Positions 1 through 32,000 of a DNA stretch of 32,000 bases are shown here, one piece after another; positions within the stretch are counted from its first letter, which is position 1, and every line of letters starts with the position of its first letter. The translations under genes were made by a program, and so were the position numbers. Source of the DNA: an uncultured Chloroflexia bacterium (GTDB lineage Bacteria; Chloroflexota; Anaerolineae; Anaerolineales; Anaerolineaceae); assembly GCA_963704755.1 (NCBI GenBank), contig OY969938.1, positions 2,490,001-2,522,000 on the forward strand, given 5' to 3'. The notes beneath the pieces are model-generated. The model made no database searches. It worked only from the letters and a program-made list of their open reading frames with translations, and was not told the origin of the DNA.

Positions 1-963
1 GAGCGCTTCTCGCTCGCTACCCACGCCACCCAGTGGTCGCTTTTCGAGCCGAATTTACAGCAGATGCAGCCAGACCTGGTGATCGTGGGAGCGGAAATTG
101 CACCCGGGCCGGACGTCTTGCTGCCGGTCCTCTCCCGCCTGCAAGCCTGGAACGGGGTCGCCATCGTGGTACTCCCCACCGCCCTCAAAGACCTGGAAGG
201 GGTCTTCCGGGCAGCCTCGGCGGTGGTGCGCGGGGTGTACGTCGCCCCGGTCTCGTGGGTCGAGATCGCCCAGGCCGGCTACAGCGCAGTGATGACCGAG
301 CGCGCCAGGTTGGCCAACACGGCTCCTCTGCAGCAGCCTTTAGCTGCATCCACCCTGGGGGTCAGCAGCTCCTACCCCACGGCGGTGACCGGCACCCGGC
401 GGATCGCGGTCCTGTCCCACGCCGGGGGCGCGGGCTCCTCGACAGTTGCCGAGAACCTGGCCTATGTCCTGGGAGTGCAGAACAGCGTGCAGACCCTGCT
501 GCTTTCCCTGGGCCTGCCGCCGGCCGCGGTAGCTCATCTCAAGCTCAAGGTCGCCCCGACCACCGAGGAATACCTGGACCGGCCGGGAAAACCGGCCCTG
601 CAGGCCGCCCTACAGACCCGCGAAGGGTTGGAGGTACTGGTGGCCCCGGACACTTCAGCAGCCTACCTCAAGGGTGACGAGATCTCCCGCCGGGGTGCCC
701 GTGAGCCTGGCAGCCTGTATTCCCTGCTGCTGGACTGCGAGACCGGCCGGCACGCGGCCATCATCATGGACGTTCCCTCTCACGAGGACACCTGGACGAT
801 CCACCCGCTGGTTTTCGCCAACACAATTTTGATCGTGGCCCGGCCCACCCTGGCGGACTGCGCCGCGGTGCGCCATACCCTCAACCTGCTGCTGTACGGG
901 TTGCGCGAGGAAAACCGCAAGCCCAAGGAGTTCGATCCACCTGGTGCTCAACCAGGTCTCTGA
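1..963 (+). CDS. tadZ: TadZ/CpaE-like pilus-assembly ParA/MinD-fold protein, N-terminal and central part (5' end probably outside the window; frame breaks near 934)
   Basis: The frame is open from nt 1. QPDLVIVG looks like an internal strand of a receiver-like domain, so the true start is likely upstream. RRIAVLSHAGGAGSSTVAENLAYVLG is a deviant P-loop at the KGGxGKT position. The gene lies directly upstream of tadA/cpaF. Confidence 0.65.
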   Translation, partial: ERFSLATHATQWSLFEPNLQQMQPDLVIVGAEIAPGPDVLLPVLSRLQAWNGVAIVVLPTALKDLEGVFRAASAVVRGVYVAPVSWVEIAQAGYSAVMTERARLANTAPLQQPLAASTLGVSSSYPTAVTGTRRIAVLSHAGGAGSSTVAENLAYVLGVQNSVQTLLLSLGLPPAAVAHLKLKVAPTTEEYLDRPGKPALQAALQTREGLEVLVAPDTSAAYLKGDEISRRGAREPGSLYSLLLDCETGRHAAIIMDVPSHEDTWTIHPLVFANTILIVARPTLADCAAVRHTLNLLLYGLREENRKPKEFDPPGAQPGL

Positions 964-1234
964 GCGCAGCGGCCTGACCCCGCGCAGCTTCCAGCAGACC
1001 CTGGTGGAGACGGTCGGCTGGGCGCCGCCGGTCGCCGCCATCCTGCCCTTCGACCCGGCCGTGACCCAGGCCCAGGACAACTTCCTCATCCCGGTCACCC
1101 GCTCGGAGGGCTTCGCCAAAGGCATCCAGGCCATCGTCCAGGCCCTGTTCCGCGACTTTGCCCGCTTTGGTCGCGAGGCGGAGACCCACAAGAAGAGCGG
1201 CCTGCGCCTGCCGCGCATCCGCATTGGGAGCTGA
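944..1234 (+). CDS. tadZ: C-terminal part of the same TadZ/CpaE-like protein, in a shifted frame
   Basis: This frame is open upstream of 944 and reads ...SIHLVLNQVSERSGLTPRSFQQTL...ILPFDPAVTQAQDNFLIPV, which is typical of a CpaE/MinD-fold C-terminus. Removing one base near 934 joins it to ...RKPKEF of the 64..963 ORF. Confidence 0.6.
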   Translation: MLNQVSERSGLTPRSFQQTLVETVGWAPPVAAILPFDPAVTQAQDNFLIPVTRSEGFAKGIQAIVQALFRDFARFGREAETHKKSGLRLPRIRIGS

Positions 1235-1236
1235 GC

Positions 1237-2538
1237 ATGAACGGCTTGCTCGATTTGTACAACAGCCGGGAGGTCACCGGTACCCTACCTGCGGAGGAGC
1301 GCGATGCGGTGATCAACGAGGTCATCGACCTGGCCAACCACGAGTTTTCCCCGGCCACCTTGCAATCGCCGGCCGCGGGAGAGCGCCGCGAGATCGGCGA
1401 GCGGGTGCTGGTCCTGGTCGGGCAGGCGCTGCGTCGCAGGGATGCCCGCCCGGGTGTGGCGTACGAGACCGCCCTGGCGGAGGAACTCACCCGCCGGCTG
1501 ATCGGCCTGGGCTTCCTCGACCTGCTGCTGCCCCCGGCCCGGACCGACCTGTCCGAGATCTGCGTCTATTCCAGCGGCCTGCTACAGGTGATGCCCAAGA
1601 GCAGCGTGCGCTGGGAGACCATTGATTTGAGCCCCGAGCCGGCCGAAATCTGGCGGGTGCTCGACCGGCTGCTGGGCCCGCAGAACAAGACCTTGAATGA
1701 GGCCAACCCGAGTATCAACGCCAAGCTGCCGGCCACGGTCGATAACCCCGGCGGCGGGCGCATCAAGGCCCTGCACCCGGTGATCGCGCCGCCCGGCCGC
1801 AACCCCAGCATCAACATCCGCCTGTTCGAGCAGAAGCCGGTCCTGCCGGAATGGATCCTGGAGAAGGGCGTCATGAACGCCGCGATGATGGCCACCCTGG
1901 AAACGGCCATGCAGTCCGGCTGCCGCATCTTGATCACCGGCGGGACGCGCACCGGCAAGACCACCCTGCTCTCGGCCCTGTGTAACTTCCTGCCCCGGGG
2001 CTGGCGCATCGTCAAGATTGAGGACCCGGAGGAAATCTGGATCGACCGGCCGACCGTGCAGACCGTGGAAGCCCGCCCGCAGGCGGTGGGCACCGAGGTG
2101 CGCCCGTACACCCTGGCCGACGGTGTGGACGACGCCATGCGCATGTCCCCGGATTACCTGGTCATCGGCGAGGTGCGCGATGGCCGGGCGGCCATGAGCC
2201 TGTTCCGCGCCTTGATGACCGGGCACAGTGGGGCCTGCACCTTCCACGCGGACAACCCGCGCGAGGCGGCCCGCCGGCTGGCCACGGTTATGGGGGCCGA
2301 CGCCGGCGTACGGCCACACGAGGCCAACCAGATGATCGCCGGCGCCATCGACCTGCTGGTGCAGATCGGCATCCGCGACGAAGTCCGCCGGGTGCTGTCG
2401 ATCAGCAACATCTCCCGCGAATTGAAGAACGGGGAAGTCTGGTTCGAGCCCATTTTTCGCTGGAGCGAAGGCCAGGCCGGTGACGGCCCCGCCTGGGAGA
2501 AGCTGGGCGAGCTGCAAGGCCGGGCTGCATTGGATTAA
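1237..2538 (+). CDS. tadA: TadA/CpaF type II/IV secretion-family ATPase
   Basis: Walker A ILITGGTRTGKTTLLSAL, Walker B/Asp box DYLVIGEVRDGRA and His box TGHSGACTFHA are present. The ATG lies 2 nt after the previous stop. Confidence 0.9.
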   Translation: MNGLLDLYNSREVTGTLPAEERDAVINEVIDLANHEFSPATLQSPAAGERREIGERVLVLVGQALRRRDARPGVAYETALAEELTRRLIGLGFLDLLLPPARTDLSEICVYSSGLLQVMPKSSVRWETIDLSPEPAEIWRVLDRLLGPQNKTLNEANPSINAKLPATVDNPGGGRIKALHPVIAPPGRNPSINIRLFEQKPVLPEWILEKGVMNAAMMATLETAMQSGCRILITGGTRTGKTTLLSALCNFLPRGWRIVKIEDPEEIWIDRPTVQTVEARPQAVGTEVRPYTLADGVDDAMRMSPDYLVIGEVRDGRAAMSLFRALMTGHSGACTFHADNPREAARRLATVMGADAGVRPHEANQMIAGAIDLLVQIGIRDEVRRVLSISNISRELKNGEVWFEPIFRWSEGQAGDGPAWEKLGELQGRAALD

Positions 2539-2548
2539 AGGAGGTTCG

Positions 2549-3430
2549 ATGACGGGATTGATCGTTTTGATCGGAGCATTGTGCGGCGGGGTCGTGCTGC
2601 AGGTGGCTTATCCGCGCCGGAAGCCGGTCGGGAAACTGTCCGAGCTGTATTCGGTCGATGCGCTGCGCTCGCTCTCCGACCTGGATCCGGCCTCACTCGA
2701 TTACCGCTTGCTGGCCTCCGGGGTGCGCTACCGGCCGGTCACCTGGCGGCTGCTGTGTGTCTCGGCCGGCCTGGGTGCGACCGCACTCACCTGGCTGGTG
2801 CTGCCGGGCCTGCCGGCGCTGGTGGTGGGCGGCATCGCCTTTTATCTGCCCACCGCCTGGTTGGGGGACCGGGTCAAGAACCGTGGGCGGGAGATCGACC
2901 GCTGCCTGCCCATCGCTATCGGGCGGATCGCGGCCGGTCTACTGGCCGGCGGCTCGGTCCCTGACGTGCTGCAGCAAGTGGGGCAATCCCTGGAGATCGA
3001 AGGCGCCAACCCCCTGACCCCGGAACTCCTCCTGGCGGCCGGCGAGTTGCGCATCAAAGACCGGCGCGAGGCGCTGCAGAACCTGGCCCAACACTCGCCC
3101 TCGGTTTCACTGGCCAACCTGGCCCAACTGCTGGAGGGCTATTCCGAGGCCGGCGGCTCGCGTTACGCCGAGGTGTTGATGGACATCTCCCAACGGGTGC
3201 AGCAGATCCTGGTGGCGCGCAACCGGGCGCAGGCCAAGGCCGGCGATTCGGTCGTTTCCATGCGCATCCTGCCTATCGTGCTGCTCCTGATTGTCGTTTA
3301 CCTGTCCTCCGACCCGCTGGTACGCCAGTCGCTGCAGGCCCTGCCGGTGCAGATGGCCATCGCCGTGACCATGCTGGCCATGATCGCGGGCTATTTCATC
3401 ATGCGTTCGATGGTGCTGGAGGCGGTATGA
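2549..3430 (+). CDS. tadB: TadB-like inner-membrane platform protein (T2SS-F family)
   Basis: ATG 2549 follows AAGGAGG (2538-2544). The protein has hydrophobic N- and C-terminal helices around a soluble helical core and follows tadA. The upstream part of ORF 2480.. overlaps the tadA end and is probably not translated. Confidence 0.75.
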   Translation: MTGLIVLIGALCGGVVLQVAYPRRKPVGKLSELYSVDALRSLSDLDPASLDYRLLASGVRYRPVTWRLLCVSAGLGATALTWLVLPGLPALVVGGIAFYLPTAWLGDRVKNRGREIDRCLPIAIGRIAAGLLAGGSVPDVLQQVGQSLEIEGANPLTPELLLAAGELRIKDRREALQNLAQHSPSVSLANLAQLLEGYSEAGGSRYAEVLMDISQRVQQILVARNRAQAKAGDSVVSMRILPIVLLLIVVYLSSDPLVRQSLQALPVQMAIAVTMLAMIAGYFIMRSMVLEAV

Positions 3431-4281
3431 GCGTGCTCATTTACCTGATCGGCATCGCTACTTTTGCCCTGGTCGTTTTGCTGACGGTAGAGTTCCTGCC
3501 GGCCCAGCCCGGCGGTCGCCTGGCCGAGACTCTCGCATCCGGGCAGGTCGAGTTGAGCGGCTGGCGCAAGTCACTCTCGATCCTCGACCGCCCTGTCGCC
3601 CGCTGGACACCGCTACGCTTCCTGCGCCAGGCCAAGGCGGACCTGTATTGGGCCCACCTGGCCGGCAAGTGGACAGGTTGGAACGAGGTACAGTTCCTCT
3701 CCTTGCGGGTTGCCGCCGGGGCGGGCGGTTTTGTAATTGGCAGCCTGGTGTTCAATACGGTTCCACTGGCCCTGGTCTGTACGCTCATCGCCTTCCAATA
3801 CCCGGCCATGGCGGTGAGCGGCATCGCCCGCCGCACACGCCGGCAGTTCCAGGCCCAGCTTCCCGAGTTCATCCAGCTCGTATCGGCCCAGATGTCGGCG
3901 GGGGTCTCGTTGGAAGAGGCCTTGAACCGTACCGCCCGGGCCCAGAGCTTGGTGGGCAGGTGGATGCGCGAGGTGATCCGCATGGCCCGCGGCCGGGGGC
4001 TGGTCGAACAGATGCAGCGCGAAGCACAGGAGTCGCTCCTACCCGAGCTGATCGGGATGGCGGTGCAGTTGGATTTCATCCGCAAGGGCACGGCCCAACA
4101 GCAGTTGATGGGCCAGCTCGCCATGAGCATCGCCGTGGATTACGTCGGCGGGGCCGAGCAGCGCGCCGAAAAGATCGGCTCGGAGCTGGTGATCCCCATG
4201 GTGGTCTTTTATTTCCTGCCCTTCATGGTCACCTTGCTGGCCGTGATCGGCTGGCCGATCTTCGCCAACCTGGGCGGTTGA
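3427..4281 (+). CDS. tadC: TadC-like inner-membrane platform protein (T2SS-F family)
   Basis: It has an ATGA start/stop overlap with tadB. The architecture is the same membrane-helical-membrane layout (LPEFIQLVSAQMSAGVSLEEAL...). Confidence 0.75.
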   Translation: MSVLIYLIGIATFALVVLLTVEFLPAQPGGRLAETLASGQVELSGWRKSLSILDRPVARWTPLRFLRQAKADLYWAHLAGKWTGWNEVQFLSLRVAAGAGGFVIGSLVFNTVPLALVCTLIAFQYPAMAVSGIARRTRRQFQAQLPEFIQLVSAQMSAGVSLEEALNRTARAQSLVGRWMREVIRMARGRGLVEQMQREAQESLLPELIGMAVQLDFIRKGTAQQQLMGQLAMSIAVDYVGGAEQRAEKIGSELVIPMVVFYFLPFMVTLLAVIGWPIFANLGG

Positions 4282-4284
4282 GCC

Positions 4285-4853
4285 ATGGAGAGAGTCAAGA
4301 GCCTGCTGGGGTTCCTCTTCTTCCTGGGCGCGGCCGGTCTGGCTGCGAGTATCGCTATCCGTTCGCCGGGTGTCCTGGCCTGGCTGGCTGCCTTGCACAA
4401 CCTGGTACTGGCGATCCTCTACCTGCTGCGCCAGCCGGCGGCCGCATACGACCGGCCCGGTCTCTGGCTGGGGCTGGTAGCTGCCTTGCTGCCTTCCATA
4501 AGCCAGACCCCGCAGACCCTCCCGGCCTGGGCCACCCTCCTGGGGTTGGCCGGCTATCTCTTGATCTTGTGTTCGCTCTTCAGTCTTGGACCGTCCTTTG
4601 GCATCGCCCCGGCCGACCGCGGGCTGGTCGTACGGGGCCCGTACGCTACCTGCGCCACCCGATGTACCTGGGTGAGTTGGTGCTGCGCTTCAGCCTGGTG
4701 ACGGCCTCCTCGCAGCGGTTCTGGTCGTTCCTCTCTGCAGCCGGGCTGGTTGTATTACAAGTGATGCGCATATTAAAGGAAGAGAGCATCCTGTGCGGGT
4801 ACGGCGCCTACGCCGGCCGGGTCCGCTGGCGCCTGCTCCCGGGAATCTGGTGA
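4285..4853 (+). CDS. ICMT/PEMT-family membrane methyltransferase, frame broken near 4644
   Basis: ORF 4285..4701 is polytopic and hydrophobic and reads ...GLVVRGPY. The neighbouring frame continues RYLRHPMYLGELVLRF...ILKEESIL to the stop at 4853. GPYRYxRHPMYxG is the hallmark of the isoprenylcysteine carboxyl methyltransferase family. One base appears to be missing at 4644/4645. Confidence 0.7.
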
Positions 4854-4875
4854 TGAAAAATTAGGAGGTTCGAAC

Positions 4876-5001
4876 GTGTGTGAACAAATGCCGTTGCTGG
4901 GTATAGCCGGTCCCTGGTTCTGGATCGGGATCGGGGTGGGCACGGCTGCCGGGATTGCCATCTCGTGGCTCGTGCGTTGGATCGCCGAACCGCACGATTG
5001 A
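4876..5001 (+). CDS. small hydrophobic protein (41 aa), below the ORF-track cutoff
   Basis: AGGAGG (4863-4868) lies 7 nt before GTG 4876. The ORF encodes MCEQMPLLGIAGPWFWIGIGVGTAAGIAISWLVRWIAEPHD, a single predicted TM helix. Confidence 0.35.
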   Translation: MCEQMPLLGIAGPWFWIGIGVGTAAGIAISWLVRWIAEPHD

Positions 5002-5020
5002 GAGCCGGGAATATTCGTAA

Positions 5021-5542
5021 ATGTCTTTTCAGGGTTTGACGCTCATTGCAATTTTCCCCTTCGTGCTGTTGTGGCTGCTGGCCTGTGTGCGCCACGACCT
5101 GCGCAGCCGGGAAGTCCCGGTCTGGCTGACGGTGGCGCCATTGGCCATTGCCGGACTGATCGGGGTCTTATTAGGACGCTGGGCGCCGGCCTGCCTGGTA
5201 TTGGCCCTGGTCCTGATTTCGGACTTGCCCTCCGGCCGGGTGGGGACAGCGCTGCCGGCAACGCTGGTTTTACTCCTTCTGGATCCCGCGTTGGGCTGGC
5301 TGGATTTCTCCATCCTGGCCACCTGGCTGCTATGGGAGAAAGGGGCCATGGGCGGGGCAGACGCCAAGATGATCCTGGCGCTCTTGCTCTTGTACGGCCA
5401 GGCCGGGCTGCTCCTCTGGATCGCGTTGGCCGGCGGCATCCAAGGAGTGGTGGCCTGGAGCCGCAAGCAGAAAGAAATCCCCTACACCGTTTCAATTCTA
5501 ATGGGTTGGCTTGGCTTTGGGTTGGCATCCATTATTAGATGA
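5021..5542 (+). CDS. tadV: A24-family prepilin peptidase (TadV/CpaA type, no methyltransferase domain)
   Basis: Polytopic membrane protein. The two catalytic Asp contexts are present: RHDLRSREVP and GGADAKMILAL. Confidence 0.85.
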   Translation: MSFQGLTLIAIFPFVLLWLLACVRHDLRSREVPVWLTVAPLAIAGLIGVLLGRWAPACLVLALVLISDLPSGRVGTALPATLVLLLLDPALGWLDFSILATWLLWEKGAMGGADAKMILALLLLYGQAGLLLWIALAGGIQGVVAWSRKQKEIPYTVSILMGWLGFGLASIIR

Positions 5543-5557
5543 AAGGAGGTGAAAACC

Positions 5558-5704
5558 ATGAAGCTCATTCGTGACCGGTGGGCAATCGAAATGACCGAGG
5601 TCGCCCTGATCATCGCGGTGGTGGTCCTGATCGCATACGGTGCCTACCAGCTCCTGGGCGGCAACATCGCGGCCATGGTCAGCAGTGTGGCCGGCCGGTT
5701 GTAG
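5558..5704 (+). CDS. flp: Flp/Fap-type pilin precursor (48 aa), below the ORF-track cutoff
   Basis: GAAAGGAGG precedes ATG 5558. MKLIRDRWAIEMTEVALIIAVVVLIAYGAYQLL... has a short basic leader, an acidic residue, then a hydrophobic helix, resembling the Flp motif. The canonical G/xxxxEY is not exact. The gene follows tadV. Confidence 0.6.
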   Translation: MKLIRDRWAIEMTEVALIIAVVVLIAYGAYQLLGGNIAAMVSSVAGRL

Positions 5705-5714
5705 GGCCTATTGT

Positions 5715-5744
5715 GGCCGGGAGCCCTTATCCCGGCTCCCGGCC
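5715..5744 (+). terminator. 11-bp perfect GC-rich hairpin after the pilin gene (attenuator/terminator candidate)
   Basis: GGCCGGGAGCC (5715-5725) pairs with GGCTCCCGGCC (5734-5744) around an 8-nt loop. Only a weak T tract follows (ttcgttt). Confidence 0.4.
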
Positions 5745-5765
5745 AACGTTCGTTTGGGAGGTAGC

Positions 5766-6176
5766 ATGCGTTTTCTGAAAGCCAAGTCCGCAATGGAAAT
5801 GTTGGAAGCAGCCATCACCACACCGATCGCGGTGCTGGTGATGCTGGCTATCGTCAACCTGGGCATGGTCGTCTACGGCCAGCAGGCCGTGCAGGCAGCC
5901 GCCCGCCAGGGAGCCCGCATGGGAAGCGTGGCCCAGCAGTGCGCCGCCTGTTACGCACTGTCCTCGGCCCGCCAGGCAATCGAGGATGCCGAACTGGTCC
6001 AGGACCCGGCCGTGTCCGTGCTGGCACCGGGCGGGTCGGCCGGCAGCCTGCTGCAGATCCGGGTCAGCGGCTCGATCCCCAATTACCTGGCGCCCCTGAC
6101 CAGCCTGTTCCCCGGCTTGCCCGGCGATACCTTCCAGGTCTCGGCCGATGCGACCTTCCGTCAGGAGGGCTGGTGA
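5766..6176 (+). CDS. TadE-like pseudopilin
   Basis: GGGAGG precedes ATG 5766. The N-terminus SAMEMLEAAITTPIAVLVMLAIVNLGMVVYG fits the TadE N-terminal pattern. Confidence 0.7.
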   Translation: MRFLKAKSAMEMLEAAITTPIAVLVMLAIVNLGMVVYGQQAVQAAARQGARMGSVAQQCAACYALSSARQAIEDAELVQDPAVSVLAPGGSAGSLLQIRVSGSIPNYLAPLTSLFPGLPGDTFQVSADATFRQEGW

Positions 6177-6607
6177 TGATCCGCTCCAGGCGTGCCTACT
6201 CGATGACCTTCTGGGCGGTGTTCTTCGGCTTTGTACTGGTGCCGGCTTTCGCCATGTCCATCGAGCTGGGACGCTATTTCTACGCCCGGGCAGAGATCGC
6301 CAAGTCGGCTGATGCTGGCGCAGTGGCGGCGGCGGCAGAGATCAACCAACGCGTCTTCCAGGACAGCGGCGACCTGGTCCCCACTGAAAAGACATGGAAC
6401 AACGCTCAGACGTATGCCTCGTTAAACAATTCCGCGCTGGCCGCGCGGGGCATCCACGCTTATGTCACCGGCATCTCGATTGACCCGGACGCCGATACCG
6501 TTACGGTGACGGTGTCGGCCGACCTCTCGCTGCTTTTCCCTTCGGTGGTGCCGCAGGTGATCGTCAGCGAAACGGGCACCGCCCAGGTGCGGGCTTTCTC
6601 CAGGTAA
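6176..6607 (+). CDS. TadG-like pilus-assembly protein (N-terminal TadG-type helix)
   Basis: The ATG overlaps the previous TGA. MTFWAVFFGFVLVPAFAMSIELGRYFYARAEIAKSADAGAVAAAAEI fits the TadG-like N-terminal domain pattern. Confidence 0.65.
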   Translation: MIRSRRAYSMTFWAVFFGFVLVPAFAMSIELGRYFYARAEIAKSADAGAVAAAAEINQRVFQDSGDLVPTEKTWNNAQTYASLNNSALAARGIHAYVTGISIDPDADTVTVTVSADLSLLFPSVVPQVIVSETGTAQVRAFSR

Positions 6608-6822
6608 CCAATGGAGGAAGAACCTTTCAAATCCAGGCGGTTCTTGCTGGTACGCAGTGAGGACGAGAGCGGCGTCTCCGGAGTCGGGATCGTGGCCGAA
6701 GGGGTCCAGTTTCAGAGCGGGCGGGTGGTCATGGAATGGCAGGTGGCGCCGTACTCGATGGGGATCTATGGATCAATCGAGGAGGTTGTCGAGATCCACG
6801 GGCATGGAGGAAAAACAAAAGT
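6467..6822 (+). repeat. direct repeat copy A (3' end of the TadG-like gene plus the 74-aa ORF)
   Basis: Hand alignment to 18175-18530 at a constant offset of 11708 shows no indels and about 26 mismatches. Positions 6557-6759 carry a single mismatch (6685). Confidence 0.9.
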
Positions 6823-6835
6823 GATGGGCGCATAA
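6611..6835 (+). CDS. conserved hypothetical 74-aa protein (copy A)
   Basis: The ATG lies 3 nt after the TadG-like stop. A near-identical paralogue is at 18319..18546, and differences between the copies are mostly conservative. Confidence 0.55.
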   Translation: MEEEPFKSRRFLLVRSEDESGVSGVGIVAEGVQFQSGRVVMEWQVAPYSMGIYGSIEEVVEIHGHGGKTKVMGA

Positions 6836-7403
6836 GTCTGTATTATTATTCAGTCCGTTGAATTTATGAAAAAGGAAATCGGAAACAAGAAAATATATGC
6901 CATCAGCATATTCCCGTTTTTAAATAACCATGTAGGAGGATTAAATCCTTTATAGAATTATTCTTGTCTGCACATTTTCAATGGAGGCGGGGGTTGCCCT
7001 AAGTGCTATAATAAAATATCAATTTAGGTACGGTCAAATTTTTCGGCTCTGATTTACAGGTTATTCAAGACCTTTCAATTCACGATAGCGAACTTTCAAA
7101 CATTGTTCCTCTGGTTTTTAGCCCATAATCGCGTTTAGTATTACCGGGTTATTAGTAAAGCGAAAGTGTATATGTGTAATCTCTGGGGGAATGCACGATG
7201 GCTCCTAGTGTACGCGTAATAAAAAAAATACTATCCAATAGAAGCTACTACCCGAAGAATTTAGGTTGTGGTTTTTATAGCAGGTTGGTAGAAGAGTCTC
7301 GGATCTAAAGACCAAAGGTGAAATGCTATCAGCGCTCTTCGAATGCAATCAGGCTTGAGGGGGGTACTGTATGCTTGCACAGTTAAAGCCAGGGAGAACT
7401 TAG

Positions 7404-8033
7404 ATGAAAGGTTTTTTTTACTGGTTAATACAAGAAGTAAGTGCCTTTACCTGGGTCTTAACTATCGGGCTCGACCTGTTATGGAACCTTGTGGATGGGG
7501 CATCGATATTTACAGGCGTAGGGATCATTTGTTATCCCTTTGTGATGATGTCCATTTTTGCAATCTGTTTCATCACAGTTGCATTCGTTCAACATTACAT
7601 TTCATTTGACAAGTGGAAAATGGCATTAAAAAAGGCAACCATTTTCGGGTTGATTGCAGCCCTGCCGTTTTCAATCGTTAGCTTTCTGGCCGGTGGAATC
7701 GGATTACTTGTTCGAGAGTCGATGGGACAGGACTACACCTATATTTTTGGTAAGTTGGGCCTCAATTACCGGGAGCTAGAAAAGATCATCAAGCAAAAAG
7801 CAGTAGCAACCAGAATCTCATACGGAAACTGGCGGGATATTTCAATGGACACTGCAATCAATACCTTTGAGCAGGAGGGAAAGATCTCGCGCCAGGAAGC
7901 ACACGAACTGCACCAATTAAGATTGGCCAGAAACCAGGCTCACCATGAGGAGACGCCGGCCGATCTATTTGGCTGGGTGGAATTTTCCGAAGGATTGCTG
8001 CAAAAATACCAAAACAGGTTTGGAACTGTTTGA
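7404..8033 (+). CDS. membrane protein with a C-terminal DUF4145/HEPN-like domain
   Basis: About 3-4 hydrophobic helices occupy the first ~105 aa. The C-terminal part reads INTFEQEGKISRQEAHELHQLRLARNQAHHEE, an R-x4-6-H motif in the DUF4145 pattern ...lR..RN.aaH. Confidence 0.55.
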   Translation: MKGFFYWLIQEVSAFTWVLTIGLDLLWNLVDGASIFTGVGIICYPFVMMSIFAICFITVAFVQHYISFDKWKMALKKATIFGLIAALPFSIVSFLAGGIGLLVRESMGQDYTYIFGKLGLNYRELEKIIKQKAVATRISYGNWRDISMDTAINTFEQEGKISRQEAHELHQLRLARNQAHHEETPADLFGWVEFSEGLLQKYQNRFGTV

Positions 8034-8082
8034 GAATGGGTGATTAAATCAGGTTGAAAAAGACATCAAAAAGGAGGAACAA

Positions 8083-8310
8083 ATGGCTGGCACACATTTT
8101 ATATCTATCGAAACTCTCAATGGGATAGTTACGAAGGTCGACGGGCAGATATCGACAAGCGTTCAAGCCTGGTGGAAAGGAAATTCTGATTTCGTTAACC
8201 AAGAAGTCACAGGCGTTATGAATAAATTCGCAGATGAAGGTTATGTTCTGATTAATAATGAAGAAATAGATGGGAGGATAATATATAGGTTCGAGCATAA
8301 GGATTACTAA
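8083..8310 (+). CDS. hypothetical 75-aa protein
   Basis: A strong SD, AAGGAGG, lies 5 nt before ATG 8083. I recognise no motif. Confidence 0.55.
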   Translation: MAGTHFISIETLNGIVTKVDGQISTSVQAWWKGNSDFVNQEVTGVMNKFADEGYVLINNEEIDGRIIYRFEHKDY

Positions 8311-8419
8311 AATTCTTTGGGAATAGTTAGGTCTATAATTCTCCCTGGATTTTACTGATAAGGGTTGAATATTCGCCTAATAGGTTTTTGGCAATTCGAG
8401 CAGTGCAAGGAAAGTTTAT

Positions 8420-8644
8420 TTGTCCAAATACTCTCCATTACAGGGGTTCCTCGAAGGATTGCCAAGCAAGCAGAGAGAAATTACCTTGACATTCGAGTGG
8501 ATCGAGGAAATCCTTGATGGCTCTTTACCCAGGTCCACACACGGTTACAGTGCCTGGTGGTCAAATGAAACAGATGGGCAACACGTCCAGGCTAATAGCT
8601 GGGTCGGCGCCGGCTGGAAGGTGAAAAAATGTAGATCAGGTTAG
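8420..8644 (+). CDS. small conserved-domain protein (SKYxPL...LsFxeIExIL...LPxS...WWxN...aGW pattern)
   Basis: TTG start. MSKYSPLQGFLEGLPSKQREITLTFEWIEEILDGSLPRSTHGYSAWWSNE...WVGAGWKV resembles a recurrent small domain of unknown function that I recall seeing near R-M and defence genes. Confidence 0.5.
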   Translation: MSKYSPLQGFLEGLPSKQREITLTFEWIEEILDGSLPRSTHGYSAWWSNETDGQHVQANSWVGAGWKVKKCRSG

Positions 8645-8770
8645 GGGATGGGTAAAGGTTGTGAGGGCAATTGTAAGATAATCTGTAAGAAAATGGCATA
8701 ATTATTGCGTTAATTTAATTATTGATTGGGTTATAGTAAATGGATACTAAGGTATTGATAAGGGGCAATT

Positions 8771-10582
8771 ATGGCTAATATTGATCAACGTATCGATAAA
8801 TGGAAAAAGCGATTACTGGACTTAGGAAAGAGAAATAGGCTCATAAATTATCGGGAAACAAAACGATCGAATATAAGAATTATTTCCCCTGAGATTGGTA
8901 ATTTATATTCCCGTTTGGTCTTAAAAGAAGAATTATTGGGGTTCCCATATAGTATTGAGGAAGATTTCGAGAATTCGAGCGAAATCGAACTAAATACAAC
9001 GGTAAAAGGCGATTTGCTAACAGACCGCAACATAAGAGAACAGCAAAAAACCTTACGGAATTTAAGATCCAAAGCGAAAACAGCGATAGAAGAGCAAGGT
9101 GTAAATATTCTTTACGTTGCATTTGGTTTCCTCCAATGGTATGAGAGTACAGCATCATCGCAATTGATAACATCGCCTGTTGTTTTAGTTCCCGTGAATT
9201 TGATCCTCAAATCAATAGCCGATCCCTTTATGCTTGGATTGCATGATGATGAAATTGTTGTTAACCCCACACTGTTATTTAAACTGGAGAATGATTTTGG
9301 GTTATCCATCCCTGAATTTGAAGGAGAAGATAATCATATCGTTAAGTATTTAGACCAAATTAAGAGCATAGTAAACAAAAATAAATGGGATGTTACTTTC
9401 GATGTTGGATTAAGTTTGTTTTCGTTCTTGAAAATAAATATGTACAACGACCTAGAAAAAAATAAGAATAAGATTGTAGCCAATCCAATTATCAAAGCTA
9501 TTGCGGGTGATAAATCTAGCGTCCAGTCTCTACCGGAAGAATATAACAACTTTGACCATGATAAAAATACAAAACCGATAGATACATTTCAGGTAGTAGA
9601 TGCGGATTCAAGCCAGCAGGATGCAATTTTGTTTTCAAAAAAAGGAATTAGTTTCGTTTTGCAGGGACCTCCAGGGACTGGTAAGAGTCAAACCATTACA
9701 AATATAATTGCCGAAGGACTTGCAGACGGAAAAAAAATCTTATTCGTCTCCGAAAAAATGGCTGCTTTGGAGGTAGTATTAAAACGAATTTCCTTAGCGG
9801 GACTCGATGACTTTTGCCTAACATTACACAGTCACAGAGCGAACAAAAAAGAAATTATTAAGGAACTTGGTAAAACCCTTTACCTGGACAAATTTGCAAT
9901 ACAAGGTACAGCTCTAAACCAATTGGAGGCTCTCAGAAGGGATAGAGAAAAACTTAATCAGTATAATCTTGAGTTACATAGCCCTTGTCCGCCCTTAGGA
10001 AAATCAATATTTGAAATAAATGGTCGATTAGCGAAATTGTTTGCTGCGCCTGACTTTATATTCTCTATAGATAATGTAAGTAACACATCTCCAGAAAAGT
10101 TGGATTCGTACACATTTGCACTAAATGACTTTTCAAAAACTATTGGAAAAATGACAACCGATTTTTCAGAGAATCCTTGGCGAAGTTGTCATGTCCAAAA
10201 TGTGACCCATGAGCTTCGTCATGATATTGAAACAAATCTGCAAAGTCTAGTCCCAACTTTCCGTTTCCTGGCTGATATGGCTTATACAACACTGCATGAA
10301 TTGGATCTAGACATCGAACTATCTCTCAAGAATATACCTTTATTAATTGAGGTGTTAAATATTGTTTCAAAGTCCCCCATAGTTCCTTACGAATGGACTT
10401 TTAAAATGAATATTTCTCACCTACTCGAAGATGCCGAGAAATATAGTTTGTTAAAAAAAGAATATGATTCTTTACAACAGGAACTTTCACAAAAGCACAA
10501 CGATAACTTTTTTAAGATTGAAGCCGGCAAAGTTATAAATAACTTCTCATCGTCGGTAGAATCCGCAAAGGGTATACTTTAA
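8771..10582 (+). CDS. DUF4011 / SF1 (Upf1-like, AAA_11) helicase-nuclease, segment 1 of 3
   Basis: The N-terminus IDKWKKRLLDLGKRNRLINYRETK is DUF4011-like. Walker A is LQGPPGTGKSQTITNII. The frame is lost between 10560 and 10582. Confidence 0.8.
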   Translation: MANIDQRIDKWKKRLLDLGKRNRLINYRETKRSNIRIISPEIGNLYSRLVLKEELLGFPYSIEEDFENSSEIELNTTVKGDLLTDRNIREQQKTLRNLRSKAKTAIEEQGVNILYVAFGFLQWYESTASSQLITSPVVLVPVNLILKSIADPFMLGLHDDEIVVNPTLLFKLENDFGLSIPEFEGEDNHIVKYLDQIKSIVNKNKWDVTFDVGLSLFSFLKINMYNDLEKNKNKIVANPIIKAIAGDKSSVQSLPEEYNNFDHDKNTKPIDTFQVVDADSSQQDAILFSKKGISFVLQGPPGTGKSQTITNIIAEGLADGKKILFVSEKMAALEVVLKRISLAGLDDFCLTLHSHRANKKEIIKELGKTLYLDKFAIQGTALNQLEALRRDREKLNQYNLELHSPCPPLGKSIFEINGRLAKLFAAPDFIFSIDNVSNTSPEKLDSYTFALNDFSKTIGKMTTDFSENPWRSCHVQNVTHELRHDIETNLQSLVPTFRFLADMAYTTLHELDLDIELSLKNIPLLIEVLNIVSKSPIVPYEWTFKMNISHLLEDAEKYSLLKKEYDSLQQELSQKHNDNFFKIEAGKVINNFSSSVESAKGIL

Positions 10583-10631
10583 TTCTTCCATTTATGACAC
10601 AGAAGAAAAAATTATTTCATCTGCAAATGAA

Positions 10632-11147
10632 TTGATTATTCTATTGGGAAAAGCGAAAGACAATTTTGTTCTTCTAGATCAATTATGTCAAGAAGGGGTC
10701 AAGATCTTTGGAATTGATGAAATTGAAAATATCAACGGTCTGAAAAACTTTGCAAAATTATTAGATTCGATATTAACAAGCCCTAAACCATCAAGTGAAT
10801 GGTTTGATGAGACTAAGTTCAAAATATTGAAACGGGTAGTGCCAGAAGCATGGGAAGCCTTCGAGACAATTAAAAATAAGACAAATATTATCCTTACATC
10901 TTACAACCGCGAAATCTTTGATCTTGAGTACACAGAAATGCTAACAAGATTTAAGACAGAATATACAACGATATTTAAATTATTCATGAAAAAATATTGG
11001 TCAGATAAAAAAATCATTAAAGCCCTTTATAAAGTTTCTGATAGCAAACTGGATGACCCTGCTATTATTAATGTATTAACTGAACTGTCATCCATAAATG
11101 AGAAAAGACGCTGGATCGAAGAAAATGAGAATTTATTAAAACTTTAA
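10632..11147 (+). CDS. same helicase-nuclease gene, segment 2 of 3 (frame actually open from 10560)
   Basis: This frame reads through from 10560 (NPQRVYFNSSIYDTEEKIISSANELIILLGK...). It is a helical insert region between the helicase motifs. Confidence 0.7.
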   Translation: MIILLGKAKDNFVLLDQLCQEGVKIFGIDEIENINGLKNFAKLLDSILTSPKPSSEWFDETKFKILKRVVPEAWEAFETIKNKTNIILTSYNREIFDLEYTEMLTRFKTEYTTIFKLFMKKYWSDKKIIKALYKVSDSKLDDPAIINVLTELSSINEKRRWIEENENLLKL

Positions 11148-11272
11148 GCGGTGCACATTATGCAAGAGATTACACTGATTGGGTAGGTTTCAGCTTTGCG
11201 CTTGAAAATTTCAAAAATATAATCGATTATTTTTATCCATCAATAATTTCAACAAAAACAAGAGAAATCCTG

Positions 11273-14200
11273 ATGGAAAATATATCAATTAACGATATAA
11301 AAACGATTAACGAGAAAATTAATGGAATTTTAGAAACAGACATTCTTAACGTTTTTATCCAAAATCTGGCAATCTCCGATAATGTCGAAGACCTTCAACT
11401 TTTTGAAATTATCAATAATTTGAAGTCTGCGTTATCAATAATGAGGATGTTAGAAAATATATACGAGATCCTTACAAACAGTTGTTTAAAAGAACTAAAT
11501 TACGGTGAATTAATCAAAGATCTATCAAAACTTGGAAGAATGCAAGAGATAGCGAATCAAGTTGGAATCCAATATGAGCATCTAAGAATAAAATATTTAT
11601 TCTTCTTCAATGGAATTGACACTGATTGGGGCAGGATTTTGGATTCTCTTGCATGGACAAATGAATTTAAAAAAATAATAGAAAAATTCCGCCTATCAAA
11701 AGTTTGCGTAAAAAATACTTGTGAAGATGAAAAATTTATCACAAACGCCAAACAACGATTAAGAGAAATCACATCGAAGATTAATGAAATTAATACAGAT
11801 CTGCATTGGTACTTTTCATTATTTGATGATAAGGATGAACTATTAACTACAAATCTCCATACTTTCCTGACCCGGTTAGAGGATTGTTCAAACAGTCTTT
11901 CAAGCTTAGAGGAATGGATTGATTTTCGAAGCAGTCGAGAAAAATGTAGGGATATTGGCCTATCTGATTATATTGAGAAAATTCAAATCCATAAGGTAAA
12001 TAAAGAAACTATCGTACCAGCATTTCTTAAGCGATTTTATAGATTGTGGCTCGACGCAATACTGCCAAATTATCCCGCCGTATATTCTTTCAGAAGGCGT
12101 ACTCAGGATGAATTAATTGAAGAATTTAAAAACCTGGATAAAAAGCAGTTTATCATCGCTAAATCTAGAATCCGTCAAAAATTAGCCACAAAGCTACCAA
12201 ATTTAAATCAATTTTCTTCAGCAGTCGATGAAGTAGGTGTACTAAAACGAGAATTAAATAAGCAACGAAGATTTATGCCTTTACGTAAACTTTTCAGAGA
12301 AATCCCCAATCTCCTATTAACACTTAAACCTTGCTTGATGATGTCGCCTCTTTCTGTTAGCTTGTTTTTGAATGCAGATATTTATAAATTTGACATTGTT
12401 GTTTTTGATGAAGCATCACAAGTTTGTACAGAAGATGCAATTGGTGCGATATTGAGGGGATCTCAAGTCATCATTGCTGGCGATACCAATCAGCTTCCCC
12501 CCACGAATTTCTTCTCAGCCAGCACATCTGATTCCGATTTTGATAATAACGATTTGGATGAAGATGATTATGATGACACTGACGCATATGAATCGGTACT
12601 TGACGAGGCCGTTACAGTGCTGCCAGAACGAACGCTTCGATGGCATTATAGAAGTCATCATGAGCATTTAATCGCGTTTTCAAATGTAAAAATCTATCGA
12701 AATAACCTAATTACATTTCCATCCCATATAAATAATGAACCAAACAACGGAGTGGAATATATTTATGTTCCTGATGGGGTGTATGACAGAAGTGGGAAAA
12801 GAAACAATATTAATGAGGCTAATAAAGTCGCTGAACTCGTTTTCGAACATATTCAAAATTTTCCCAGTCGTTCTTTGGGTATCGTGACATTTAGTGAAGC
12901 TCAACAGCAAGCAGTCGAAATGGCGATTAGACAAATGAGGTTAGAAAATCAGCAGTTTGAAACCTTTTTTTCAGAGGATCGAGAAGAGGACTTTTTTGTA
13001 AAGAACTTGGAAAATGTACAGGGGGATGAAAGGGATACCATTATTTTTAGTATTGGTTACGCTAAAGACCATAATGGTGTTATGCATATGAATTTTGGAC
13101 CTCTCAGTAAAAGTGGGGGCTATCGGCGGTTAAATGTTGCCATTACTCGTGCAAAATATAACGTCAAGCTAGTTGGCTCAATTGAGCCAACGGATATCAT
13201 TATTGAAAATACAAACTCCGAAGGAGTAAAAATGCTTCGGTCCTATATTGAATTCGCCAAGGATGGCGAAAGTGTATTGCAAAGAGAATTATCCATCCCG
13301 GATTCAATATATACGGATTCTCCATTCGAAGATTCAATTTATCAATTCTTGGTATCCAAAGGTTATTCAGTCGCTACACAAGTTGGTTGTTCCGGATACA
13401 GGATAGATTTGGCCATTAAGCACCCGACATTAAGTGGGAGATTTGTAATAGGAATAGAGTGTGATGGTGCCTCTTATCACTCCGCTCGAACGGCGAGGGA
13501 ACGTGATAGGCTACGCCAGGCTGTTCTTGAAGATAATGGGTGGAAAATATATCGAATTTGGTCCACTGATTGGATAAAGGATCCTCTTACCGAGGGGAAG
13601 AAATTGACCACAGCAATAGATTATGCAATTACTAGCTATAACAAAAATGGTTTCACCATAAAAAAAAACGAGAATGGTGAAATAAAAACCACGAAGGAAT
13701 TTAGCTCGTCAATTGAAGTGCCTATAAAGGGAAACTCCATTACTAAAATTGATAATAATAATCCATACAATTTTGATTATTATGTTCTAGCAGATATTAA
13801 AAAAGTAAGAAGAAGCAACGATGATATTCAATATTTAACCGATATTTTGAGATATGTGATTGAGCAAGAATACCCCATCCATTTTGAATTACTTTGTAAA
13901 CGAGCTACCTACCTCTTTGGAAATCAAAAAGCCACAGTAAAAATAAGGAGAAATGTCAAATATATTATCAATGGATATTTACAAAATGAGGTAATTTTTC
14001 GTAATGGTTTTTATTGGCCAAAAAGAAATTCTAAGATCAAAGTGAGGATTTCTAATTCCCCCGGTACAGAAAGAAAATTGGAATACATTTGCTCTGAGGA
14101 AATAGCAGAAGCAATGTTCGTGATATCTGGTCATAGTTTTGGTATAAAAAAAAGTGATTTATTCGTCGCAACAGCTCGTGCTTTTGGATTTAACCGTACT

Positions 14201-14305
14201 GGAGGGCATATAGTTGTGGCGATGGAAACTGCATTTGATTTATTAATAGGTACAGGCAGAGTTGATTATATAGATGAAAAAGTAATTATTAAACCAAATT
14301 CCTAG
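11273..14305 (+). CDS. same helicase-nuclease gene, segment 3 of 3 (frame open from 11129): AAA_11/AAA_12 motifs II-VI, Vsr/DUF559-like endonuclease, DUF3320-like tail
   Basis: Helicase motifs: FDIVVFDEASQV (motif II), IIAGDTNQLPPT (III), RWHYRSHHEHLIAFSN, VQGDERDTIIFS, GYRRLNVAITRAK (VI). The endonuclease core is GYRIDLAI...IGIECDGASYHSARTARERDRLRQAVLEDNGWKIYRIWSTDW. The C-terminal YPIHFELLCKR... region follows. Confidence 0.85.
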   Translation: MENISINDIKTINEKINGILETDILNVFIQNLAISDNVEDLQLFEIINNLKSALSIMRMLENIYEILTNSCLKELNYGELIKDLSKLGRMQEIANQVGIQYEHLRIKYLFFFNGIDTDWGRILDSLAWTNEFKKIIEKFRLSKVCVKNTCEDEKFITNAKQRLREITSKINEINTDLHWYFSLFDDKDELLTTNLHTFLTRLEDCSNSLSSLEEWIDFRSSREKCRDIGLSDYIEKIQIHKVNKETIVPAFLKRFYRLWLDAILPNYPAVYSFRRRTQDELIEEFKNLDKKQFIIAKSRIRQKLATKLPNLNQFSSAVDEVGVLKRELNKQRRFMPLRKLFREIPNLLLTLKPCLMMSPLSVSLFLNADIYKFDIVVFDEASQVCTEDAIGAILRGSQVIIAGDTNQLPPTNFFSASTSDSDFDNNDLDEDDYDDTDAYESVLDEAVTVLPERTLRWHYRSHHEHLIAFSNVKIYRNNLITFPSHINNEPNNGVEYIYVPDGVYDRSGKRNNINEANKVAELVFEHIQNFPSRSLGIVTFSEAQQQAVEMAIRQMRLENQQFETFFSEDREEDFFVKNLENVQGDERDTIIFSIGYAKDHNGVMHMNFGPLSKSGGYRRLNVAITRAKYNVKLVGSIEPTDIIIENTNSEGVKMLRSYIEFAKDGESVLQRELSIPDSIYTDSPFEDSIYQFLVSKGYSVATQVGCSGYRIDLAIKHPTLSGRFVIGIECDGASYHSARTARERDRLRQAVLEDNGWKIYRIWSTDWIKDPLTEGKKLTTAIDYAITSYNKNGFTIKKNENGEIKTTKEFSSSIEVPIKGNSITKIDNNNPYNFDYYVLADIKKVRRSNDDIQYLTDILRYVIEQEYPIHFELLCKRATYLFGNQKATVKIRRNVKYIINGYLQNEVIFRNGFYWPKRNSKIKVRISNSPGTERKLEYICSEEIAEAMFVISGHSFGIKKSDLFVATARAFGFNRTGGHIVVAMETAFDLLIGTGRVDYIDEKVIIKPNS

Positions 14306-14360
14306 TTTTTGAAATACCCTGTGTAATAATAGTGGTGAACACTTTAGATTTACCAAATCC

Positions 14361-16685
14361 ATGCTATCCAATAAAGTTGCCGAGGGGATCATGCTTCAAC
14401 AAGTGGTTAAAGATCGGATCTTAAAATCCTACGAAAATAAACAAAATTCGGGTGATCTCCCATCCGCCCAACAACTCGAAACATACTATCGATTATTCCG
14501 GCAAAGATTTGGCCCTAATACCCTCTCGGGCTTGGATGGCGAGCCCTTACTCAACCTAATGTACGATCTTGGCAATCGAGACAGCCTGGTGTATTGGCTG
14601 GAATACAAAAACGATGCTGAATTCCCGGCAATTTTTGGCAGTATCGCCGGCGGGAGTGCTTTGAAATATGGAATCTTTCGTCGAAGAGAAACAGGGGCTT
14701 GGACAATCGGATCACCTCAAAAGCAGGTTGAAATATCGGTTGCTGAAGCCATAGAAATCGCTCGGCGGAATTGGGATCAATTGATGAAAGGTGTTTTCAT
14801 TCTTCAAAACCTTCCTGATTCATCCGAGGATGCAGTTTATTTCAAACTGCAAGAAGATTTACACAAAGAAGCGCCAGGTGTCCAAGATTCCCTTTGGGGA
14901 CACAAGTATTTTCACCTGCTATTTCCGGAAAAGCTGGACACTTTTCATATGGAGAATTTACAGCAGTTTCATTTGATCAAGTTACTTCAAATGCCTCCTG
15001 AGAAAACCGGCCGCTATACATGCGCCGGCCGGTTCGTGGCCCTGGCACGTGAATGTGGCTTATCGATGAATATCCTGACGACTGTTCTCAACGATATCGA
15101 TGGGCGGCTTTATCGCTACTGGAGAATGGGAACACATGGAGGAGAAGACAACAGAAGTTATTGGAGCGAAATGGAACAGGGGAGTTACGTTTCGATTGGC
15201 TGGGATAAATTGGGAGATCTGTCTTGGCTTGAATTCAATAAAGAATTGAAAGAAAAATTTTTTAAATTGGTTTTGGATAAATACAAGAAAGATCCAGCCG
15301 TAACCGGTGGCACAGTCTCAAAAATTTTCAATTTTGTGGTTGGTATGCAAGAAGGTGATATCGTTCTAGGTGCTGATGGTAGACGCATTCAAGGTGTTGG
15401 CAGGGTTGTAGGGGGATATGAGTATCAACCCAATGGCGAATTTCCACATCACCGCCAGGTCGAATGGCTCACATTAGATCCTTGGGAATTACCTCAAACA
15501 GAGGGTCTTCAGTTTGCTATATACGCAATGAAGAAGCCTGAAAATTTAATTGCTATTGAAGAACGACTCCTCCAATATCCCGGAAAGCCCAGAAAACCTT
15601 TTATTGAAAGTGAGGGAGGTGGTTCAAGACGAACGGTACATCTTGAAGGAATATCTGGCCGGATTCAAGCTGTTTTGGATCGGAAGAAGCAAATCATTCT
15701 ATATGGCCCTCCAGGTACCGGAAAAACGTATTGGGCCAATCGCACTGCGAAAGATTTAGGGGCTTATTCTATGTTCGGAAAGTCTTTTTCAGAAATAATC
15801 GAAACCGAGAAACAGAAAATTCTAGGAAAATTTGGAGAAAAAAACGGGGTTGTCAGGCGTTGCACTTTCCATCCGGCTTATGGGTATGAAGATTTCATCG
15901 AGGGTTACCGACCTGTCTCGACCAACGGTCAATTGAGTTTCGAGAAACGCTCGGGGATATTTAAAACCATTTGTGAGGATGCACAAAAAAATCCTAATCA
16001 ACCTTATTATTTGATAATCGATGAAATCAATCGCGGAGATTTACCACGGATATTTGGGGAGCTGCTGACATTGCTGGAAAAGGATAAAAGAGGGCAGTCT
16101 ATCATTCTTCCTCTCAATGGAGATCTCTTTCAGGTCCCAGAAAATGTTTTCGTGATCGGCACGATGAACACTGCTGACCGTTCGATTGCTCTGCTAGATA
16201 CAGCTCTTCGCAGGAGGTTTGGCTTTTTAGAGCTAATGCCCGATTCGAGTTTATTGAACTTATCCATTGAGGGGTTACCATTAGGCCCTTGGCTGGATGC
16301 ATTGAATGAACGGATCCGTACCCATATCGGAAAGGATGCGCGAAATTTACAAATTGGGCATGCTTATTTTTTTGAGGGAGAGAAACCAATTAACGACAAG
16401 TTACGTTTTGTCCGAGTTTTACGCGAAGACATATTACCCTTGTTGGAAGAATATTGCTATGAAGATTATGACAACTTAAGTGAAATTCTTGGGGATCAGA
16501 TTGTTGATGCAAAAAGCCAAAGATTTAGGGAGGAGGTTCTATCACCAGAGCGTTGGGATCAATTGCTCATTGCTCTGCTTGGCCCAAATCGCGAAGTAAC
16601 AACCTCTAAAGAAGTAATTCAAACCCAGCAAAATGAACTCGAAGATCAATTAGACGAGGATACCCTAGATGTTGAATCCAATTAA
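14361..16685 (+). CDS. mcrB: McrB-like AAA+ GTPase with a long N-terminal putative DNA-reader region
   Basis: Motifs: ILYGPPGTGKTYWA, LIIDEINRGDLPRIFGELLTLLE, VIGTMNTADRSIALLDTALRRRFGF. An alternative start is ATG 14391, behind GAGGGG. Confidence 0.85.
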   Translation: MLSNKVAEGIMLQQVVKDRILKSYENKQNSGDLPSAQQLETYYRLFRQRFGPNTLSGLDGEPLLNLMYDLGNRDSLVYWLEYKNDAEFPAIFGSIAGGSALKYGIFRRRETGAWTIGSPQKQVEISVAEAIEIARRNWDQLMKGVFILQNLPDSSEDAVYFKLQEDLHKEAPGVQDSLWGHKYFHLLFPEKLDTFHMENLQQFHLIKLLQMPPEKTGRYTCAGRFVALARECGLSMNILTTVLNDIDGRLYRYWRMGTHGGEDNRSYWSEMEQGSYVSIGWDKLGDLSWLEFNKELKEKFFKLVLDKYKKDPAVTGGTVSKIFNFVVGMQEGDIVLGADGRRIQGVGRVVGGYEYQPNGEFPHHRQVEWLTLDPWELPQTEGLQFAIYAMKKPENLIAIEERLLQYPGKPRKPFIESEGGGSRRTVHLEGISGRIQAVLDRKKQIILYGPPGTGKTYWANRTAKDLGAYSMFGKSFSEIIETEKQKILGKFGEKNGVVRRCTFHPAYGYEDFIEGYRPVSTNGQLSFEKRSGIFKTICEDAQKNPNQPYYLIIDEINRGDLPRIFGELLTLLEKDKRGQSIILPLNGDLFQVPENVFVIGTMNTADRSIALLDTALRRRFGFLELMPDSSLLNLSIEGLPLGPWLDALNERIRTHIGKDARNLQIGHAYFFEGEKPINDKLRFVRVLREDILPLLEEYCYEDYDNLSEILGDQIVDAKSQRFREEVLSPERWDQLLIALLGPNREVTTSKEVIQTQQNELEDQLDEDTLDVESN

Positions 16686-18003
16686 TCAGGTAGAGCAATC
16701 ACAACAGGTAAACTTGTATTTATCAGAATGGACCATAGCTACTCCTGAAACTCATCCAGTTTTAGAGGGTTTTTCTTTCGAGAATGAGCTTCCTGCTCGA
16801 CAGATGGCTCAACGGCTAAGTGGATCAAGTCAAGTAGAGTTCTTGGAATTGACTAACGGGTTGGAAATTCGCACAAATTCAGTGGTAGGCAGCATTCGTC
16901 TTGGTAACCTATCCTTAACAATTACTCCGAAAATTAACGGGTTACCTTTATTCCGATTGATCCGCTTTGCTTATGGATTACGGGATCTGGAATTCTTTAC
17001 TGCGCAGAATTTCAGCAATCAATACCTGGCTTTCCAGGATTTATTGATTCTCCAACTCGTTTTGGAAGTTCAAGAGCTTTTTAGTCGAGGATTATTGCGC
17101 AACTACATTCGGAAAGAGGAGAAGCTTGCCAGCCCGGTTGGGAGAATAAATTTTCAACAAATTGCGAAACAAGGCGGATTGGTAGAAGCATCATTACCTT
17201 GTACAAATTCCATCCGCCTGGAAAATTGTCTTCATAATCGTGTAATCCTCTCCGGGTTAATTTTGGCTAACCAGTTTACTAGAGATATTTCTTTAAAAAG
17301 TTCTACCCGTCAGCTTGCCAAATTATTTATCCAAAGCATCGAAAAGGTGCGGTTGAATTTTGACATCCTCAGGCAGGTTGAGCGCGAATTGAACCGGCTC
17401 ACCGAGGCGTACAATCCTGCCTTGAGACTGATAGCATTATTGTTGGGTAATATTGGTGTATCAACTGATGAAGACCGTAATCAAGTACAGGTAAATGGCT
17501 TCCTCTTTGATATGAACCATTTCTTCCAGGCTTTGCTTTCAAGGTTGCTTAATAACTACCTGGATGGGTATGAGGTTGAAGATGAGCATAAACTAAAAGG
17601 ACTTCTAGCATTCGTACCCGGATATAAATTACCCGGTCGGCTTGACGCGATGCCCAGGCCAGATTTTGCCATATTCGAGAAAGGAAAGCTACTTTCGCTA
17701 TTCGATGCCAAGTACCGGGACCTTTGGAACACTGGTCTGCCTAGAGATATGCTCTATCAGCTCATCGTGTATGCACTAAGTCAGAAGGTAGAACGAAAAG
17801 CCACAATCCTTTATCCAAGCCTGGACGAAATTTCCAAGGATGCGATTATTCAAATCAATGAACCCATACAAGGTTCTGCAAATGGACATATTATTTTACG
17901 CCCCGTCAATTTACATAGAATGGAAAGCATAATCGTTGAAAAAAGAACCGATGAATTGAAATCATTCACTCACCAATTGATTTTTAAGGAACTTCTTAAT
18001 TAG
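16669..18003 (+). CDS. mcrC: McrC-like PD-(D/E)xK nuclease subunit
   Basis: It overlaps the mcrB end by 17 nt. The nuclease core is PDFAIFEKGKLLSLFDAKYRDL. Size and position are typical of McrC. Confidence 0.8.
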   Translation: MLNPINQVEQSQQVNLYLSEWTIATPETHPVLEGFSFENELPARQMAQRLSGSSQVEFLELTNGLEIRTNSVVGSIRLGNLSLTITPKINGLPLFRLIRFAYGLRDLEFFTAQNFSNQYLAFQDLLILQLVLEVQELFSRGLLRNYIRKEEKLASPVGRINFQQIAKQGGLVEASLPCTNSIRLENCLHNRVILSGLILANQFTRDISLKSSTRQLAKLFIQSIEKVRLNFDILRQVERELNRLTEAYNPALRLIALLLGNIGVSTDEDRNQVQVNGFLFDMNHFFQALLSRLLNNYLDGYEVEDEHKLKGLLAFVPGYKLPGRLDAMPRPDFAIFEKGKLLSLFDAKYRDLWNTGLPRDMLYQLIVYALSQKVERKATILYPSLDEISKDAIIQINEPIQGSANGHIILRPVNLHRMESIIVEKRTDELKSFTHQLIFKELLN

Positions 18004-18174
18004 ACCCCAACTAAACAAATTTGCTGAAATTATCTTCACCAATACAAGCTGTAAATTAACGGCGAAGATGGCAAGCATGGATCGGATTCTTACATTTCAA
18101 AGGCTTAAATTCTCAAACTCGTATTTCGCTAATTTTCTGAACTCTTAATAACATTTATCATCATCTCCTTCCTT

Positions 18175-18315
18175 ACCGGCATCTCGATTGATCCGGATGC
18201 AGATACCGTAACGGTCACGGTCTCCGCCGACCTCTCGGTACTTTTCCCCTCGGTGGTACCGCAAGTGATCGTCAGCGAAACGGGCACCGCCCAGGTGCGG
18301 GCTTTCTCCAGGTAA
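18175..18315 (+). pseudogene. orphan 3' fragment (46 codons plus stop) of a TadG-like gene
   Basis: It reads TGISIDPDADTVTVTVSADLSVLFPSVVPQVIVSETGTAQVRAFSR*. There is no upstream coding continuation because the flank is A+T-rich island DNA. Twelve nt differences from copy A give only one amino-acid change. Confidence 0.75.
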
Positions 18316-18530
18316 CCAATGGAGGAAGAACCTTTCAAATCCAGGCGGTTCTTGCTGGTACGCAGTGAGGACGAGAGCGGCGTCTCCGGAGTTGGGATCG
18401 TGGCCGAAGGGGTCCAGTTTCAGAGCGGGCGGGTGGTCATGGAATGGCAGGTGGCGCCGTACTCGATTGGAATTTATGGGTCAATCGAGGAGGTGATTGA
18501 GGTCCATGGGCATGGGGGAAAGACAAGGGT
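18175..18530 (+). repeat. direct repeat copy B
   Basis: See copy A. It aligns at a constant offset of 11708 without indels. Confidence 0.9.
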
Positions 18531-18546
18531 CTTACGATTGGCATGA
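18319..18546 (+). CDS. conserved hypothetical 75-aa protein (copy B)
   Basis: Paralogue of 6611..6835. The C-terminus differs (KTRVLRLA versus KTKVMGA). Confidence 0.55.
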   Translation: MEEEPFKSRRFLLVRSEDESGVSGVGIVAEGVQFQSGRVVMEWQVAPYSIGIYGSIEEVIEVHGHGGKTRVLRLA

Positions 18547-18690
18547 CCCATTTGGGTGATTTCTCTGGATGTAAAAAAAGCGAGTTGTTAAAAGGATTCT
18601 GTCTTTCGCCCTGGAATTATTCGGATATTCCACTTTTACCAGGAGGAAGATTTTCGGGATAAATAATCGATTAATTTCTCTCCGAAAAGT

Positions 18691-18719
18691 TTGCCCTGTC
18701 GTGAGAATCTGAGTATATT
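18691..18719 (+). promoter_or_regulatory. sigma70-like promoter candidate upstream of hsdM
   Basis: TTGCCC (18691-18696), a 17-nt spacer, then TATATT (18714-18719). It lies about 90 nt upstream of the hsdM ATG. Confidence 0.3.
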
Positions 18720-18806
18720 AAAATGTATACTATGCAGGGGGTTGCCCACTGATCACCAACCAATCATTGCCTGTAGCAGGCAAAGACCTCTTACCGGAAC
18801 GGACTC

Positions 18807-20340
18807 ATGCCTAAGAACAATCAAAAAAGTAAAAACGGGAACGGCGCTGCGCTGGGAATTGAACACGAACTATGGGAGGCGGCCGACAAGCTGCGCGGCC
18901 ACCTGGACGCGGCCGATTACAAGTCGGTGGTGCTGGGGCTGATCTTTCTCAAGTATGTCTCGGACATGTTCGAGCAGGTGCGTGCCCGTGTGGAGGAAGA
19001 GGGCTTGGACGATCCCGAGGACCGCGACGTGTACCTGGCGGAGCGGACCTTCTGGGTGCCCAGGGACGCGCGCTGGAAGGTCCTGCAGGACAATGCCAAG
19101 CAGGAATCGATCGGCAACCGGATCGACCAGGCCATGGAGGCCATCGAGCGGGACAACCCCTCGTTGAAAGGCATGCTCCCCAACAATTATGGTCGCGCCA
19201 CGCTGGACAAGCGCCGGCTGGGCGACCTGGTCGACCTGGTCAGCAACAAGATCAACTTTACTGACGAGGAAAGCCGCAAGCAGGATACGCTTGGGCGGGT
19301 GTACGAATACTTCCTCTCGCAGTTCGCCAGCCAGGAAGGCCGCAAGGGCGGCGAGTTCTACACGCCGCGCTCGGTGGTGCGTGTGCTGGTAGAAATGCTG
19401 GCTCCCTATAAAGGACGGGTCTTCGACCCGTGCTGTGGTTCGGGCGGGATGTTCGTGCAAAGCGAGAAGTTCGTCGAGGCGCACGGCGGCCGGGTGGGCG
19501 ACCTGTCGGTGTACGGACAGGAATCCAACCCCAACACCTTCAAGCTGGCCAGGATGAACCTGGCCATTCGCGGCATCGAGGGCGACCTGGGCAAGGAGCC
19601 GGCCGACTCGTTCCACCGCGACCAGCATCCCGACCTGAAGGCCGACTTTGTGCTGGCAAATCCGCCCTTCAATATGAGCGATTGGGGCGGCGATCTGCTG
19701 CGCGAGGACAAACGCTGGCAGTACGGCCTGCCACCGGCCGGCAACGCCAACTTCGCCTGGGTGCAGCACTTCATCCACCACCTCTCGCCCAACGGGGCGG
19801 CCGGCTTTGTGCTGGCCAACGGCAGTATGTCGAGCAACACCTCCGGAGAAGGCGAGATCCGCAAGAACATCATCGAGGCCGACCTGGTGGACTGCATGGT
19901 GGCCCTGCCGGGGCAGTTGTTCTACAGCACGCAGATCCCGGTGTGCCTGTGGTTTTTAGCCAGGAACAAGAAGAACCGCGGCGGGCAGACCCTGTTCATC
20001 GACGCGCGTAAGCTGGGCACACTGACCGACCGGGTGCACCGCGACCTGAGCGACGAGGACATCGCCCAGATTGCCGGCACCTTTCACACCTGGAAGAAGG
20101 GCCAGGGCTACGCAGATGTACCCGGCTTTTGCAAATTGGTTTCGATTGAAGAAATCCGTGCGCAGGGTTACGTGCTCACGCCTGGGCGTTATGTAGGTGC
20201 AGCGGAACTGGAGGAAGACGACGAGCCATTTGGTGAAAAGATTGCAAGATTTAACAAGAGAGTTGGAAGAGCAGTTTGAAGAAGGGAGGAGATTAGAAGA
20301 CCTTATTAGTAAAGGGCTAAAAAAACTTGAATATGAATAA
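18807..20340 (+). CDS. hsdM: type I R-M N6-adenine DNA methyltransferase HsdM (frame breaks near 20250; annotated stop 20279, repaired stop 20340)
   Basis: The N-terminus is [33 protein letters not shown]. Motif I is [11 protein letters not shown] and motif IV is LANPPFN. After ...FGEKIAR the +1 frame reads [29 protein letters not shown], a typical HsdM C-terminal helix that overlaps the hsdS ATG. Confidence 0.9.
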
Positions 20341-21490
20341 AGAATGGGAATTGGTTAGGATTGGAGAAATTTGCGAAGCCATCTTCGATGGACCACACGC
20401 CACGCCTAAGAAAACAACCAAAGGCCCAATTTTTCTCGGTATTTCGAATCTTCAAAATGGAAGAATCGACCTTTCGGATGTCGATCACCTTTCGGAAGAT
20501 GATTTTATCAACTGGACCCGAAGAGTTACTCCCCGAGAAAATGATGTAGTTTTTTCATATGAAACACGCTTGGGTGAAGCAGCAATTGTTCCTAAAGGCC
20601 TGAGGTTTTGTCTGGGTCGGCGTATGGCATTGATACGTCCTAATACACAAAAAGTAGATCCCCGCTTTTTGCTTTATTCATACCTGGGGCCAGAGTTTCA
20701 ACAGACCCTGCAGGCACGAACAGTTCACGGAAGCACAGTAGATAGAATTCCGCTTATCGAATTTCCCGATTTTCCAATTTCTATACCTCCTCTTTCTGAA
20801 CAACGCGCCATTGCAGGGATTCTCGGTGCGCTGGACGACAAGATCGAACTCAACCGACGCATGAACCGCACGCTCGAGTCCATTGCACAGGCGGTGTTTC
20901 GAGAATTAATGAAGGATGAAGACGGAAAGATAACGACTGGTAAGGTTGGAGAAGAATACAATTTGACAATGGGACAATCGCCGCCAGGTGAAACTTATAA
21001 CGAAGAAGGTGTAGGGACTCCTTTCTATCAAGGGCGTCGAGATTTCGGCTTTAGGTATCCAGAAAATCGCGTTTATTGCACTGCCCCCACAAGGTACGCA
21101 AAATCGGGTGATACCCTTGTTAGCGTTAGGGCTCCTGTTGGTGATATTAATATGGCAAAGGAAGATTGTACAATCGGCAGAGGAGTTGCTGCAATCAGGC
21201 ATAAAACAGGTAGTCGTTCTTACACTTACTATGCAATGAAATACCTCGAAAACGATTTTAAGAGTTTTGAAGCAGAAGGAACAGTTTTTGGCTCAATAAA
21301 TAAAGCAGATTTCCAAAATCTTGAAATTAGCATCCCTACAATTGAACAGGTACAGAAATTTGAAGAAATTTGCTTCCCGATCGACCAAATGATCGAGAAC
21401 AATGAAAAAGAAACCCACACGCTGGCTAATCTGAGAGATAGTCTGCTGCCAAAGTTGATGCGAGGCGAAGTGCGTGTGAAGGATGTCTGA
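20333..21490 (+). CDS. hsdS: type I R-M specificity subunit HsdS (two target-recognition domains)
   Basis: WELVRIGEICEAIFDGPH...IPPLSEQRAIAGILGALDDKIELNRRMNRTLESIAQAVF is the central conserved region, and ...LANLRDSLLPKLMRGEVRV is the C-terminal conserved region. The gene is A+T-rich, unlike hsdM and hsdR. Confidence 0.9.
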   Translation: MNKEWELVRIGEICEAIFDGPHATPKKTTKGPIFLGISNLQNGRIDLSDVDHLSEDDFINWTRRVTPRENDVVFSYETRLGEAAIVPKGLRFCLGRRMALIRPNTQKVDPRFLLYSYLGPEFQQTLQARTVHGSTVDRIPLIEFPDFPISIPPLSEQRAIAGILGALDDKIELNRRMNRTLESIAQAVFRELMKDEDGKITTGKVGEEYNLTMGQSPPGETYNEEGVGTPFYQGRRDFGFRYPENRVYCTAPTRYAKSGDTLVSVRAPVGDINMAKEDCTIGRGVAAIRHKTGSRSYTYYAMKYLENDFKSFEAEGTVFGSINKADFQNLEISIPTIEQVQKFEEICFPIDQMIENNEKETHTLANLRDSLLPKLMRGEVRVKDV

Positions 21491-21593
21491 ACTATGATTG
21501 GAATGATTTTTGGATGGACTATGAGTGAACCGGGACGCATGGATAGGACCTTTGCATTCAGCTAAATCGTGATCCCAGACCAGGGGAAAAGGC

Positions 21594-22019
21594 ATGATCA
21601 ACGAACAATATCTCCACTCAGAATTGACGGGTAAAATCATCGGTTGCGCGATGGAAGTCCACAAAACGCTGGGGAACGGATTCCAGGAAGTCATCTATCA
21701 ACGTGCGTTGGAAATCGAAATGAGTCAGCAGGGACTGGCGTTCAGCCGCGAGCACGAAATGGACATTTTCTATAAAGGCGCCAAGATCGGCAATCGCCGC
21801 GTGGATTTCTTTGTAGAGGAGAAAATCATGGTTGAGATCAAGGCGATCATTCAATTGGAGGACGTTCACCTGGCCCAGGCCATCAACTATTTGGAAGCCT
21901 ACGGACTAGAAGTTGGTCTGCTGCTCAACTTTGGCAGCCGCAGCTTGCAATTCAAACGGGTCATGAAGCCAACAGGAGATCATGCAAAAATGCCTCGTCT
22001 AAATCAAAGTCCATCATAG
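21594..22019 (+). CDS. GxxExxY protein (PD-(D/E)xK-like, TIGR04256-type)
   Basis: SELTGKIIGCAMEVHKTLGNGFQEVIYQRALEIEM...DFFVEEKIMVEIKA...QAINYLEA...GLLLNFG is the characteristic pattern, including GFQEVIY. Confidence 0.85.
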   Translation: MINEQYLHSELTGKIIGCAMEVHKTLGNGFQEVIYQRALEIEMSQQGLAFSREHEMDIFYKGAKIGNRRVDFFVEEKIMVEIKAIIQLEDVHLAQAINYLEAYGLEVGLLLNFGSRSLQFKRVMKPTGDHAKMPRLNQSPS

Positions 22020-22061
22020 AATCATGGAAATCATAGTTCAAGACAATGCGTACATGCTACG

Positions 22062-22101
22062 GTTGATGCGGGGTGAAGTGCGCGTGAAGGATGTGGAGTA
22101 A
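22062..22101 (+). pseudogene. relic 3' end of an hsdS gene
   Basis: It reads (L)MRGEVRVKDVE*. Positions 22062-22094 match 21454-21486 (the real hsdS 3' end) at 30 of 33 nt. Confidence 0.65.
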
Positions 22102-22103
22102 AA

Positions 22104-23633
22104 ATGGAAGCTAAACTTACTGAGAACGCGCTAGATGCAGATTTTGTAGCTAATGGTCTTCTACGACACAATTATTTTCCAACCCAAAAGGAAGATAAAG
22201 ACGAATTACCTCAAGTCTTCACATCAACGGATCTTACTGTCGAATTAGCTAATCAAATAATAACTGGGAAACGCAGAAAAAAAGATGGTTTCGATACAAT
22301 TGAATATAAACTAACACGTTTCAATGGTGTTTCGAGAATATGTTCTATACCACATCCAGCAGCATATGCCGATCTTGCCATCTGTATTCGAGATAATTGG
22401 AGTTCAATAAAATATATATCTCAGAATGAAAAAAGCGTAATAAAACCTCAAAAACATGACGATGGGCGCATCATTATTATGGATTACGAAAGTTCAATTT
22501 TTAGAGAACGGCGCCAATTAAAATCAATGTTTTCTCGGCGATTCATGGTTAAAACGGATATATCAAATTGTTATCCAACTATTTACTCTCATGCAGTACC
22601 TTGGGCTCTTGTGGGTTTTGATGATGCGAAAAAGAAGAAAGGCCAACGCACAAATTGGTTTAATCAATTAGATGAAAAAGTCCGTTGGATGAAGCGAAAT
22701 GAGACGCAGGGTATCGCCATAGGTCCTGCAACTTCTAATATTATTTCTGAAATCATTTTGGCTCGAATTGATGAAAAAGCAGTGGACAATCCAGATTACG
22801 TTAAATTCATTGATGATTATACTGGGTATTTTTCAACCGAAAGTGATGCACAAAAATTTATTCGGGAATTGGAAGATAGCCTCGGAAAATATAAACTGCT
22901 TTTAAATTTAAAAAAGACACAAATTATTGAATTGCCCCAACCGTTATCAGATGATTGGATAACAGAACTCACTTTGCGTTTGCCAAAATCAAACGAAACA
23001 TACACAGTTACTCGTAATGAGGCTATACGATTTCTAAATTTTGCCGTGGGGTTATCGAAACAATCTCCAGATGGGAGTGTTATGAAATATTCTCTAAAGA
23101 GCATATTGAAGCAATCAATAGAAGAATCAGCGAAGATTGACATTTTACATTTTGCACTTCAATTATGCTTTCATAACCCAATACTTATTCCTTTAATTAA
23201 AAACATCTTGGCGGATCTTGACGAAAACGAGTTTGAAGAGGTCAGACCTCAATTGGAAGAACTTGCCATTCAAAACGCGATGTTTCATCGCTCAGATGGC
23301 ATGGTTTGGCCTCTTAGCTTTTTAGGATCAAGAAAAACTAATATCTCTGAAAGAGTTGTAGAGGAAGTTATTAAAACCAGGGATTGTTTACCATTGCTTA
23401 TGGTTTATGAATATGGCAATAAAAGCCAAAAAACGAAAATCATTCAAATCGCAGAAGAAATTATTAGTCATTCGGATAATTATGAAATTGATCAGTACTG
23501 GATGCTTCTATATCAGTTGTTCCTAGATGAAAAGATTTCAAATCCCTACAAAGATGAAGATTGCTTTGAGATTTTAAAAGTGTCAAATGTGTCATTCGTA
23601 AAAAACGAAGTCAATCGAACAGAAAATGTCTGA
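22104..23633 (+). CDS. Abi/UG-class (defence-associated) reverse transcriptase with an all-helical C-terminal domain
   Basis: Palm motifs: A = FMVKTDISNCYPTI (Asp codon 22557-22559), B = QGIAIGPATSNIISEI, C = KFIDDY (DD codons 22812-22817). There is no maturase, RNase H or integrase part. The 509-aa size and helical tail resemble single-gene AbiK/Abi-P2-type RTs. Confidence 0.8.
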   Translation: MEAKLTENALDADFVANGLLRHNYFPTQKEDKDELPQVFTSTDLTVELANQIITGKRRKKDGFDTIEYKLTRFNGVSRICSIPHPAAYADLAICIRDNWSSIKYISQNEKSVIKPQKHDDGRIIIMDYESSIFRERRQLKSMFSRRFMVKTDISNCYPTIYSHAVPWALVGFDDAKKKKGQRTNWFNQLDEKVRWMKRNETQGIAIGPATSNIISEIILARIDEKAVDNPDYVKFIDDYTGYFSTESDAQKFIRELEDSLGKYKLLLNLKKTQIIELPQPLSDDWITELTLRLPKSNETYTVTRNEAIRFLNFAVGLSKQSPDGSVMKYSLKSILKQSIEESAKIDILHFALQLCFHNPILIPLIKNILADLDENEFEEVRPQLEELAIQNAMFHRSDGMVWPLSFLGSRKTNISERVVEEVIKTRDCLPLLMVYEYGNKSQKTKIIQIAEEIISHSDNYEIDQYWMLLYQLFLDEKISNPYKDEDCFEILKVSNVSFVKNEVNRTENV

Positions 23634-23779
23634 CAACACACTGTACCAACAAAATAAATATACTCATGCCGGCCCAGCGGCGGAAAGAGTTATTGTCTTT
23701 GCTGGAAGCTTTTTTACATGCCAGGCTACGTCCGCGATATGAGGGATAAGAGTAGGAATAGAATTTCTTAAGGAGGTTA

Positions 23780-23842
23780 ATGATGAAAGCGTTAGGAAAA
23801 ACGACCGAAACAGAACAACAAAATTTCAGTACAATATATTAA
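23780..23842 (+). CDS. micro-ORF (20 aa) with a canonical SD
   Basis: AAGGAGG (23770-23776) precedes ATGATG at 23780. It encodes MMKALGKTTETEQQNFSTIY*. Coding status is unproven. Confidence 0.25.
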   Translation: MMKALGKTTETEQQNFSTIY

Positions 23843-23873
23843 AACTGTTTTTTTGAGCAGGAGGGGTGGAATT

Positions 23874-24374
23874 ATGATTGAAATTGTTTCCAACCTTTTT
23901 ATCGGTAATGAACAAGATTATGAGTATCGAGTAAAGGGACAGACTGGCTGGAGAGTAGTCCATGCTTGTAAAGAGCCATATCACCGGCAAGCACTTGGAT
24001 ATAAGTCTCGTGGAGCTCCTAAAGATCACCCAGAATACCTAATTGCACAAAGAGGTGATCGCCTTATTCTAAATTTAGTAGATGCTCCCAGCCCTGCTTT
24101 TATTCCAAAAGAAATAATTGATGGTGCTCTTGAGTATATACATAAAGGATTAAGCGAAGGTCGAAAAGTTTTGGTTCATTGCAACCTTGGTGAATCGCGT
24201 TCCCCGAGTATTGGGCTACTCTATTTAGCAATATATACCAATATACTTCCAGATGAGTTTGCCTCGGCGGAACAAAAATTCCACGAAATATACCCCTTAT
24301 ATAATCCTGGTGCGGGTATCCGAGGATTTGTTATAAGCAATTGGGACTTGTATCAATCACGAAAGGAGTGTTGA
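23874..24374 (+). CDS. Cys-X5-Arg (dual-specificity/PTP-like) phosphatase
   Basis: AGGAGG lies 7 nt before ATG 23874. The N-terminus IVSNLFIGNEQD and the P-loop VLVHCNLGESRSPSIGLLYL (HCxxGxxRS) are present. Confidence 0.8.
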   Translation: MIEIVSNLFIGNEQDYEYRVKGQTGWRVVHACKEPYHRQALGYKSRGAPKDHPEYLIAQRGDRLILNLVDAPSPAFIPKEIIDGALEYIHKGLSEGRKVLVHCNLGESRSPSIGLLYLAIYTNILPDEFASAEQKFHEIYPLYNPGAGIRGFVISNWDLYQSRKEC

Positions 24375-24376
24375 CT

Positions 24377-25958
24377 GTGAAACTAACATTCTATCTTTTC
24401 AACGATACAGTTCATGATTTCAATGGCGCTCTTGACCTGGACAAACTAGATGAAGAAGAGGGATTTAAAGAAATTGAGTTGATCGAGGGTTTGCCGTTTG
24501 TGGCCAAGGCATATTTTCAACAAAATAAAAAGACAAAACCCCAATGGTTAGATTTTATAAAAGACTATGTCAAGGTAAATGAGGAAGAAGTATTCAATAC
24601 AACAAATTCATTTCTGCTACTCATAATGTGTGAAAACAGAATCTTTGCGATTAATCAGGGTTTTGGCTTTTTAGCCCTTAATCGTAAAAAGCTTGAGAAG
24701 GGATTTGGCCTAAAGGTTGTTCTGAATGAGATTGACCCCCAAAAAATTAAAAGTGTTGAAGCAAGGAATATAGACACAACAACAAAACAAAAAAGAGTCT
24801 TAATAAACAGAAGTAGTCCTCTTTACGAATTTGATTTTGATTTCGATGAGGATTTAGTGAGTATCATTTCTGGACGGCCCAGCGATGCAGCGCTTGCCCG
24901 TAAATTGATGGGATCTGATTCTCTAAGTCTTAATGCGGATATTGAATTTGTAGATTTAGGCGAAAAGTGTTTGCAACTTCTTATTTCTTTTAACAAAGAT
25001 AATTACCACCAGAATTTCCCTTTTATTGATTACTTACAAGTTGTAAGGGATGAAGAGTTACTTGTACAACTTGAGGATGTTTTAAAGACCAACATTAATA
25101 ACCGAGACCCAGAAAATCTAAATCTGGCATACCCTGAAATACCCGATTTTGAGCAAATTGAGAATTTCAAGATATGGTCTGGTCACGATCATAATTTTGT
25201 AGAGGATGTTGATATAACACAACTCTTCAATTTTCTGGATGAATATGAACTTGATTGTGATGTGGAAGGTATTTACATAAGTGGTGTGAACAGCGATGAG
25301 CAACAAGTAACTAAGAAGTTTAGCCTTCATGACTTCGTTGTTTTTGAAACAGTCTTTTCCGATACGCGGTATATATTATCATTGAACCAGTGGTTTGAAC
25401 TTGCTAGCGATTTCGTCGACAGGGTAAATCAAGAATTGATTCATATCCCAGAAATTGAGTCTGACTTTTTACCTGCCTTACACTATGGGGATAGAGAAGG
25501 CGCATATAATTCTTCTGTAGCGGAAAGTAGAACCGATATTGTTTCATTGGACAAAAATAATTACATGGTTGAAGGTGAAGGACAAAGTAGAATTGAGGTA
25601 TGCGATCTCCTGACGGAAAACAAAGAATTTATTTGTGTAAAGAAATACAACGGTTCTTCAACCTTAAGCTCACTTATTTAATCAAGGCTTTGTTAGCGCG
25701 ACCCTGCTTAATGATGAACAACGGTATCGCAATTTCATTATTTCTGAATGTCCTGCTGGATTTGTTGATCCTGTTATTACCGAAACAGGTTTGGAAAGAG
25801 AAAAGATTACTTTTGTTTTCGCAATCGCAACGGATACCACTGGGCCACTTGCTGAAAATTTACCATTCTTTAGCAAGGTTAATCTTGTTAAGACAAATAA
25901 AGCCATAAAACGAATGGGCTTTGATGTAAAAATTTATAAAATAGAAATCGTTCCTTAA
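24377..25958 (+). CDS. TIGR04141/DUF6119-like protein (frame breaks at about 25670; about 526 aa when bridged)
   Basis: GTG 24377 lies 8 nt after AAGGAG and 3 nt after the phosphatase stop. The listed ORF ends ...GSSTLSSLI*. The next frame, open from 25668, reads HLFNQGFVSATLLNDEQRYRNF...KIYKIEIVP* to 25958. The joined block IEVCDLL..ICVKK..SSTLSHLFNQG fits my recollection of this family. Confidence 0.65.
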
Positions 25959-25966
25959 GGTAATCC

Positions 25967-28900
25967 GTGCCTCATTTCACCGAATCCACCATTGAGCAAG
26001 CCACCATCGATTGGCTCACCGGCCTGGGCTACGAATACGCCTTCGGCCCGGAGATCGCCTGCGATGGCGAGCACCCCGAGCGCCGCGATTACCTGGAAAC
26101 GATCCTGGTGGGGCGGTTGCAGAGCGCCATTGCGCGCATCAACCGCGAGCTGCCGGCCCAGGCCCAGGAAGAGGCGCTCTACAAGGTCACTCATCCGGGC
26201 AAACCCTCGCTGCTGCTCAACAACCACGCCTTCCATCACCTGTTGATCAACGGGGTGGAGGTGGAATACAAGCGCAGCAGTCCTGTGGACAAGAATGAGG
26301 ATGGACGTACGGTTAACGGGCGGGCCTACCTGGTGGATTTCAGCGACCCGGACAACAACGACTGGCTAGTGGTCAACCAGTACACGGTGGAGGCCGCCCA
26401 CCAGAACGGCGTGGTCAACCGCCGGCCGGACGTGGTCATCTTTCTCAACGGGCTGCCGCTGGCAGTCATCGAGCTCAAGAACGCTGCCGATGAAAACGCC
26501 ACCATCTGGTCGGCTTTCAACCAGTTACAGACCTACAAGAACGACATCCCAGCCCTGTTCCACACCAACGAGCTGCTGATCGTCTCGGACGGGCTGAACG
26601 CCCGCTTCGGTTCGTTGACCGCCAACAAGGAATGGTTCCTGCCCTGGAAGACTATCGAGGGCGAAGCCACCGCACCGGCATCCATATCCCAACTGGAAGT
26701 GCTGCTCCAGGGTATGTTCGAGAAGCGCCGCTTCCTCGACCTGATCCGCTACTTCATCGTCTTCGAGCAGGAACGCGGCGCGCCGACGATCAAGAAAATC
26801 GCCGGCTACCACCAGTTCCATGCCGTCAATTACGCGCTGACCGAAACCATCCGGGCCTCGTACGACAAGGCCGAAGCGGTCAAAGAGTTGAAAGGCACCT
26901 ACCTGGCCGAACCCATGCGCGGCGGGCAAAAAGGCGACCATCGCATCGGCGTCATCTGGCATACCCAGGGTTCGGGCAAGAGCCTGACGATGGTTTTCTA
27001 TGCCGGCCGGCTGGCCTTGCATCCCGCGATGGAAAACCCTACCATCGTGGTCATCACCGATCGCAACGACCTGGACGACCAGCTCTTCGGCACCTTCTCG
27101 CGCTGCGCCGAGGTACTGCGCCAGACTCCCGAGCAGGCCGCCAGCCGCGAAGACCTGATCGAAAAACTCAAAGGACGCCGGGCGGGCGGGGTCTTCTTCA
27201 CCACCATCCAGAAGTTTATGCCCACAGCCGAATTGGGCGGCCCGCTTTCGGAGCGGAGCAATATCATCGTCATTGCCGACGAAGCCCATCGCAGCCAGTA
27301 TGATTTCATCGATGGCTACGCCCGTCACATGCGCGACTCCCTGCCTAACGCCTCCTTCATCGGCTTTACCGGCACACCCATCGAGCACACCGACGCCAAC
27401 ACCCGTGCCGTGTTCGGCGACTACATCAGCATCTACGACATCCAGCAGGCGGTCGAGGACGGCGCCACGGTCAAGATCTATTACGAAAGCCGGCTGGCCA
27501 AATTGGAGCTGGACGAAGCCGAAAAGCCAAAGATCGACCCGGAATTCGACGAGGTGACCGAGGGCGAAGAGCTGGAAAAGAAGGAAAAGCTCAAGACCAG
27601 GTGGGCCGCGCTGGAGGCCATCGTCGGCACCGAGAAGCGCATCGACCTGATCGCCAGGGACGTGGTGGACCACTTCGAAAAGCGCCTGGAAGTGCTGGAC
27701 GGCAAGGCCATGATCGTGTGCATGTCGCGCCGCATCTGTGTCGATCTGTATAACGCCATCATCCGGCTTCGCCCTGGTTGGCACTCCCGCGATGACAAGC
27801 AGGGCGTGCTTAAGATCGTGATGACCGGCAATGCCACCGATCCGCTGGATTGGCAGCAGCACGTGCGCACCAAAGCCCGCCGTGAGGAGCTGGCTTTGCG
27901 CTTCAAGGACCCTGCCGACCCGTTCAAGATCGTCATCGTGCGCGACATGTGGCTGACCGGTTTCGACGTGCCGCCCCTGCACACCATGTATATCGACAAG
28001 CCCATGCAGGGCCACGGGCTGATGCAGGCCATCGCGCGGGTCAACCGCGTGTACAAAGATAAGCCCGGCGGCCTGATCGTGGATTACCTCGGCCTGGCCT
28101 ACCACCTGCAAAAAGCGCTGGCCACTTACACCGAAGCCGGTCACCCGGCCGAGACCCCCAACCAGGAAGAAGCGGTCAACGAGCTGCTCAAGCGCTACGA
28201 GATCTGCAAGGGGCTTTTCCACGGCTTCGATTGGTCGAAATACTTTTCCGGCACAGCCCAGGAACAGCTCGGCGTGCTGCCGATGGCAATGGAGCACATC
28301 CTCACCCTGGAGGACGGCAAGAAGCGCCTGCTGCAGGCTGTGCGCGAACTATCGCTGGCCTTTGCCCTGGCCGTCCCGGATGATCGCGCGCTGGCCATCC
28401 GCGACGACGTGGCCTTCTTCCAGGCCGTGCGCAGCGCCTTCGTCAAGTCCACGGTGGATGGCGAAAAGAGCGCCGAAGACCTGGACCAGGCTATCCGCCA
28501 GATCCTATCGCGAGCCGTCTCGGCCGGTGACCAGGTCATCGACATCTTCGCCGCCGCCGGCCTGAAAAAACCGGAAATATCTATCCTTTCGGACGAATTC
28601 CTGGCCGAAGTCAAAGGCATGCCGCAGAAGAACCTGGCCATCGAGCTGCTGCGCAAACTGCTCAACGACGAGCTCAAACAGCACATGAAAAAGAACCTGG
28701 TGCAGTCGCGCTCCTTCACCGAGATGCTCGAACGGACCATCCGTTCCTATCAGAACCGCACTATCGAGTTGGCCGAGGTGATCGCTGAGCTGATCAAGCT
28801 GGCCGAAGAGATGCGCGAAGCCCAAAAACGCGGCGAGCGGCTCAACCTCAGTGAGGACGAGATCGCCTTTTACGACGCGCTGGAAGTCAACGATAGCGCG

Positions 28901-29131
28901 GTCAAAGTGTTAGGCGACGAAACGCTCAAGATGATCGCCCAAGAGCTGGTAGAAACGGTGCGCAACAACGCCACCATCGACTGGACCGTGCGGGAGACGG
29001 TCCGCGCGCGGCTAAGATTGATGGTGAAACGGATACTGCGGAAGTACGGTTATCCGCCTGATAAGCAGGAGAAGGCCACCTATACCATCCTCGAGCAGGC
29101 CGAGGTTATCGCGAAGGATTGGGCGGGATGA
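25967..29131 (+). CDS. hsdR: type I restriction enzyme R subunit HsdR
   Basis: The N-terminus is [19 protein letters not shown]. Also present: [13 protein letters not shown] (Walker A), [10 protein letters not shown] (DEAH), GFTGTPI and QAIARVNR. A long helical C-terminal domain follows. Confidence 0.95.
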
Positions 29132-29162
29132 GGATGATCTGGAATCACCTTCATCTGAGGGA

Positions 29163-29191
29163 TTGAATGCACGGAAATATGATGCTATAAT
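29163..29191 (+). promoter_or_regulatory. near-consensus sigma70-like promoter
   Basis: TTGAAT (29163-29168), a 17-nt spacer, then TATAAT (29186-29191). Confidence 0.35.
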
Positions 29192-29229
29192 AGCACTTAT
29201 ATACACGATTGGCTACTTGCCCATACCTT

Positions 29230-29265
29230 GGCCGGACCTTTTCCCTAGAAGGCTCGGCCTTTTTT
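29230..29265 (+). terminator. imperfect hairpin followed by T6
   Basis: GGCCGGACC (29230-29238) pairs with GGCTCGGCC (29251-29259), with one mismatch and one G-U pair. TTTTTT follows at 29260-29265. Confidence 0.35.
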
Positions 29266-29287
29266 GTTCCCGACCTGGAGGTGCAAC

Positions 29288-29689
29288 TTGATCAATGACG
29301 TTATTCTGGAAGGCATTGTGACCCGCGAGCCCTGGAAGTATACAGACGACCTGTTCTTTCGCCTGGCCACCTATCGCGATACGGACCTGCCCCCTAAACC
29401 GCTGGACGCCGAACATGACCAGGCAGACTACGTCAACGTGCGGGTCCGCGGCGGTGCAAATGGCTTGATGTCGATCCGGCGTGGTATGCGCCTGCGCGTG
29501 CACGGGTTCCTGCAAAGCCGTGATTTTCGCGAGTCGTTGAGCGATTTCCTGGGCAAAGCCCAAAAAGCCGGGACAAAACCGGAAATCGAGCTGGGTGAAA
29601 CCAACCCGGAACAGGTCCAGGTGGACCGCAACGTCACCGAGATCGTGGCCCGCCGCCTGATCGTGCTCGACAAAGGCGAAAAGAAATAA
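29288..29689 (+). CDS. SSB-like OB-fold protein lacking an acidic tail
   Basis: GGAGG lies 7 nt before TTG 29288. INDVILEGIVTREPW...FFRLA...YVNVRVRGGANGL...RGMRLRVHGFLQSRDF fits the SSB/PriB-type OB-fold pattern. There is no C-terminal DDIPF-type tip. Confidence 0.5.
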   Translation: MINDVILEGIVTREPWKYTDDLFFRLATYRDTDLPPKPLDAEHDQADYVNVRVRGGANGLMSIRRGMRLRVHGFLQSRDFRESLSDFLGKAQKAGTKPEIELGETNPEQVQVDRNVTEIVARRLIVLDKGEKK

Positions 29690-29738
29690 CGTCTCTGGTT
29701 CAATAGAATAACAACCGGCTGCCAGGCCGGGAACACGT

Positions 29739-29805
29739 GGAGGATCACAGGAAGCGGGACCATCCTTGAAGAGGATGGCCCCGGGAACTGTTGATCCTCT
29801 TTTTT
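29739..29805 (+). terminator. compound hairpin plus T6 after the SSB-like gene
   Basis: The outer stem pairs GGAGGATCA (29739-29747) with TGATCCTCT (29792-29800). The inner stem pairs CCATCC (29760-29765) with GGATGG (29773-29778). The T run is 29800-29805. Confidence 0.45.
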
Positions 29806-30042
29806 GTTAACCCGCACCTTAAAAAACAACCCGCAGGTTGGGTTCATAACATGGAGACGTACACGAAGCTGCCCGGTAGGGCAGCGCACCCAAGAGATGG
29901 AGAAGGCTCTCGATCTTTTCGGTGCGCTTCTCTGCTTCTGCAGAAAGACTGCACATCGTAGGCCGGTACATACACCTTGGCCAAATTCACATCCGTTGGA
30001 GTCCGATAAACAGGAGGTTCAAATGATCACATTGAAACATAC

Positions 30043-31251
30043 ATGCAACCGGTTTGTCACGGCCGGTCCGGAAAGGTAGGCGGGGCTATGGCAGCCAATT
30101 CACCAACCCCATTGACCGCCCAGGAGCAGCGCACGGAACGCGCACGCGAAGCGCTGCGGGCGAACACTTTCCGCATCGCCCCGATAGGTGCGGATACCTG
30201 GTCGGTAAAGAACGGCGACAAGGTGCCCTACACCGTCCGGCACGTGGAAAACAACTGGAACTGCACCTGCCCGGATTTCTCCCAATTCGGCCCGTCCATT
30301 CGCTGCAAGCACGTCGAAGCGGTGCGCATCATTCAGGAGGAAAACGGTAACAGTGTCCCTACTATTGAGCCACCCATAGGCAACGAGGCCGAAAATGATT
30401 CGGCCCGCATCCGCAATGAACTCAACAAACCACTGGATATGGCCCGCGTCAAGCGCCGCCAGGCTCCCGGCAAAGGGACGGTTCCTTACCTGGAAGGGTA
30501 CGAGATGATCCAGCGCGCCAACGAGATCTTCGCGTTTGGCTGGTCTTTCGACCTGCTGAAGGATCCCACCATTATCCGCTGGCAAAAGACGCAAACCCAA
30601 TACAGCCAACAGCAGCGTTGCAAAGTACCCGTCCTGGACGATCAGGGCCGGCCGCTGCTGGAAGAGGTCGGGATCGTCTGGATCACCGGGAAGGTCACGG
30701 TCGAGCTAGACGGCAGGCCGATCTGCCATGCCGACGTAGGGCGCTGCAGCTTCACCGGCGACACCCCCGAGGCGCTCGACATGGCCATCGCCGGCGCTGC
30801 TACGGATTGCCTGAAGCGCTGCCTGCGCCAGTTTGGCGACCAGTTTGGCCTGTCCCTTTACGACAGGGACGTGGCCCAGACGGCCGGGTTGGAGCGAGGT
30901 AATGGGCATGCGAATAGTCACGCGAGCAGCTCCCCCGGTGGGAATGGCGGTTCCACCGCCCAACCTGCCGGTCGAACGACCCGCCAGACTCCCCCGGCGA
31001 AGTCGTCTGCACCTACGAGCGCTTTCGAAGCGGGTAAAGTGATCTTCACCCTTAAGCCCAAGACTCGCCCCGAGCTGTCCGGAAAAACGCTGGCCGAATT
31101 GCAAAGGCAGGCCCCGGATATCCTGGCCTGGCTGGCCAGCGATTACACCCCCACATCCGAGACTCAGGCGTTGAAAGATGCCGCCCGGCTGTTGGTCCAA
31201 TCCAAAGCCCGGGAGGACAAGGTCATCGCCGATCTTGGTTTCCGCAACTGA
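30043..31251 (+). CDS. SWIM zinc-finger / Rad52-Rad22-type single-strand annealing protein fusion
   Basis: The SWIM motif is CTCPDFSQFGPSIRCKHVEAV (CxC-x11-CxH). The Rad52-like core runs VPYLEGYEMIQRANEIFAFGWSFDLL...GDTPEALDMAIAGAATDCLKRCLRQFGDQFGLSLYD. The start is uncertain (ATG 30043 or 30088). Confidence 0.75.
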   Translation: MQPVCHGRSGKVGGAMAANSPTPLTAQEQRTERAREALRANTFRIAPIGADTWSVKNGDKVPYTVRHVENNWNCTCPDFSQFGPSIRCKHVEAVRIIQEENGNSVPTIEPPIGNEAENDSARIRNELNKPLDMARVKRRQAPGKGTVPYLEGYEMIQRANEIFAFGWSFDLLKDPTIIRWQKTQTQYSQQQRCKVPVLDDQGRPLLEEVGIVWITGKVTVELDGRPICHADVGRCSFTGDTPEALDMAIAGAATDCLKRCLRQFGDQFGLSLYDRDVAQTAGLERGNGHANSHASSSPGGNGGSTAQPAGRTTRQTPPAKSSAPTSAFEAGKVIFTLKPKTRPELSGKTLAELQRQAPDILAWLASDYTPTSETQALKDAARLLVQSKAREDKVIADLGFRN

Positions 31252-31277
31252 CTTTTCAACACCCAAAGGAGCAAGAC

Positions 31278-31682
31278 ATGTATCACACGATCATCCTGGC
31301 CGGCAACCTGGGAAATGATCCGGTCATGCGCTATACCCCCAACGGACAGCCGGTGACCACATTTTCTGTGGCGACCAACCGCCAGCACAACCCGGCGGAT
31401 GGCAGCGGGCCGGTTAAAGAAACCACCTGGTTTCGCGTGACTACCTGGGGCAAGCAAGCCGAGGTCTGCAACGAGTACCTGCGCAAGGGTACCAAGATCC
31501 TGGTCGAAGGACGATTGACGCCTGACCCGGAAACGGGTGGGCCGCGCATTTTCAACCGGCAGGACGGGTCGGCCGGCGCTTCTTACGAAGTCACGGCCAC
31601 CACCGTGCGTTTTCTGTCCGCTAAACAGAACGACGAAACCAACAACCCGGCCGCCAATTCCACGGATGACATCCCTTTCTAA
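31278..31682 (+). CDS. ssb: single-stranded DNA-binding protein
   Basis: AAGGAG SD. The OB-fold reads IILAGNLGNDPVMRYTPNGQPVTTFSVATN...WFRVTTWGKQAEVCNEYLRKGTKILVEGRL. The acidic tip is DDIPF. Confidence 0.9.
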   Translation: MYHTIILAGNLGNDPVMRYTPNGQPVTTFSVATNRQHNPADGSGPVKETTWFRVTTWGKQAEVCNEYLRKGTKILVEGRLTPDPETGGPRIFNRQDGSAGASYEVTATTVRFLSAKQNDETNNPAANSTDDIPF

Positions 31683-31732
31683 ATAAACCATTCGCCGGGC
31701 CACCTGAAACGATAGCCGCAAAATACCCCGCG

Positions 31733-31767
31733 GGGGATGCCTTTCCCCTCGACGGGGAAGCATCCCC
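31733..31767 (+). terminator. GC-rich bulged hairpin after ssb (no T tract)
   Basis: GGGGATGC (31733-31740) pairs with GCATCCCC (31760-31767). TTCCCC (31743-31748) pairs with GGGGAA (31754-31759). The loop is 5 nt. Confidence 0.3.
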
Positions 31768-31785
31768 TCCAAAAAGGAGGTGGAT

Positions 31786-32000
31786 TTGGAAAAACAACTC
31801 TTAACAATACCTGCCGGCCTGGAAACCATTCCACACGTATCCATTGCCGGCTACGAATACCTGGTCGATTTTGGTCAATGCGCCAGACCTCGCTTTCACC
31901 GGGTGGATAAGGAGAAACGCTGCTCGTGTGGCGCCTCTTCCTGCCCGGCCATCGAGGCGGTGCGCGAGTATCTGCTGGGAGGGGGAGCACGTGCGCCAGA
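31786..32000 (+). CDS. partial ORF with a degenerate SWIM-like motif, running off the window
   Basis: AGGAGG (31775-31780) lies 5 nt before TTG 31786. The frame is open to nt 32000. ...KRCSCGASSCPAIEAVREYL echoes the CKHVEAVR of the upstream SWIM-Rad52 protein. Confidence 0.4.
   Translation, partial: MEKQLLTIPAGLETIPHVSIAGYEYLVDFGQCARPRFHRVDKEKRCSCGASSCPAIEAVREYLLGGGARAP

What the first reader, a model, noticed from the sequence alone, without database searches (positions are those of the whole stretch)
6467..18530. 11.3-kb A+T-rich island flanked by 356-bp direct repeats that diverge by synonymous changes, with no integrase
Copy A (6467-6822) and copy B (18175-18530) align without indels. 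The central 203 nt (6557-6759) carry one mismatch.

The first 90 nt carry 12 mismatches that change only one residue of the TadG-like tail. The last ~60 nt are also diverged, with mostly conservative amino-acid changes.

Both copies therefore evolved under purifying selection in different lineages before being joined, and the identical core marks a crossover or gene-conversion tract. This points to acquisition by homologous recombination with donor DNA from a relative carrying the same tad-locus end. It does not look like site-specific integration. I saw no integrase, transposase or tRNA.
Basis: seen in the sequence. Interest (0 to 1): 0.7.

Follow-up and report, generated by a model that had tools for sequence, protein, structure and literature searches.

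The report
Defence island inserted by single-crossover recombination
An 11.4-kb A+T-rich block of anti-phage defence genes sits between two 356-bp mosaic copies of the end of a pilus operon, a footprint that best fits a circular piece of foreign DNA recombining into the chromosome without its own integrase; the repeated gene belongs to a phage 'anti-CBASS' nuclease family.

Summary
The two 356-bp copies (6467-6822, 18175-18530) align without gaps, with 12, 1 and 13 mismatches in the 90-nt left arm, 203-nt core and 63-nt right arm. They flank 11,352 bp of 38% G+C DNA in a 65% G+C Anaerolineae genome. The window holds no integrase, transposase or tRNA.

The island carries a McrBC-type restriction system and a frameshifted PDC-S37/Hhe-like helicase-nuclease.

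The repeated 74/75-aa ORF belongs to the Acb5 family (anti-CBASS 5, a phage cGAMP nuclease). In three related genomes it is the syntenic last gene of the tad operon, followed by housekeeping genes. Those genomes show the empty site, and it contains no hsdM.

Comparison with the nearest relative indicates that copy A's left arm and copy B's right arm are resident. Copy B's left arm and copy A's right arm come from another lineage. That is a reciprocal-crossover pattern.

The best reading is Campbell-type (ends-in, gap-repair) homologous insertion of a circular DNA carrying a captured tad-Acb5 homology patch, at a recurrent insertion hotspot. A recombinase outside the window, a multi-step history and misassembly are not excluded. 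This is a well-documented example of a known kind, of moderate interest.

The parts
6176..6607 (+). TadG-like (Pfam Tad/PF13400) last pilin-like gene of the tad operon, 143 aa. Its last 47 codons lie in copy A.
   Evidence: Pfam hit. 80-81% aa identity and the same length in L151, L153 and L155.
6467..6822 (+). Direct repeat copy A. Left arm 6467-6556 (resident-like), near-identical core 6557-6759, right arm 6760-6822 (outlier lineage, shifted towards A+T).
6611..6835 (+). Acb5-family gene, copy A (74 aa). Four residues (M50, V60, I62, K70) are unique against copy B and all relatives.
   Evidence: Precomputed PF26761 Acb5 on all homologues. phrog_7499 at E 3.6e-25. 47% identity to the validated Acb5A, with R10/W38/H61 conserved. 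Polarity.
6823..18174 (+). A+T-rich island 1 (11,352 bp, G+C 0.382). No homologue of any of its genes in the related contigs retrieved.
   Evidence: No plasmid match.
7404..8644 (+). Three small island ORFs of unknown role: 209-aa membrane protein with a weak DUF4145 match, a 75-aa ORF, and a 74-aa DUF7662 protein.
   Evidence: No recombinase domain.
8771..14305 (+). PDC-S37/Hhe-like helicase-nuclease (DUF4011, AAA_11, AAA_12, MTES_1575 REase, DUF3320), split into three ORFs by two frameshifts.
   Evidence: PADLOC PDC-S37 matches are colinear across the three ORFs. Pfam. Overlapping open frames at both breaks.
14361..18003 (+). McrBC-type type IV restriction pair: a 774-aa McrB-like AAA_5 GTPase with an N-terminal PDC-S02-like domain, and a 444-aa McrC.
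   Evidence: Best non-self McrB homologue is only 68% identical.
18175..18530 (+). Direct repeat copy B. Left arm 18175-18264 is a dead TadG 3' fragment from the outlier lineage, with a unique V. Core 18265-18467. Right arm 18468-18530 is resident-like.
18319..18546 (+). Acb5-family gene, copy B (75 aa), intact.
   Evidence: Closer than copy A to L001, L151 and L153.
18807..29131 (+). Type I R-M operon on the right of the repeat. G+C-rich hsdM and hsdR enclose an A+T-rich block holding hsdS, a PDDEXK_3 gene, DRT4 reverse transcriptase, a DSPc phosphatase and DUF6119/TIGR04141. Absent from the empty-site relatives.
30043..31682 (+). Rad52-family/SWIM recombinase and SSB, a recombination module of the mobile-element type near the window end.

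Best explanation
Island 1 entered by one Campbell-type homologous recombination event.

A circular DNA (or a circle broken inside the homology, 'ends-in') carried about 11.35 kb of A+T-rich defence genes. It also carried a roughly 356-bp patch copied from the tad-operon end of a different, related lineage: the last 47 codons of TadG plus an Acb5-family gene. This patch paired with the resident TadG-Acb5 locus.

A single reciprocal crossover then inserted the whole circle and duplicated the patch. Gap repair or mismatch correction around the crossover made the central 203 nt of both copies the same. The outer arms kept their origin: copy A is resident left plus incoming right, and copy B is incoming left plus resident right.

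The recombination machinery was supplied in trans, by host RecA or possibly a Rad52-type annealing protein such as the one at 30043-31251. The junction at 18174/18175 is the scar of the illegitimate event that first closed the circle.

The 3' end of the Acb5 gene is a recurrent insertion point in this clade. The two repeats remain a substrate for looping the island out again.

Shown: the repeat anatomy, the two-lineage origin of the arms, their crossover polarity, the empty site in relatives, and the absence of mobility genes in the window.

Inferred: the circular intermediate, gap repair as the source of the core, the enzyme, and the order of events.
For: 1. Mismatches run 12/90, 1/203 and 13/63. 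L001 differs from both copies at 24/203 core positions, so the core is a conversion tract.
2. Copy B's TadG tail is non-coding here, yet it differs from copy A by 10 synonymous codons and one L-to-V codon. Both arms therefore evolved inside working genes in separate lineages.
3. Polarity against L001. In the left arm L001 agrees with A at 5 sites and with B at 2. In the right arm it agrees with A at 2 and with B at 10 (Fisher p = 0.045). At protein level A's right arm has 4 residues not seen in B, L001, L151, L153 or L155. B's left arm has V where A and all four relatives have L. This is the reciprocal-crossover configuration.
4. Empty site. L151, L153/L154 and L155 have TadE-TadG-Acb5 followed by housekeeping genes, with nucleotide homology running more than 1.1 kb through and past Acb5. 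The window copies and L001 lose homology abruptly in the last Acb5 codons.
5. No integrase, transposase, tRNA or Rfam element was found in the window.
6. Background from papers. Many horizontal-transfer hotspots lack mobile-element genes and show excess homologous recombination in flanking core genes (PMC5635113). Rad52-like recombinases recombine diverged DNA (PMC3945230).
Against: - The polarity test rests on one close relative and few sites, and is marginal on its own (p = 0.045).
- No donor carrying island 1 next to an Acb5 gene was found. The best McrB homologue is 68% identical.
- No circular form and no read data are available.
- The island has no replication or transfer genes, so how a circle would form and travel is unexplained.
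- The window ends at 32000, and the source genome could not be retrieved. An integrase or a third repeat copy further right is therefore untested.
- Three different downstream sequences (A, B, L001) begin at the same position within about 3 nt. This could also point to a site-specific enzyme.
Confidence: 0.5

Rival explanations
1. Site-specific integration by a recombinase encoded elsewhere, either beyond the window or lost. The repeats would be attL and attR of a non-autonomous island. Known parallels are a cis-mobilisable element left by tandem accretion, or the integrase-less microcin H47 island.
For: The right boundary of homology is the same in three contexts: 6822, 18530 and L001 10210. 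This suggests a preferred insertion point at the 3' end of the Acb5 gene. Mobile-element genes (Rad52-like, SSB) lie to the right. The H47 island shows that a 13-kb island with long imperfect direct repeats and no integrase can excise and integrate using trans-acting functions (PMC3191183).
Against: A fixed crossover point would leave host/element differences right up to that point. It would not leave a 203-nt tract identical in both copies while the nearest lineage differs by 12% there. A mobile element has no reason to keep a 141-nt dead fragment of the upstream TadG gene as part of its att site. No recombinase was seen in 32 kb.
Confidence: 0.15
2. A multi-step history without a circle. One version is a donor fragment (TadG tail, Acb5, hsdMSR and onward) joined illegitimately to the right end of a pre-existing island 1 and anchored by homology further right. 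Another is a local duplication followed by allelic replacements. Either way, later gene conversion between the two copies made the core identical.
For: The hsdMSR/Rad52/SSB segment is itself non-ancestral relative to L151, L153 and L155. More than one insertion therefore happened here. The junction 18174/18175 is illegitimate in every model. Intrachromosomal conversion between 356-bp repeats is plausible.
Against: If copy A were wholly resident and copy B wholly incoming, both arms of one copy should stand in the same relation to L001. They stand in opposite relations: 5:2 against 2:10. This history needs at least three events where one suffices.
Confidence: 0.2
3. Assembly artefact. A separate 11.7-kb circular or strain-variant sequence shares the 203-nt core with the chromosome and was threaded into it by the assembler.
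For: The closest relatives are all metagenome assemblies, and the source is a single 4.87-Mb contig of unknown assembly method. A loop attached through a shared identical segment would produce exactly this layout. Two frameshifts in the PDC-S37-like gene could hint at sequence errors.
Against: The repeat is short and its arms are distinguishable, so reads or read pairs longer than about 250 nt resolve it. The putative circle has no replication gene. The frameshifts are not in long homopolymers.
Confidence: 0.08

Closest known systems
Integrase-free horizontal-transfer / defence hotspots maintained by homologous recombination in flanking core genes (Oliveira et al. 2017, PMC5635113; core defence hotspots of Pseudomonas aeruginosa, PMC10250203)
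   Same: Variable, compositionally foreign defence cargo sits between conserved genes. There are no mobility genes. There are signs of recombination in the flanking gene, and different cargo at the same spot in relatives (window islands, L001 island, empty sites).
   Different: Those models assume a double crossover in two different flanking genes and leave no duplication. Here one flank is duplicated as a mosaic direct repeat, which implies a single crossover with a circular molecule.
Microcin H47 genomic island of E. coli (PMC3191183)
   Same: A small island (13 kb against 11.4 kb) flanked by extensive imperfect direct repeats. It encodes no integrase or excisionase, and recombination occurs within segments of identity between the repeats.
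   Different: Mobility of the H47 island was shown experimentally and is RecA-independent. Nothing is tested here. Here the repeats are a captured host gene segment with a long conversion tract.
Campbell-type single-crossover integration (suicide-vector or plasmid cointegrates, Hfr formation; ends-in gap-repair integration described in yeast) - from my own knowledge
   Same: The product has the same topology: a duplicated homology patch flanks the insert, the arms are in crossover configuration, and a converted central tract is expected from gap repair.
   Different: These are laboratory or plasmid examples. Here the insert is a defence island with no replicon and the event is inferred from sequence only.
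Acb5 (anti-CBASS 5) phage nucleases (bioRxiv 10.1101/2025.07.12.664507)
   Same: The repeated 74/75-aa ORF has the family's Pfam assignment and is 47% identical to Acb5A. It keeps the three residues shown by mutation to be required, and has the same phage host distribution (Streptomyces, Bacillus, Haloarcula, Mycobacterium).
   Different: Here it is a chromosomal, syntenically conserved last gene of a tad pilus operon with host-like codon G+C, not a phage gene. No CBASS was seen nearby. Activity is untested.

Membership tests
Integrase-mediated genomic island / prophage / ICE | Encodes a tyrosine or serine recombinase (or DDE transposase) | tested here: not met
   No such domain in any island ORF or in the other ORFs scanned. 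Upstream tad genes were assigned by synteny only. Sequence beyond 32000 was not available.
Integrase-mediated genomic island / prophage / ICE | Short att repeats (about 10-60 bp), often at a tRNA or tmRNA gene | tested here: not met
   The repeat is 356 bp with a 203-nt identical core. No tRNA or tmRNA was found.
Recombination-driven hotspot island (flanking-core-gene homologous recombination) | Same conserved flank with different or no cargo in related genomes | tested here: met
   Empty site in L151, L153/L154 and L155. A different A+T-rich island in L001. Two blocks in the window.
Recombination-driven hotspot island (flanking-core-gene homologous recombination) | Mosaic or phylogenetically discordant flanking gene | tested here: met
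   The two arms stand in opposite relation to L001 (5:2 against 2:10, p = 0.045). Unique residues occur in A-right and B-left. The sample is small.
Campbell-type (single-crossover) insertion | Direct duplication of the homology patch, with arms in reciprocal configuration | tested here: met
Campbell-type (single-crossover) insertion | Existence of a circular form, or excision regenerating a single hybrid copy | not testable with these tools
   Needs reads or PCR.
Acb5 (PF26761) anti-CBASS nuclease family | Sequence membership | tested here: met
   Precomputed PF26761 on both window copies and all 15 other homologues. phrog_7499 at E 3.6e-25. BLASTP to Acb5A at E 8e-19 and 47% identity. 161 phage genomes matched. 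The local Pfam copy lacks this model.
Acb5 (PF26761) anti-CBASS nuclease family | Residues R10, W38 and H61 of Acb5A, required for anti-CBASS activity | tested here: met
   They align to R15, W43 and H65 in both copies.
Acb5 (PF26761) anti-CBASS nuclease family | Homotetramer that cleaves 3'3'-cGAMP and blocks CBASS | not testable with these tools
   Biochemistry is required. No solved structure is detectable by sequence.
McrBC type IV restriction | AAA+ (AAA_5) McrB GTPase next to a McrC nuclease subunit | tested here: met
   AAA_5 and NCBIfam McrB C-terminal match, but below the equivalog cut-off. PF10117 McrBC at E 3e-30. The two genes overlap by 17 nt.

The most novel reading that the evidence does not exclude
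The island may be one of a class of integrase-free, recombination-dependent 'homology-patch' defence islands. Such an island would carry a captured fragment of a conserved host locus (here tad-Acb5) as a portable attachment site. It would loop out through its own direct repeats and re-insert by single crossover into any relative that has the locus, perhaps helped by relaxed Rad52-type recombinases.

In addition, the anchor gene is a domesticated member of a phage anti-CBASS nuclease family, fixed as the last gene of a pilus operon. It could act as a resident cyclic-dinucleotide nuclease rather than as an anti-defence gene.
Probability: 0.15. Interest if true: 0.75.

Novelty: new member of a known kind. 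Interest (0 to 1): 0.42.

Why it matters
About half of bacterial gene-gain hotspots carry no recognisable mobile element, and how cargo gets in is mostly inferred statistically. Here a single locus preserves a readable footprint: mosaic repeat arms, a conversion tract, and empty sites in relatives. It points to a single-crossover insertion of defence genes by homologous recombination rather than by an integrase. The repeats also predict that the island is unstable and can loop out.

Separately, a family described only as a phage anti-CBASS nuclease turns out to be a conserved chromosomal gene at the end of a tad pilus operon. In other Chloroflexota it forms part of SSB-Acb5-ParA modules. This widens where such genes should be looked for.

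Tried and rejected
- **Source genome.** Exact-protein look-ups failed for both Acb5 copies, for P0001 and for the Rad52-like protein. The region beyond 32000 could not be read. The genome is not among the GTDB representatives.
- **'The TadG-tail plus Acb5 module is itself mobile.'** I considered this because L001 has the module next to an ABC transporter. I rejected it. L152, from a sister sample of the same study as L001, shows a tad locus broken in TadB. L001's left boundary is therefore probably a rearrangement scar rather than the edge of a mobile module, although it is not shown that the two contigs come from one genome.
- **Homology continuing past the repeat.** A shared 11-mer, GGGGGTTGCCC, downstream of both copies scores no better than shuffles.
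- **Donor search.** The best non-self McrB-like homologue is 68% identical. There is no plasmid match to the island. No close Acb5 relative turned up in JGI metagenomes (67% at most) or viral contigs (61% at most). The Rad52-like protein has no viral relative by this method.
- **In-place divergence after a local duplication.** Rejected, because the dead TadG fragment shows almost only synonymous differences.
- **Other scans.** att-like hairpins, promoters and terminators at the junctions showed nothing beyond chance. Rfam found nothing.
Full report
**1. Observation**

A self-comparison of the window finds one long direct repeat. Alignment and direct counting define it as 6467-6822 and 18175-18530: 356 nt, no indels, 26 mismatches.

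Identity is at chance level immediately outside both ends. The two downstream regions share nothing beyond what shuffled sequence gives.

The 11,352 bp between the copies has G+C 0.382, against 0.655 for the left flank.

In the left arm, 10 of the 11 differing codons are synonymous and one is L to V. In the right arm, 8 codons are synonymous and 4 are conservative replacements. After that the last 4-5 codons of the small ORF diverge completely.

There is no tRNA or tmRNA and no Rfam family. No integrase or transposase domain was found in any ORF scanned.

**2. Gene content**

| Coordinates | Content |
|---|---|
| 1-6607 | tad/Flp pilus operon: CpaF, TadB, TadC, prepilin peptidase, TadE, and a 143-aa TadG-like gene at 6176-6607 |
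| 6611-6835 and 18319-18546 | Acb5-family ORF, copies A and B (74 and 75 aa); copy A starts 3 nt after the TadG stop codon |
| 7404-8644 | Three small ORFs: weak DUF4145, unknown, DUF7662 |
| 8771-14305 | PDC-S37/Hhe-like helicase-nuclease (DUF4011, AAA_11/12, MTES_1575 nuclease, DUF3320), split into three ORFs by two frameshifts |
| 14361-18003 | McrB-like and McrC type IV restriction pair |
| 18807-29131 | Type I R-M operon. hsdM and hsdR are G+C-rich (GC3 0.80 and 0.82). They enclose an A+T-rich block: hsdS, a PDDEXK_3 gene, a DRT4 reverse transcriptase, a phosphatase-like protein and a DUF6119/TIGR04141 protein |
| 30043-31682 | Rad52-family/SWIM recombinase and SSB |

Island 1 is thus a small defence island with no mobility genes.

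**3. The repeated ORF is an Acb5-family gene**

- All 17 homologues found, including the two window copies, carry the precomputed Pfam family PF26761 'Acb5'.
- Acb5 (anti-CBASS 5) was described in 2025 as a phage homotetrameric enzyme. It cleaves 3'3'-cGAMP into 2'3'-cyclic mononucleotides. R10, W38 and H61 are required for its anti-defence activity (bioRxiv 10.1101/2025.07.12.664507).
- The window protein is 47% identical to Acb5A (E 8e-19). The three residues align to R15, W43 and H65.
- It matches phrog_7499.
- It matches 161 phage genomes, with the host spectrum reported for Acb5: Streptomyces, Bacillus, Haloarcula and Mycobacterium.

**4. Host and relatives: the empty site**

CpaF places the host in the Anaerolineae. 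It is 75-85% identical to CpaF from Bellilinea, Leptolinea and uncultured relatives.

Three independent related contigs carry the same tad operon: L151, L153/L154 (GCA_034434155.1) and L155. In each it ends TadE, TadG, Acb5. It is followed by a 120-124-aa gene, a 62-66-aa gene, polyprenyl synthase, a HisKA_3 kinase and a response regulator. Among these three, nucleotide homology runs for more than 1.1 kb through Acb5 and beyond.

The Acb5-like gene is therefore a syntenic chromosomal gene of this clade. The ancestral site holds neither island 1 nor hsdMSR. None of the relatives' downstream genes occurs in the window.

The nearest relative by nucleotide identity is L001, at 79-87% over 6335-6818. 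It has a TadG 3' fragment and Acb5, followed by a different A+T-rich island of at least 10 kb. That island starts at the same position as the window junctions. Its left boundary is probably a rearrangement scar. L152, from a sister sample of the same study, shows a tad locus broken within TadB, although it is not shown that the two contigs come from one genome.

The last codons of Acb5 are therefore a recurrent insertion point.

**5. Origin of the arms**

Copy B's TadG tail cannot be translated as part of a gene, yet it differs from copy A almost only at synonymous sites. If it had diverged in place, most changes would fall in the unconstrained copy, and about three quarters would be non-synonymous. 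The two versions therefore diverged inside working genes in two lineages.

The core is not conserved between lineages, since L001 differs at 24 of 203 positions. The chance of at most 1 mismatch at that rate is 2e-10. The core is therefore a recent conversion or crossover tract.

L001 can serve as a third sequence at the sites where A and B differ:

| Arm | L001 agrees with A | L001 agrees with B |
|---|---|---|
| Left | 5 | 2 |
| Right | 2 | 10 |

The difference between the arms gives Fisher p = 0.045.

Protein comparisons agree. A's right arm has M50, V60, I62 and K70, where B, L001, L151, L153 and L155 share other residues. B's left arm has V where A and all four relatives have L.

So A-left and B-right belong to the resident lineage, and B-left and A-right to an incoming one. 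This is the configuration produced by one reciprocal crossover.

**6. Mechanism**

One event explains every feature. A circular molecule carried island 1 plus a TadG-tail/Acb5 homology patch. It inserted by a single crossover in the Campbell manner. If the circle was broken or gapped inside the homology, repair from the chromosome makes the centre of both copies identical. That is the classical ends-in, gap-repair outcome (my own knowledge).

The junction 18174/18175 is the illegitimate join that closed the circle.

The enzymes would act in trans. One candidate is host RecA. Another is a relaxed single-strand-annealing recombinase, since Rad52-like proteins recombine diverged DNA (PMC3945230) and one is encoded at 30043-31251. 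The link to that gene is speculation.

The general setting is known. Many transfer hotspots lack mobile-element genes and show excess recombination in flanking core genes (PMC5635113).

**7. Rivals**

- **Site-specific recombinase in trans.** The common right boundary fits this, and the integrase-less H47 island is a precedent (PMC3191183). It does not explain a 203-nt identical tract, or a dead TadG fragment inside the 'att' site.
- **Multi-step history.** This would be an illegitimate join of a donor fragment carrying hsdMSR, or a duplication followed by replacements, and then conversion. It is possible, but it predicts arms of one lineage per copy, which is not what is seen.
- **Assembly artefact.** A loop threaded in through the shared core cannot be excluded without reads. 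The repeat is short and its arms are distinguishable, and the loop has no replicon.

I give these roughly 0.15, 0.20 and 0.08. The Campbell-type reading gets 0.5.

**8. Novelty and interest**

The island is a new example of known kinds: an integrase-free hotspot island, and an island with long imperfect direct repeats.

Less common is a readable single-crossover footprint with lineage-discordant arms. The identity of the anchor gene is also unusual. A phage anti-CBASS nuclease family member is fixed as the last gene of a pilus operon and duplicated around a defence island.

In 19 other genome loci, mostly Chloroflexota, the Acb5 homologue is followed by a ParA-like gene. In 9 loci it is preceded by SSB. 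One such locus is on an annotated plasmid. The family is therefore also common on plasmid-like elements.

Interest is moderate. The mechanism is inferred from sequence only and rests on few informative sites.

Noticed in passing
window 6611-6835 and 18319-18546; L151 16288-16518; L153 16324-16524; L155 16333-16548: A member of the phage Acb5 (anti-CBASS 5) nuclease family is the syntenically conserved last gene of the tad pilus operon in an Anaerolineae clade. It has host-like codon G+C (GC3 0.68-0.72) and the three functional residues intact. No CBASS genes were seen nearby.
   Followed up: partly
L002-L028 (e.g. L004 7106-7489 SSB, 10001-10195 Acb5, 10433-11275 ParA-like); L003 is on plasmid p4228-RoL: In 19 other genome loci, mostly Chloroflexota, the Acb5 homologue is followed within 200-500 nt (up to about 1.2 kb in three loci) by a ParA-like gene. 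In 9 loci an SSB gene lies 1.3-4.7 kb upstream. This looks like a plasmid or conjugative-element module.
   Followed up: partly
window 18807-29131: The type I R-M operon is a compositional chimera. hsdM and hsdR have GC3 0.80 and 0.82. hsdS (0.38) and an embedded block are A+T-rich. The block holds a PDDEXK_3 gene, a DRT4 reverse transcriptase (GC3 0.28), a DSPc-like phosphatase and a DUF6119/TIGR04141 protein. It looks like a second cassette swapped in between conserved genes.
   Followed up: partly
window 8771-14305 (breaks near 10560-10582 and 11128-11147): The PDC-S37/Hhe-like helicase-nuclease is split into three ORFs by two frameshifts, with overlapping open frames at each break. This is either recent pseudogenisation or sequence error. 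The breaks are not in long homopolymers.
   Followed up: partly
window 21488-21524 and 22004-22040: 37-nt inverted repeats (81% complementary) bracket the 141-aa PDDEXK_3 gene (21594-22019), as if it were a small inserted cassette.
   Followed up: no
window 30043-31251 and 31278-31682: A Rad52-family recombinase with a SWIM zinc finger sits next to an SSB gene. This is a recombination module of the mobile-element type, and the region right of the type I R-M may belong to a larger integrated element that runs off the window.
   Followed up: partly
L152 11259-11939 and L001 9761-9997: In sister metagenome samples holding the nearest relative, one contig (L152) has the tad operon truncated within TadB and followed by an ABC transporter. 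Another (L001) has a TadG 3' fragment with a 36-nt internal deletion next to another ABC transporter, followed by Acb5 and a different A+T-rich island. It is not shown that the two contigs come from one genome.
   Followed up: partly
window 14361-16685: The McrB-like protein carries an N-terminal region (residues about 265-371) that matches PADLOC PDC-S02 models. This is presumably a modified-base reader domain different from that of E. coli McrB.
   Followed up: no

Follow-up and report, generated by a model that had tools for sequence, protein, structure and literature searches.

Positions 8771 to 14305 of the window, by which we mean the whole 32,000-nucleotide stretch of DNA that was analyzed, very probably hold one gene, acquired horizontally, that encodes a helicase-nuclease of the Hhe/ProA superfamily and is interrupted by two single-base indels; this high confidence covers what the gene is and what kind of breaks it has, but not how the breaks arose. 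Translation of the gene as sequenced ends at 10582, and the assembly's version, in which 190 codons lie out of frame, cannot yield the full-length product, a 210-kDa protein of 1,844 residues.

Three reading frames, one gene

Three ORFs on the plus strand, at 8771-10582, 10560-11147, and 11129-14305, together make up one gene of 1,844 codons, in agreement with a sequence-only reading of the region that had proposed a gene of about 1840 codons. The N-terminal fragment (8771-10582, 603 codons), with a Shine-Dalgarno sequence AAGGGG 6 nt upstream of its ATG, encodes a DUF4011 domain together with the Walker A-containing first half of RecA1, a helicase domain. The middle fragment (10560-11147, 195 open codons) was assigned to part of a poorly conserved insertion in RecA1 from its match to the PADLOC profile PDC-S37 (E 1.9e-11) and its colinearity with homologues. 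The C-terminal fragment (11129-14305, 1,058 open codons, first ATG at 11273) contains the remainder of the insertion, the Walker B half of RecA1, RecA2, the nuclease, and a DNA-binding-like C-terminal region. The three pieces matched PDC-S37 colinearly, ORF1 over profile positions 2-612, ORF2 over 498-668, and ORF3 over 640-1542 (E 1.6e-281), which supports a single-gene architecture. Coverage by the merged 1,844-aa translation was 100% for many proteins in the range 1,830-1,860 aa, and hundreds of intact homologues, each about 1,840 aa long, aligned gaplessly to the repaired protein over their whole length, at up to 60% identity.

Frame analysis placed ORF1 and ORF3 in a common frame (coordinate mod 3 = 2) and the middle piece in another (mod 3 = 0), which is open from 10560 to 11147; the frame of ORF3 is open from 11129. 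As sequenced, the reading frame is therefore broken twice, within the overlaps 10560-10582 and 11129-11147, exactly where the sequence-only reading had put two 1-nt shifts. That reading had also called the shifts compensating, which is true only arithmetically, since translation stops at 10582. Neither junction was gapped when the merged protein was aligned to 17 homologues, and each break is thus a single-nucleotide indel. Junction 1 (10568-10582, mod 3 = 2 to mod 3 = 0) contains one extra nucleotide, the likeliest candidate being a T of CTTTAA (10578-10580), with a G of AAGGG (10570-10572) as the alternative; removal of the T gives AKGILNSS, which fits a conserved LN. Junction 2 (11136-11144, mod 3 = 0 to mod 3 = 2) lacks one nucleotide, most parsimoniously by a change from A5 to A4 at 11138-11141, and the merged segment ENENLLKTLSG is equal in length to that of 17/17 homologues.

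The repaired protein retained 349 of the 351 columns that were invariant among 20 intact homologues, and in a leave-one-out comparison this retention was as good as that of intact members. It carries one private 1-aa deletion and no extra stops. We also looked for regular splitting of homologues at these positions and found it in 0/70 loci from isolate genomes and short-read or other MAGs.

Domain architecture

The domain order anticipated from sequence, namely DUF4011, an Upf1-like SF1 helicase, a Vsr-fold nuclease, and DUF3320, was recovered with Pfam, the last of these only as a sub-threshold, DUF3320-like tail. DUF4011 (PF13195) spans residues 14-172 (8810-9286) and was matched over positions 1-158 of 158 (E 3.9e-41). 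The helicase domain AAA_11 is divided between ORF1 (positions 3-204 of 257) and ORF3: Walker A, GPPGTGKS, lies at residues 299-306 (9665-9688) and was invariant in 21 aligned sequences, and Walker B, DEAS, lies at merged residues 1213-1216 (12407-12418), again in invariant columns and within the C-terminal part of AAA_11. RecA1 carries the poorly conserved insertion, of about 780 aa. The RecA2 domain, AAA_12, follows at 12626-13180 (E 5.3e-18), and the nearest solved relatives of the helicase by sequence were IGHMBP2, Sen1, and Upf1. The MTES_1575 domain, defined in PMC3710099, was matched at 13325-13618 over positions 1-96 of 96 (E 1.3e-36) as a Vsr-fold endonuclease whose residues D1546, E1563, D1565, and H1570 (13406-13480) were invariant, while DUF559 scored 17.1 bits against a cutoff of 20.6. 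The C-terminal region at 13829-14302 is predicted to form tandem winged-helix domains; its columns are conserved, its DUF3320 match was weak (17.9 bits against a cutoff of 25), and most homologues carry a precomputed DUF3320 annotation. According to PMC3710099, DUF3320 overlaps two wHTH domains.

An AlphaFold2 model of residues 1-277, covering DUF4011, reached a pLDDT of 79 and a pTM of 0.72. A fold search of the PDB with this model returned no significant match (best E 0.25). A few PD-(D/E)xK nucleases appeared in the PDB search, at a probability of 0.07 or less, and they were not counted as evidence.

Genomic setting and origin of the breaks

The gene lies in a cassette of 34.7% GC within a host of 62.6% GC, and this low-GC cassette is bracketed by direct repeats of about 370 bp. 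The left repeat (6467-6835, plus strand) comprises the 3' end of a Tad-like gene and a 74-codon ORF; the right repeat (18175-18545, plus strand) is 95% identical to it and starts abruptly inside Tad-like gene sequence. McrB begins 55 nt downstream of the gene and is followed by McrC, and a Type I R-M system and Drt4 are further neighbors. A TIGR04141/DUF6119 gene in the island is also frameshifted, by a lone indel. The GC contrast and the flanking repeats bear out the proposed accessory island, and the gene directly precedes McrBC, as had also been proposed. This linkage did not hold as a general feature: a McrB homologue was present in the flanks of 1/80 homologous loci and McrC in 0/80, and McrB, McrC, and Hsd homologues each occurred at no more than 2/80, leading us to reject a general functional link with McrBC. 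Neighbors at the 24 closer loci were heterogeneous, so that, as for PDC-S37-type systems, no obligatory partner was seen; the exception was a Clostridia subclade with an adjacent Ser/Thr kinase gene. When homologue neighborhoods were inspected for variable-region settings, 4/5 loci lay among R-M, Abi, or transposase genes, but one homologue was placed between uvrB and mfd. Plasmids carry homologues as well, in 463 records, of which 207 are conjugative. Promoter and terminator scans gave counts at or below shuffle expectation.

Assembly error, a possibility absent from the sequence-only reading, is at least as likely an origin of the breaks as real mutation, and we lean towards it. Long-read consensus errors are somewhat likelier as the cause of the two indels than real, very recent inactivating mutations, because the gene is otherwise undamaged, a neighboring gene has a similar lone indel, and the other broken copies were found only in two long-read MAGs. 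Among the 80 loci, frame-broken homologues numbered 0/20 in isolates, 0/50 in short-read or other MAGs, and 2/10 in long-read-style assemblies. A Logan contig from run ERR11571143 was 99.9% identical to the window, with motif-linked C-to-T differences at 3/9 GANTC sites and a short-run G indel; these differences are typical of nanopore data, and the window was probably drawn from a long-read-only assembly. Against this lean stand unbroken homologues in eight other long-read MAGs; nor was a clear frameshift seen in about 14 kb of further coding sequence from the island or in about 12 kb from the host. Exact-protein look-ups for ORF1, ORF2, and ORF3 found no copies, and when the 360 aa across the junctions served as query in a homology search, the sole match was ORF1 of the window itself, with no independent broken copy.

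If both indels are instead real, which we judge somewhat short of an even chance, the gene would be a pseudogene, inactivated very recently within a defence island that is itself in decay; selection might, for example, have acted against a helicase-nuclease that is AT-rich and potentially toxic to its own cell after transfer to a GC-rich host. The sequence context of the breaks fits this reading, as both lie at runs of 4 nt or less or outside any run, away from long homopolymers, and all homopolymers of at least 6 nt within island ORFs (37/37, including an A9 and two A8 in this gene) were in frame. The second broken gene, TIGR04141/DUF6119, is what decay would predict, and the remaining window genes appeared intact, indicating that the assembly is not generally poor. 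The closest relative (L016), whose GC is likewise low and that of its host high, is broken as well. That break, however, likewise lies outside a long run, which weakens the homopolymer argument. Against decay, the repaired protein showed no sign of relaxed constraint beyond the breaks themselves. Among the 70 unbroken loci in isolates and short-read or other MAGs are four foreign copies of low GC whose hosts have higher GC (L008, L009, L017, and L038), and the other broken copies all came from a single series of long-read MAGs; one of these copies changes frame 7 times.

A more elaborate reading, which we consider very improbable, is that PDC-S37-type proteins form a mechanistically distinct defence system rather than just another Hhe, and that the gene here is kept switchable or off through its frame breaks, by recoding or by reversible slippage in short runs, as it would be toxic in a foreign GC-rich background. 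The observations from which the distinct-subfamily part of this reading starts are the sub-cutoff Hhe and ProA scores, the long RecA1 insertion, the lack of a PDB relative for DUF4011, and the kinase-paired subclade.

Programmed recoding, in which ribosomes would shift by +1 at junction 1 and by -1 at junction 2 to produce full-length protein and so regulate a toxic effector, is more improbable again. Junction 1, AAGGG-TATA-CTT-TAA, does resemble the prfB site in having an SD-like element, CUU, and a stop codon: the SD-like AAGGG precedes CTT TAA by 4 nt, and slipping by +1 at this point would give AKGIL-NSS with the conserved LN. The heptamer ACTTTAA also terminates both upstream frames. However, ACTTTAA was not over-represented (2 found against 3.6 expected), and at junction 2 it is native K-T-L-S coding sequence read out of frame. 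Junction 2 would need a -1 shift yet lacks an X_XXY_YYZ heptamer, although an A-site slip on A_AAA alone is conceivable. None of the 70 homologues from isolates and short-read or other MAGs changes frame, and the break in the neighboring TIGR04141/DUF6119 gene is clearly mutational, since a conserved SHLF motif is kept in the shifted frame. With no conserved site, no slippery heptamer at junction 2, and a junction 1 that is only prfB-like, a prfB-type or dnaX-type programmed frameshift is close to refuted. We give almost no credence to a genuine split system, in which separate polypeptides would assemble into a functional helicase-nuclease: ORF1 and ORF3 do have plausible start codons, but the arrangement would part Walker A from Walker B of one RecA1 domain, the only start for the middle ORF is a TTG 72 nt into the open frame, no naturally split homologue was seen among the 80 loci, and the junctions are single-base frame offsets within continuous homology.

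Proposed function and relation to known defence systems

By analogy with Hhe, the intact 1,844-residue protein may act as a one-protein anti-phage system. Its Upf1-like SF1B motor would load onto and then translocate along invading nucleic acid, which the fused Vsr-fold (MTES_1575) endonuclease would cut, and the N-terminal DUF4011 and the C-terminal winged-helix-like region might bind or sense the substrate. Several observations speak against a defence role: the protein scores under both NCBIfam equivalog cutoffs, PDC-S37 is a candidate only, one homologue occupies the uvrB-mfd position described above, and in P. aeruginosa a large DUF4011 gene belongs to the core genome.

As a discovery the gene matters little, as its family is already catalogued as anti-phage: Hhe is validated, ProA is named by NCBI, and PDC-S37 is listed by PADLOC. 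For the same reason it is not a new system but an ordinary gene of a defence island. In annotations, the three ORFs should become one entry, labeled as a frameshifted gene of the Hhe/ProA family; the island also holds McrBC, Type I R-M, Drt4, and another gene with a frameshift. In the sample examined, broken copies of this AT-rich gene occurred only in certain long-read MAGs, which advises caution over reporting "pseudogenised defence genes" without read support. The kinase-coupled Clostridia subclade and DUF4011, which has no known fold, are reasonable targets for work on Hhe-like mechanisms.

The sequence-only reading had taken the family to be unnamed among defence systems, which is contradicted by Hhe itself, by the NCBIfam ProA and Hhe models, and by the PADLOC candidate. 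PDC-S37 (PADLOC model PDLC05009, a phage defence candidate) was the best-scoring profile of the defence library, at 1,475.6 bits over positions 2-1542 of 1550 with no curated threshold applied, and scored more than twice as high as the next model in that library; the intact homologues P0007, P0050, and P0108 reached the same score as the repaired protein. PDC-S37 is a single-gene system, like the window gene with no conserved partner, whereas the window protein exceeds the profile by about 290 aa, the surplus lying in the RecA1 insertion. In the searchable literature we found no experimental validation of this computational candidate. The second-closest curated model, NCBIfam NF058533 "anti-phage protein ProA", gave 1,337.9 bits, below its equivalog cutoff of 1,500 (intact homologues 1,275-1,368). 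It is colinear with the window protein over model positions 356-1903, and its first approximately 355 positions have no counterpart, so that the window protein begins at the DUF4011 region of ProA. Literature searches did not locate a source paper for ProA.

Helicase-level likenesses extend further. The sequence-only reading had compared the helicase with that of Mokosh, and this was borne out, in that Hhe, MkoA, and MkoC are all assigned to SF1_Upf1 and MkoA and MkoC share an Upf1-like SF1 core with the window protein. The Mokosh matches were weak and confined to that core (MkoA 97.9 bits, positions 787-1096 of 1112; MkoC 75.6 bits), and Mokosh lacks DUF4011 and the Vsr-fold nuclease, having another nuclease and a partner; membership in Mokosh was rejected because only the helicase core matched. 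The eukaryotic proteins IGHMBP2, Sen1, and Upf1 have SF1B motor motifs in common with the window protein, but match in the RecA-like core alone (E 1e-10 to 1e-4) and have no nuclease, DUF4011, or insertion of about 780 aa.

In organization the window protein matches Hhe/HheA (Gao et al., 2020), which combines DUF4011, an Upf1-like SF1 helicase, and a Vsr-type endonuclease in one protein. The window protein has the same N-terminal DUF4011, an SF1 helicase core in which both Walker motifs are present, and, C-terminal to the helicase, a Vsr-type nuclease with the catalytic acidic residues. As cited in bioRxiv 10.1101/2022.06.16.496414, hhe (Gao et al., 2020) is active against lambda, T3, T7, and PhiV-1, and the nuclease mutation E1731A abolishes defence. 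NCBIfam NF042953 (Hhe) gave 904.6 bits, below its equivalog cutoff of 2,000 (intact homologues 887-925), and PADLOC Hhe (PDLC02194) gave 634 bits against 1,476 for PDC-S37. The window protein belongs to a distinct subfamily that occurs chiefly in Bacillota, not Enterobacteria. Judged from these profile scores, the window gene represents a sister subfamily of the validated systems rather than an equivalog.

A helicase-nuclease gene in three frames

Three ORFs occupy 8771-14305 on the forward strand: ORF1 (8771-10582, 603 codons), ORF2 (10632-11147, 171 codons, its frame open from 10560) and ORF3 (11273-14305, 1,010 codons, its frame open from 11129). A three-frame stop map indicated that ORF1 and ORF3 share a common frame and that ORF2 is shifted by one base. 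In Pfam searches, ORF1 matched DUF4011 and the half of AAA_11 that contains Walker A, and ORF3 matched the other end of AAA_11, with Walker B, as well as AAA_12 and MTES_1575, a nuclease of the Vsr fold (E 1.3e-36); these domains had been named in the sequence-only reading, but the DUF3320 and DUF559 matches that it also expected fell below threshold. The PADLOC candidate profile PDC-S37 was matched colinearly by all three ORFs. That reading had proposed one gene of about 1840 codons with frames overlapping from 10560 and 11129, and the conceptual merge indeed gave a 1,844-aa protein with full-length colinear homologues. A homology search with this repaired protein returned more than 7,700 homologues, mostly from Bacillota and annotated as "DUF4011 domain-containing protein", "DUF3320 domain-containing protein" or "very-short-patch-repair endonuclease", many of them 1,830-1,860 aa long with 100% query coverage and identity up to 58%. 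Alignment with 17 homologues was gap-free through both junctions, which makes each break a single-base indel. By these comparisons, ORF1 to ORF3 are one broken gene, not three; a genuine three-polypeptide system was rejected because the split would part Walker A from Walker B.

Junction 1, between ORF1 and ORF2, carries one surplus base within 10568-10582. Dropping one T of CTTTAA gives AKGILNSS, matching a conserved Leu-Asn, and a surplus G in AAGGG is a possible alternative. Junction 2, between ORF2 and ORF3, has lost one base within 11136-11144, and an A4-to-A5 repair yields ENENLLKTLSG, equal in length to every aligned homologue. The shifts had been called compensating, which holds as arithmetic only: there are two single-base indels, but translation of the gene as sequenced terminates at 10582. 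The repaired protein keeps 349 of the 351 columns invariant in 20 intact homologues (exceptions L340I and V1523I), a retention equal to that of any intact member in a leave-one-out control, and its private changes in this alignment comprise no insertions and one 1-aa deletion. Walker A, Walker B, the helicase motifs and nuclease residues D1546, E1563, D1565 and H1570 are all present. An insertion of some 780 residues separates the Walker A part of RecA1 from its Walker B part, and the frameshifted segment falls in the least conserved portion of this insertion. Judged on its sequence, the gene is without decay besides the two indels.

Origin of the frame breaks

Consensus (assembly) error is the somewhat more probable source of the two indels. 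A real recent mutation is the lesser but still substantial possibility, and several observations speak for it: all 37 homopolymers of at least 6 nt within island ORFs are in frame, among them an A9 and two A8 runs of the helicase-nuclease gene, and the breaks themselves lie at runs of at most 4 nt or outside any run. Moreover, other island genes match family models over full or near-full length, and the high-GC host genes displayed no clear hidden frameshift in a GC3 frame plot. In the same plot, at about 4650-4880, the GC-rich codon position moves, close to where ORF 4285-4701 ends, to the frame used by ORF 3648-4853; this could mark a small gene of its own within the Tad locus or a further frame break.

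Against mutation, a TIGR04141/DUF6119 gene in the same island (24341-25681 and 25683-25958) is also broken by one base and, like the helicase-nuclease gene, otherwise looks intact. Its break at about 25667-25672 (AGC-T-CAC) involves no homopolymer; model positions 431-516 (the last ~88 residues) match at 25683-25958 in the other frame (E 8e-18), deleting one base brings back the conserved GSSTLSHLFNQG, and the conserved SHLFNQG motif resumes straight after the break. A Logan contig from run ERR11571143 (L001), 99.9% identical to 14418-18294, differs from the window only at 14675, 14772, 15666 and 16246, by three C-to-T changes and one G3-to-G4 indel that in L001 disrupt McrB by shifting its frame and turning a CAA codon into a TAA stop. 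The three C-to-T changes are each the last base of GANTC (3 of the 9 sites in the stretch), and this pattern of methylation-motif and short-run errors is typical of nanopore data. It suggests GANTC methylation in the host with nanopore-type systematic errors in that run and, taken with the assembly of a poorly sampled lineage as one 4.87-Mb contig, that the window comes from a long-read assembly. Separately, GANTC is about two-fold under-represented in the whole window (68 sites vs 133 +/- 9 in shuffles).

Among 80 homologous loci, frame changes were absent from all 20 isolates and all 50 short-read or other MAGs and present in 2 of 10 long-read-style assemblies, these two (L016 and L030) both being "MFD ... 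contig_" MAGs of one series. L016 (7396-12920), the closest relative, is a Chloroflexia MAG locus with 60% identity (gene 39% GC vs flanks 62%) whose gene is split over three frames by at least two breaks; the L030 gene (10001-16366) has seven frame changes. The homopolymer argument for mutation is weakened because the first break of L016 also falls outside a long run.

Programmed recoding, in which a +1 shift at junction 1 and a -1 shift at junction 2 would yield the full-length protein, was rejected. Junction 1 (AAGGG-TATA-CTT-TAA) does resemble the prfB +1 site and ACTTTAA ends both upstream frames, but this heptamer is not over-represented (2 found vs 3.6 expected) and at junction 2 is native coding sequence in the wrong frame, the -1 shift there would lack a slippery heptamer, and isolate genomes and short-read or other MAGs held no split homologues. 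Any other origin of the indels is very improbable.

The defence island and homologous loci

The gene lies in a typical defence island, which adjoins a Tad pilus operon. GC content is 31-37% in the gene region vs 58-68% in the outer parts of the window (34.7% for the gene itself vs 62.6% in host flanks). Direct repeats of about 370 bp with 95% identity (6467-6835 and 18175-18545), each comprising a Tad-like gene 3' end and a 74-codon ORF with no Pfam match, enclose an 11.7-kb low-GC cassette of DUF4145, DUF7662, the helicase-nuclease gene, McrB and McrC, bearing out the proposal that the gene is placed directly upstream of McrBC within an accessory island. No integrase was found inside the cassette; homologous recombination could lead to its gain or loss. 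McrB (14361-16685) is unusually long at 774 aa, and its residues 265-371, N-terminal to the AAA+ domain, match PADLOC candidate PDC-S02 models (E ~6e-14) and may form a distinct DNA-recognition domain.

Downstream of the cassette lies a Type I R-M operon (hsdM, hsdS ... hsdR; 18807-29131), with hsdM and hsdR high in GC; hsdS and hsdR are separated by four inserted low-GC genes: GxxExxY/PDDEXK_3 (21594-22019), Drt4 (22104-23633; 565 bits, cutoff 450), a DSPc-like phosphatase (23853-24374) and the frameshifted TIGR04141/DUF6119 gene. The PDDEXK_3 gene is flanked by a 40-nt repeat of the hsdS 3' end (21447-21486 and 22055-22094) and a 37-nt inverted repeat (21488-21524 and 22004-22040), as if it were a small insertion. 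The 90%-identity clusters of HsdM (490 aa) and HsdR (1,054 aa) otherwise hold unrelated 56-57-aa cyanobacterial or Logan proteins, which looks like a clustering or indexing oddity rather than biology.

Scanning representative genomes gave at least 593 homologous loci in many bacterial phyla and Bathyarchaeia. Overall, the homologues are not uniformly housekeeping, the outcome that the sequence-only reading had named as a refutation. Among five loci inspected, the homologue sat beside Type I R-M (L004, L005), beside a McrB-like/DUF2357-PDDEXK_7 pair, Abi_2, Schlafen-AlbA and transposases (L003), amid a transposase, an integrase fragment and a DUF3987 gene (L002), or between uvrB and mfd (L006). 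For 24 closer loci, the 129 nearest ORFs were heterogeneous, with TIR, Schlafen-AlbA, methylases, serine recombinases and MkoA-like helicases each near a few. Adjacency to McrBC is not conserved, since flanks of the best 80 loci held one McrB and no McrC homologue (HsdM 2, HsdR 1). A GC difference of over 5 points between gene and flanks was seen in 20 of 50 loci, and the nearest relatives are likewise low-GC genes within higher-GC hosts. Homologues occur in 463 plasmid records (207 conjugative) and hardly at all in phage genomes. Not every family member is accessory, because the core genes of Pseudomonas aeruginosa include a large DUF4011 gene, which flanks hotspot cDHS1 (PMC10250203).

In five Clostridia MAG loci, a gene for a ~565-aa Ser/Thr protein kinase (Pkinase E 2e-28 to 4e-31) follows the helicase-nuclease gene by 10-40 nt (L012:15552-17243, L015:15528-17210, L023:17107-18813, L025:8376-10058, L027:16618-18339). 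These kinases are orthologous (mutual identity 47-73%), making a two-gene variant possible; the window contains no kinase gene of this type.

Relation to catalogued anti-phage proteins

The intact protein would act as a single-polypeptide effector, in which an SF1B motor might translocate along invading nucleic acid, the fused Vsr-fold endonuclease would cleave it, and the C-terminal winged-helix-like region and N-terminal DUF4011 may bind or sense substrate. DUF4011 (residues 1-277, 8771-9601) gave a moderately confident alpha/beta AlphaFold2 model (pLDDT 79, pTM 0.72) with no significant Foldseek match in the PDB (best E 0.25). In PMC3710099, MTES_1575 is defined as a nuclease of the Vsr fold that is fused to SF1 helicases, and DUF3320 is described as overlapping a pair of winged-helix domains. 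Among solved structures, IGHMBP2, Sen1 and Upf1 are nearest to the window protein.

While the observation of one split gene was confirmed, its interpretation was right only in part: the claim that the family is absent from the named defence systems failed because of matches to PDC-S37 in PADLOC and to ProA and Hhe, both named anti-phage proteins. The repaired protein scored 1,475.6 bits on PDC-S37, in a match spanning nearly the entire profile, compared with 634 bits for PADLOC Hhe. It fell below cutoff on NCBIfam "anti-phage protein ProA" (1,337.9 bits, cutoff 1,500, the alignment starting at model position 356) and "DUF4011 domain-containing anti-phage protein Hhe" (904.6 bits, cutoff 2,000). 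Because intact homologues give the same scores, the subfamily is sister to these two proteins and equivalog of neither. By sequence, then, the gene, about 60% identical to its nearest relative, belongs to an already catalogued anti-phage helicase-nuclease superfamily.

In bioRxiv 10.1101/2022.06.16.496414, Hhe, the system from Gao et al. 2020 that joins DUF4011, a helicase and a Vsr nuclease, is reported to act against lambda, T3, T7 and PhiV-1 and to lose defence upon nuclease mutation E1731A. Experimental support for the proposed mechanism is confined to this nuclease-site requirement, and it concerns Hhe rather than the present subfamily. Hhe has the same DUF4011-helicase-Vsr nuclease plan as the window protein, yet the latter scores far under the Hhe equivalog cutoff. 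An Upf1-like SF1 clade unites Hhe with MkoA and MkoC (10.1101/2024.02.29.582594), and the suggested analogy to Mokosh holds for the helicase core, to which the likeness is limited, but not for the remainder of the protein.

Follow-up and report, generated by a model that had tools for sequence, protein, structure and literature searches.

Type I restriction-modification operon with a modular, A+T-rich defence cargo between hsdM and hsdR

The 32,000-nucleotide stretch analyzed here (the window), from an uncultured Chloroflexota bacterium, contains a type I restriction-modification (R-M) operon in which G+C-rich hsdM and hsdR enclose A+T-rich genes. We favor, with a probability of about 0.68, the explanation that the R-M operon of this lineage has a standing slot, from hsdS to the start of hsdR, for extra defence genes, and that modules in this slot are exchanged and stacked. 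The middle genes named in the original prediction (hsdS, a GxxExxY gene, a reverse transcriptase, a phosphatase and a TIGR04141-like gene, all co-oriented) were recovered by profile matches on the forward strand:

18807–20340, forward strand: hsdM, type I methyltransferase (Pfam N6_Mtase 7e-110, HsdM_N; PADLOC MTase_I 702 bits)
20228–20340, forward strand: A+T-rich C-terminal tail of hsdM (family consensus PFxxKMARLTKELEAQFEE...; GC 0.35 vs 0.56–0.63 upstream)
20333–21490, forward strand: hsdS, specificity subunit with two target-recognition domains (Methylase_S, two stretches)
21488–22040, forward strand: GxxExxY / PDDEXK_3 element (ORF 21594–22019; TIGR04256 142 bits)
22055–22101, forward strand: remnant of a second hsdS 3' end, LLRLMRGEVRVKDVE* (direct repeat D6, peptide match)
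22104–23633, forward strand: DRT4 (UG15) defence reverse transcriptase (NF041749, the Drt4 equivalog, 565 bits, above its 450-bit cut-off; PADLOC Drt4 619 bits)
23634–23873, forward strand: DRT4-phosphatase spacer of 240 nt (direct sequence reading)
23874–24374, forward strand: Cys-based dual-specificity-phosphatase-like gene (HCNLGESRS, an HCX5R signature; DSPc 1.9e-07, below the Pfam cut-off)
24377–25958, forward strand: DUF6119 / TIGR04141 gene in two frames (PF19614 359 + 48 bits; TIGR04141 347 + 77 bits)
25967–29131, forward strand: hsdR, type I restriction subunit (HSDR_N, SWI2_SNF2, T1R_D3-like, T1RH-like_C; PADLOC REase_I 1111 bits)

A sliding GC profile fell from ~63% to ~39% within the 3' end of hsdM. 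By maximum likelihood, this left switch was placed at 20127 (0.635 to 0.453, LRT 62), with a 2-lnL support interval of 20079–20237 that includes the predicted position of about 20228. hsdM is G+C-rich as far as ~20127–20228, and its tail (20228–20340) groups compositionally with the middle. The predicted switch back exactly at the start of hsdR was likewise upheld, with a change point at 25965 (0.360 to 0.604, support 25949–26013, LRT 133) between the preceding stop codon (25956–25958) and the GTG start of hsdR (25967), which is intact and G+C-rich from its first codons. The cargo itself is not uniform in composition, as a further change point at 22099 coincides with the GxxExxY/DRT4 transition. 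GC and GC3 were 0.617 and 0.825 for the hsdM body, 0.605 and 0.820 for hsdR, 0.438 and 0.379 for hsdS, 0.481 and 0.599 for GxxExxY, 0.350 and 0.278 for DRT4, 0.408 and 0.287 for the phosphatase, and 0.36 and 0.26–0.33 for DUF6119; that is, a GC3 of 82% for hsdM and hsdR vs 26–38% for hsdS, DRT4, the phosphatase and DUF6119, with GxxExxY (60%) as the outlier. Tetranucleotide frequencies of hsdM and hsdR correlated with those of the host flank (r = 0.84–0.86), and those of the middle did not (r = –0.35). The predicted switches in composition are thus confirmed. As a correction, the 12 kb upstream of hsdM (6811–18836) proved just as A+T-rich (GC 0.391), hence hsdM is a G+C-rich islet with its left edge at 18836. 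Near-zero intergenic space, also part of the original prediction, was found at the outer junctions and between the phosphatase and DUF6119, but not at the internal gaps of 103, 84 and 240 nt. The last of these, the 240-nt spacer, has a short G+C-richer stretch that corresponds to a 27-codon ORF, as well as a 20-codon ORF after GGAGG, and was found similar neither to relatives nor to the 5' end of hsdR.

Carriage of immunity genes by the operon, as had been proposed, is regular in this type I family. In approximately 46 of 50 distinct relatives, the space from hsdS to hsdR is occupied by additional genes of the same orientation, most of them with defence-type domains, and only four have hsdS as the sole middle gene; the hsdM-to-hsdR distance varies from 1.3 to 8.8 kb. 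Domains in these slots (AAA_13 / PDC-S06, Abi_C, Schlafen, GmrSD_N, TIR_2, Fic, RhuM and deaminases) are typical of defence. Relatives with an empty site, for which a search had been suggested, do exist: L087, L090 and L100 read hsdS-GxxExxY-hsdR, without DRT4, phosphatase and DUF6119, such that window position 22049 joins directly to 25976. L166 has an hsdS-3'/DRT4 junction (73% identical), then an hsdR-5' remnant, then hsdR (82%). In L001, L084, L171, L170 and L082, (phosphatase)-DUF6119-hsdR is collinear with 23871–29130 of the window.

On these comparisons, the cargo comprises at least four modules, whose closest relatives are found in separate operons of this hsd family: the hsdM tail with hsdS; the GxxExxY element with its inverted repeats; the hsdS-3' remnant with DRT4; and the phosphatase with DUF6119. 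The GxxExxY ORF is flanked by 37-nt imperfect inverted repeats (21488–21524 and 22004–22040, core AATCATAGTTCA), the left one of which supplies the stop codon of hsdS, and the element directly adjoins the hsdR ATG in L087, L090 and L100. HsdS has ~30% identity to HsdS of relatives except in its conserved center and 3' end; the center (20783–20901) is 85–88% identical at the DNA level. The hsdS-3' remnant at 22055–22101 is 85% identical to 21447–21486, ends 2 nt 5' of the DRT4 ATG, and is collinear with L166 across the junction at which hsdS-3' and DRT4 meet intact. It is the single scar in the window, which has no hsdR-5' remnant. Elsewhere, hsdR-5' remnants of 11–35 codons occur in 15 of 78 related loci and hsdS-3' remnants in L084, L089 and L092; in L084, a cassette is framed on both sides (hsdS-3' remnant, AAA_13, hsdR-5' remnant). 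Such remnants lie where modules meet, in the window as in related loci, and fit homologous or Campbell-type insertion without proving it. Moreover, the hsdM GC switch lies at the identical codon in L087, L086, L082, L001 and L084, and quartets are incongruent, with HsdM and HsdR placing the window with L082 and DUF6119 placing it with L001. The empty sites, the scars, the shared switch codon and this tree conflict all back the earlier idea of exchange by recombination at conserved ends. Exchange of the middle is thus retained from the original prediction, but not as one cassette.

The A+T-rich middle belongs to the whole subclade, in which it is inherited or constantly re-created, and does not go back to a single recent import. 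The GC mosaic is present in eight relatives with 62–88% HsdR identity, including a metagenome-assembled genome labelled Ignavibacteria, and their four-fold sites are near saturation (identity 2–21 points above the composition expectation). With sites this close to saturation in relatives that also share the hsdM switch point, the mosaic is old or constantly renewed, rather than a fresh event of this genome as first supposed, and a layout common to close relatives is a lineage habit rather than a one-off import. Over 52 operons, middles average 6 points of GC below hsdM and hsdR; more distant operons are nearly uniform in composition. An origin of the middle in an unrelated A+T-rich donor is not supported either, as the closest relatives found for GxxExxY, DRT4, the phosphatase and DUF6119 are all in same-family operons with G+C-rich hsdM and hsdR, and no fully A+T-rich, donor-type hsd operon was found among them (8/8 loci). 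If modules were recurrently exchanged from a separate A+T-rich pool, close relatives of the cargo would be expected within A+T-rich hsd operons; with 0/8 such loci, exchange alone leaves the persistence of the mosaic unexplained.

We weighed four other explanations. In the first, a single double crossover, with exchange points in the 3' end of hsdM and at the start of hsdR, recently put one A+T-rich segment (20228–25966) from an A+T-rich donor in place of the middle of a G+C-rich resident hsd operon. Such an import would account for change points that are sharp and exactly at these positions, for the host-like tetranucleotides of hsdM and hsdR, and for their GC3 (82% here vs 60–76% in relatives, the cargo not being raised). 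Nevertheless, the segment contains internal composition steps and an hsdS-3' scar, its parts differ in their closest relatives, and neither the near-saturated mosaic relatives with the same switch codon nor the missing donor-type operon agrees with it, hence we regard it as unlikely. We give slightly less credence to a gene-specific equilibrium of composition that needs no particular transfer event. Here, a process such as GC-biased gene conversion, acting on frequently recombining genes, would maintain the G+C-richness of hsdM and hsdR, and drift or selection would make the cargo A+T-rich, for instance in favor of low expression or of xenogeneic silencing where effectors are toxic. Persistence of the mosaic at 8/8 loci despite the small excess in four-fold identity speaks for it, as do the lower GC of middles across the 52 operons and of DUF6119 relative to its distal flanks (68 of 71 genomes, mean 8 points). 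However, DUF6119 GC follows host GC (r = 0.88) and distant operons are nearly uniform, so that the genes are not A+T-rich by nature; the sliding GC profile also shows no gradient in hsdR with distance from the recombination arm, and a GC3 gap of 40–55 points exceeds reported effects of GC-biased gene conversion.

A reversed order of events is less probable again: a large defence island of A+T-rich DNA, spanning 6811 to 25966 or beyond, would have arrived with its own A+T-rich hsdM and hsdR, which were then overwritten by gene conversion from G+C-rich host-adapted alleles. The DNA flanking hsdM is indeed equally A+T-rich on both sides (0.391 and 0.390; tetranucleotide r = 0.95), and the G+C-rich block begins at the hsdM start codon (18836). 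By contrast, the DNA to the right of hsdR remains G+C-rich, and relatives in 43–54% GC backgrounds have hsdM and hsdR G+C-richer than their own flanks, so that the richness travels with the operon and is not host-imposed. Finally, a chimeric assembly of A+T-rich and G+C-rich organisms at conserved hsd sequences is highly improbable. Relatives are mostly metagenome contigs and conserved genes can seed chimeras, but DRT4, the truncated DUF6119 and a host-flank gene (1237–2538) are all on one contig of 4,871,623 bp (NCBI, ENA), the same junctions are seen again in assemblies from JGI, ENA, Logan and NCBI, and they sit at start/stop codons with intact reading frames and scars.

Among known systems, the closest are EcoprrI / PrrC (an anticodon nuclease in a type IC hsd operon) and RloC / rlo, with PrrC as the precedent for a defence gene embedded in a type I operon (PMC12707154). 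As here, an abortive-infection effector lies co-oriented, and presumably co-expressed, between the modification/specificity genes and hsdR, and AAA_13 (PrrC-type) genes fill the same slot in relatives of the window operon. In the window itself, however, where the cargo consists of DRT4, phosphatase, DUF6119 and GxxExxY, an AAA_13 / PrrC homologue is absent, and HsdR is only a distant relative of the type IC EcoR124I HsdR (E = 6e-32, residues 120–505). Similarly, TgvAB, a GmrSD-like type IV system inside the type I R-M cluster of Vibrio cholerae VPI-2 (PMC11411939), is a complete independent defence system that interrupts a type I operon to give layered immunity; its cargo proteins are different, and the window stacks several modules and has recombination scars. 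DRT4 has been described as stand-alone, in contexts that include the variable regions of P2/P4 prophages and the accessory genome of Helicobacter, with operonisation noted only as a general defence-association signature (PMC12783706; UG/Abi survey, bioRxiv 10.1101/2021.12.02.470933). The window DRT4 resembles it in its equivalog-level match, its catalytic Asp pair and priming Tyr, and its alpha-Rep-length C-terminus, but is operonic inside type I R-M, as it is in L166 and L139. Fixed promoter-proximal slots with interchangeable same-orientation defence genes recall integron cassette arrays and P2/P4 satellite defence hotspots. Domain and repeat searches, however, found no integrase or attC-like sites in the window, and its joints, unlike theirs, carry duplicated pieces of flanking genes, which points to homology-based insertion. 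Target-recognition domains of hsdS reassort by recombination within type I families. There, too, conserved segments beside variable ones are the crossover sites, and the hsdS center and 3' end are 83–88% DNA-identical between operons with unrelated recognition domains; in the window, however, the units include whole extra genes, and the arms reach the hsdM tail and the hsdR 5' end.

Under the standing-slot explanation, modules would be swapped and stacked between same-family operons through conserved gene ends, a route that we infer, with the hsdM C-terminal tail, the last ~45–70 nt of hsdS and the first ~35–105 nt of hsdR as probable homology arms. Each added module could leave a short hsdS-3' or hsdR-5' duplicate at the joint. 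Consensus scans found no excess of internal promoter-like or terminator-like sites, on which basis the cargo and the R-M genes most likely share a transcript; the cargo most likely adds second-line, abortive-infection-type defences. The DRT4 ORF is apparently intact, and its product would make untemplated ssDNA; Y128, D152 and D237/D238 are invariant across 31 homologues, in agreement with the priming Tyr125 and YIDD motif described previously (PMC12783706). For DUF6119, a confidently predicted structure (pLDDT 91) has RdgC-like matches (BFVD E = 7.6e-06, probability 0.93–1.00; PDB RdgC probability 0.90) and a weak match to a CdiA-CT nuclease (probability 0.87). DUF6119 may be an effector directed at DNA, which it would bind through an RdgC-like half; its C-terminal half has invariant acidic and lysine residues that resemble those of nucleases, although the fold matches to a nuclease are weak and the motif is other than the canonical (D/E)xK. 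The invariant residues are D392, E405, D408, K420, H430 and Q434. The phosphatase, whose frame is open from TTG 23853 and which is 77%, 71% and 60% identical to the gene immediately 5' of DUF6119 in L171, L084 and L001, may tune DUF6119. By analogy with PrrC, DUF6119 may also respond to the state of the restriction complex; only ~13–19% of DUF6119 genes family-wide sit in type I operons, therefore R-M coupling is no general requirement.

In this genome, the locus looks partly decayed because of two +1 insertions, each unique to the window genome in comparison with five relatives. One, near 20249–20251, causes the called hsdM ORF to stop at 20279; in the restored +1 frame, modeled on the five relatives, the tail ends at 20338–20340 and overlaps the hsdS ATG (20333). 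The other, at ~25670 in DUF6119, falls between the invariant K420 and H430. These frameshifts suggest that the R-M system is decaying, although present activity cannot be read from them, and with hsdM and DUF6119 both affected, it is doubtful that the locus now provides the originally predicted combination of a new specificity and extra immunity. That defence genes can be embedded in type I operons is already known from PrrC and TgvAB; what seems to be new is the regular presence of DUF6119 as a passenger beside hsdR, together with the scars and the persistence of the mosaic.

The GC content of the window, in a 400-nt profile, was 0.60-0.65 over hsdM, 0.41-0.50 past 20200, 0.33-0.49 up to 25800, and 0.59-0.63 in hsdR. 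A two-segment likelihood placed the change points at 20127 (support 20079-20237) and 25965 (support 25949-26013); the original prediction of a drop in the 3' end of hsdM at about 20228, and of a return at the hsdR start (25966), falls inside both support intervals. In tetranucleotides, the middle is unlike the host flank (r = -0.35, versus 0.84-0.86 for hsdM and hsdR). GC3 was 0.825 in the hsdM body and 0.820 in hsdR versus 0.38 in hsdS, 0.28 in the reverse transcriptase (RT) gene, 0.29 in the phosphatase gene, and 0.26-0.33 in the DUF6119 (TIGR04141) gene. The middle is itself non-uniform, with a GC3 of 0.60 in the GxxExxY gene and a composition step at 22099. The predicted gene content (HsdM, HsdS, GxxExxY/PDDEXK_3, RT, phosphatase, TIGR04141, and HsdR) was confirmed. 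The near-zero intergenic space held at hsdM/hsdS, at phosphatase/DUF6119 (2 nt), and at DUF6119/hsdR (8 nt), but not elsewhere, where gaps of 103, 84, and 240 nt occur. The 12 kb 5' of hsdM (6811-18836) is equally A+T-rich (GC 0.391) and carries further co-oriented defence genes; hsdM is therefore a G+C-rich islet, whose left edge at 18836 coincides with the hsdM start. We also noted a sharp boundary at 6811 (within 6750-6832, GC 0.625 to 0.414), which is the left edge of the co-oriented defence island in a genome of ~66% GC. A tRNA scan of the window returned no tRNA gene, hence there is no tRNA-anchored island edge, and consensus promoter and terminator scans of the window gave fewer hits than expected from shuffled sequence.

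HsdM matched N6_Mtase (PF02384, 7e-110) and HsdM_N (PF12161, 1.3e-26). HsdS contains two Methylase_S stretches, corresponding to two target-recognition domains, with a conserved centre and 3' end common to the relatives. HsdR contains HSDR_N, SWI2_SNF2, T1R_D3-like, and T1RH-like_C domains (an N-terminal nuclease, an SF2 motor, and a C-terminal domain), and is only remotely similar to the solved type IC EcoR124I subunit. Upon inspection of the reading frames, not all three hsd genes were intact: hsdM has a +1 insertion near 20249-20251, either a mutation or a sequencing error, so that the called frame stops at 20279 and the last ~27 tail residues are replaced. The +1 frame gives the tail found in every relative, and its stop (20338-20340) overlaps the hsdS ATG at 20333. 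The DUF6119 gene also has a +1 insertion, at ~25670, which splits it into 24377-25681 and 25671-25958; instead of a single ORF of ~520 aa, the deposited annotation has a 434-aa truncated product. Each insertion is absent from five relatives. In the closest relative (L171, 157-1632), the hsdM tblastn match came in three pieces (92%, 79%, and 67% identical), and this hsdM appears frameshifted as well. Loss of an intact hsdM frame may thus recur in the lineage.

Several neighbouring genes were noted. A PDC-S37/Hhe-type helicase-nuclease (DUF4011, AAA_11/12, MTES_1575, DUF3320; 8771-14305) lies in three consecutive ORFs that jointly cover one 1550-position PADLOC model, and is a third disrupted gene in A+T-rich DNA:

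8771-10582, + strand, helicase-nuclease ORF
10632-11147, + strand, helicase-nuclease ORF
11273-14305, + strand, helicase-nuclease ORF

Directly 5' of the type I operon, and co-oriented with it, is an McrBC-like pair (14361-18003, GC 0.41-0.43) consisting of a 774-aa AAA_5 ATPase and a 444-aa McrC-family protein. The interval between McrC and hsdM (18200-18800) is a G+C-richer patch (0.55) with a 75-codon ORF (18319-18546) that matched no Pfam, PADLOC, or NCBIfam family. On the 3' side of hsdR (30043-31682, GC ~0.60) are genes for a SWIM/Rad52-family protein (402 aa) and an SSB (134 aa); such genes typify prophages or integrative elements, hence a larger mobile element may carry the entire island. 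At another related locus, L084, the hsd operon is immediately preceded by a pPIWI_RE (prokaryotic Argonaute-related) module (416-3091), which shows that these hsd operons are themselves parts of larger defence islands.

We compared the operon frame with its relatives by scanning metagenomes with HsdR (best 80 of at least 578 matches, 62-86% identity). The distance from hsdM to hsdR ranged from 1.3 to 8.8 kb in the 52 loci with hsdM on the same contig. Only four distinct loci had hsdS alone in the middle; the others had one to six extra ORFs, nearly all co-oriented. Their domains include AAA_13/PDC-S06 (PrrC-type), Abi_C, Schlafen with HATPase_c_4, PDDEXK_3, nucleotidyltransferases, RhuM, GmrSD_N, Fic, TIR_2, deaminases, and AAA_21. 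The proposal that the operon serves as a carrier is borne out by these relatives: extra genes between hsdM and hsdR are the rule, with domains typical of defence islands, so that carriage is a regular feature in this type I family.

The cargo of the window had been proposed to be one A+T-rich cassette. BLASTN of the window against the related loci, together with contig look-ups, contradicted this: the cargo consists of four modules (hsdM tail and hsdS; the GxxExxY element; an hsdS-3' remnant and the RT gene; phosphatase and DUF6119) whose nearest relatives lie in different operons. Relatives that are empty sites for the RT, phosphatase, and DUF6119 genes do exist: L087, L090, and L100 are arranged hsdM-hsdS-GxxExxY-hsdR, and window positions 21401-22049 align to them by BLASTN, the next aligned base being 25976. 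Their GxxExxY proteins are 84-89% identical to that of the window. Among the relatives listed, the closest RT (73%) is in L166, directly after an hsdS 3' end. Behind it come a 42-nt hsdR-5' remnant, a 198-codon ORF that looks IS200/RAYT-like from its sequence, and hsdR at 82%. An RT that is 44% identical lies between hsdS and hsdR in L139. The closest DUF6119 genes among the relatives listed (64-74%; L001, L082/L083, L084/L085, L170/L169, L171, and L173/L172) are all directly 5' of an hsdR of the same family, and a phosphatase homologue (60-77%) precedes DUF6119 in L001, L084, and L171. Every cargo module thus finds its nearest known relative within this one hsd family, and the operon differs from module to module. 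The cargo sets of the closest HsdR relatives (81-88%) are different. In a four-taxon comparison, the window pairs with L082 for HsdM and HsdR (84% and 80%, respectively); for DUF6119 it pairs with L001 (75%), and L082 is the most distant (65%). By sequence identity, frame and cargo disagree in this comparison.

The leftmost putative module joint lies within hsdM. The GC drop is located after an acidic linker (..EEDDE) and before a PFxxKMARL tail, at the same place in several relatives:

GC before and after the switch in hsdM of related loci
L087: 0.61 before, 0.43 after
L086: 0.54 before, 0.37 after
L082: 0.67 before, 0.35 after
L001: 0.49 before, 0.27 after
L084: 0.50 before, 0.36 after

No such drop was found in hsdM of L139 and L122, more distant operons that are G+C-rich throughout. 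Given this common switch place, the hsdM tail moves together with hsdS. The C-terminal tail of HsdM is reported to be needed for assembly with HsdS, and joint travel would therefore make sense. Recombination in the hsdM 3' end, the route originally put forward, is plausible as a recurrent breakpoint, but not as a recent event of the window genome since its tail is only ~76% identical in DNA to the closest tail.

Short leftover copies of the hsdS 3' end or the hsdR 5' end were found at module joints. In the window, 22055-22094 is an 85% direct repeat (D6) of the hsdS 3' end (21447-21486). This remnant reads LLRLMRGEVRVKDVE up to a stop 2 nt before the RT ATG, and is collinear with the intact hsdS-3'/RT junction of L166, the alignment beginning at window position 22066. 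Between the true hsdS end and the remnant sits the GxxExxY ORF, flanked by 37-nt inverted repeats (I1, core AATCATAGTTCA). In L087, L090, and L100, the right inverted repeat runs into the hsdR ATG (AGAC[A/C]ATG); this ATG is retained in the window, where 6 nt and then the hsdS remnant come after it. The element as a whole (21488-22040) has imperfect terminal repeats and internal copies of the core, and those three loci have it too, placed between the hsdS stop codon and the hsdR ATG. Its appearance is that of a small mobile or palindromic unit with the hsdS/hsdR junction as its target. In 15 of 78 loci, a count made after removal of three weak matches, the hsdR 5' end of the locus itself is partly duplicated (11-35 codons, 60-97% identical) 0.7-4.5 kb before the true hsdR. 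In L171, such a remnant directly follows DUF6119. Extra hsdS-3' ends were found in L084, L089, and L092, and the order in L084 is hsdS, an ORF, an hsdS-3' remnant, AAA_13, an hsdR-5' remnant, phosphatase, DUF6119, and hsdR. No hsdR-5' remnant was found within the middle of the window at the DNA or protein level. Successive hsdR-5' remnants were observed in L086 (5815-5908 and 8062-8157) and in L092 (413-505, 1945-1995, and 4049-4099), with two or three per slot, as if cassettes had stacked repeatedly.

Modules could have been inserted via short homology in the hsdS 3' or hsdR 5' end, for example by a single crossover with a fragment made up of cargo and one arm. We infer this route from the nested duplicates, which such an insertion would leave behind. 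An integron-like, site-specific cassette system was rejected: no recombinase domain was found among the Pfam-scanned ORFs (7.4-31.7 kb), nor any attC-like site, and the repeats at the joints are copies of the hsdS 3' or hsdR 5' end. A phase-variable hsdS shufflon was also rejected because no inverted hsdS repeat was found and hsdS is duplicated only as a 47-nt direct remnant. An assembly chimera was considered and rejected as well. Separately, the 240-nt spacer between the RT and phosphatase genes (23634-23873) contains a G+C-richer stretch that can be read as a 27-codon ORF (MPAQRRKELLSLLEAFLHARLRPRYEG, then a stop), and a 20-codon ORF behind GGAGG. The spacer had no match in the relatives, and may be the remnant of a lost module.

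The RT scored 565.3 bits against the Drt4 equivalog NF041749 (cut-off 450). It keeps Y128, D152, and D237/D238; Y128 and an FIDD motif with D237/D238 are invariant in 31 homologues, and the corresponding residues of DRT4 are Tyr125 and YIDD (PMC12783706). DRT4 is a characterized single-gene abortive-infection system: it is triggered by a DNA-binding protein of the phage and synthesizes ssDNA that is protein-primed and untemplated (PMC12783706). From profile and motifs, the window's copy is assigned as a DRT4 (UG15) defence reverse transcriptase.

The phosphatase is DSPc-like and Cys-based, with an HCX5R signature. The two DUF6119 pieces scored 346.7 and 76.7 bits against TIGR04141 (cut-off 35), and 358.9 and 47.8 bits against PF19614. 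Invariant residues in the C-terminal part are D392, E405, D408, K420, H430, and Q434, with a Cys two residues before the K; the frameshift falls between K420 and H430, hence the window copy is probably inactive. An AlphaFold model (112 homologues) had a pLDDT of 91. Full-length Foldseek against the PDB gave no match at E <= 0.001, phytochrome matches in that search were discarded (probability ~0.1), and a profile search against PDB sequences returned nothing meaningful. The model repeatedly matched DNA-binding proteins of the RdgC type, namely PDB 2owl (probability 0.90) and phage proteins (E 7.6e-06 to 6e-03, probability 0.87-1.00). The sole nuclease fold match was a weak one to the PD-(D/E)xK toxin nuclease 4g6u_A (probability 0.87, TM 0.34). 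With moderate confidence, we interpret DUF6119 as a DNA-directed effector, possibly a nuclease. A literature search for DUF6119/TIGR04141 returned incidental mentions only, and PADLOC has no model for it. The family has at least 562 matching stretches in species-representative genomes; by tblastn, the gene lies between hsdM/hsdS and hsdR in roughly 12-15 of 80 genome loci (best 80 of at least 562 matches). The gene 5' of it is hsdS in 10 of 77 diverse genomes, and other upstream genes among these 77 encode an HTH/Peptidase_M78 regulator, BrxL, MmeI, Mrr, or an Abi protein. These varied upstream genes suggest a defence-island gene without an obligate partner. The gap to hsdR is 8 nt in the window and 5-15 nt in L001, L082, L084, L170, and L173. 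Since DUF6119 always abuts hsdR in the window's subclade, a PrrC-like coupling to the restriction complex is, by analogy, a reasonable candidate. We nominate DUF6119/TIGR04141 as a candidate defence effector whose genomic partner is hsdR, and sometimes the phosphatase.

The compositional contrast recurs in the relatives. In all eight DUF6119-bearing relatives, GC3 was 0.60-0.76 in hsdM/hsdR and 0.21-0.34 in DUF6119, with intermediate flanks where visible. The extreme case is L173, from a MAG labelled Ignavibacteria, with a GC3 of 0.21 in DUF6119 versus 0.75 in the first 480 nt of hsdR across a gap of 8 nt. Middles lay 10-28 GC points below hsdM/hsdR in the nine closest loci of the HsdR set, and differed by ~0-12 points in more distant loci.

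Identity at four-fold sites, window versus relatives
hsdM and hsdR: observed 43-60%, expected from composition 32-41%
DUF6119: observed 30-45%, expected from composition 27-30%

These identities are near the expectation from composition, which argues that synonymous sites are close to saturation, and the GC contrast survives nonetheless. Judged from these comparisons, the mosaic is a property of the lineage. DUF6119 GC tracks host GC (r = 0.88); it is on average 8 points below the distal flanks, and lower than them in 68 of 71 genomes. The gene is thus not intrinsically A+T-rich. The mosaic might be kept by constant renewal through exchange; however, none of the eight loci has a fully A+T-rich, donor-type operon. 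Alternatively, gene-specific pressure might keep it, either biased conversion in an often-recombining frame or selection or silencing acting on the cargo. A contrast of 40-55 GC3 points within one operon, over deep divergence, is a small and clean test case for the base composition of accessory genes.

A more far-reaching reading is tentative, and we give it a probability of about 0.3. It holds that the hsdS-hsdR interval of this type I lineage would be an integrase-free cassette array, in which modules enter by single or double crossovers in the last ~45-70 nt of hsdS or the first ~35-105 nt of hsdR and leave nested scars; that DUF6119, often with a Cys-phosphatase, would be an unrecognized restriction-modification-coupled effector seated against hsdR, binding DNA in the manner of RdgC and bearing a nuclease-like domain; and that the GC3 contrast, which spans an 8-nt gap and is 62-82% versus 21-34% in eight diverged operons, would be kept up actively and would not be a scar of transfer.

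The arrangement resembles the PrrC-type guardian of restriction-modification in that an effector gene (DUF6119) lies within the hsd operon, upstream of hsdR. It differs in that the window has no AAA_13 PrrC/RloC homologue, AAA_13 being found only in relatives such as L084. Type I operons that enclose Abi or restriction genes are known from single cases, namely PrrC (PMC12707154) and TgvAB (PMC11411939), and operonization with type I restriction-modification has been used as a defence signature in a UG/Abi survey (bioRxiv 10.1101/2021.12.02.470933). Three features appear to be new here. The first is the scale and modular build of the embedding in this hsd family, with recognizable scars from hsdS-3' and hsdR-5'. 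The second is that DUF6119, alone or together with the phosphatase gene, is regularly carried next to hsdR, and that DRT4 occupies this slot as well. The third is the persistence of the compositional mosaic over deep divergence. In this locus and its relatives, the embedding of defence genes is systematic and modular, and its scars can be read. Such modular embedding is a concrete route for defence genes to pass between operons without a dedicated mobile element.

Follow-up and report, generated by a model that had tools for sequence, protein, structure and literature searches.

The reference member of the DRT4/UG15 family of reverse transcriptases (RTs) is that of Escherichia coli strain 12-c8-a (WP_031606642; PDB 9vdo, 9vdv, 9ltm, and 9l9s), and the mechanism established for DRT4 is the tyrosine-primed synthesis of random single-stranded DNA (ssDNA) (Wang et al. 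2025, PMC12783706). The E. coli enzyme defends alone in a heterologous host, its known trigger is an ssDNA-binding protein of phage T5, its D149A mutant is dead, and its hexamer interfaces involve Phe140 and Glu202/His204; the same work describes its alphaRep domain (PMC12783706). DRT4 is a single-gene system in which the alphaRep domain is needed, and removal of 38 aa from the C-terminus of the E. coli protein abolished immunity (PMC9226505). UG15 has been reported from P2/P4 variable regions (Mestre et al.), whereas the published work on E. coli DRT4 does not say in which genomic surroundings its gene lies. Further relatives bear on what follows. DRT6/UG12 (PDB 9wy8) is likewise a hexameric RT of class 1 UG/Abi that carries an alphaRep domain, and its activator is reported to be the T5 protein that also activates DRT4. 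AbiK and Abi-P2 (PDB 7r06/7r07 and 7r08, respectively) are RT-derived, protein-primed, template-independent DNA polymerases that are hexameric, carry a helical C-terminal domain, and confer an abortive-infection phenotype, but their priming residue is found at a different place in the chain (an AbiK Y44F variant has been deposited).

Here, we describe an RT gene from a 32,000-nucleotide stretch of the genome of an uncultured Chloroflexia bacterium (contig OY969938.1), referred to below as the window (Table 1). The genome is that of a member of the Anaerolineae; a CpaF-like gene in the flank has its best named matches in Bellilinea and Leptolinea (75-77% identity). The gene encodes an intact DRT4/UG15 protein, a class 1 UG/Abi RT. 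Specifically, it matched the NCBIfam Drt4 equivalog NF041749 at 565.3 bits, above the trusted cutoff of 450 bits and over almost the entire profile (aa 14-498 against profile positions 2-489 of 489), and the PADLOC Drt4 profile at 619 bits (E 2.5e-186, aa 10-507). A sequence search of the PDB returned DRT4/UG15 with 41% identity over aa 17-506 (E 4e-110), and Pfam RVT_1 covered aa 133-276 (E 7e-12), so that the family match, judged by these E values, lies far above chance level. The original prediction had named a stand-alone RT of the Abi/UG class and had left its group open; the class holds, and profile, PDB, and Foldseek searches all identify the group as UG15/DRT4. The three palm motifs that it had reported were found intact, namely motif A (KTDISNCYPTI, aa 150-160, with D152), motif B (QGIAIGPATSNI, aa 202-213), and motif C (FIDDY, aa 235-239, with the D237/D238 codons at 22812-22817, where it had placed them).

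Table 1. Coordinates of the features discussed, numbered from the first nucleotide of the window.
Feature	Position	Strand	Basis or remark
hsdM	18807..20279	+	PADLOC MTase_I 702 bits
hsdS, intact, two target-recognition domains	20327..21490	+	Pfam Methylase_S in two stretches; PADLOC Specificity_I
GxxExxY / PDDEXK_3 gene	21594..22019	+	Pfam PF13366 E 5e-40; TIGR04256
GxxExxY-hsdR junction remnant, AATCATAGTTCAAGACA + ATG	22029..22048	+	Left edge of the inserted block
Imported AT-rich block, ~3.9 kb	22049..25966	+	Composition; edges compared with sister operons
hsdS 3' tail relic, ...LRLMRGEVRVKDVE*, of donor origin	22055..22101	+	40-nt direct repeat of the real hsdS end
GGAG, likely Shine-Dalgarno of the RT	22095..22098	+	Read from the sequence, 5 nt before the ATG, inside the relic
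DRT4/UG15 reverse transcriptase gene	22104..23633	+	Intact ORF, 509 aa, ATG start
Fingers and palm of the RT, aa 1 to ~280	22104..22943	+	RVT_1; mapping to E. coli DRT4 residues 1-280 (PMC12783706)
Tyr128 codon, predicted priming tyrosine	22485..22487	+	Aligns with E. coli DRT4 Tyr125
Asp152 codon, motif A metal ligand	22557..22559	+	Aligns with E. coli D149
Asp237 and Asp238 codons, motif C FIDD	22812..22817	+	Align with E. coli D240/D241
alphaRep domain, aa ~281-509, in place of a thumb	22944..23630	+	All-helical AF2 model; DRT4 superposition
hsdR, GTG start, full length	25967..29131	+	PADLOC REase_I 1110 bits, aa 3-1051; TIGR00348 587 bits

The predicted structure leads to the same family. 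In the AF2 model of the RT (pLDDT 92.4, pTM 0.91), beta-strands occupy residues 147-153, 232-243, and 273-276, and the roughly 230 C-terminal residues described earlier as helical do form helices (284-507) in this confident model. Foldseek superposed the model on DRT4 (9vdo, 9vdv, and 9l9s) with a TM of 0.90-0.91 and an rmsd of 2.0-2.4 A. The likeness to AbiK/Abi-P2 that had been proposed from size and architecture proved right as to the protein-primed class 1 architecture. That the RT is itself an AbiK or Abi-P2 family member is highly improbable: the class 1 plan of an RT plus a helical repeat domain and the protein-primed chemistry are common to all of them, the PADLOC AbiK and AbiP2 profiles give E values of 7.5e-40 and 9.4e-32, and Foldseek matches both at a probability of 1.0, but these profiles reach only 136 and 108 bits against the 619 of Drt4, their PDB sequence matches are confined to the palm (aa 135-278), and a direct structure comparison, which had been suggested as a check, placed the RT in the same class with a far better fit to DRT4 (TM 0.65-0.71 to AbiK and 0.5-0.64 to Abi-P2, at 16-17% identity and an rmsd of 6-10 A, against 0.90 and 2.0 A). 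Membership of DRT6/UG12 was considered as well and was rejected; DRT6 is the second-best match by both profile and structure, but it scores about half of the Drt4 profile (322 bits), superposes at a TM of 0.82 with 23% identity, and represents another family. The next PADLOC profile, UG30, scored 227 bits.

It is next to impossible that the RT is of the retron or group II intron kind. Although TIGR04416 and retron_St85 do register weak palm-domain matches, at 31 and 22 bits these fall far below the respective cutoffs of 300 and 235, the RT carries an alphaRep C-terminus and no maturase/X domain, and Foldseek gave a TM of ~0.3 to intron, retron, and DGR RTs (~0.3 for the Ec86 and Ec83 RTs, 0.32-0.36 for group II intron RTs). 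Further, an Rfam search of the whole window matched no family, including those of retron noncoding RNAs (ncRNAs) and group II introns. The RT thus stands alone, as originally predicted, and neither a grouping with intron or retron RTs nor a lack of profile support for the palm motifs, the two outcomes named in advance as contradicting that prediction, was observed.

The residues on which DRT4 chemistry depends are in place. Across 55 relatives, Y128, D152, D237, D238, R78, K271, and E200 are invariant (55/55), and F143 and N268 are nearly so. The window RT shares with E. coli DRT4 the priming Tyr, the Asp triad, the K, R, N, K, and Y that contact dNTP and DNA, and the trimer-interface Phe, on top of full-length collinear homology, the RT plus alphaRep fold, and an organization as a single gene with no recognizable ncRNA. 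Conservation includes F143 and E200, which match the hexamer-interface residues Phe140 and Glu202. The two proteins differ at a few positions, with YIDD, N124, H204, and S26 in E. coli against FIDD, D127, Q202, and D31 here, yet in each case (F235, D127, Q202, and D31) the residue in the window RT is the majority state among environmental relatives. FIDD is the family norm, since F occupies the first position of motif C in 34 of the 55, and Gln202, aligned with E. coli His204, is Gln in 46/55. E. coli DRT4 (540 aa) also ends in a flexible C-terminal tail (~27 residues) that is absent from the 509-aa window RT and missing in most relatives. The family norm is therefore FIDD, D127, Q202, and a short C-terminus, and the priming tyrosine and active site are conserved well beyond Enterobacteria.

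We consider it highly probable that the window RT is a DRT4 defense RT that acts as its E. coli counterpart does and that it is an imported passenger of the type I restriction-modification (R-M) operon in which it lies. We infer its enzymology, oligomeric state, trigger, and phenotype by homology. The protein would assemble as a hexamer (a dimer of trimers), in which the hydroxyl of Tyr128 would serve as the primer and a two-metal site formed by D152, D237, and D238 would polymerize dNTPs without a template or ncRNA, giving random ssDNA still covalently bound to the protein. In the uninfected cell, host 3'-5' exonucleases would keep this ssDNA short; upon infection, a phage ssDNA-binding protein would shield its 3' ends, leading to a build-up of ssDNA and to the death of the cell before the phage cycle is completed, that is, to abortive infection. 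The RT may thus provide an independent second-line defense behind restriction. Counting against the explanation as a whole are the identity of only 41% to the characterized enzyme, the absent tail, a known trigger that comes from phage T5 whereas the host here is a Chloroflexota bacterium, and the presence of two broken defense genes in the island.

The setting of the gene is a type I R-M operon with the order hsdM-hsdS-GxxExxY-[relic]-RT-...-hsdR, such that the RT lies between hsdS and hsdR (the window hsdM scored 174.1 bits with TIGR00497, under its cutoff of 242.75). Sister operons have the order hsdM-hsdS-GxxExxY-hsdR. The GxxExxY gene normally belongs to the slot between hsdS and hsdR in operons of this family, where all of its relatives at 86-90% identity are located. 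As the sister operons have hsdS-GxxExxY-hsdR, the inserted unit is the block carrying the RT, not the GxxExxY gene. In the sister operons L089 and L094, whose HsdR proteins are 82-83% identical to that of the window, ...AATCATAGTTCAAGACC is followed by the ATG of hsdR; the corresponding ATG in the window (22046-22048) is the former hsdR start codon. The edges of the block are this old ATG and the present GTG start of hsdR (25967), and between them, besides the donor hsdS tail and DRT4, lie a gene resembling phosphatases and a DUF6119 gene with a frameshift. GC content is 0.35-0.41 in the block against 0.61 in hsdM and hsdR, and GC3 is 0.28 in the block and RT against 0.80-0.82 in hsdM and hsdR and ~0.70 in the genome. 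Judged from these comparisons, the RT is a passenger in the operon that came in a block inserted at the hsdR start codon. A different scheme, in which a mobile insertion split hsdS, with a 37-nt inverted repeat around GxxExxY as its ends and the 40-nt direct repeat as its target duplication, was rejected: the 12-nt motif family recurs in sister operons, their genes likewise run hsdS-GxxExxY-hsdR, and the sister hsdR begins exactly where the window relic begins.

The sequence directly before the RT sharpens this picture. The real 3' end of hsdS (21447-21486) is repeated at 22055-22094 with 85% identity over 40 nt, in a reading frame that ends ...LRLMRGEVRVKDVE* at a TAA stop (22099-22101), and the RT ATG follows 2 nt (AA) past this stop, in agreement with the coordinates originally given. 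What had been called a relic hsdS is thus a genuine hsdS-like tail, but it is not what remains of the resident hsdS, as the sister operons point to import from a donor. The junction of hsdS tail and RT is common to the window and locus L002, in which hsdS is intact, and a decayed version without hsdS is found in L001 and L007; the relic is the hsdS tail of the donor operon, brought in together with the RT. With a length of only ~45 nt (15 codons), it sits in an ORF of at most 25 codons (22024-22101). Translational coupling, which had been suggested from the 2-nt spacing, cannot work through the relic in that way, since no translated hsdS ends there. Coupling to hsdS is instead the ancestral state, with a 4-nt ATGA overlap in relatives. 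Translation of the window RT probably starts from its own GGAG within the relic; the AGGATGTGGAG element also precedes the RT ATG in L002, with its intact hsdS.

All genes from hsdM through hsdR are on one strand. A scan with the sigma-70 consensus, which may not suit Chloroflexota, detected neither a terminator-like site on the + strand from 20000 to 26200 nor a promoter-like one immediately before the RT. Given this arrangement and the similar embedding of relatives, cotranscription of the RT with the R-M operon is plausible, and most likely the RT is transcribed from the operon promoter, with the GGAG as its ribosome-binding site. In comparison, it is very unlikely that the RT is a passenger without expression or in decay, lacking a current function and left stranded when a rearrangement parted it from hsdS. 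The ancestral coupling is indeed gone and the relic lies outside any gene, the neighboring cargo is damaged (a frameshift at ~25669 in the DUF6119 gene and a PDC-S37 gene of the same island split into three ORFs), and a GC3 of 0.28 in a genome of ~0.70 points to a recent acquisition with poorly adapted codons. Against this, the RT ORF has stayed open along its full 1530 nt, although the sequence is AT-rich and prone to stops, all functionally tested residues are conserved, a GGAG stands 5 nt before the ATG, and no terminator-like site was found from the operon promoter region to the RT. The island itself may be decaying, in view of the frameshifted DUF6119 and split PDC-S37 genes. For DUF6119/TIGR04141, the literature yielded nothing functional, the PDB no relative, and viral contigs no relative, and homologues of the neighboring cargo genes of the window were found at none of 87 related loci.

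Beyond the window, embedding in R-M operons is recurrent: of 76 related DRT4 loci, about half are placed directly behind hsdS, in most cases overlapping it by 4 nt. An hsdS lies upstream on the same strand at 36 of 71 loci and directly adjoins the RT at 30, with a 4-nt overlap as the modal hsdS-RT junction; at nine loci the RT also abuts hsdR (-13 to +12 nt), and hsdR follows downstream in 10 of the 12 loci that have hsdS upstream and enough downstream flank. In many relatives, the 4-nt overlap with hsdS and the close contact with hsdR provide no space in which an ncRNA could lie, and the RT is a single-gene system without a recognizable ncRNA or an obligate partner gene. No Hsd genes are seen in about half of the relatives, including L001 and L007, which adjoin ribonucleotide reductase genes without R-M genes. 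A plasmid collection contained one full-length relative (L088), unannotated and without Hsd genes, on a 1.3-Mb Pseudoalteromonas replicon, and a phage collection contained no full-length relative, only Abi-P2-like palm matches. In the R-M operons that carry DRT4, HsdR is 46-83% and HsdM 51-81% identical to the window proteins. As for the other flank, a relic of the hsdR head is clear in L002; in the window, the sequence after the RT has only a weak, non-collinear similarity to the hsdR head (E 0.06), and the spacer downstream of the RT differs from its counterparts in L001/L002. If DRT4 spreads by recombination, as in the first reading below, the fragments that travel with it would be the window relic, the hsdR-head relic of L002, and both decayed relics of L001/L007.

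Two stronger readings can be built on this association. The first, that DRT4 of this environmental clade is not a free-standing gene but a dedicated passenger of one type I R-M family, translationally coupled to hsdS and often to hsdR, spread between operons by recombination within the conserved hsdS 3' tail and hsdR 5' head, and maybe acting as a PrrC-like guard that responds to inhibited restriction, is unlikely. The second, that the RT is functionally tied to the R-M enzyme in the manner of PrrC and EcoprrI, kept latent by the Hsd complex or sensing its inhibition, and firing once a phage anti-restriction protein knocks out restriction, is quite unlikely. The latter would fit the shared slot, as prrC also lies between hsdS and hsdR (PMC12707154), the counts of adjoining hsdS and hsdR genes and the modal overlap given above, and the mutual relatedness of the Hsd proteins of DRT4-bearing operons. 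However, E. coli DRT4 works alone and is triggered by an ssDNA-binding protein, not by an anti-restriction factor; since it works without an R-M partner, silencing by R-M can be argued not to be obligatory. Further, about half of the relatives, L001/L007 and the plasmid-borne L088 among them, have no R-M partner, the window RT is set apart from hsdS and hsdR by other genes, and the embedded systems studied so far are mostly independent of their host system. We therefore retain the reading of an independently acting DRT4 carried by the operon.

The DRT4 family is already characterized, and the gene is of a well-understood kind in an informative setting. The window RT adds a divergent but canonical Chloroflexota DRT4, 41% identical to the only characterized member, from which it is set apart by its location in a Chloroflexota type I R-M operon; its genomic context is the more useful result. 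The mechanistic and survey literature searched contained no description of DRT4 embedded after hsdS, and Payne et al. 2024 (bioRxiv 10.1101/2024.01.29.577857) mention no embedded DRT4, DUF6119, or TIGR04141 in their main text or in the supplementary files searched. A parallel is PrrC of the EcoprrI type IC locus, which is similarly a non-R-M defense gene between hsdS and hsdR, co-expressed with them, and serving as an abortive-infection backup. PrrC differs in being an anticodon nuclease without RT homology whose latency and activation via the R-M complex have been demonstrated, whereas no link to an R-M complex is known for DRT4. This context raises the testable question of whether DRT4 responds to the state in which the restriction enzyme finds itself. 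Independent defense cassettes nested in hsd operons are otherwise represented by TgvAB of Vibrio cholerae VPI-2 (PMC11411939) and by the systems of Payne et al. 2024, which likewise fit a layered defense. If confirmed on complete genomes, DRT4 would be a good model for abortive-infection modules layered behind restriction and swapped between operons. Relative to the other embedded systems, DRT4 is distinguished by how frequent its embedding is, at about half of its relatives, and by how often the junction is a 4-nt overlap with hsdS.

Profile, sequence and structure comparisons all assign the reverse transcriptase (RT) firmly to the DRT4/UG15 family. Specifically, the intact ORF spans the whole NCBIfam Drt4 equivalog profile, scoring 565 bits where the curated cutoff is 450, and the PADLOC Drt4 model (E 2.5e-186, 619 bits) is followed by Drt6 (322 bits), UG30 (227), UG14 (150), AbiK (136) and AbiP2 (108). 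Solved E. coli DRT4/UG15 structures match RT residues 17-506 (E 4e-110, 41% identity), and a structure model built from 55 relatives (pLDDT 92.4, pTM 0.91) superposes best on DRT4 (TM 0.90-0.91, rmsd 2.0 Å), ahead of DRT6 (0.82), AbiK (0.65-0.71), Abi-P2 (0.5-0.64) and AbiA (0.44); the RTs of group II introns, retrons, DGRs and DRT2/DRT9 superpose at about 0.3. The retron profile gives 22 bits (cutoff 235) and the group II intron profile 31 bits (cutoff 300). The RT therefore groups with neither retrons nor group II introns, in line with the Abi/UG class of the original prediction, and the UG/DRT group left open there is UG15/DRT4, every defining feature testable in sequence being present. The three palm motifs named in the original prediction are all present in the translated ORF, with profile support, its other sequence details are likewise correct, and the AlphaFold model agrees that the ~230 final residues are helical. 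The proposed likeness to AbiK and Abi-P2 survives in part: by homology the RT would share their protein-primed, untemplated synthesis, yet profile scores and TM values lower than those for DRT4 place it outside both families.

In E. coli, DRT4 is a single-gene system that requires no ncRNA, assembles as a dimer of trimers, primes from Tyr125 and, with an active site of D149, D240 and D241 and two metal ions, makes random ssDNA without a template; the T5 ssDNA-binding protein ORF55 shields this product from host exonuclease, and the infected cell dies (Wang et al., PMC12783706). When the residues mutated in that study were mapped onto the RT, the priming tyrosine (Y128) and the catalytic aspartates (D152 for D149, D237/D238 for D240/D241) were conserved, as were K29, R78, F143, E200, N268, K271 and Y329 (K24, R75, F140, E202, N271, K274 and Y337 in E. 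coli); four positions differ, namely D127 for N124, Q202 for H204, F235 for Y238 and D31 for S26. Across 55 relatives, Y128, D152, D237, D238, R78, K271 and E200 are unchanged, and the states D127 (43/55), Q202 (46/55) and F235 (34/55) are the family majority, with D31 shared by 21 of the 55. The flexible C-terminal tail of E. coli DRT4 (residues 507-540) is missing from the RT and most relatives. Because the priming and catalytic residues are conserved and the differences are typical of the family, the enzyme looks fully competent, and its chemistry, oligomeric state, trigger and phenotype would, by homology, be those of E. coli DRT4.

Features of the window and of the RT it encodes
Feature	Position	Strand	Remarks
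Defence island	6500-29100		PDC-S37/Hhe-like (three ORFs), McrB-like AAA_5 gene and McrC, type I R-M operon, in order
PDC-S37/Hhe-like ORF	8771-10582	+	profile positions 2-612
PDC-S37/Hhe-like ORF	10632-11147	+	profile positions 508-668
PDC-S37/Hhe-like ORF	11273-14305	+	profile positions 640-1542
McrB-like AAA_5 ATPase	14361-16685	+	774 aa
McrC-family gene	16669-18003	+	overlaps AAA_5 gene
hsdM	18807-20279	+	R-M operon
hsdS	20327-21490	+	R-M operon
12-nt motif	21488-21499	-	
GxxExxY/PDDEXK_3 gene	21594-22019	+	between hsdS and relic
25-codon ORF	22024-22101		holds the relic
12-nt motif	22029-22040	+	
6-codon ORF	22046-22066		starts at old hsdR ATG
AT-rich block	22049-25966		~3.9 kb, inserted at old hsdR start
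hsdS-tail relic	22055-22101		
RT	22104-23633	+	ATG start, 509 aa
RT motif A, KTDISNCYPTI	aa 150-160		
RT motif B, QGIAIGPATSNI	aa 202-213		
RT motif C, FIDDY	aa 235-239		two aspartates encoded at 22812-22817
Spacer	23634-23852		219 nt
20-codon ORF	23781-23843		MMKALGKTTETEQQNFSTIY, then stop
DSPc-like gene	23853-24374	+	likely true start ATG 23874
DUF6119/TIGR04141 gene	24377-25958	+	likely GTG start
hsdR	25967-29131	+	GTG start
Rad52/Rad22-domain gene	30043-31251	+	402 aa

The RT lies in a type I R-M operon whose genes run on a single strand in the order hsdM, hsdS, GxxExxY, hsdS-tail relic, RT, DSPc-like phosphatase, DUF6119 and hsdR, with GC/GC3 of 0.61/0.80-0.82 in hsdM and hsdR and 0.35/0.28 in the RT; the window flanks are ~65% GC, and a CpaF-like gene there, whose nearest named relatives are from Bellilinea and Leptolinea (75-77% identity), marks the host as an Anaerolineae (Chloroflexota) bacterium. 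The surrounding island is a compositional mosaic (30-45% GC over 6500-18500, 44% in hsdS, 35-41% in the RT block). Its three PDC-S37 ORFs (PADLOC profile of 1550 positions) are also Hhe-like, with DUF4011, AAA_11/12 and MTES_1575 nuclease domains, and together appear to be one large helicase-nuclease defence gene, split and probably a pseudogene. The AAA_5 and McrC genes form a McrBC-type modification-dependent restriction pair directly upstream of the type I operon. The Rad52/Rad22 single-strand-annealing protein just past that operon (Pfam E 4.6e-19) may derive from a phage or mobile element. The exact-sequence clusters of HsdM and HsdR otherwise hold unrelated hypothetical cyanobacterial proteins of 56-57 aa, which looks like a database artefact.

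The TAA (22099-22101) that the original prediction correctly placed 2 nt ahead of the RT ATG ends a frame, ...LRLMRGEVRVKDVE, that copies the true HsdS C-terminus, ...LLPKLMRGEVRVKDV, and the two DNA copies of the hsdS end (21447-21486 and 22055-22094) are 85% identical over 40 nt. Among GxxExxY relatives of 86-90% identity, all three contexts examined have the order hsdM-hsdS-GxxExxY-hsdR. Two of these sister operons, L089 and L094, encode HsdR and HsdM that are 82-83% and 77-81% identical to those of the window (65% for HsdR of another such locus, L096), and in both the hsdR start codon directly follows ...AATCATAGTTCAAGACC. The window retains ...AATCATAGTTCAAGACA and its ATG (22029-22048), followed by ~8 unrelated nt, the hsdS tail and then the RT with the remaining cargo, until the true hsdR picks up again at its GTG. 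Because the sister operons start hsdR at the window's remnant ATG, the order in the ancestral operon must have been hsdM-hsdS-GxxExxY-hsdR, with the AT-rich block inserted exactly at the hsdR start.

The relic itself is the 3' tail of the hsdS of another, donor operon, brought in attached to the RT, an origin supported by junctions at three related DRT4 loci. L002, whose RT and HsdR are 73% and 82% identical, has an intact hsdS that terminates as ...LLPKLMRGEVRVK and runs on through AGGATGTGGAGGAAAC to the RT ATG, just as the junction reads in the window, and an hsdR-head relic, ESTIEQAAIDW (10/11 identical to HsdR residues 6-16), lies directly past the RT stop. The RT of the two Anaerolineales loci, L001 and L007 (70-71% identical), adjoins ribonucleotide reductase genes without R-M genes, and decayed relics flank it, with the hsdS tail LCDRLMSKLMRGDFSIRDMEIS upstream and the hsdR head IGIFYLSIIE-stop-IAM downstream. 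The window's spacer past the RT gave no convincing match to an hsdR relic. Within L002 (1964-2677), the hsdR-head relic (MGAFFTE / ESTIEQAAIDW-stop) is succeeded by a 198-aa RAYT-like gene, weakly similar to REP-associated tyrosine transposases (52 bits to NF047646, under its cutoff), and then by the true hsdR; the hsdR start seems to have received cargo repeatedly. The neighbours in L001 (5630-7531) and L007 (7500-9560) are nrdR and class II ribonucleotide reductase genes, and the called RT product of L007 is truncated at 366 aa.

The window's DSPc-like, DUF6119 and GxxExxY genes are absent from 87 related RT loci and are therefore independent cargo, not RT partners. The DSPc-like gene (Pfam DSPc 31.4 bits, gathering score 33.5) ends 2 nt ahead of the likely DUF6119 start, which suggests a two-gene cassette embedded in the R-M operon. 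DUF6119 carries a 1-nt frameshift near 25669 (GSSTLS/HLFNQG), either a pseudogene mutation or a sequencing error; with the frames joined, its 526 aa cover positions 1-524 of the 524-position Pfam profile (453 bits versus 359 for the truncated ORF), and the seeming 285-nt gap ahead of hsdR is its 3' end, stopping 8 nt short of the hsdR GTG. No literature, PDB relative or PADLOC model was found for the DUF6119/TIGR04141 family. GxxExxY/PDDEXK_3 relatives number in the thousands at 80-93% identity, many from very short contigs. A 12-nt motif (AATCATAGTTCA / TGAACTATGATT) borders the gene on both sides in inverted orientation; the window has no further copy, and sister operons (L089-L097) carry several near the gene. 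The motif is a candidate operator, RNA structure or REP-like element. The spacer past the RT holds a strong AAGGAGG Shine-Dalgarno and then ATGATG, opening a 20-codon ORF, as well as 23 nt (23667-23689) that match hsdR codons 62-69 at 78% identity; the spacer shows no conservation against L001 and L002.

Scans with a sigma-70 consensus, which may not suit Chloroflexota, found neither a terminator-like site on the + strand of 20000-26200 nor a promoter-like site immediately ahead of the RT. The most economical reading is that the RT shares a transcript starting in the operon promoter region ahead of hsdM. Translational coupling to hsdS, suggested originally, was ancestral but is lost here, the relic now lying at most in a 25-codon ORF. 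A GGAG 5 nt ahead of the RT ATG lies inside the relic, and L002 carries the same element.

Embedding among hsd genes recurs in a non-redundant set of 76 DRT4 loci from metagenomes (37-73% identity), surveyed with the window's Hsd proteins as tblastn queries and by a scan for the HsdS C-terminal motif (background 1.6% per random 150-nt window). An hsdS lies immediately upstream on the same strand in 30 of the 71 loci whose upstream flank reaches 150 nt or more and anywhere upstream in 36 of them (24/45 with at least 1.5 kb). Where hsdS lies upstream and the downstream flank reaches 3.5 kb or more, hsdR follows in 10 of 12 loci, and 38 of the 76 give any Hsd evidence. The distance from hsdS stop to RT start has its mode at -4, an ATGA overlap, the RT ends -13 to +12 nt from the hsdR start in nine loci, and RT GC is 3-20 points below that of hsdM and hsdR in every embedding operon. 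The RT in many relatives overlaps hsdS and abuts hsdR, so that those loci have no room for an RNA gene, and an Rfam search of the 32-kb window gave no match. A 546-aa DRT4 homologue of Pseudoalteromonas piscicida (NZ_CP074588, 6842-10593; 40% identity) begins 4 nt before the close of an upstream 704-aa ORF that may be a different embedding partner, with no Hsd genes within 9 kb.

The position of the RT mirrors that of prrC in the EcoprrI locus (PMC12707154). A functional tie to the restriction complex like that of PrrC is unlikely, given that E. coli DRT4 works without a partner and about half of the DRT4 relatives lack Hsd neighbours. Mestre et al. (PMC9226505) present UG15 as a gene that stands alone, is enriched in defence islands and occurs in P2/P4 variable regions, and a placement past hsdS is mentioned neither there nor in the DRT4 mechanism paper (PMC12783706) nor by Payne et al. 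The chief value of our results lies in the recurrent, tightly coupled embedding of a DRT4 clade in type I R-M operons, with flanking relics that trace cassette exchange between operons, a placement that fits other defence genes embedded in such operons (TgvAB, PMC11411939; Payne et al. 2024).

What the first reader, a model, noticed from the sequence alone, without database searches (positions are those of the whole stretch)
23874..25958. Cys-phosphatase plus TIGR04141/DUF6119-like gene pair wedged between hsdS and hsdR: candidate undescribed two-gene defence module
Two A+T-rich genes are tightly coupled. The first ends at TGA 24372-24374 and the second starts at GTG 24377 behind AAGGAG.

The first gene carries the Cys-X5-Arg P-loop HCNLGESRS. 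That superfamily contains protein phosphatases and also RNA 5'-phosphatases.

The second gene is about 526 aa after bridging a frame break. It fits my recollection of the sporadically distributed TIGR04141 family. Its C-terminal block, IEVCDLL-x8-ICVKK-x7-LSHLFNQG, looks like a PD-(D/E)xK-style nuclease core.

I know of no named defence system made of this pair. It sits inside a type I R-M operon next to an Abi-type RT, which is the classic guilt-by-association context for new immune systems.
Basis: partly seen in the sequence, partly recalled or inferred. Interest (0 to 1): 0.85.

Follow-up and report, generated by a model that had tools for sequence, protein, structure and literature searches.

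The report
Phosphatase and DUF6119 cargo in restriction operon
Two genes sitting inside a type I restriction-modification operon are real and look defence-related, but they are not a dedicated pair: a small, widely conserved phosphatase that elsewhere precedes many different immune genes sits next to a stand-alone predicted nuclease that is broken in this genome.

Summary
Gene 1 (23874-24374) is an intact 166-aa DUSP-fold Cys-phosphatase (HCNLGESRS), here called PH. Gene 2 (24377-25958) is a full-length DUF6119/TIGR04141 member, broken by a 1-nt insertion at about 25670 inside its most conserved motif. Both lie in an AT-rich, horizontally acquired segment of one operon: hsdM-hsdS-GxxExxY-DRT4-PH-DUF6119-hsdR.

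The two-gene-system reading is only partly supported.
- PH lies directly upstream of DUF6119 only in a shallow clade: 5 of 7 members (this window plus six relatives at 65% identity or more).
- 0 of 80 more distant DUF6119 loci carry PH.
- Only 1 of 80 PH loci carries DUF6119.

DUF6119 is otherwise a solitary gene of mobile elements and defence islands. Its close clade sits almost always between hsdS and hsdR.

PH is a conserved family (about 250 clusters at 50% identity with E<=1e-30). It is typically found as hsdS-(other genes)-PH-variable defence gene(s)-hsdR, and it was never the last gene before hsdR. Partners include PDC-S06/AAA_13, a CBASS cyclase, TIR, PDC-S19, PDC-M24A, Fic and Mrr. 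Nearly identical PHs precede unrelated partners.

Best reading: a partner-agnostic defence accessory phosphatase next to a stand-alone, PrrC-like "backup" effector that is probably a PD-(D/E)xK-type nuclease. Neither matches PADLOC v2 or the searched literature. Mechanisms remain inferred.

The parts
18807..20279 (+). hsdM (type I R-M methyltransferase subunit), first gene of the operon. Its last ~100 nt fall inside the AT-rich acquired segment.
   Evidence: 63-74% identical to HsdM proteins of PH-carrying loci. Equivalent genes in related loci carry Pfam HsdM_N and N6_Mtase. GC falls from 0.61 to 0.39 between about 20150 and 20250.
20327..21490 (+). hsdS (specificity subunit)
   Evidence: BLAST and HMM matches to Methylase_S genes of related loci. 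GC is 0.39-0.53.
21594..22019 (+). GxxExxY / PDDEXK_3 protein, another cargo gene of the operon
   Evidence: Pfam PDDEXK_3 E 4.7e-40; TIGR04256 E 9.2e-42.
22104..23633 (+). DRT4 antiviral reverse transcriptase, a single-gene defence system and independent cargo
   Evidence: NCBIfam Drt4 565 bits (cutoff 450); PADLOC Drt4 618 bits. Absent from the other PH-DUF6119 loci L164, L170, L172 and L175.
23874..24374 (+). PH: intact 166-aa DUSP-fold Cys-phosphatase. P-loop H102-C103-X5-R109-S110; candidate general acid D70; family-specific motif HACKEPYHR...HPEYL.
   Evidence: Pfam DSPc 31.5 bits. Best PDB sequence hit DUSP26, E 1.9e-6. AlphaFold pLDDT 88.5. Foldseek top hits are all DUSPs, prob 1.0, TM 0.6-0.77. 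All 43 family-invariant residues are present.
24377..25681 (+). DUF6119/TIGR04141 gene, 5' part. Codons 1-431 are in the family frame; the frameshifted codons SLI and a stop follow.
   Evidence: The product equals P0001, 434 aa.
25667..25673 (+). Site of the 1-nt insertion (AGC-T-CAC) inside the invariant S-x-T-L-S-H-L-F-x-Q-G motif
   Evidence: Alignment with 46 homologues puts a one-residue gap exactly here. Sequence read directly.
25671..25958 (+). DUF6119 gene, 3' part in the +1 frame (HLFNQG...KIEIVP*). Encodes helix alpha2 and the last strands of the predicted nuclease-like domain.
   Evidence: The repaired 526-aa protein matches the Pfam profile over 1-524 of 524 positions.
25967..29131 (+). 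hsdR (restriction/translocase subunit), GC-rich from its first codons
   Evidence: 59-69% identical to HsdR proteins of PH loci. Related genes carry HSDR_N, ResIII, SWI2_SNF2 and T1RH-like_C. GC jumps from 0.33 to 0.67 at about 25960.

Best explanation
The two genes are separate cargo modules of a type I R-M (T1RM) operon. They arrived together in a 5.7-kb AT-rich replacement segment that spans the hsdM 3' end to the hsdR start.

DUF6119 is a stand-alone effector. It has a roughly 370-aa N-terminal region of unknown fold, presumed to be a sensor, DNA-binding or regulatory region. Its roughly 155-aa C-terminal domain has an alpha-beta-beta-beta-alpha-beta topology. The invariant residues E374, D392, E407, D410, K422, H and Q of that domain fit a variant PD-(D/E)xK nuclease. 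By analogy with PrrC in EcoprrI, it most likely acts as a restriction-linked back-up (abortive-infection type) nuclease. In this genome a 1-nt insertion removes the invariant SHLFxQ helix and the last strands, so the gene is probably dead.

PH is an active-looking dual-specificity-type phosphomonoesterase, with a Cys nucleophile, an Arg and a conserved Asp. It belongs to a conserved family that rides in T1RM operons and other defence islands. PH is co-directional with, and often tightly spaced to, whatever defence gene follows it. It therefore most likely acts on a substrate common to many systems, not on DUF6119 specifically. Candidate substrates are a phosphoprotein made by a phage or host kinase, or a phosphorylated nucleic-acid end.

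Shown: gene structures, family membership, the frameshift, the DUSP fold, the genomic association statistics, and the lack of partner specificity.
Inferred: defence function, nuclease activity, coupling to T1RM, and the PH substrate.
For: Family, fold and gene structure.

DUF6119 is solitary.
- In 80 representative genomes the only recurring neighbours are T1RM genes (11 of 80; order hsdM-hsdS-DUF6119-(x)-hsdR in 7). The rest are mobile-element genes: integrase, resolvase, TrwC relaxase, HTH-M78, SNF2, DUF1156 methyltransferase.
- It occurs on conjugative plasmids.
- In the close clade, 10 of 12 loci (window included) show hsd genes; most place DUF6119 5-30 nt before hsdR, and PH is absent in 6.

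PH is a generic accessory.
- Of 80 metagenomic PH loci, hsdR lies downstream in 12 of 19 with more than 5 kb of room, and hsdS lies upstream in 20 of 38 with more than 2 kb of room.
- PH is never directly followed by hsdR (0 of 21). Exactly one gene intervenes in 10 of 21. P = 0.0037 under random placement.
- Downstream partners fall into more than 30 unrelated clusters. They include PADLOC PDC-S06 (846 bits), a CBASS cyclase (425 bits), ThsB-like TIR/PDC-S66, PDC-S19 (542 bits), PDC-M24A, Fic, Mrr_cat, DUF3800 and a deaminase-HATPase_c_4 protein.
- Fusions exist: Abi_C-PH and PH-deaminase-HATPase_c_4.
- PH loci outside T1RM operons follow CBASS SMODS+SAVED, an OLD-like AAA_15/21 ATPase or a UvrD-type helicase.
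- The nearest PH relative has the same partner in only 11 of 32 cases, and PHs 87-92% identical precede unrelated partners.
- PH divergence (60-76% identity) parallels that of HsdM and HsdR in the same loci.

Nuclease idea.
- Predicted topology and invariant residues.
- The best PDB fold hits, though weak, are PD-(D/E)xK-type nucleases: CdiA-CT EC869 4g6u (E 0.012, prob 0.89), 4zqu, SfsA 4dav, FAN1 4rea and Mus81 2ziu.

Guard concept and precedents for embedding: PMC12707154; TgvAB, PMC11411939.

Horizontal acquisition: GC profile.
Against: - No experiment links either family to phage resistance.
- PADLOC v2 has no model for either gene.
- The nuclease assignment has no significant sequence or structure match. 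The best Foldseek E is 0.012; Pfam scans of eight C-terminal domains found only DUF6119; a PDB profile search found nothing. The beta3 motif is C/H-V-K, not (D/E)-x-K.
- The pair does recur as a tightly coupled unit in 5 of 7 closest members (window plus six relatives), and it is bracketed as one cassette in L164. A clade-specific functional partnership is therefore not excluded.
- PH is never last before hsdR, and PH is fused to cargo domains in some loci. Both facts argue that PH works with downstream genes and is not fully independent.
- PH homologues at 38-48% identity also occur in lytic phages. This fits a nucleic-acid or counter-defence role as well as a host-defence role.
- About 40% of PH loci showed no hsd gene with my HMMs.
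Confidence: 0.55

Rival explanations
1. This is a dedicated two-gene system. PH and DUF6119 form an obligate sensor/regulator-effector pair; for example, PH keeps the nuclease off, or switches it on, by dephosphorylation.
For: The two genes are adjacent with -4 to +2 nt spacing in the window, L175, L164 and L170. A decayed PH lies before an intact DUF6119 in L172. The pair is bracketed by hsdR 5' remnants in L164. When both genes are in one operon they are always neighbours, even when other cargo separates PH from hsdS.
Against: 0 of 80 and 1 of 80 reciprocal co-occurrence. Close DUF6119 relatives at 73% and 65% identity sit alone between hsdS and hsdR. L172 keeps DUF6119 intact while PH decays. 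PH similarity does not follow the partner, and DUF6119-linked PHs are not each other's nearest relatives. No kinase is encoded in these operons.
Confidence: 0.12
2. PH is an accessory or regulatory subunit of this type I R-M family itself. It might control HsdR activity or establishment, or reverse phage-kinase inactivation of the enzyme. Under this reading its position next to cargo is incidental.
For: PH often overlaps the hsdS stop by 4 nt; 13 loci show a -4 spacing to the upstream gene, and hsdS is the immediate upstream gene in 15. PH identity tracks HsdM identity (r = 0.68) and is similar in magnitude to that of HsdM and HsdR. In L106 and L107 an hsdR 5' remnant follows PH directly, which suggests an ancestral hsdS-PH-hsdR order.
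Against: No extant hsdS-PH-hsdR operon was seen among 21 loci. PH also occurs beside CBASS, OLD-like ATPase and UvrD-like genes with no hsd gene detected by my BLAST/HMM screen on the same contig, and in phages. In the window, L164 and L170, PH is separated from hsdS by other cargo.
Confidence: 0.15
3. The genes are not immune genes. They are selfish or hitch-hiking cargo, such as addiction modules or genes for mobile-element maintenance or competition, that accumulate in a recombination hotspot between hsdS and hsdR.
For: DUF6119 neighbours in distant genomes are often integrases, resolvases and relaxases, and it occurs on conjugative plasmids. hsdR 5' remnants show that the slot is a recombination sink. 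DUF6119 is a pseudogene here and PH is one in L172, so selection is weak.
Against: The same slot holds experimentally validated defence genes: PrrC and TgvAB from the literature, and DRT4 in this window. PH partners match PADLOC defence models with high scores. The PH family is under strong purifying selection (mean column identity 75%).
Confidence: 0.1

Closest known systems
PrrC / RloC anticodon nucleases embedded in type Ic R-M loci (EcoprrI) - the 'R-M guardian' paradigm
   Same: A single accessory effector gene is inserted among hsd genes and co-transcribed with them. The idea that it is held in check by the R-M enzyme and released when phage inhibits restriction comes from PMC12707154. 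AAA_13 (PrrC-type ATPase) proteins are themselves frequent PH partners.
   Different: DUF6119 has no ABC-ATPase or HEPN motifs and no sequence or fold similarity to PrrC. Its target is unknown; a DNA or RNA nuclease role is only inferred. No interaction with the R-M enzyme has been tested.
TgvAB (Vibrio cholerae VPI-2), a two-gene type IV restriction system embedded in a T1RM cluster
   Same: Two co-directional genes of previously unknown function interrupt a type I R-M operon and act as an independent defence layer (PMC11411939).
   Different: TgvAB belongs to the GmrSD (DUF262/DUF1524) family, and its two genes are a conserved pair. Here the two genes are distributed independently.
Single-protein defence nucleases with an N-terminal sensor and a C-terminal PD-(D/E)xK domain (for example Shedu SduA), and CdiA-CT EC869-type toxins
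   Same: The predicted architecture matches: a large N-terminal region followed by a C-terminal alpha-beta-beta-beta-alpha-beta domain with invariant acidic residues and a Lys. The best, though weak, fold hit is CdiA-CT EC869.
   Different: No significant homology was found. The motif is E-x-x-D...[C/H]-V-K...S-H-L-x-x-Q, not the canonical form.
Atypical eukaryotic and archaeal dual-specificity phosphatases (DUSP26, DUSP12, MKP5/DUSP10, VHR)
   Same: The fold matches (TM 0.6-0.77). The HCxxGxSRS P-loop and an Asp about 33 residues upstream of the Cys are present.
   Different: PH is a bacterial, archaeal and phage family with its own invariant insert (H30-A-C32-K-E-P-Y-H37-R ... P53-E-Y-L56). 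Its genomic context is defence operons and its substrate is unknown. Its P-loop (HCxxGxSRS) is the DUSP type and, from my recollection of the RNA-triphosphatase motif HCTHGxNRTG, unlike that type. It also keeps a candidate general acid.
Other phosphatases in defence systems: PglZ (BREX), and the PP2C phosphatase in TerY-P
   Same: These are phosphatase-family proteins that are genetically required or conserved in immune operons, with unknown targets. The review raises this question for PglZ.
   Different: The folds are unrelated (alkaline-phosphatase-like, PP2C). Those proteins are fixed members of defined systems, whereas PH is promiscuous.
PADLOC candidate systems PDC-S06, PDC-S19, PDC-S66 and PDC-M24
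   Same: These are the genes that follow PH in other loci.
   Different: PH and DUF6119 are not part of any PADLOC v2 model.

Membership tests
DUF6119 / TIGR04141 | Full-length match to the family HMM above the curated cutoff | tested here: met
   PF19614 446.5 bits (cutoff 27), profile 1-524 of 524. TIGR04141 435.3 bits (cutoff 35).
DUF6119 / TIGR04141 | Family-invariant residues present (W57, FGL..LN 110-117, G166, G179, Y210, D218, E374, D392, E407, D410, K422, S, H, L, Q, S500) | tested here: met
   All 20 columns invariant in 47 sequences include the window's residue.
DUF6119 / TIGR04141 | Uninterrupted open reading frame (a functional gene) | tested here: not met
   A 1-nt insertion at about 25670 gives a stop at 25679-25681. 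A sequencing error cannot be excluded.
Dual-specificity (Cys-based) phosphatase superfamily | HCX5R(S/T) P-loop | tested here: met
   H102-C103-NLGES-R109-S110. H102, C103 and R109 are invariant in 31 homologues; S110 is nearly invariant, 90% or more.
Dual-specificity (Cys-based) phosphatase superfamily | DUSP fold | tested here: met
   Model pLDDT 88.5. 128 PDB matches with E<=1e-3. The 50 matches listed are DUSP-family phosphatases or DUSP-like domains, prob 1.0.
Dual-specificity (Cys-based) phosphatase superfamily | General-acid Asp on the loop preceding the P-loop | tested here: inconclusive
   Invariant D70 lies 33 residues before C103. In the sequence alignment it sits 2 residues away from the Asp of the HDSPAF segment of DUSP26; that this Asp is the DUSP26 general acid is my recollection. 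No 3-D superposition could be made.
Pfam DSPc (PF00782) | Score at or above the gathering threshold | tested here: not met
   31.5 bits against 33.5. Some homologues do pass, for example the L125 fusion at 36.2 bits.
PD-(D/E)xK nuclease superfamily (DUF6119 C-terminal domain) | alpha-beta-beta-beta-alpha-beta core topology | tested here: met
   DSSP on the model: H374-384, E388-390, E411-413, E417-423, H431-446, E478-485, with pLDDT mostly 70-95. This is a prediction only.
PD-(D/E)xK nuclease superfamily (DUF6119 C-terminal domain) | Catalytic D ... (D/E)-x-K motif on beta2 and beta3 | tested here: inconclusive
   D410 on beta2 and K422 on beta3 are invariant. The (D/E) position is C or H. E407 or E374 could substitute.
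PD-(D/E)xK nuclease superfamily (DUF6119 C-terminal domain) | Significant sequence or structure similarity to a known member | tested here: not met
   Best Foldseek E is 0.012 (4g6u). There were no Pfam or PDB profile hits.
Dedicated two-gene defence system (PH + DUF6119) | Conserved co-occurrence of the two families across their phylogenetic range | tested here: not met
   0 of 80; 1 of 80. Present in 5 of 7 members (window included) at 65% identity or more, and in 0 of 5 at 45-52%.
Dedicated two-gene defence system (PH + DUF6119) | Co-evolution of the two partners | tested here: not met
   The nearest relatives of DUF6119-linked PHs are often PHs with other partners. The L170 PH is 87% identical to a cyclase-linked PH.
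Known or candidate defence systems (PADLOC-DB v2.0.0) | HMM match of either protein | tested here: not met
   No hits at E<=0.01 for either protein. The neighbouring reverse transcriptase is Drt4. DefenseFinder was not available.
Type I R-M-embedded guardian effector (PrrC-like logic) | Gene located inside an hsd operon, co-directional with it | tested here: met
   Seen in the window. hsd genes are present in 9 of 11 close relatives examined and in 11 of 80 distant loci.
Type I R-M-embedded guardian effector (PrrC-like logic) | Activity gated by the state of the R-M enzyme, or triggered by anti-restriction proteins | not testable with these tools
   This needs genetics or biochemistry.

The most novel reading that the evidence does not exclude
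The small DUSP-fold phosphatase may be a previously unrecognised, partner-agnostic component of prokaryotic immunity. It would be a 'leader' gene that travels in front of interchangeable effectors inside type I R-M operons and other defence islands. Known partners include AAA_13/PrrC-like proteins, CBASS, TIR, DUF3644, DUF6978, Fic, Mrr, deaminases and DUF6119. It would act on a shared target. It might relay the state of the restriction enzyme to the effectors, erase phage-kinase marks, or dephosphorylate nucleic-acid ends so that phage repair enzymes cannot undo the damage. DUF6119 would be a new stand-alone nuclease effector of the R-M-guardian class.
Probability: 0.3. Interest if true: 0.8.

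Novelty: new variant of a known kind. Interest (0 to 1): 0.55.

Why it matters
Cargo embedded in type I R-M operons is a known but thinly explored source of immune genes (PrrC, TgvAB). This locus points to two uncharacterised families that use the slot.

The more interesting one is the phosphatase. As far as my PADLOC v2 scan and literature searches show, no Cys-based dual-specificity phosphatase has been described in anti-phage defence. Yet this family is as conserved as HsdM and HsdR, precedes dozens of unrelated defence genes, is never the last gene before hsdR, and is sometimes fused to cargo domains. If it proves to be a general modulator of effectors, or a blocker of phage repair or counter-defence, it would add a new functional class to defence islands. 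It would also help predict new effectors, because whatever follows PH becomes a candidate.

DUF6119 would add a widespread "sporadic" family (plasmids, integrative elements, T1RM operons) to the list of candidate stand-alone nucleases.

The hsdR 5' remnants at cassette borders also suggest a concrete, testable mechanism for how such cargo is stacked and exchanged.

Tried and rejected
- PADLOC v2 scan of both proteins: no hit.
- PDB sequence and profile searches with DUF6119: nothing.
- Foldseek with the full-length DUF6119 model against the PDB gave only weak hits. Against the viral BFVD library it gave noise. The model has a disordered stretch at 121-180.
- Pfam scan at E<=10 of eight C-terminal domains: only DUF6119.
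- Literature searches for DUF6119/TIGR04141, phosphatase plus type I R-M, and DSP plus anti-phage: nothing relevant.
- First locus search with the 47-sequence alignment failed because no stretch was conserved enough. It was repeated with 21 sequences.
- Exact look-up of the source contig through P0001 failed. The organism stays unknown.
- DRT4-PH-DUF6119 as a three-gene unit: rejected, because the reverse transcriptase is absent from all other PH-DUF6119 loci.
- Programmed +1 frameshifting at ATT-TAA: rejected. There is no slippery or stimulatory context, and the product would replace invariant H432 and F434 (inference).
- The small unannotated ORFs upstream of DUF6119 in PH-less relatives as divergent PHs: only the 130-aa ORF of L172 is a PH, and it is decayed.
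- An hsdR 5' remnant upstream of PH in the window: none detectable.
- Promoter and terminator scan of the operon: fewer sites than in shuffled sequence and no terminator-like site between 20000 and 26000 on the + strand, which is consistent with a single transcription unit.
- Viral-contig scan for PH: only 5 loci, one of which lies on a 24,025-nt contig like metagenome locus L118 and is probably the same.
Full report
**1. What is in the sequence**

The interval 23874-25958 lies in a run of co-directional genes: hsdM (18807-20279), hsdS (20327-21490), a GxxExxY/PDDEXK_3 gene (21594-22019), a reverse transcriptase (22104-23633), gene 1 (23874-24374), gene 2 (24377-25958 with a frame break) and hsdR (25967-29131).

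Gene 1 starts at ATG 23874 behind GGAGGGG and ends at TGA 24372-24374. Gene 2 starts at GTG 24377, with AAGGAG at 24363-24368. Gene 1 encodes 166 aa and carries H102-C103-NLGES-R109-S110. Gene 2 runs in frame to TAA 25679-25681, giving 434 aa. This is exactly database protein P0001, from a 4.87-Mb NCBI contig. The gene continues in the +1 frame to TAA 25956-25958.

Alignment with 46 homologues shows that the break is one extra base. The window has AGC-T-CAC at 25667-25673, within the invariant S-x-T-L-S-H-L-F-x-Q-G motif. Removing the extra base gives a 526-aa protein. All 20 family-invariant residues, on both sides of the break, are intact. The lesion is therefore very recent, or it is a sequencing error. 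It is not in a homopolymer run.

A consensus scan found no excess of promoter-like or terminator-like sites inside the operon.

**2. Family assignments**

The repaired gene 2 matches Pfam DUF6119 over the entire profile (E 1.7e-133) and TIGR04141 (E 2.7e-130). In PHROGs it falls in phrog_18579, of unknown function.

Gene 1 scores just under the Pfam DSPc threshold (31.5 against 33.5 bits). Its best PDB sequence hit is DUSP26 (E 1.9e-6). Its AlphaFold model (pLDDT 88.5) matches DUSP structures only, with probability 1.0 and TM 0.6-0.77. I call gene 1 PH below.

The P-loop has the HCxxGxSRS form, which is the protein-DUSP type. From memory, the RNA-triphosphatase form is HCTHGxNRTG. An invariant Asp (D70) sits 33 residues upstream of the Cys, about where DUSPs place their general acid (the equivalence is inferred). 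The family also has its own invariant insert, H30-A-C32-K-E-P-Y-H37-R ... P53-E-Y-L56.

The reverse transcriptase is DRT4 (NCBIfam 565 bits, cutoff 450), which is known as a single-gene defence system. PADLOC v2 has no model for PH or DUF6119. Full-text searches for DUF6119/TIGR04141, for phosphatases in type I R-M loci, and for DSPs in anti-phage defence found nothing relevant.

**3. Is it a conserved pair?**

I ran it in both directions.

- I scanned one genome per species with a DUF6119 alignment and obtained 80 loci at 28-43% identity. A PH HMM found no PH within 8 kb in any of them.
- I scanned metagenomes with a PH alignment and obtained 80 loci at 59-76% identity. A DUF6119 HMM hit only one, L132.

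I then examined eleven close DUF6119 relatives individually. Including the window, the picture for twelve loci is as follows.

PH lies directly upstream of DUF6119, with -4 to +2 nt spacing where PH is intact, in:
- the window;
- P0002 (75% identity);
- P0003 (74%);
- P0010 (65%);
- P0004 (74%), where PH survives only as a truncated, mutated 130-aa remnant.

PH is absent in P0005 (73%), P0012 (65%), P0015 and P0016 (52%), P0030 (47%) and P0035 (45%).

In P0012 the operon is simply hsdM-hsdS-DUF6119-hsdR. The pair is therefore real but confined to a shallow clade, and even there it is facultative.

**4. What DUF6119 is on its own**

Across the 80 distant loci, the only neighbours that recur are type I R-M genes. 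They occur in 11 loci, seven of them in the order hsdM-hsdS-DUF6119-(x)-hsdR. Other neighbours are integrases, resolvases, a TrwC relaxase, HTH-Peptidase_M78 regulators, SNF2 helicases and DUF1156 methyltransferases. Thirty-one plasmids carry a homologue, 15 of them conjugative. In the close clade, 10 of 12 loci show hsd genes, and DUF6119 is mostly the last gene before hsdR.

The architecture is uniform, at about 520-560 aa in every hit.

The AlphaFold model (pLDDT 76.5; residues 121-180 are not modelled with confidence) gives the C-terminal 155 residues this order of elements:
- helix 374-384, carrying invariant E374;
- strand 388-390, followed by invariant D392;
- strand about 407-413, carrying E407 and D410;
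- strand 417-423, carrying K422;
- helix 431-446, carrying S-H-L-x-x-Q;
- strand 478-485.

This is the PD-(D/E)xK core order. The usual acidic residue of beta3 is replaced by Cys or His.

Foldseek against the PDB gave nothing significant. Nuclease folds are nevertheless prominent among its best hits: CdiA-CT EC869 (E 0.012, prob 0.89), CdiA-CT YPIII, SfsA, FAN1 and Mus81. HMM-level searches found no link. I therefore treat "variant PD-(D/E)xK nuclease" as a reasonable but unproven prediction, at roughly even odds. The frameshift in the window removes helix alpha2, which carries the invariant H and Q, and everything after it. The truncated product is very unlikely to work.

**5. What PH is on its own**

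This was the unexpected part. PH has over 1,600 clusters at 90% identity. In an exhaustive search it has 250 clusters at 50% identity with E<=1e-30 and 802 with E<=1e-10. Nearly all are stand-alone proteins of 160-175 aa.

*Association with type I R-M operons.* In the 80 metagenomic loci PH is co-directional with its neighbours, and the spacing is often tight. Thirteen loci show a 4-nt overlap with the upstream gene, and the median gap to the downstream gene is about 13 nt. Where the contig is long enough, hsdS lies upstream in 20 of 38 loci and hsdR lies downstream in 12 of 19. These are lower bounds, because they rest on HMMs I built myself.

*Variable partners.* The gene after PH is hypervariable, falling into more than 30 unrelated clusters. 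Partners include:
- AAA_13 proteins, which are PADLOC PDC-S06 (846 bits);
- a CBASS CD-NTase (PADLOC Cyclase, 425 bits);
- DUF1883-TIR (PDC-S66/ThsB-like);
- DUF3644 (PDC-S19, 542 bits);
- DUF6978 (PDC-M24A);
- Fic, Mrr_cat, DUF3800 and a deaminase-HATPase_c_4 protein.

*Fusions.* Abi_C-PH, PH-deaminase-HATPase_c_4-HTH and PH-HATPase_c_4 proteins occur.

*Other contexts.* Outside R-M operons PH follows CBASS (SMODS+SAVED), an OLD-like AAA_15/21 ATPase, or a UvrD-type helicase.

*Position in the operon.* PH is never the last gene before hsdR (0 of 21). Exactly one gene intervenes in 10 of 21 loci. For the 16 operons where both hsdS and hsdR are visible, the chance of never being last under random placement is 0.0037.

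*No partner specificity.* PH identity between loci (60-76%) is comparable to that of HsdM (63-74%) and HsdR (59-69%) in the same loci. PH relationships track the partner only weakly. The nearest PH has the same partner class in 11 of 32 cases, and PHs 87-92% identical precede unrelated partners. Examples are L170 (DUF6119) against L097 (cyclase), L107 (DUF3800) against L106 (DUF3644), and L085 against L093. This argues against co-adaptation of PH to any one partner, DUF6119 included.

*Phage homologues.* Bona fide family members at 38-48% identity, with the family motifs conserved, also occur in a few phages. In Vibrio phage 1.077.O the PH gene abuts a HAD_PNKP-type polynucleotide phosphatase gene, sharing one base with it.

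**6. How the cargo got there**

The window's host DNA is about 60-68% GC. The stretch from about 20200, inside the 3' end of hsdM, to 25960, the start of hsdR, is 31-53% GC with sharp edges. hsdS and all four cargo genes were therefore imported, with the conserved hsdM and hsdR flanks as the likely recombination anchors (inference).

In related loci, short remnants of the hsdR 5' end (the first 16-62 codons) sit at cargo junctions. In L164 one remnant lies upstream of PH and another lies directly after the DUF6119 stop (E 2.6e-9). PH+DUF6119 is thus delimited there as a single cassette, followed by an Mrr cassette and then the real hsdR. Similar remnants follow PH+733-aa (L094, E 4e-6), PH+cyclase+210-aa (L084), and PH alone (L106, E 1e-7; L107). 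This suggests that cassettes are stacked by recombination anchored in the conserved hsdR 5' end. No remnant is detectable in the window itself.

**7. Most likely function**

*DUF6119.* I read it as a stand-alone effector that uses the type I R-M operon as its preferred home. The best-understood precedent is PrrC, which is embedded in EcoprrI and is released when phage inhibits restriction (PMC12707154). TgvAB shows that independent restriction systems also nest there (PMC11411939). The proposed mechanism is that the N-terminal region senses a trigger or holds the protein inactive, and the C-terminal nuclease-like domain then cleaves nucleic acid. Every step of this mechanism is inferred.

*PH.* Four facts hold together: invariant catalytic residues, conservation on a par with the Hsd subunits, a strict upstream position, and complete indifference to partner identity. 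They are best explained by a generic accessory that acts on a common substrate. Candidates are phosphoproteins created during infection and phosphorylated nucleic-acid ends; the latter has a weak hint from the phage PNKP neighbour. I cannot discriminate between them.

*Rivals.*
- A true obligate PH-DUF6119 pair (0.12). The tight coupling and shared cassette favour it; everything in section 3 and one search is against it.
- PH as a subunit or regulator of the R-M enzyme itself (0.15). hsdS coupling and the L106/L107 remnants favour it. The absence of cargo-free hsdS-PH-hsdR operons, and PH loci without any hsd gene, are against it.
- Non-immune selfish cargo (0.10).

**8. Comparison and novelty**

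The kind of thing, accessory defence cargo embedded in a type I R-M operon, is known. The two families are not described as defence genes in PADLOC v2 or in the literature I could search.

- DUF6119 is a candidate new member of the class of stand-alone nuclease effectors.
- The PH family is the more original lead: a Cys-phosphatase that precedes interchangeable immune genes.
- The specific claim of a new two-gene system is not upheld.
- This particular copy of DUF6119 is broken.

I rate the finding as a new variant of a known kind, with interest 0.55. The most novel reading that the evidence does not exclude is PH as a general, partner-agnostic immune accessory with DUF6119 as a new guardian-type nuclease. 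I give that reading a probability of about 0.3 and an interest of 0.8 if true.

Noticed in passing
L164 4521-4595 and 6845-6946; L094 3005-3088; L084 4528-4605; L106 2881-3024; L107 2835-2921; L123 6039-6095; L141 10156-10341; L170 6333-6380 (weak): Short remnants of the hsdR 5' end (first 16-62 codons, motif FTES.IEQA..DWL) lie at the borders of cargo cassettes inside type I R-M operons. This suggests that cargo is stacked by recombination anchored in the conserved start of hsdR. No such remnant was detectable in the window.
   Followed up: partly
window 20150-20250 and 25958-25970: GC content changes sharply: about 0.61 to 0.39 inside the last ~100 nt of hsdM, and 0.33 to 0.67 at the first codons of hsdR. 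The segment from hsdS to DUF6119 (5.7 kb) therefore looks like a foreign replacement cassette. Within it, hsdS and GxxExxY (42-53% GC) differ from DRT4, PH and DUF6119 (31-44% GC), so the donor was itself a mosaic.
   Followed up: partly
window 22104-23633: The 'Abi-type RT' is a DRT4 antiviral reverse transcriptase (NCBIfam 565 bits; PADLOC 618 bits). It is an independent single-gene defence system sharing the operon.
   Followed up: yes
window 21594-22019: A GxxExxY / PDDEXK_3 family protein lies directly after hsdS. It is another small nuclease-fold cargo gene of unknown role.
   Followed up: no
window 7404-18003: A second AT-rich island lies upstream. It holds a DUF4145 gene (7404-8030), a DUF4011/AAA_11 ORF (8771-10579) and an AAA_11/AAA_12/REase_MTES_1575 ORF (11273-14302). 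The last two look like one large helicase-nuclease split in two. A McrB-like AAA_5 gene (14361-16682) overlaps a McrC gene (16669-18003). The whole region from 6.5 to 29 kb is a defence island.
   Followed up: partly
window 30043-31679: A Rad52/22-family annealing protein and an SSB lie just downstream of hsdR, which suggests a prophage or integrative-element border.
   Followed up: no
window 23780-23842: A 20-codon ORF (MMKALGKTTETEQQNFSTIY) sits behind a strong AAGGAGG in the 240-nt gap between DRT4 and PH. It is not conserved as an ORF in the related locus L164.
   Followed up: partly
L173 4453-5498 (Vibrio phage 1.077.O); L174 5001-5510 (Tunturiibacter phage Tunturi_3): True PH family members (38-48% identity, family motifs conserved) occur in phages. 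In the Vibrio phage the PH gene abuts (shares one base with) a HAD_PNKP-type polynucleotide phosphatase gene and lies near a metallophosphoesterase gene. This hints at nucleic-acid end processing or counter-defence.
   Followed up: partly
L125 5230-6870, L129 3427-5070, L149 2063-4045, L154 556-1764: PH occurs fused to cargo domains: Abi_C-PH, PH-cytidine deaminase-HATPase_c_4-HTH, and PH-HATPase_c_4. In L125 and L129 the deaminase-HATPase_c_4 protein is a separate downstream gene, so the relationship is of the Rosetta-stone type.
   Followed up: partly
L172 5710-6102: A decayed PH (130 aa, truncated at both ends, with substitutions in conserved motifs) lies upstream of an intact DUF6119. This is the mirror image of the window, where PH is intact and DUF6119 is broken.
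   Followed up: yes
L135 4187-7489; L126 3-2227: PH also sits directly after a complete CBASS pair (SMODS cyclase + SAVED effector), and it overlaps the 3' end of an OLD-like AAA_15/AAA_21 ATPase gene. No hsd gene is detected on these contigs by my BLAST/HMM screen.
   Followed up: partly
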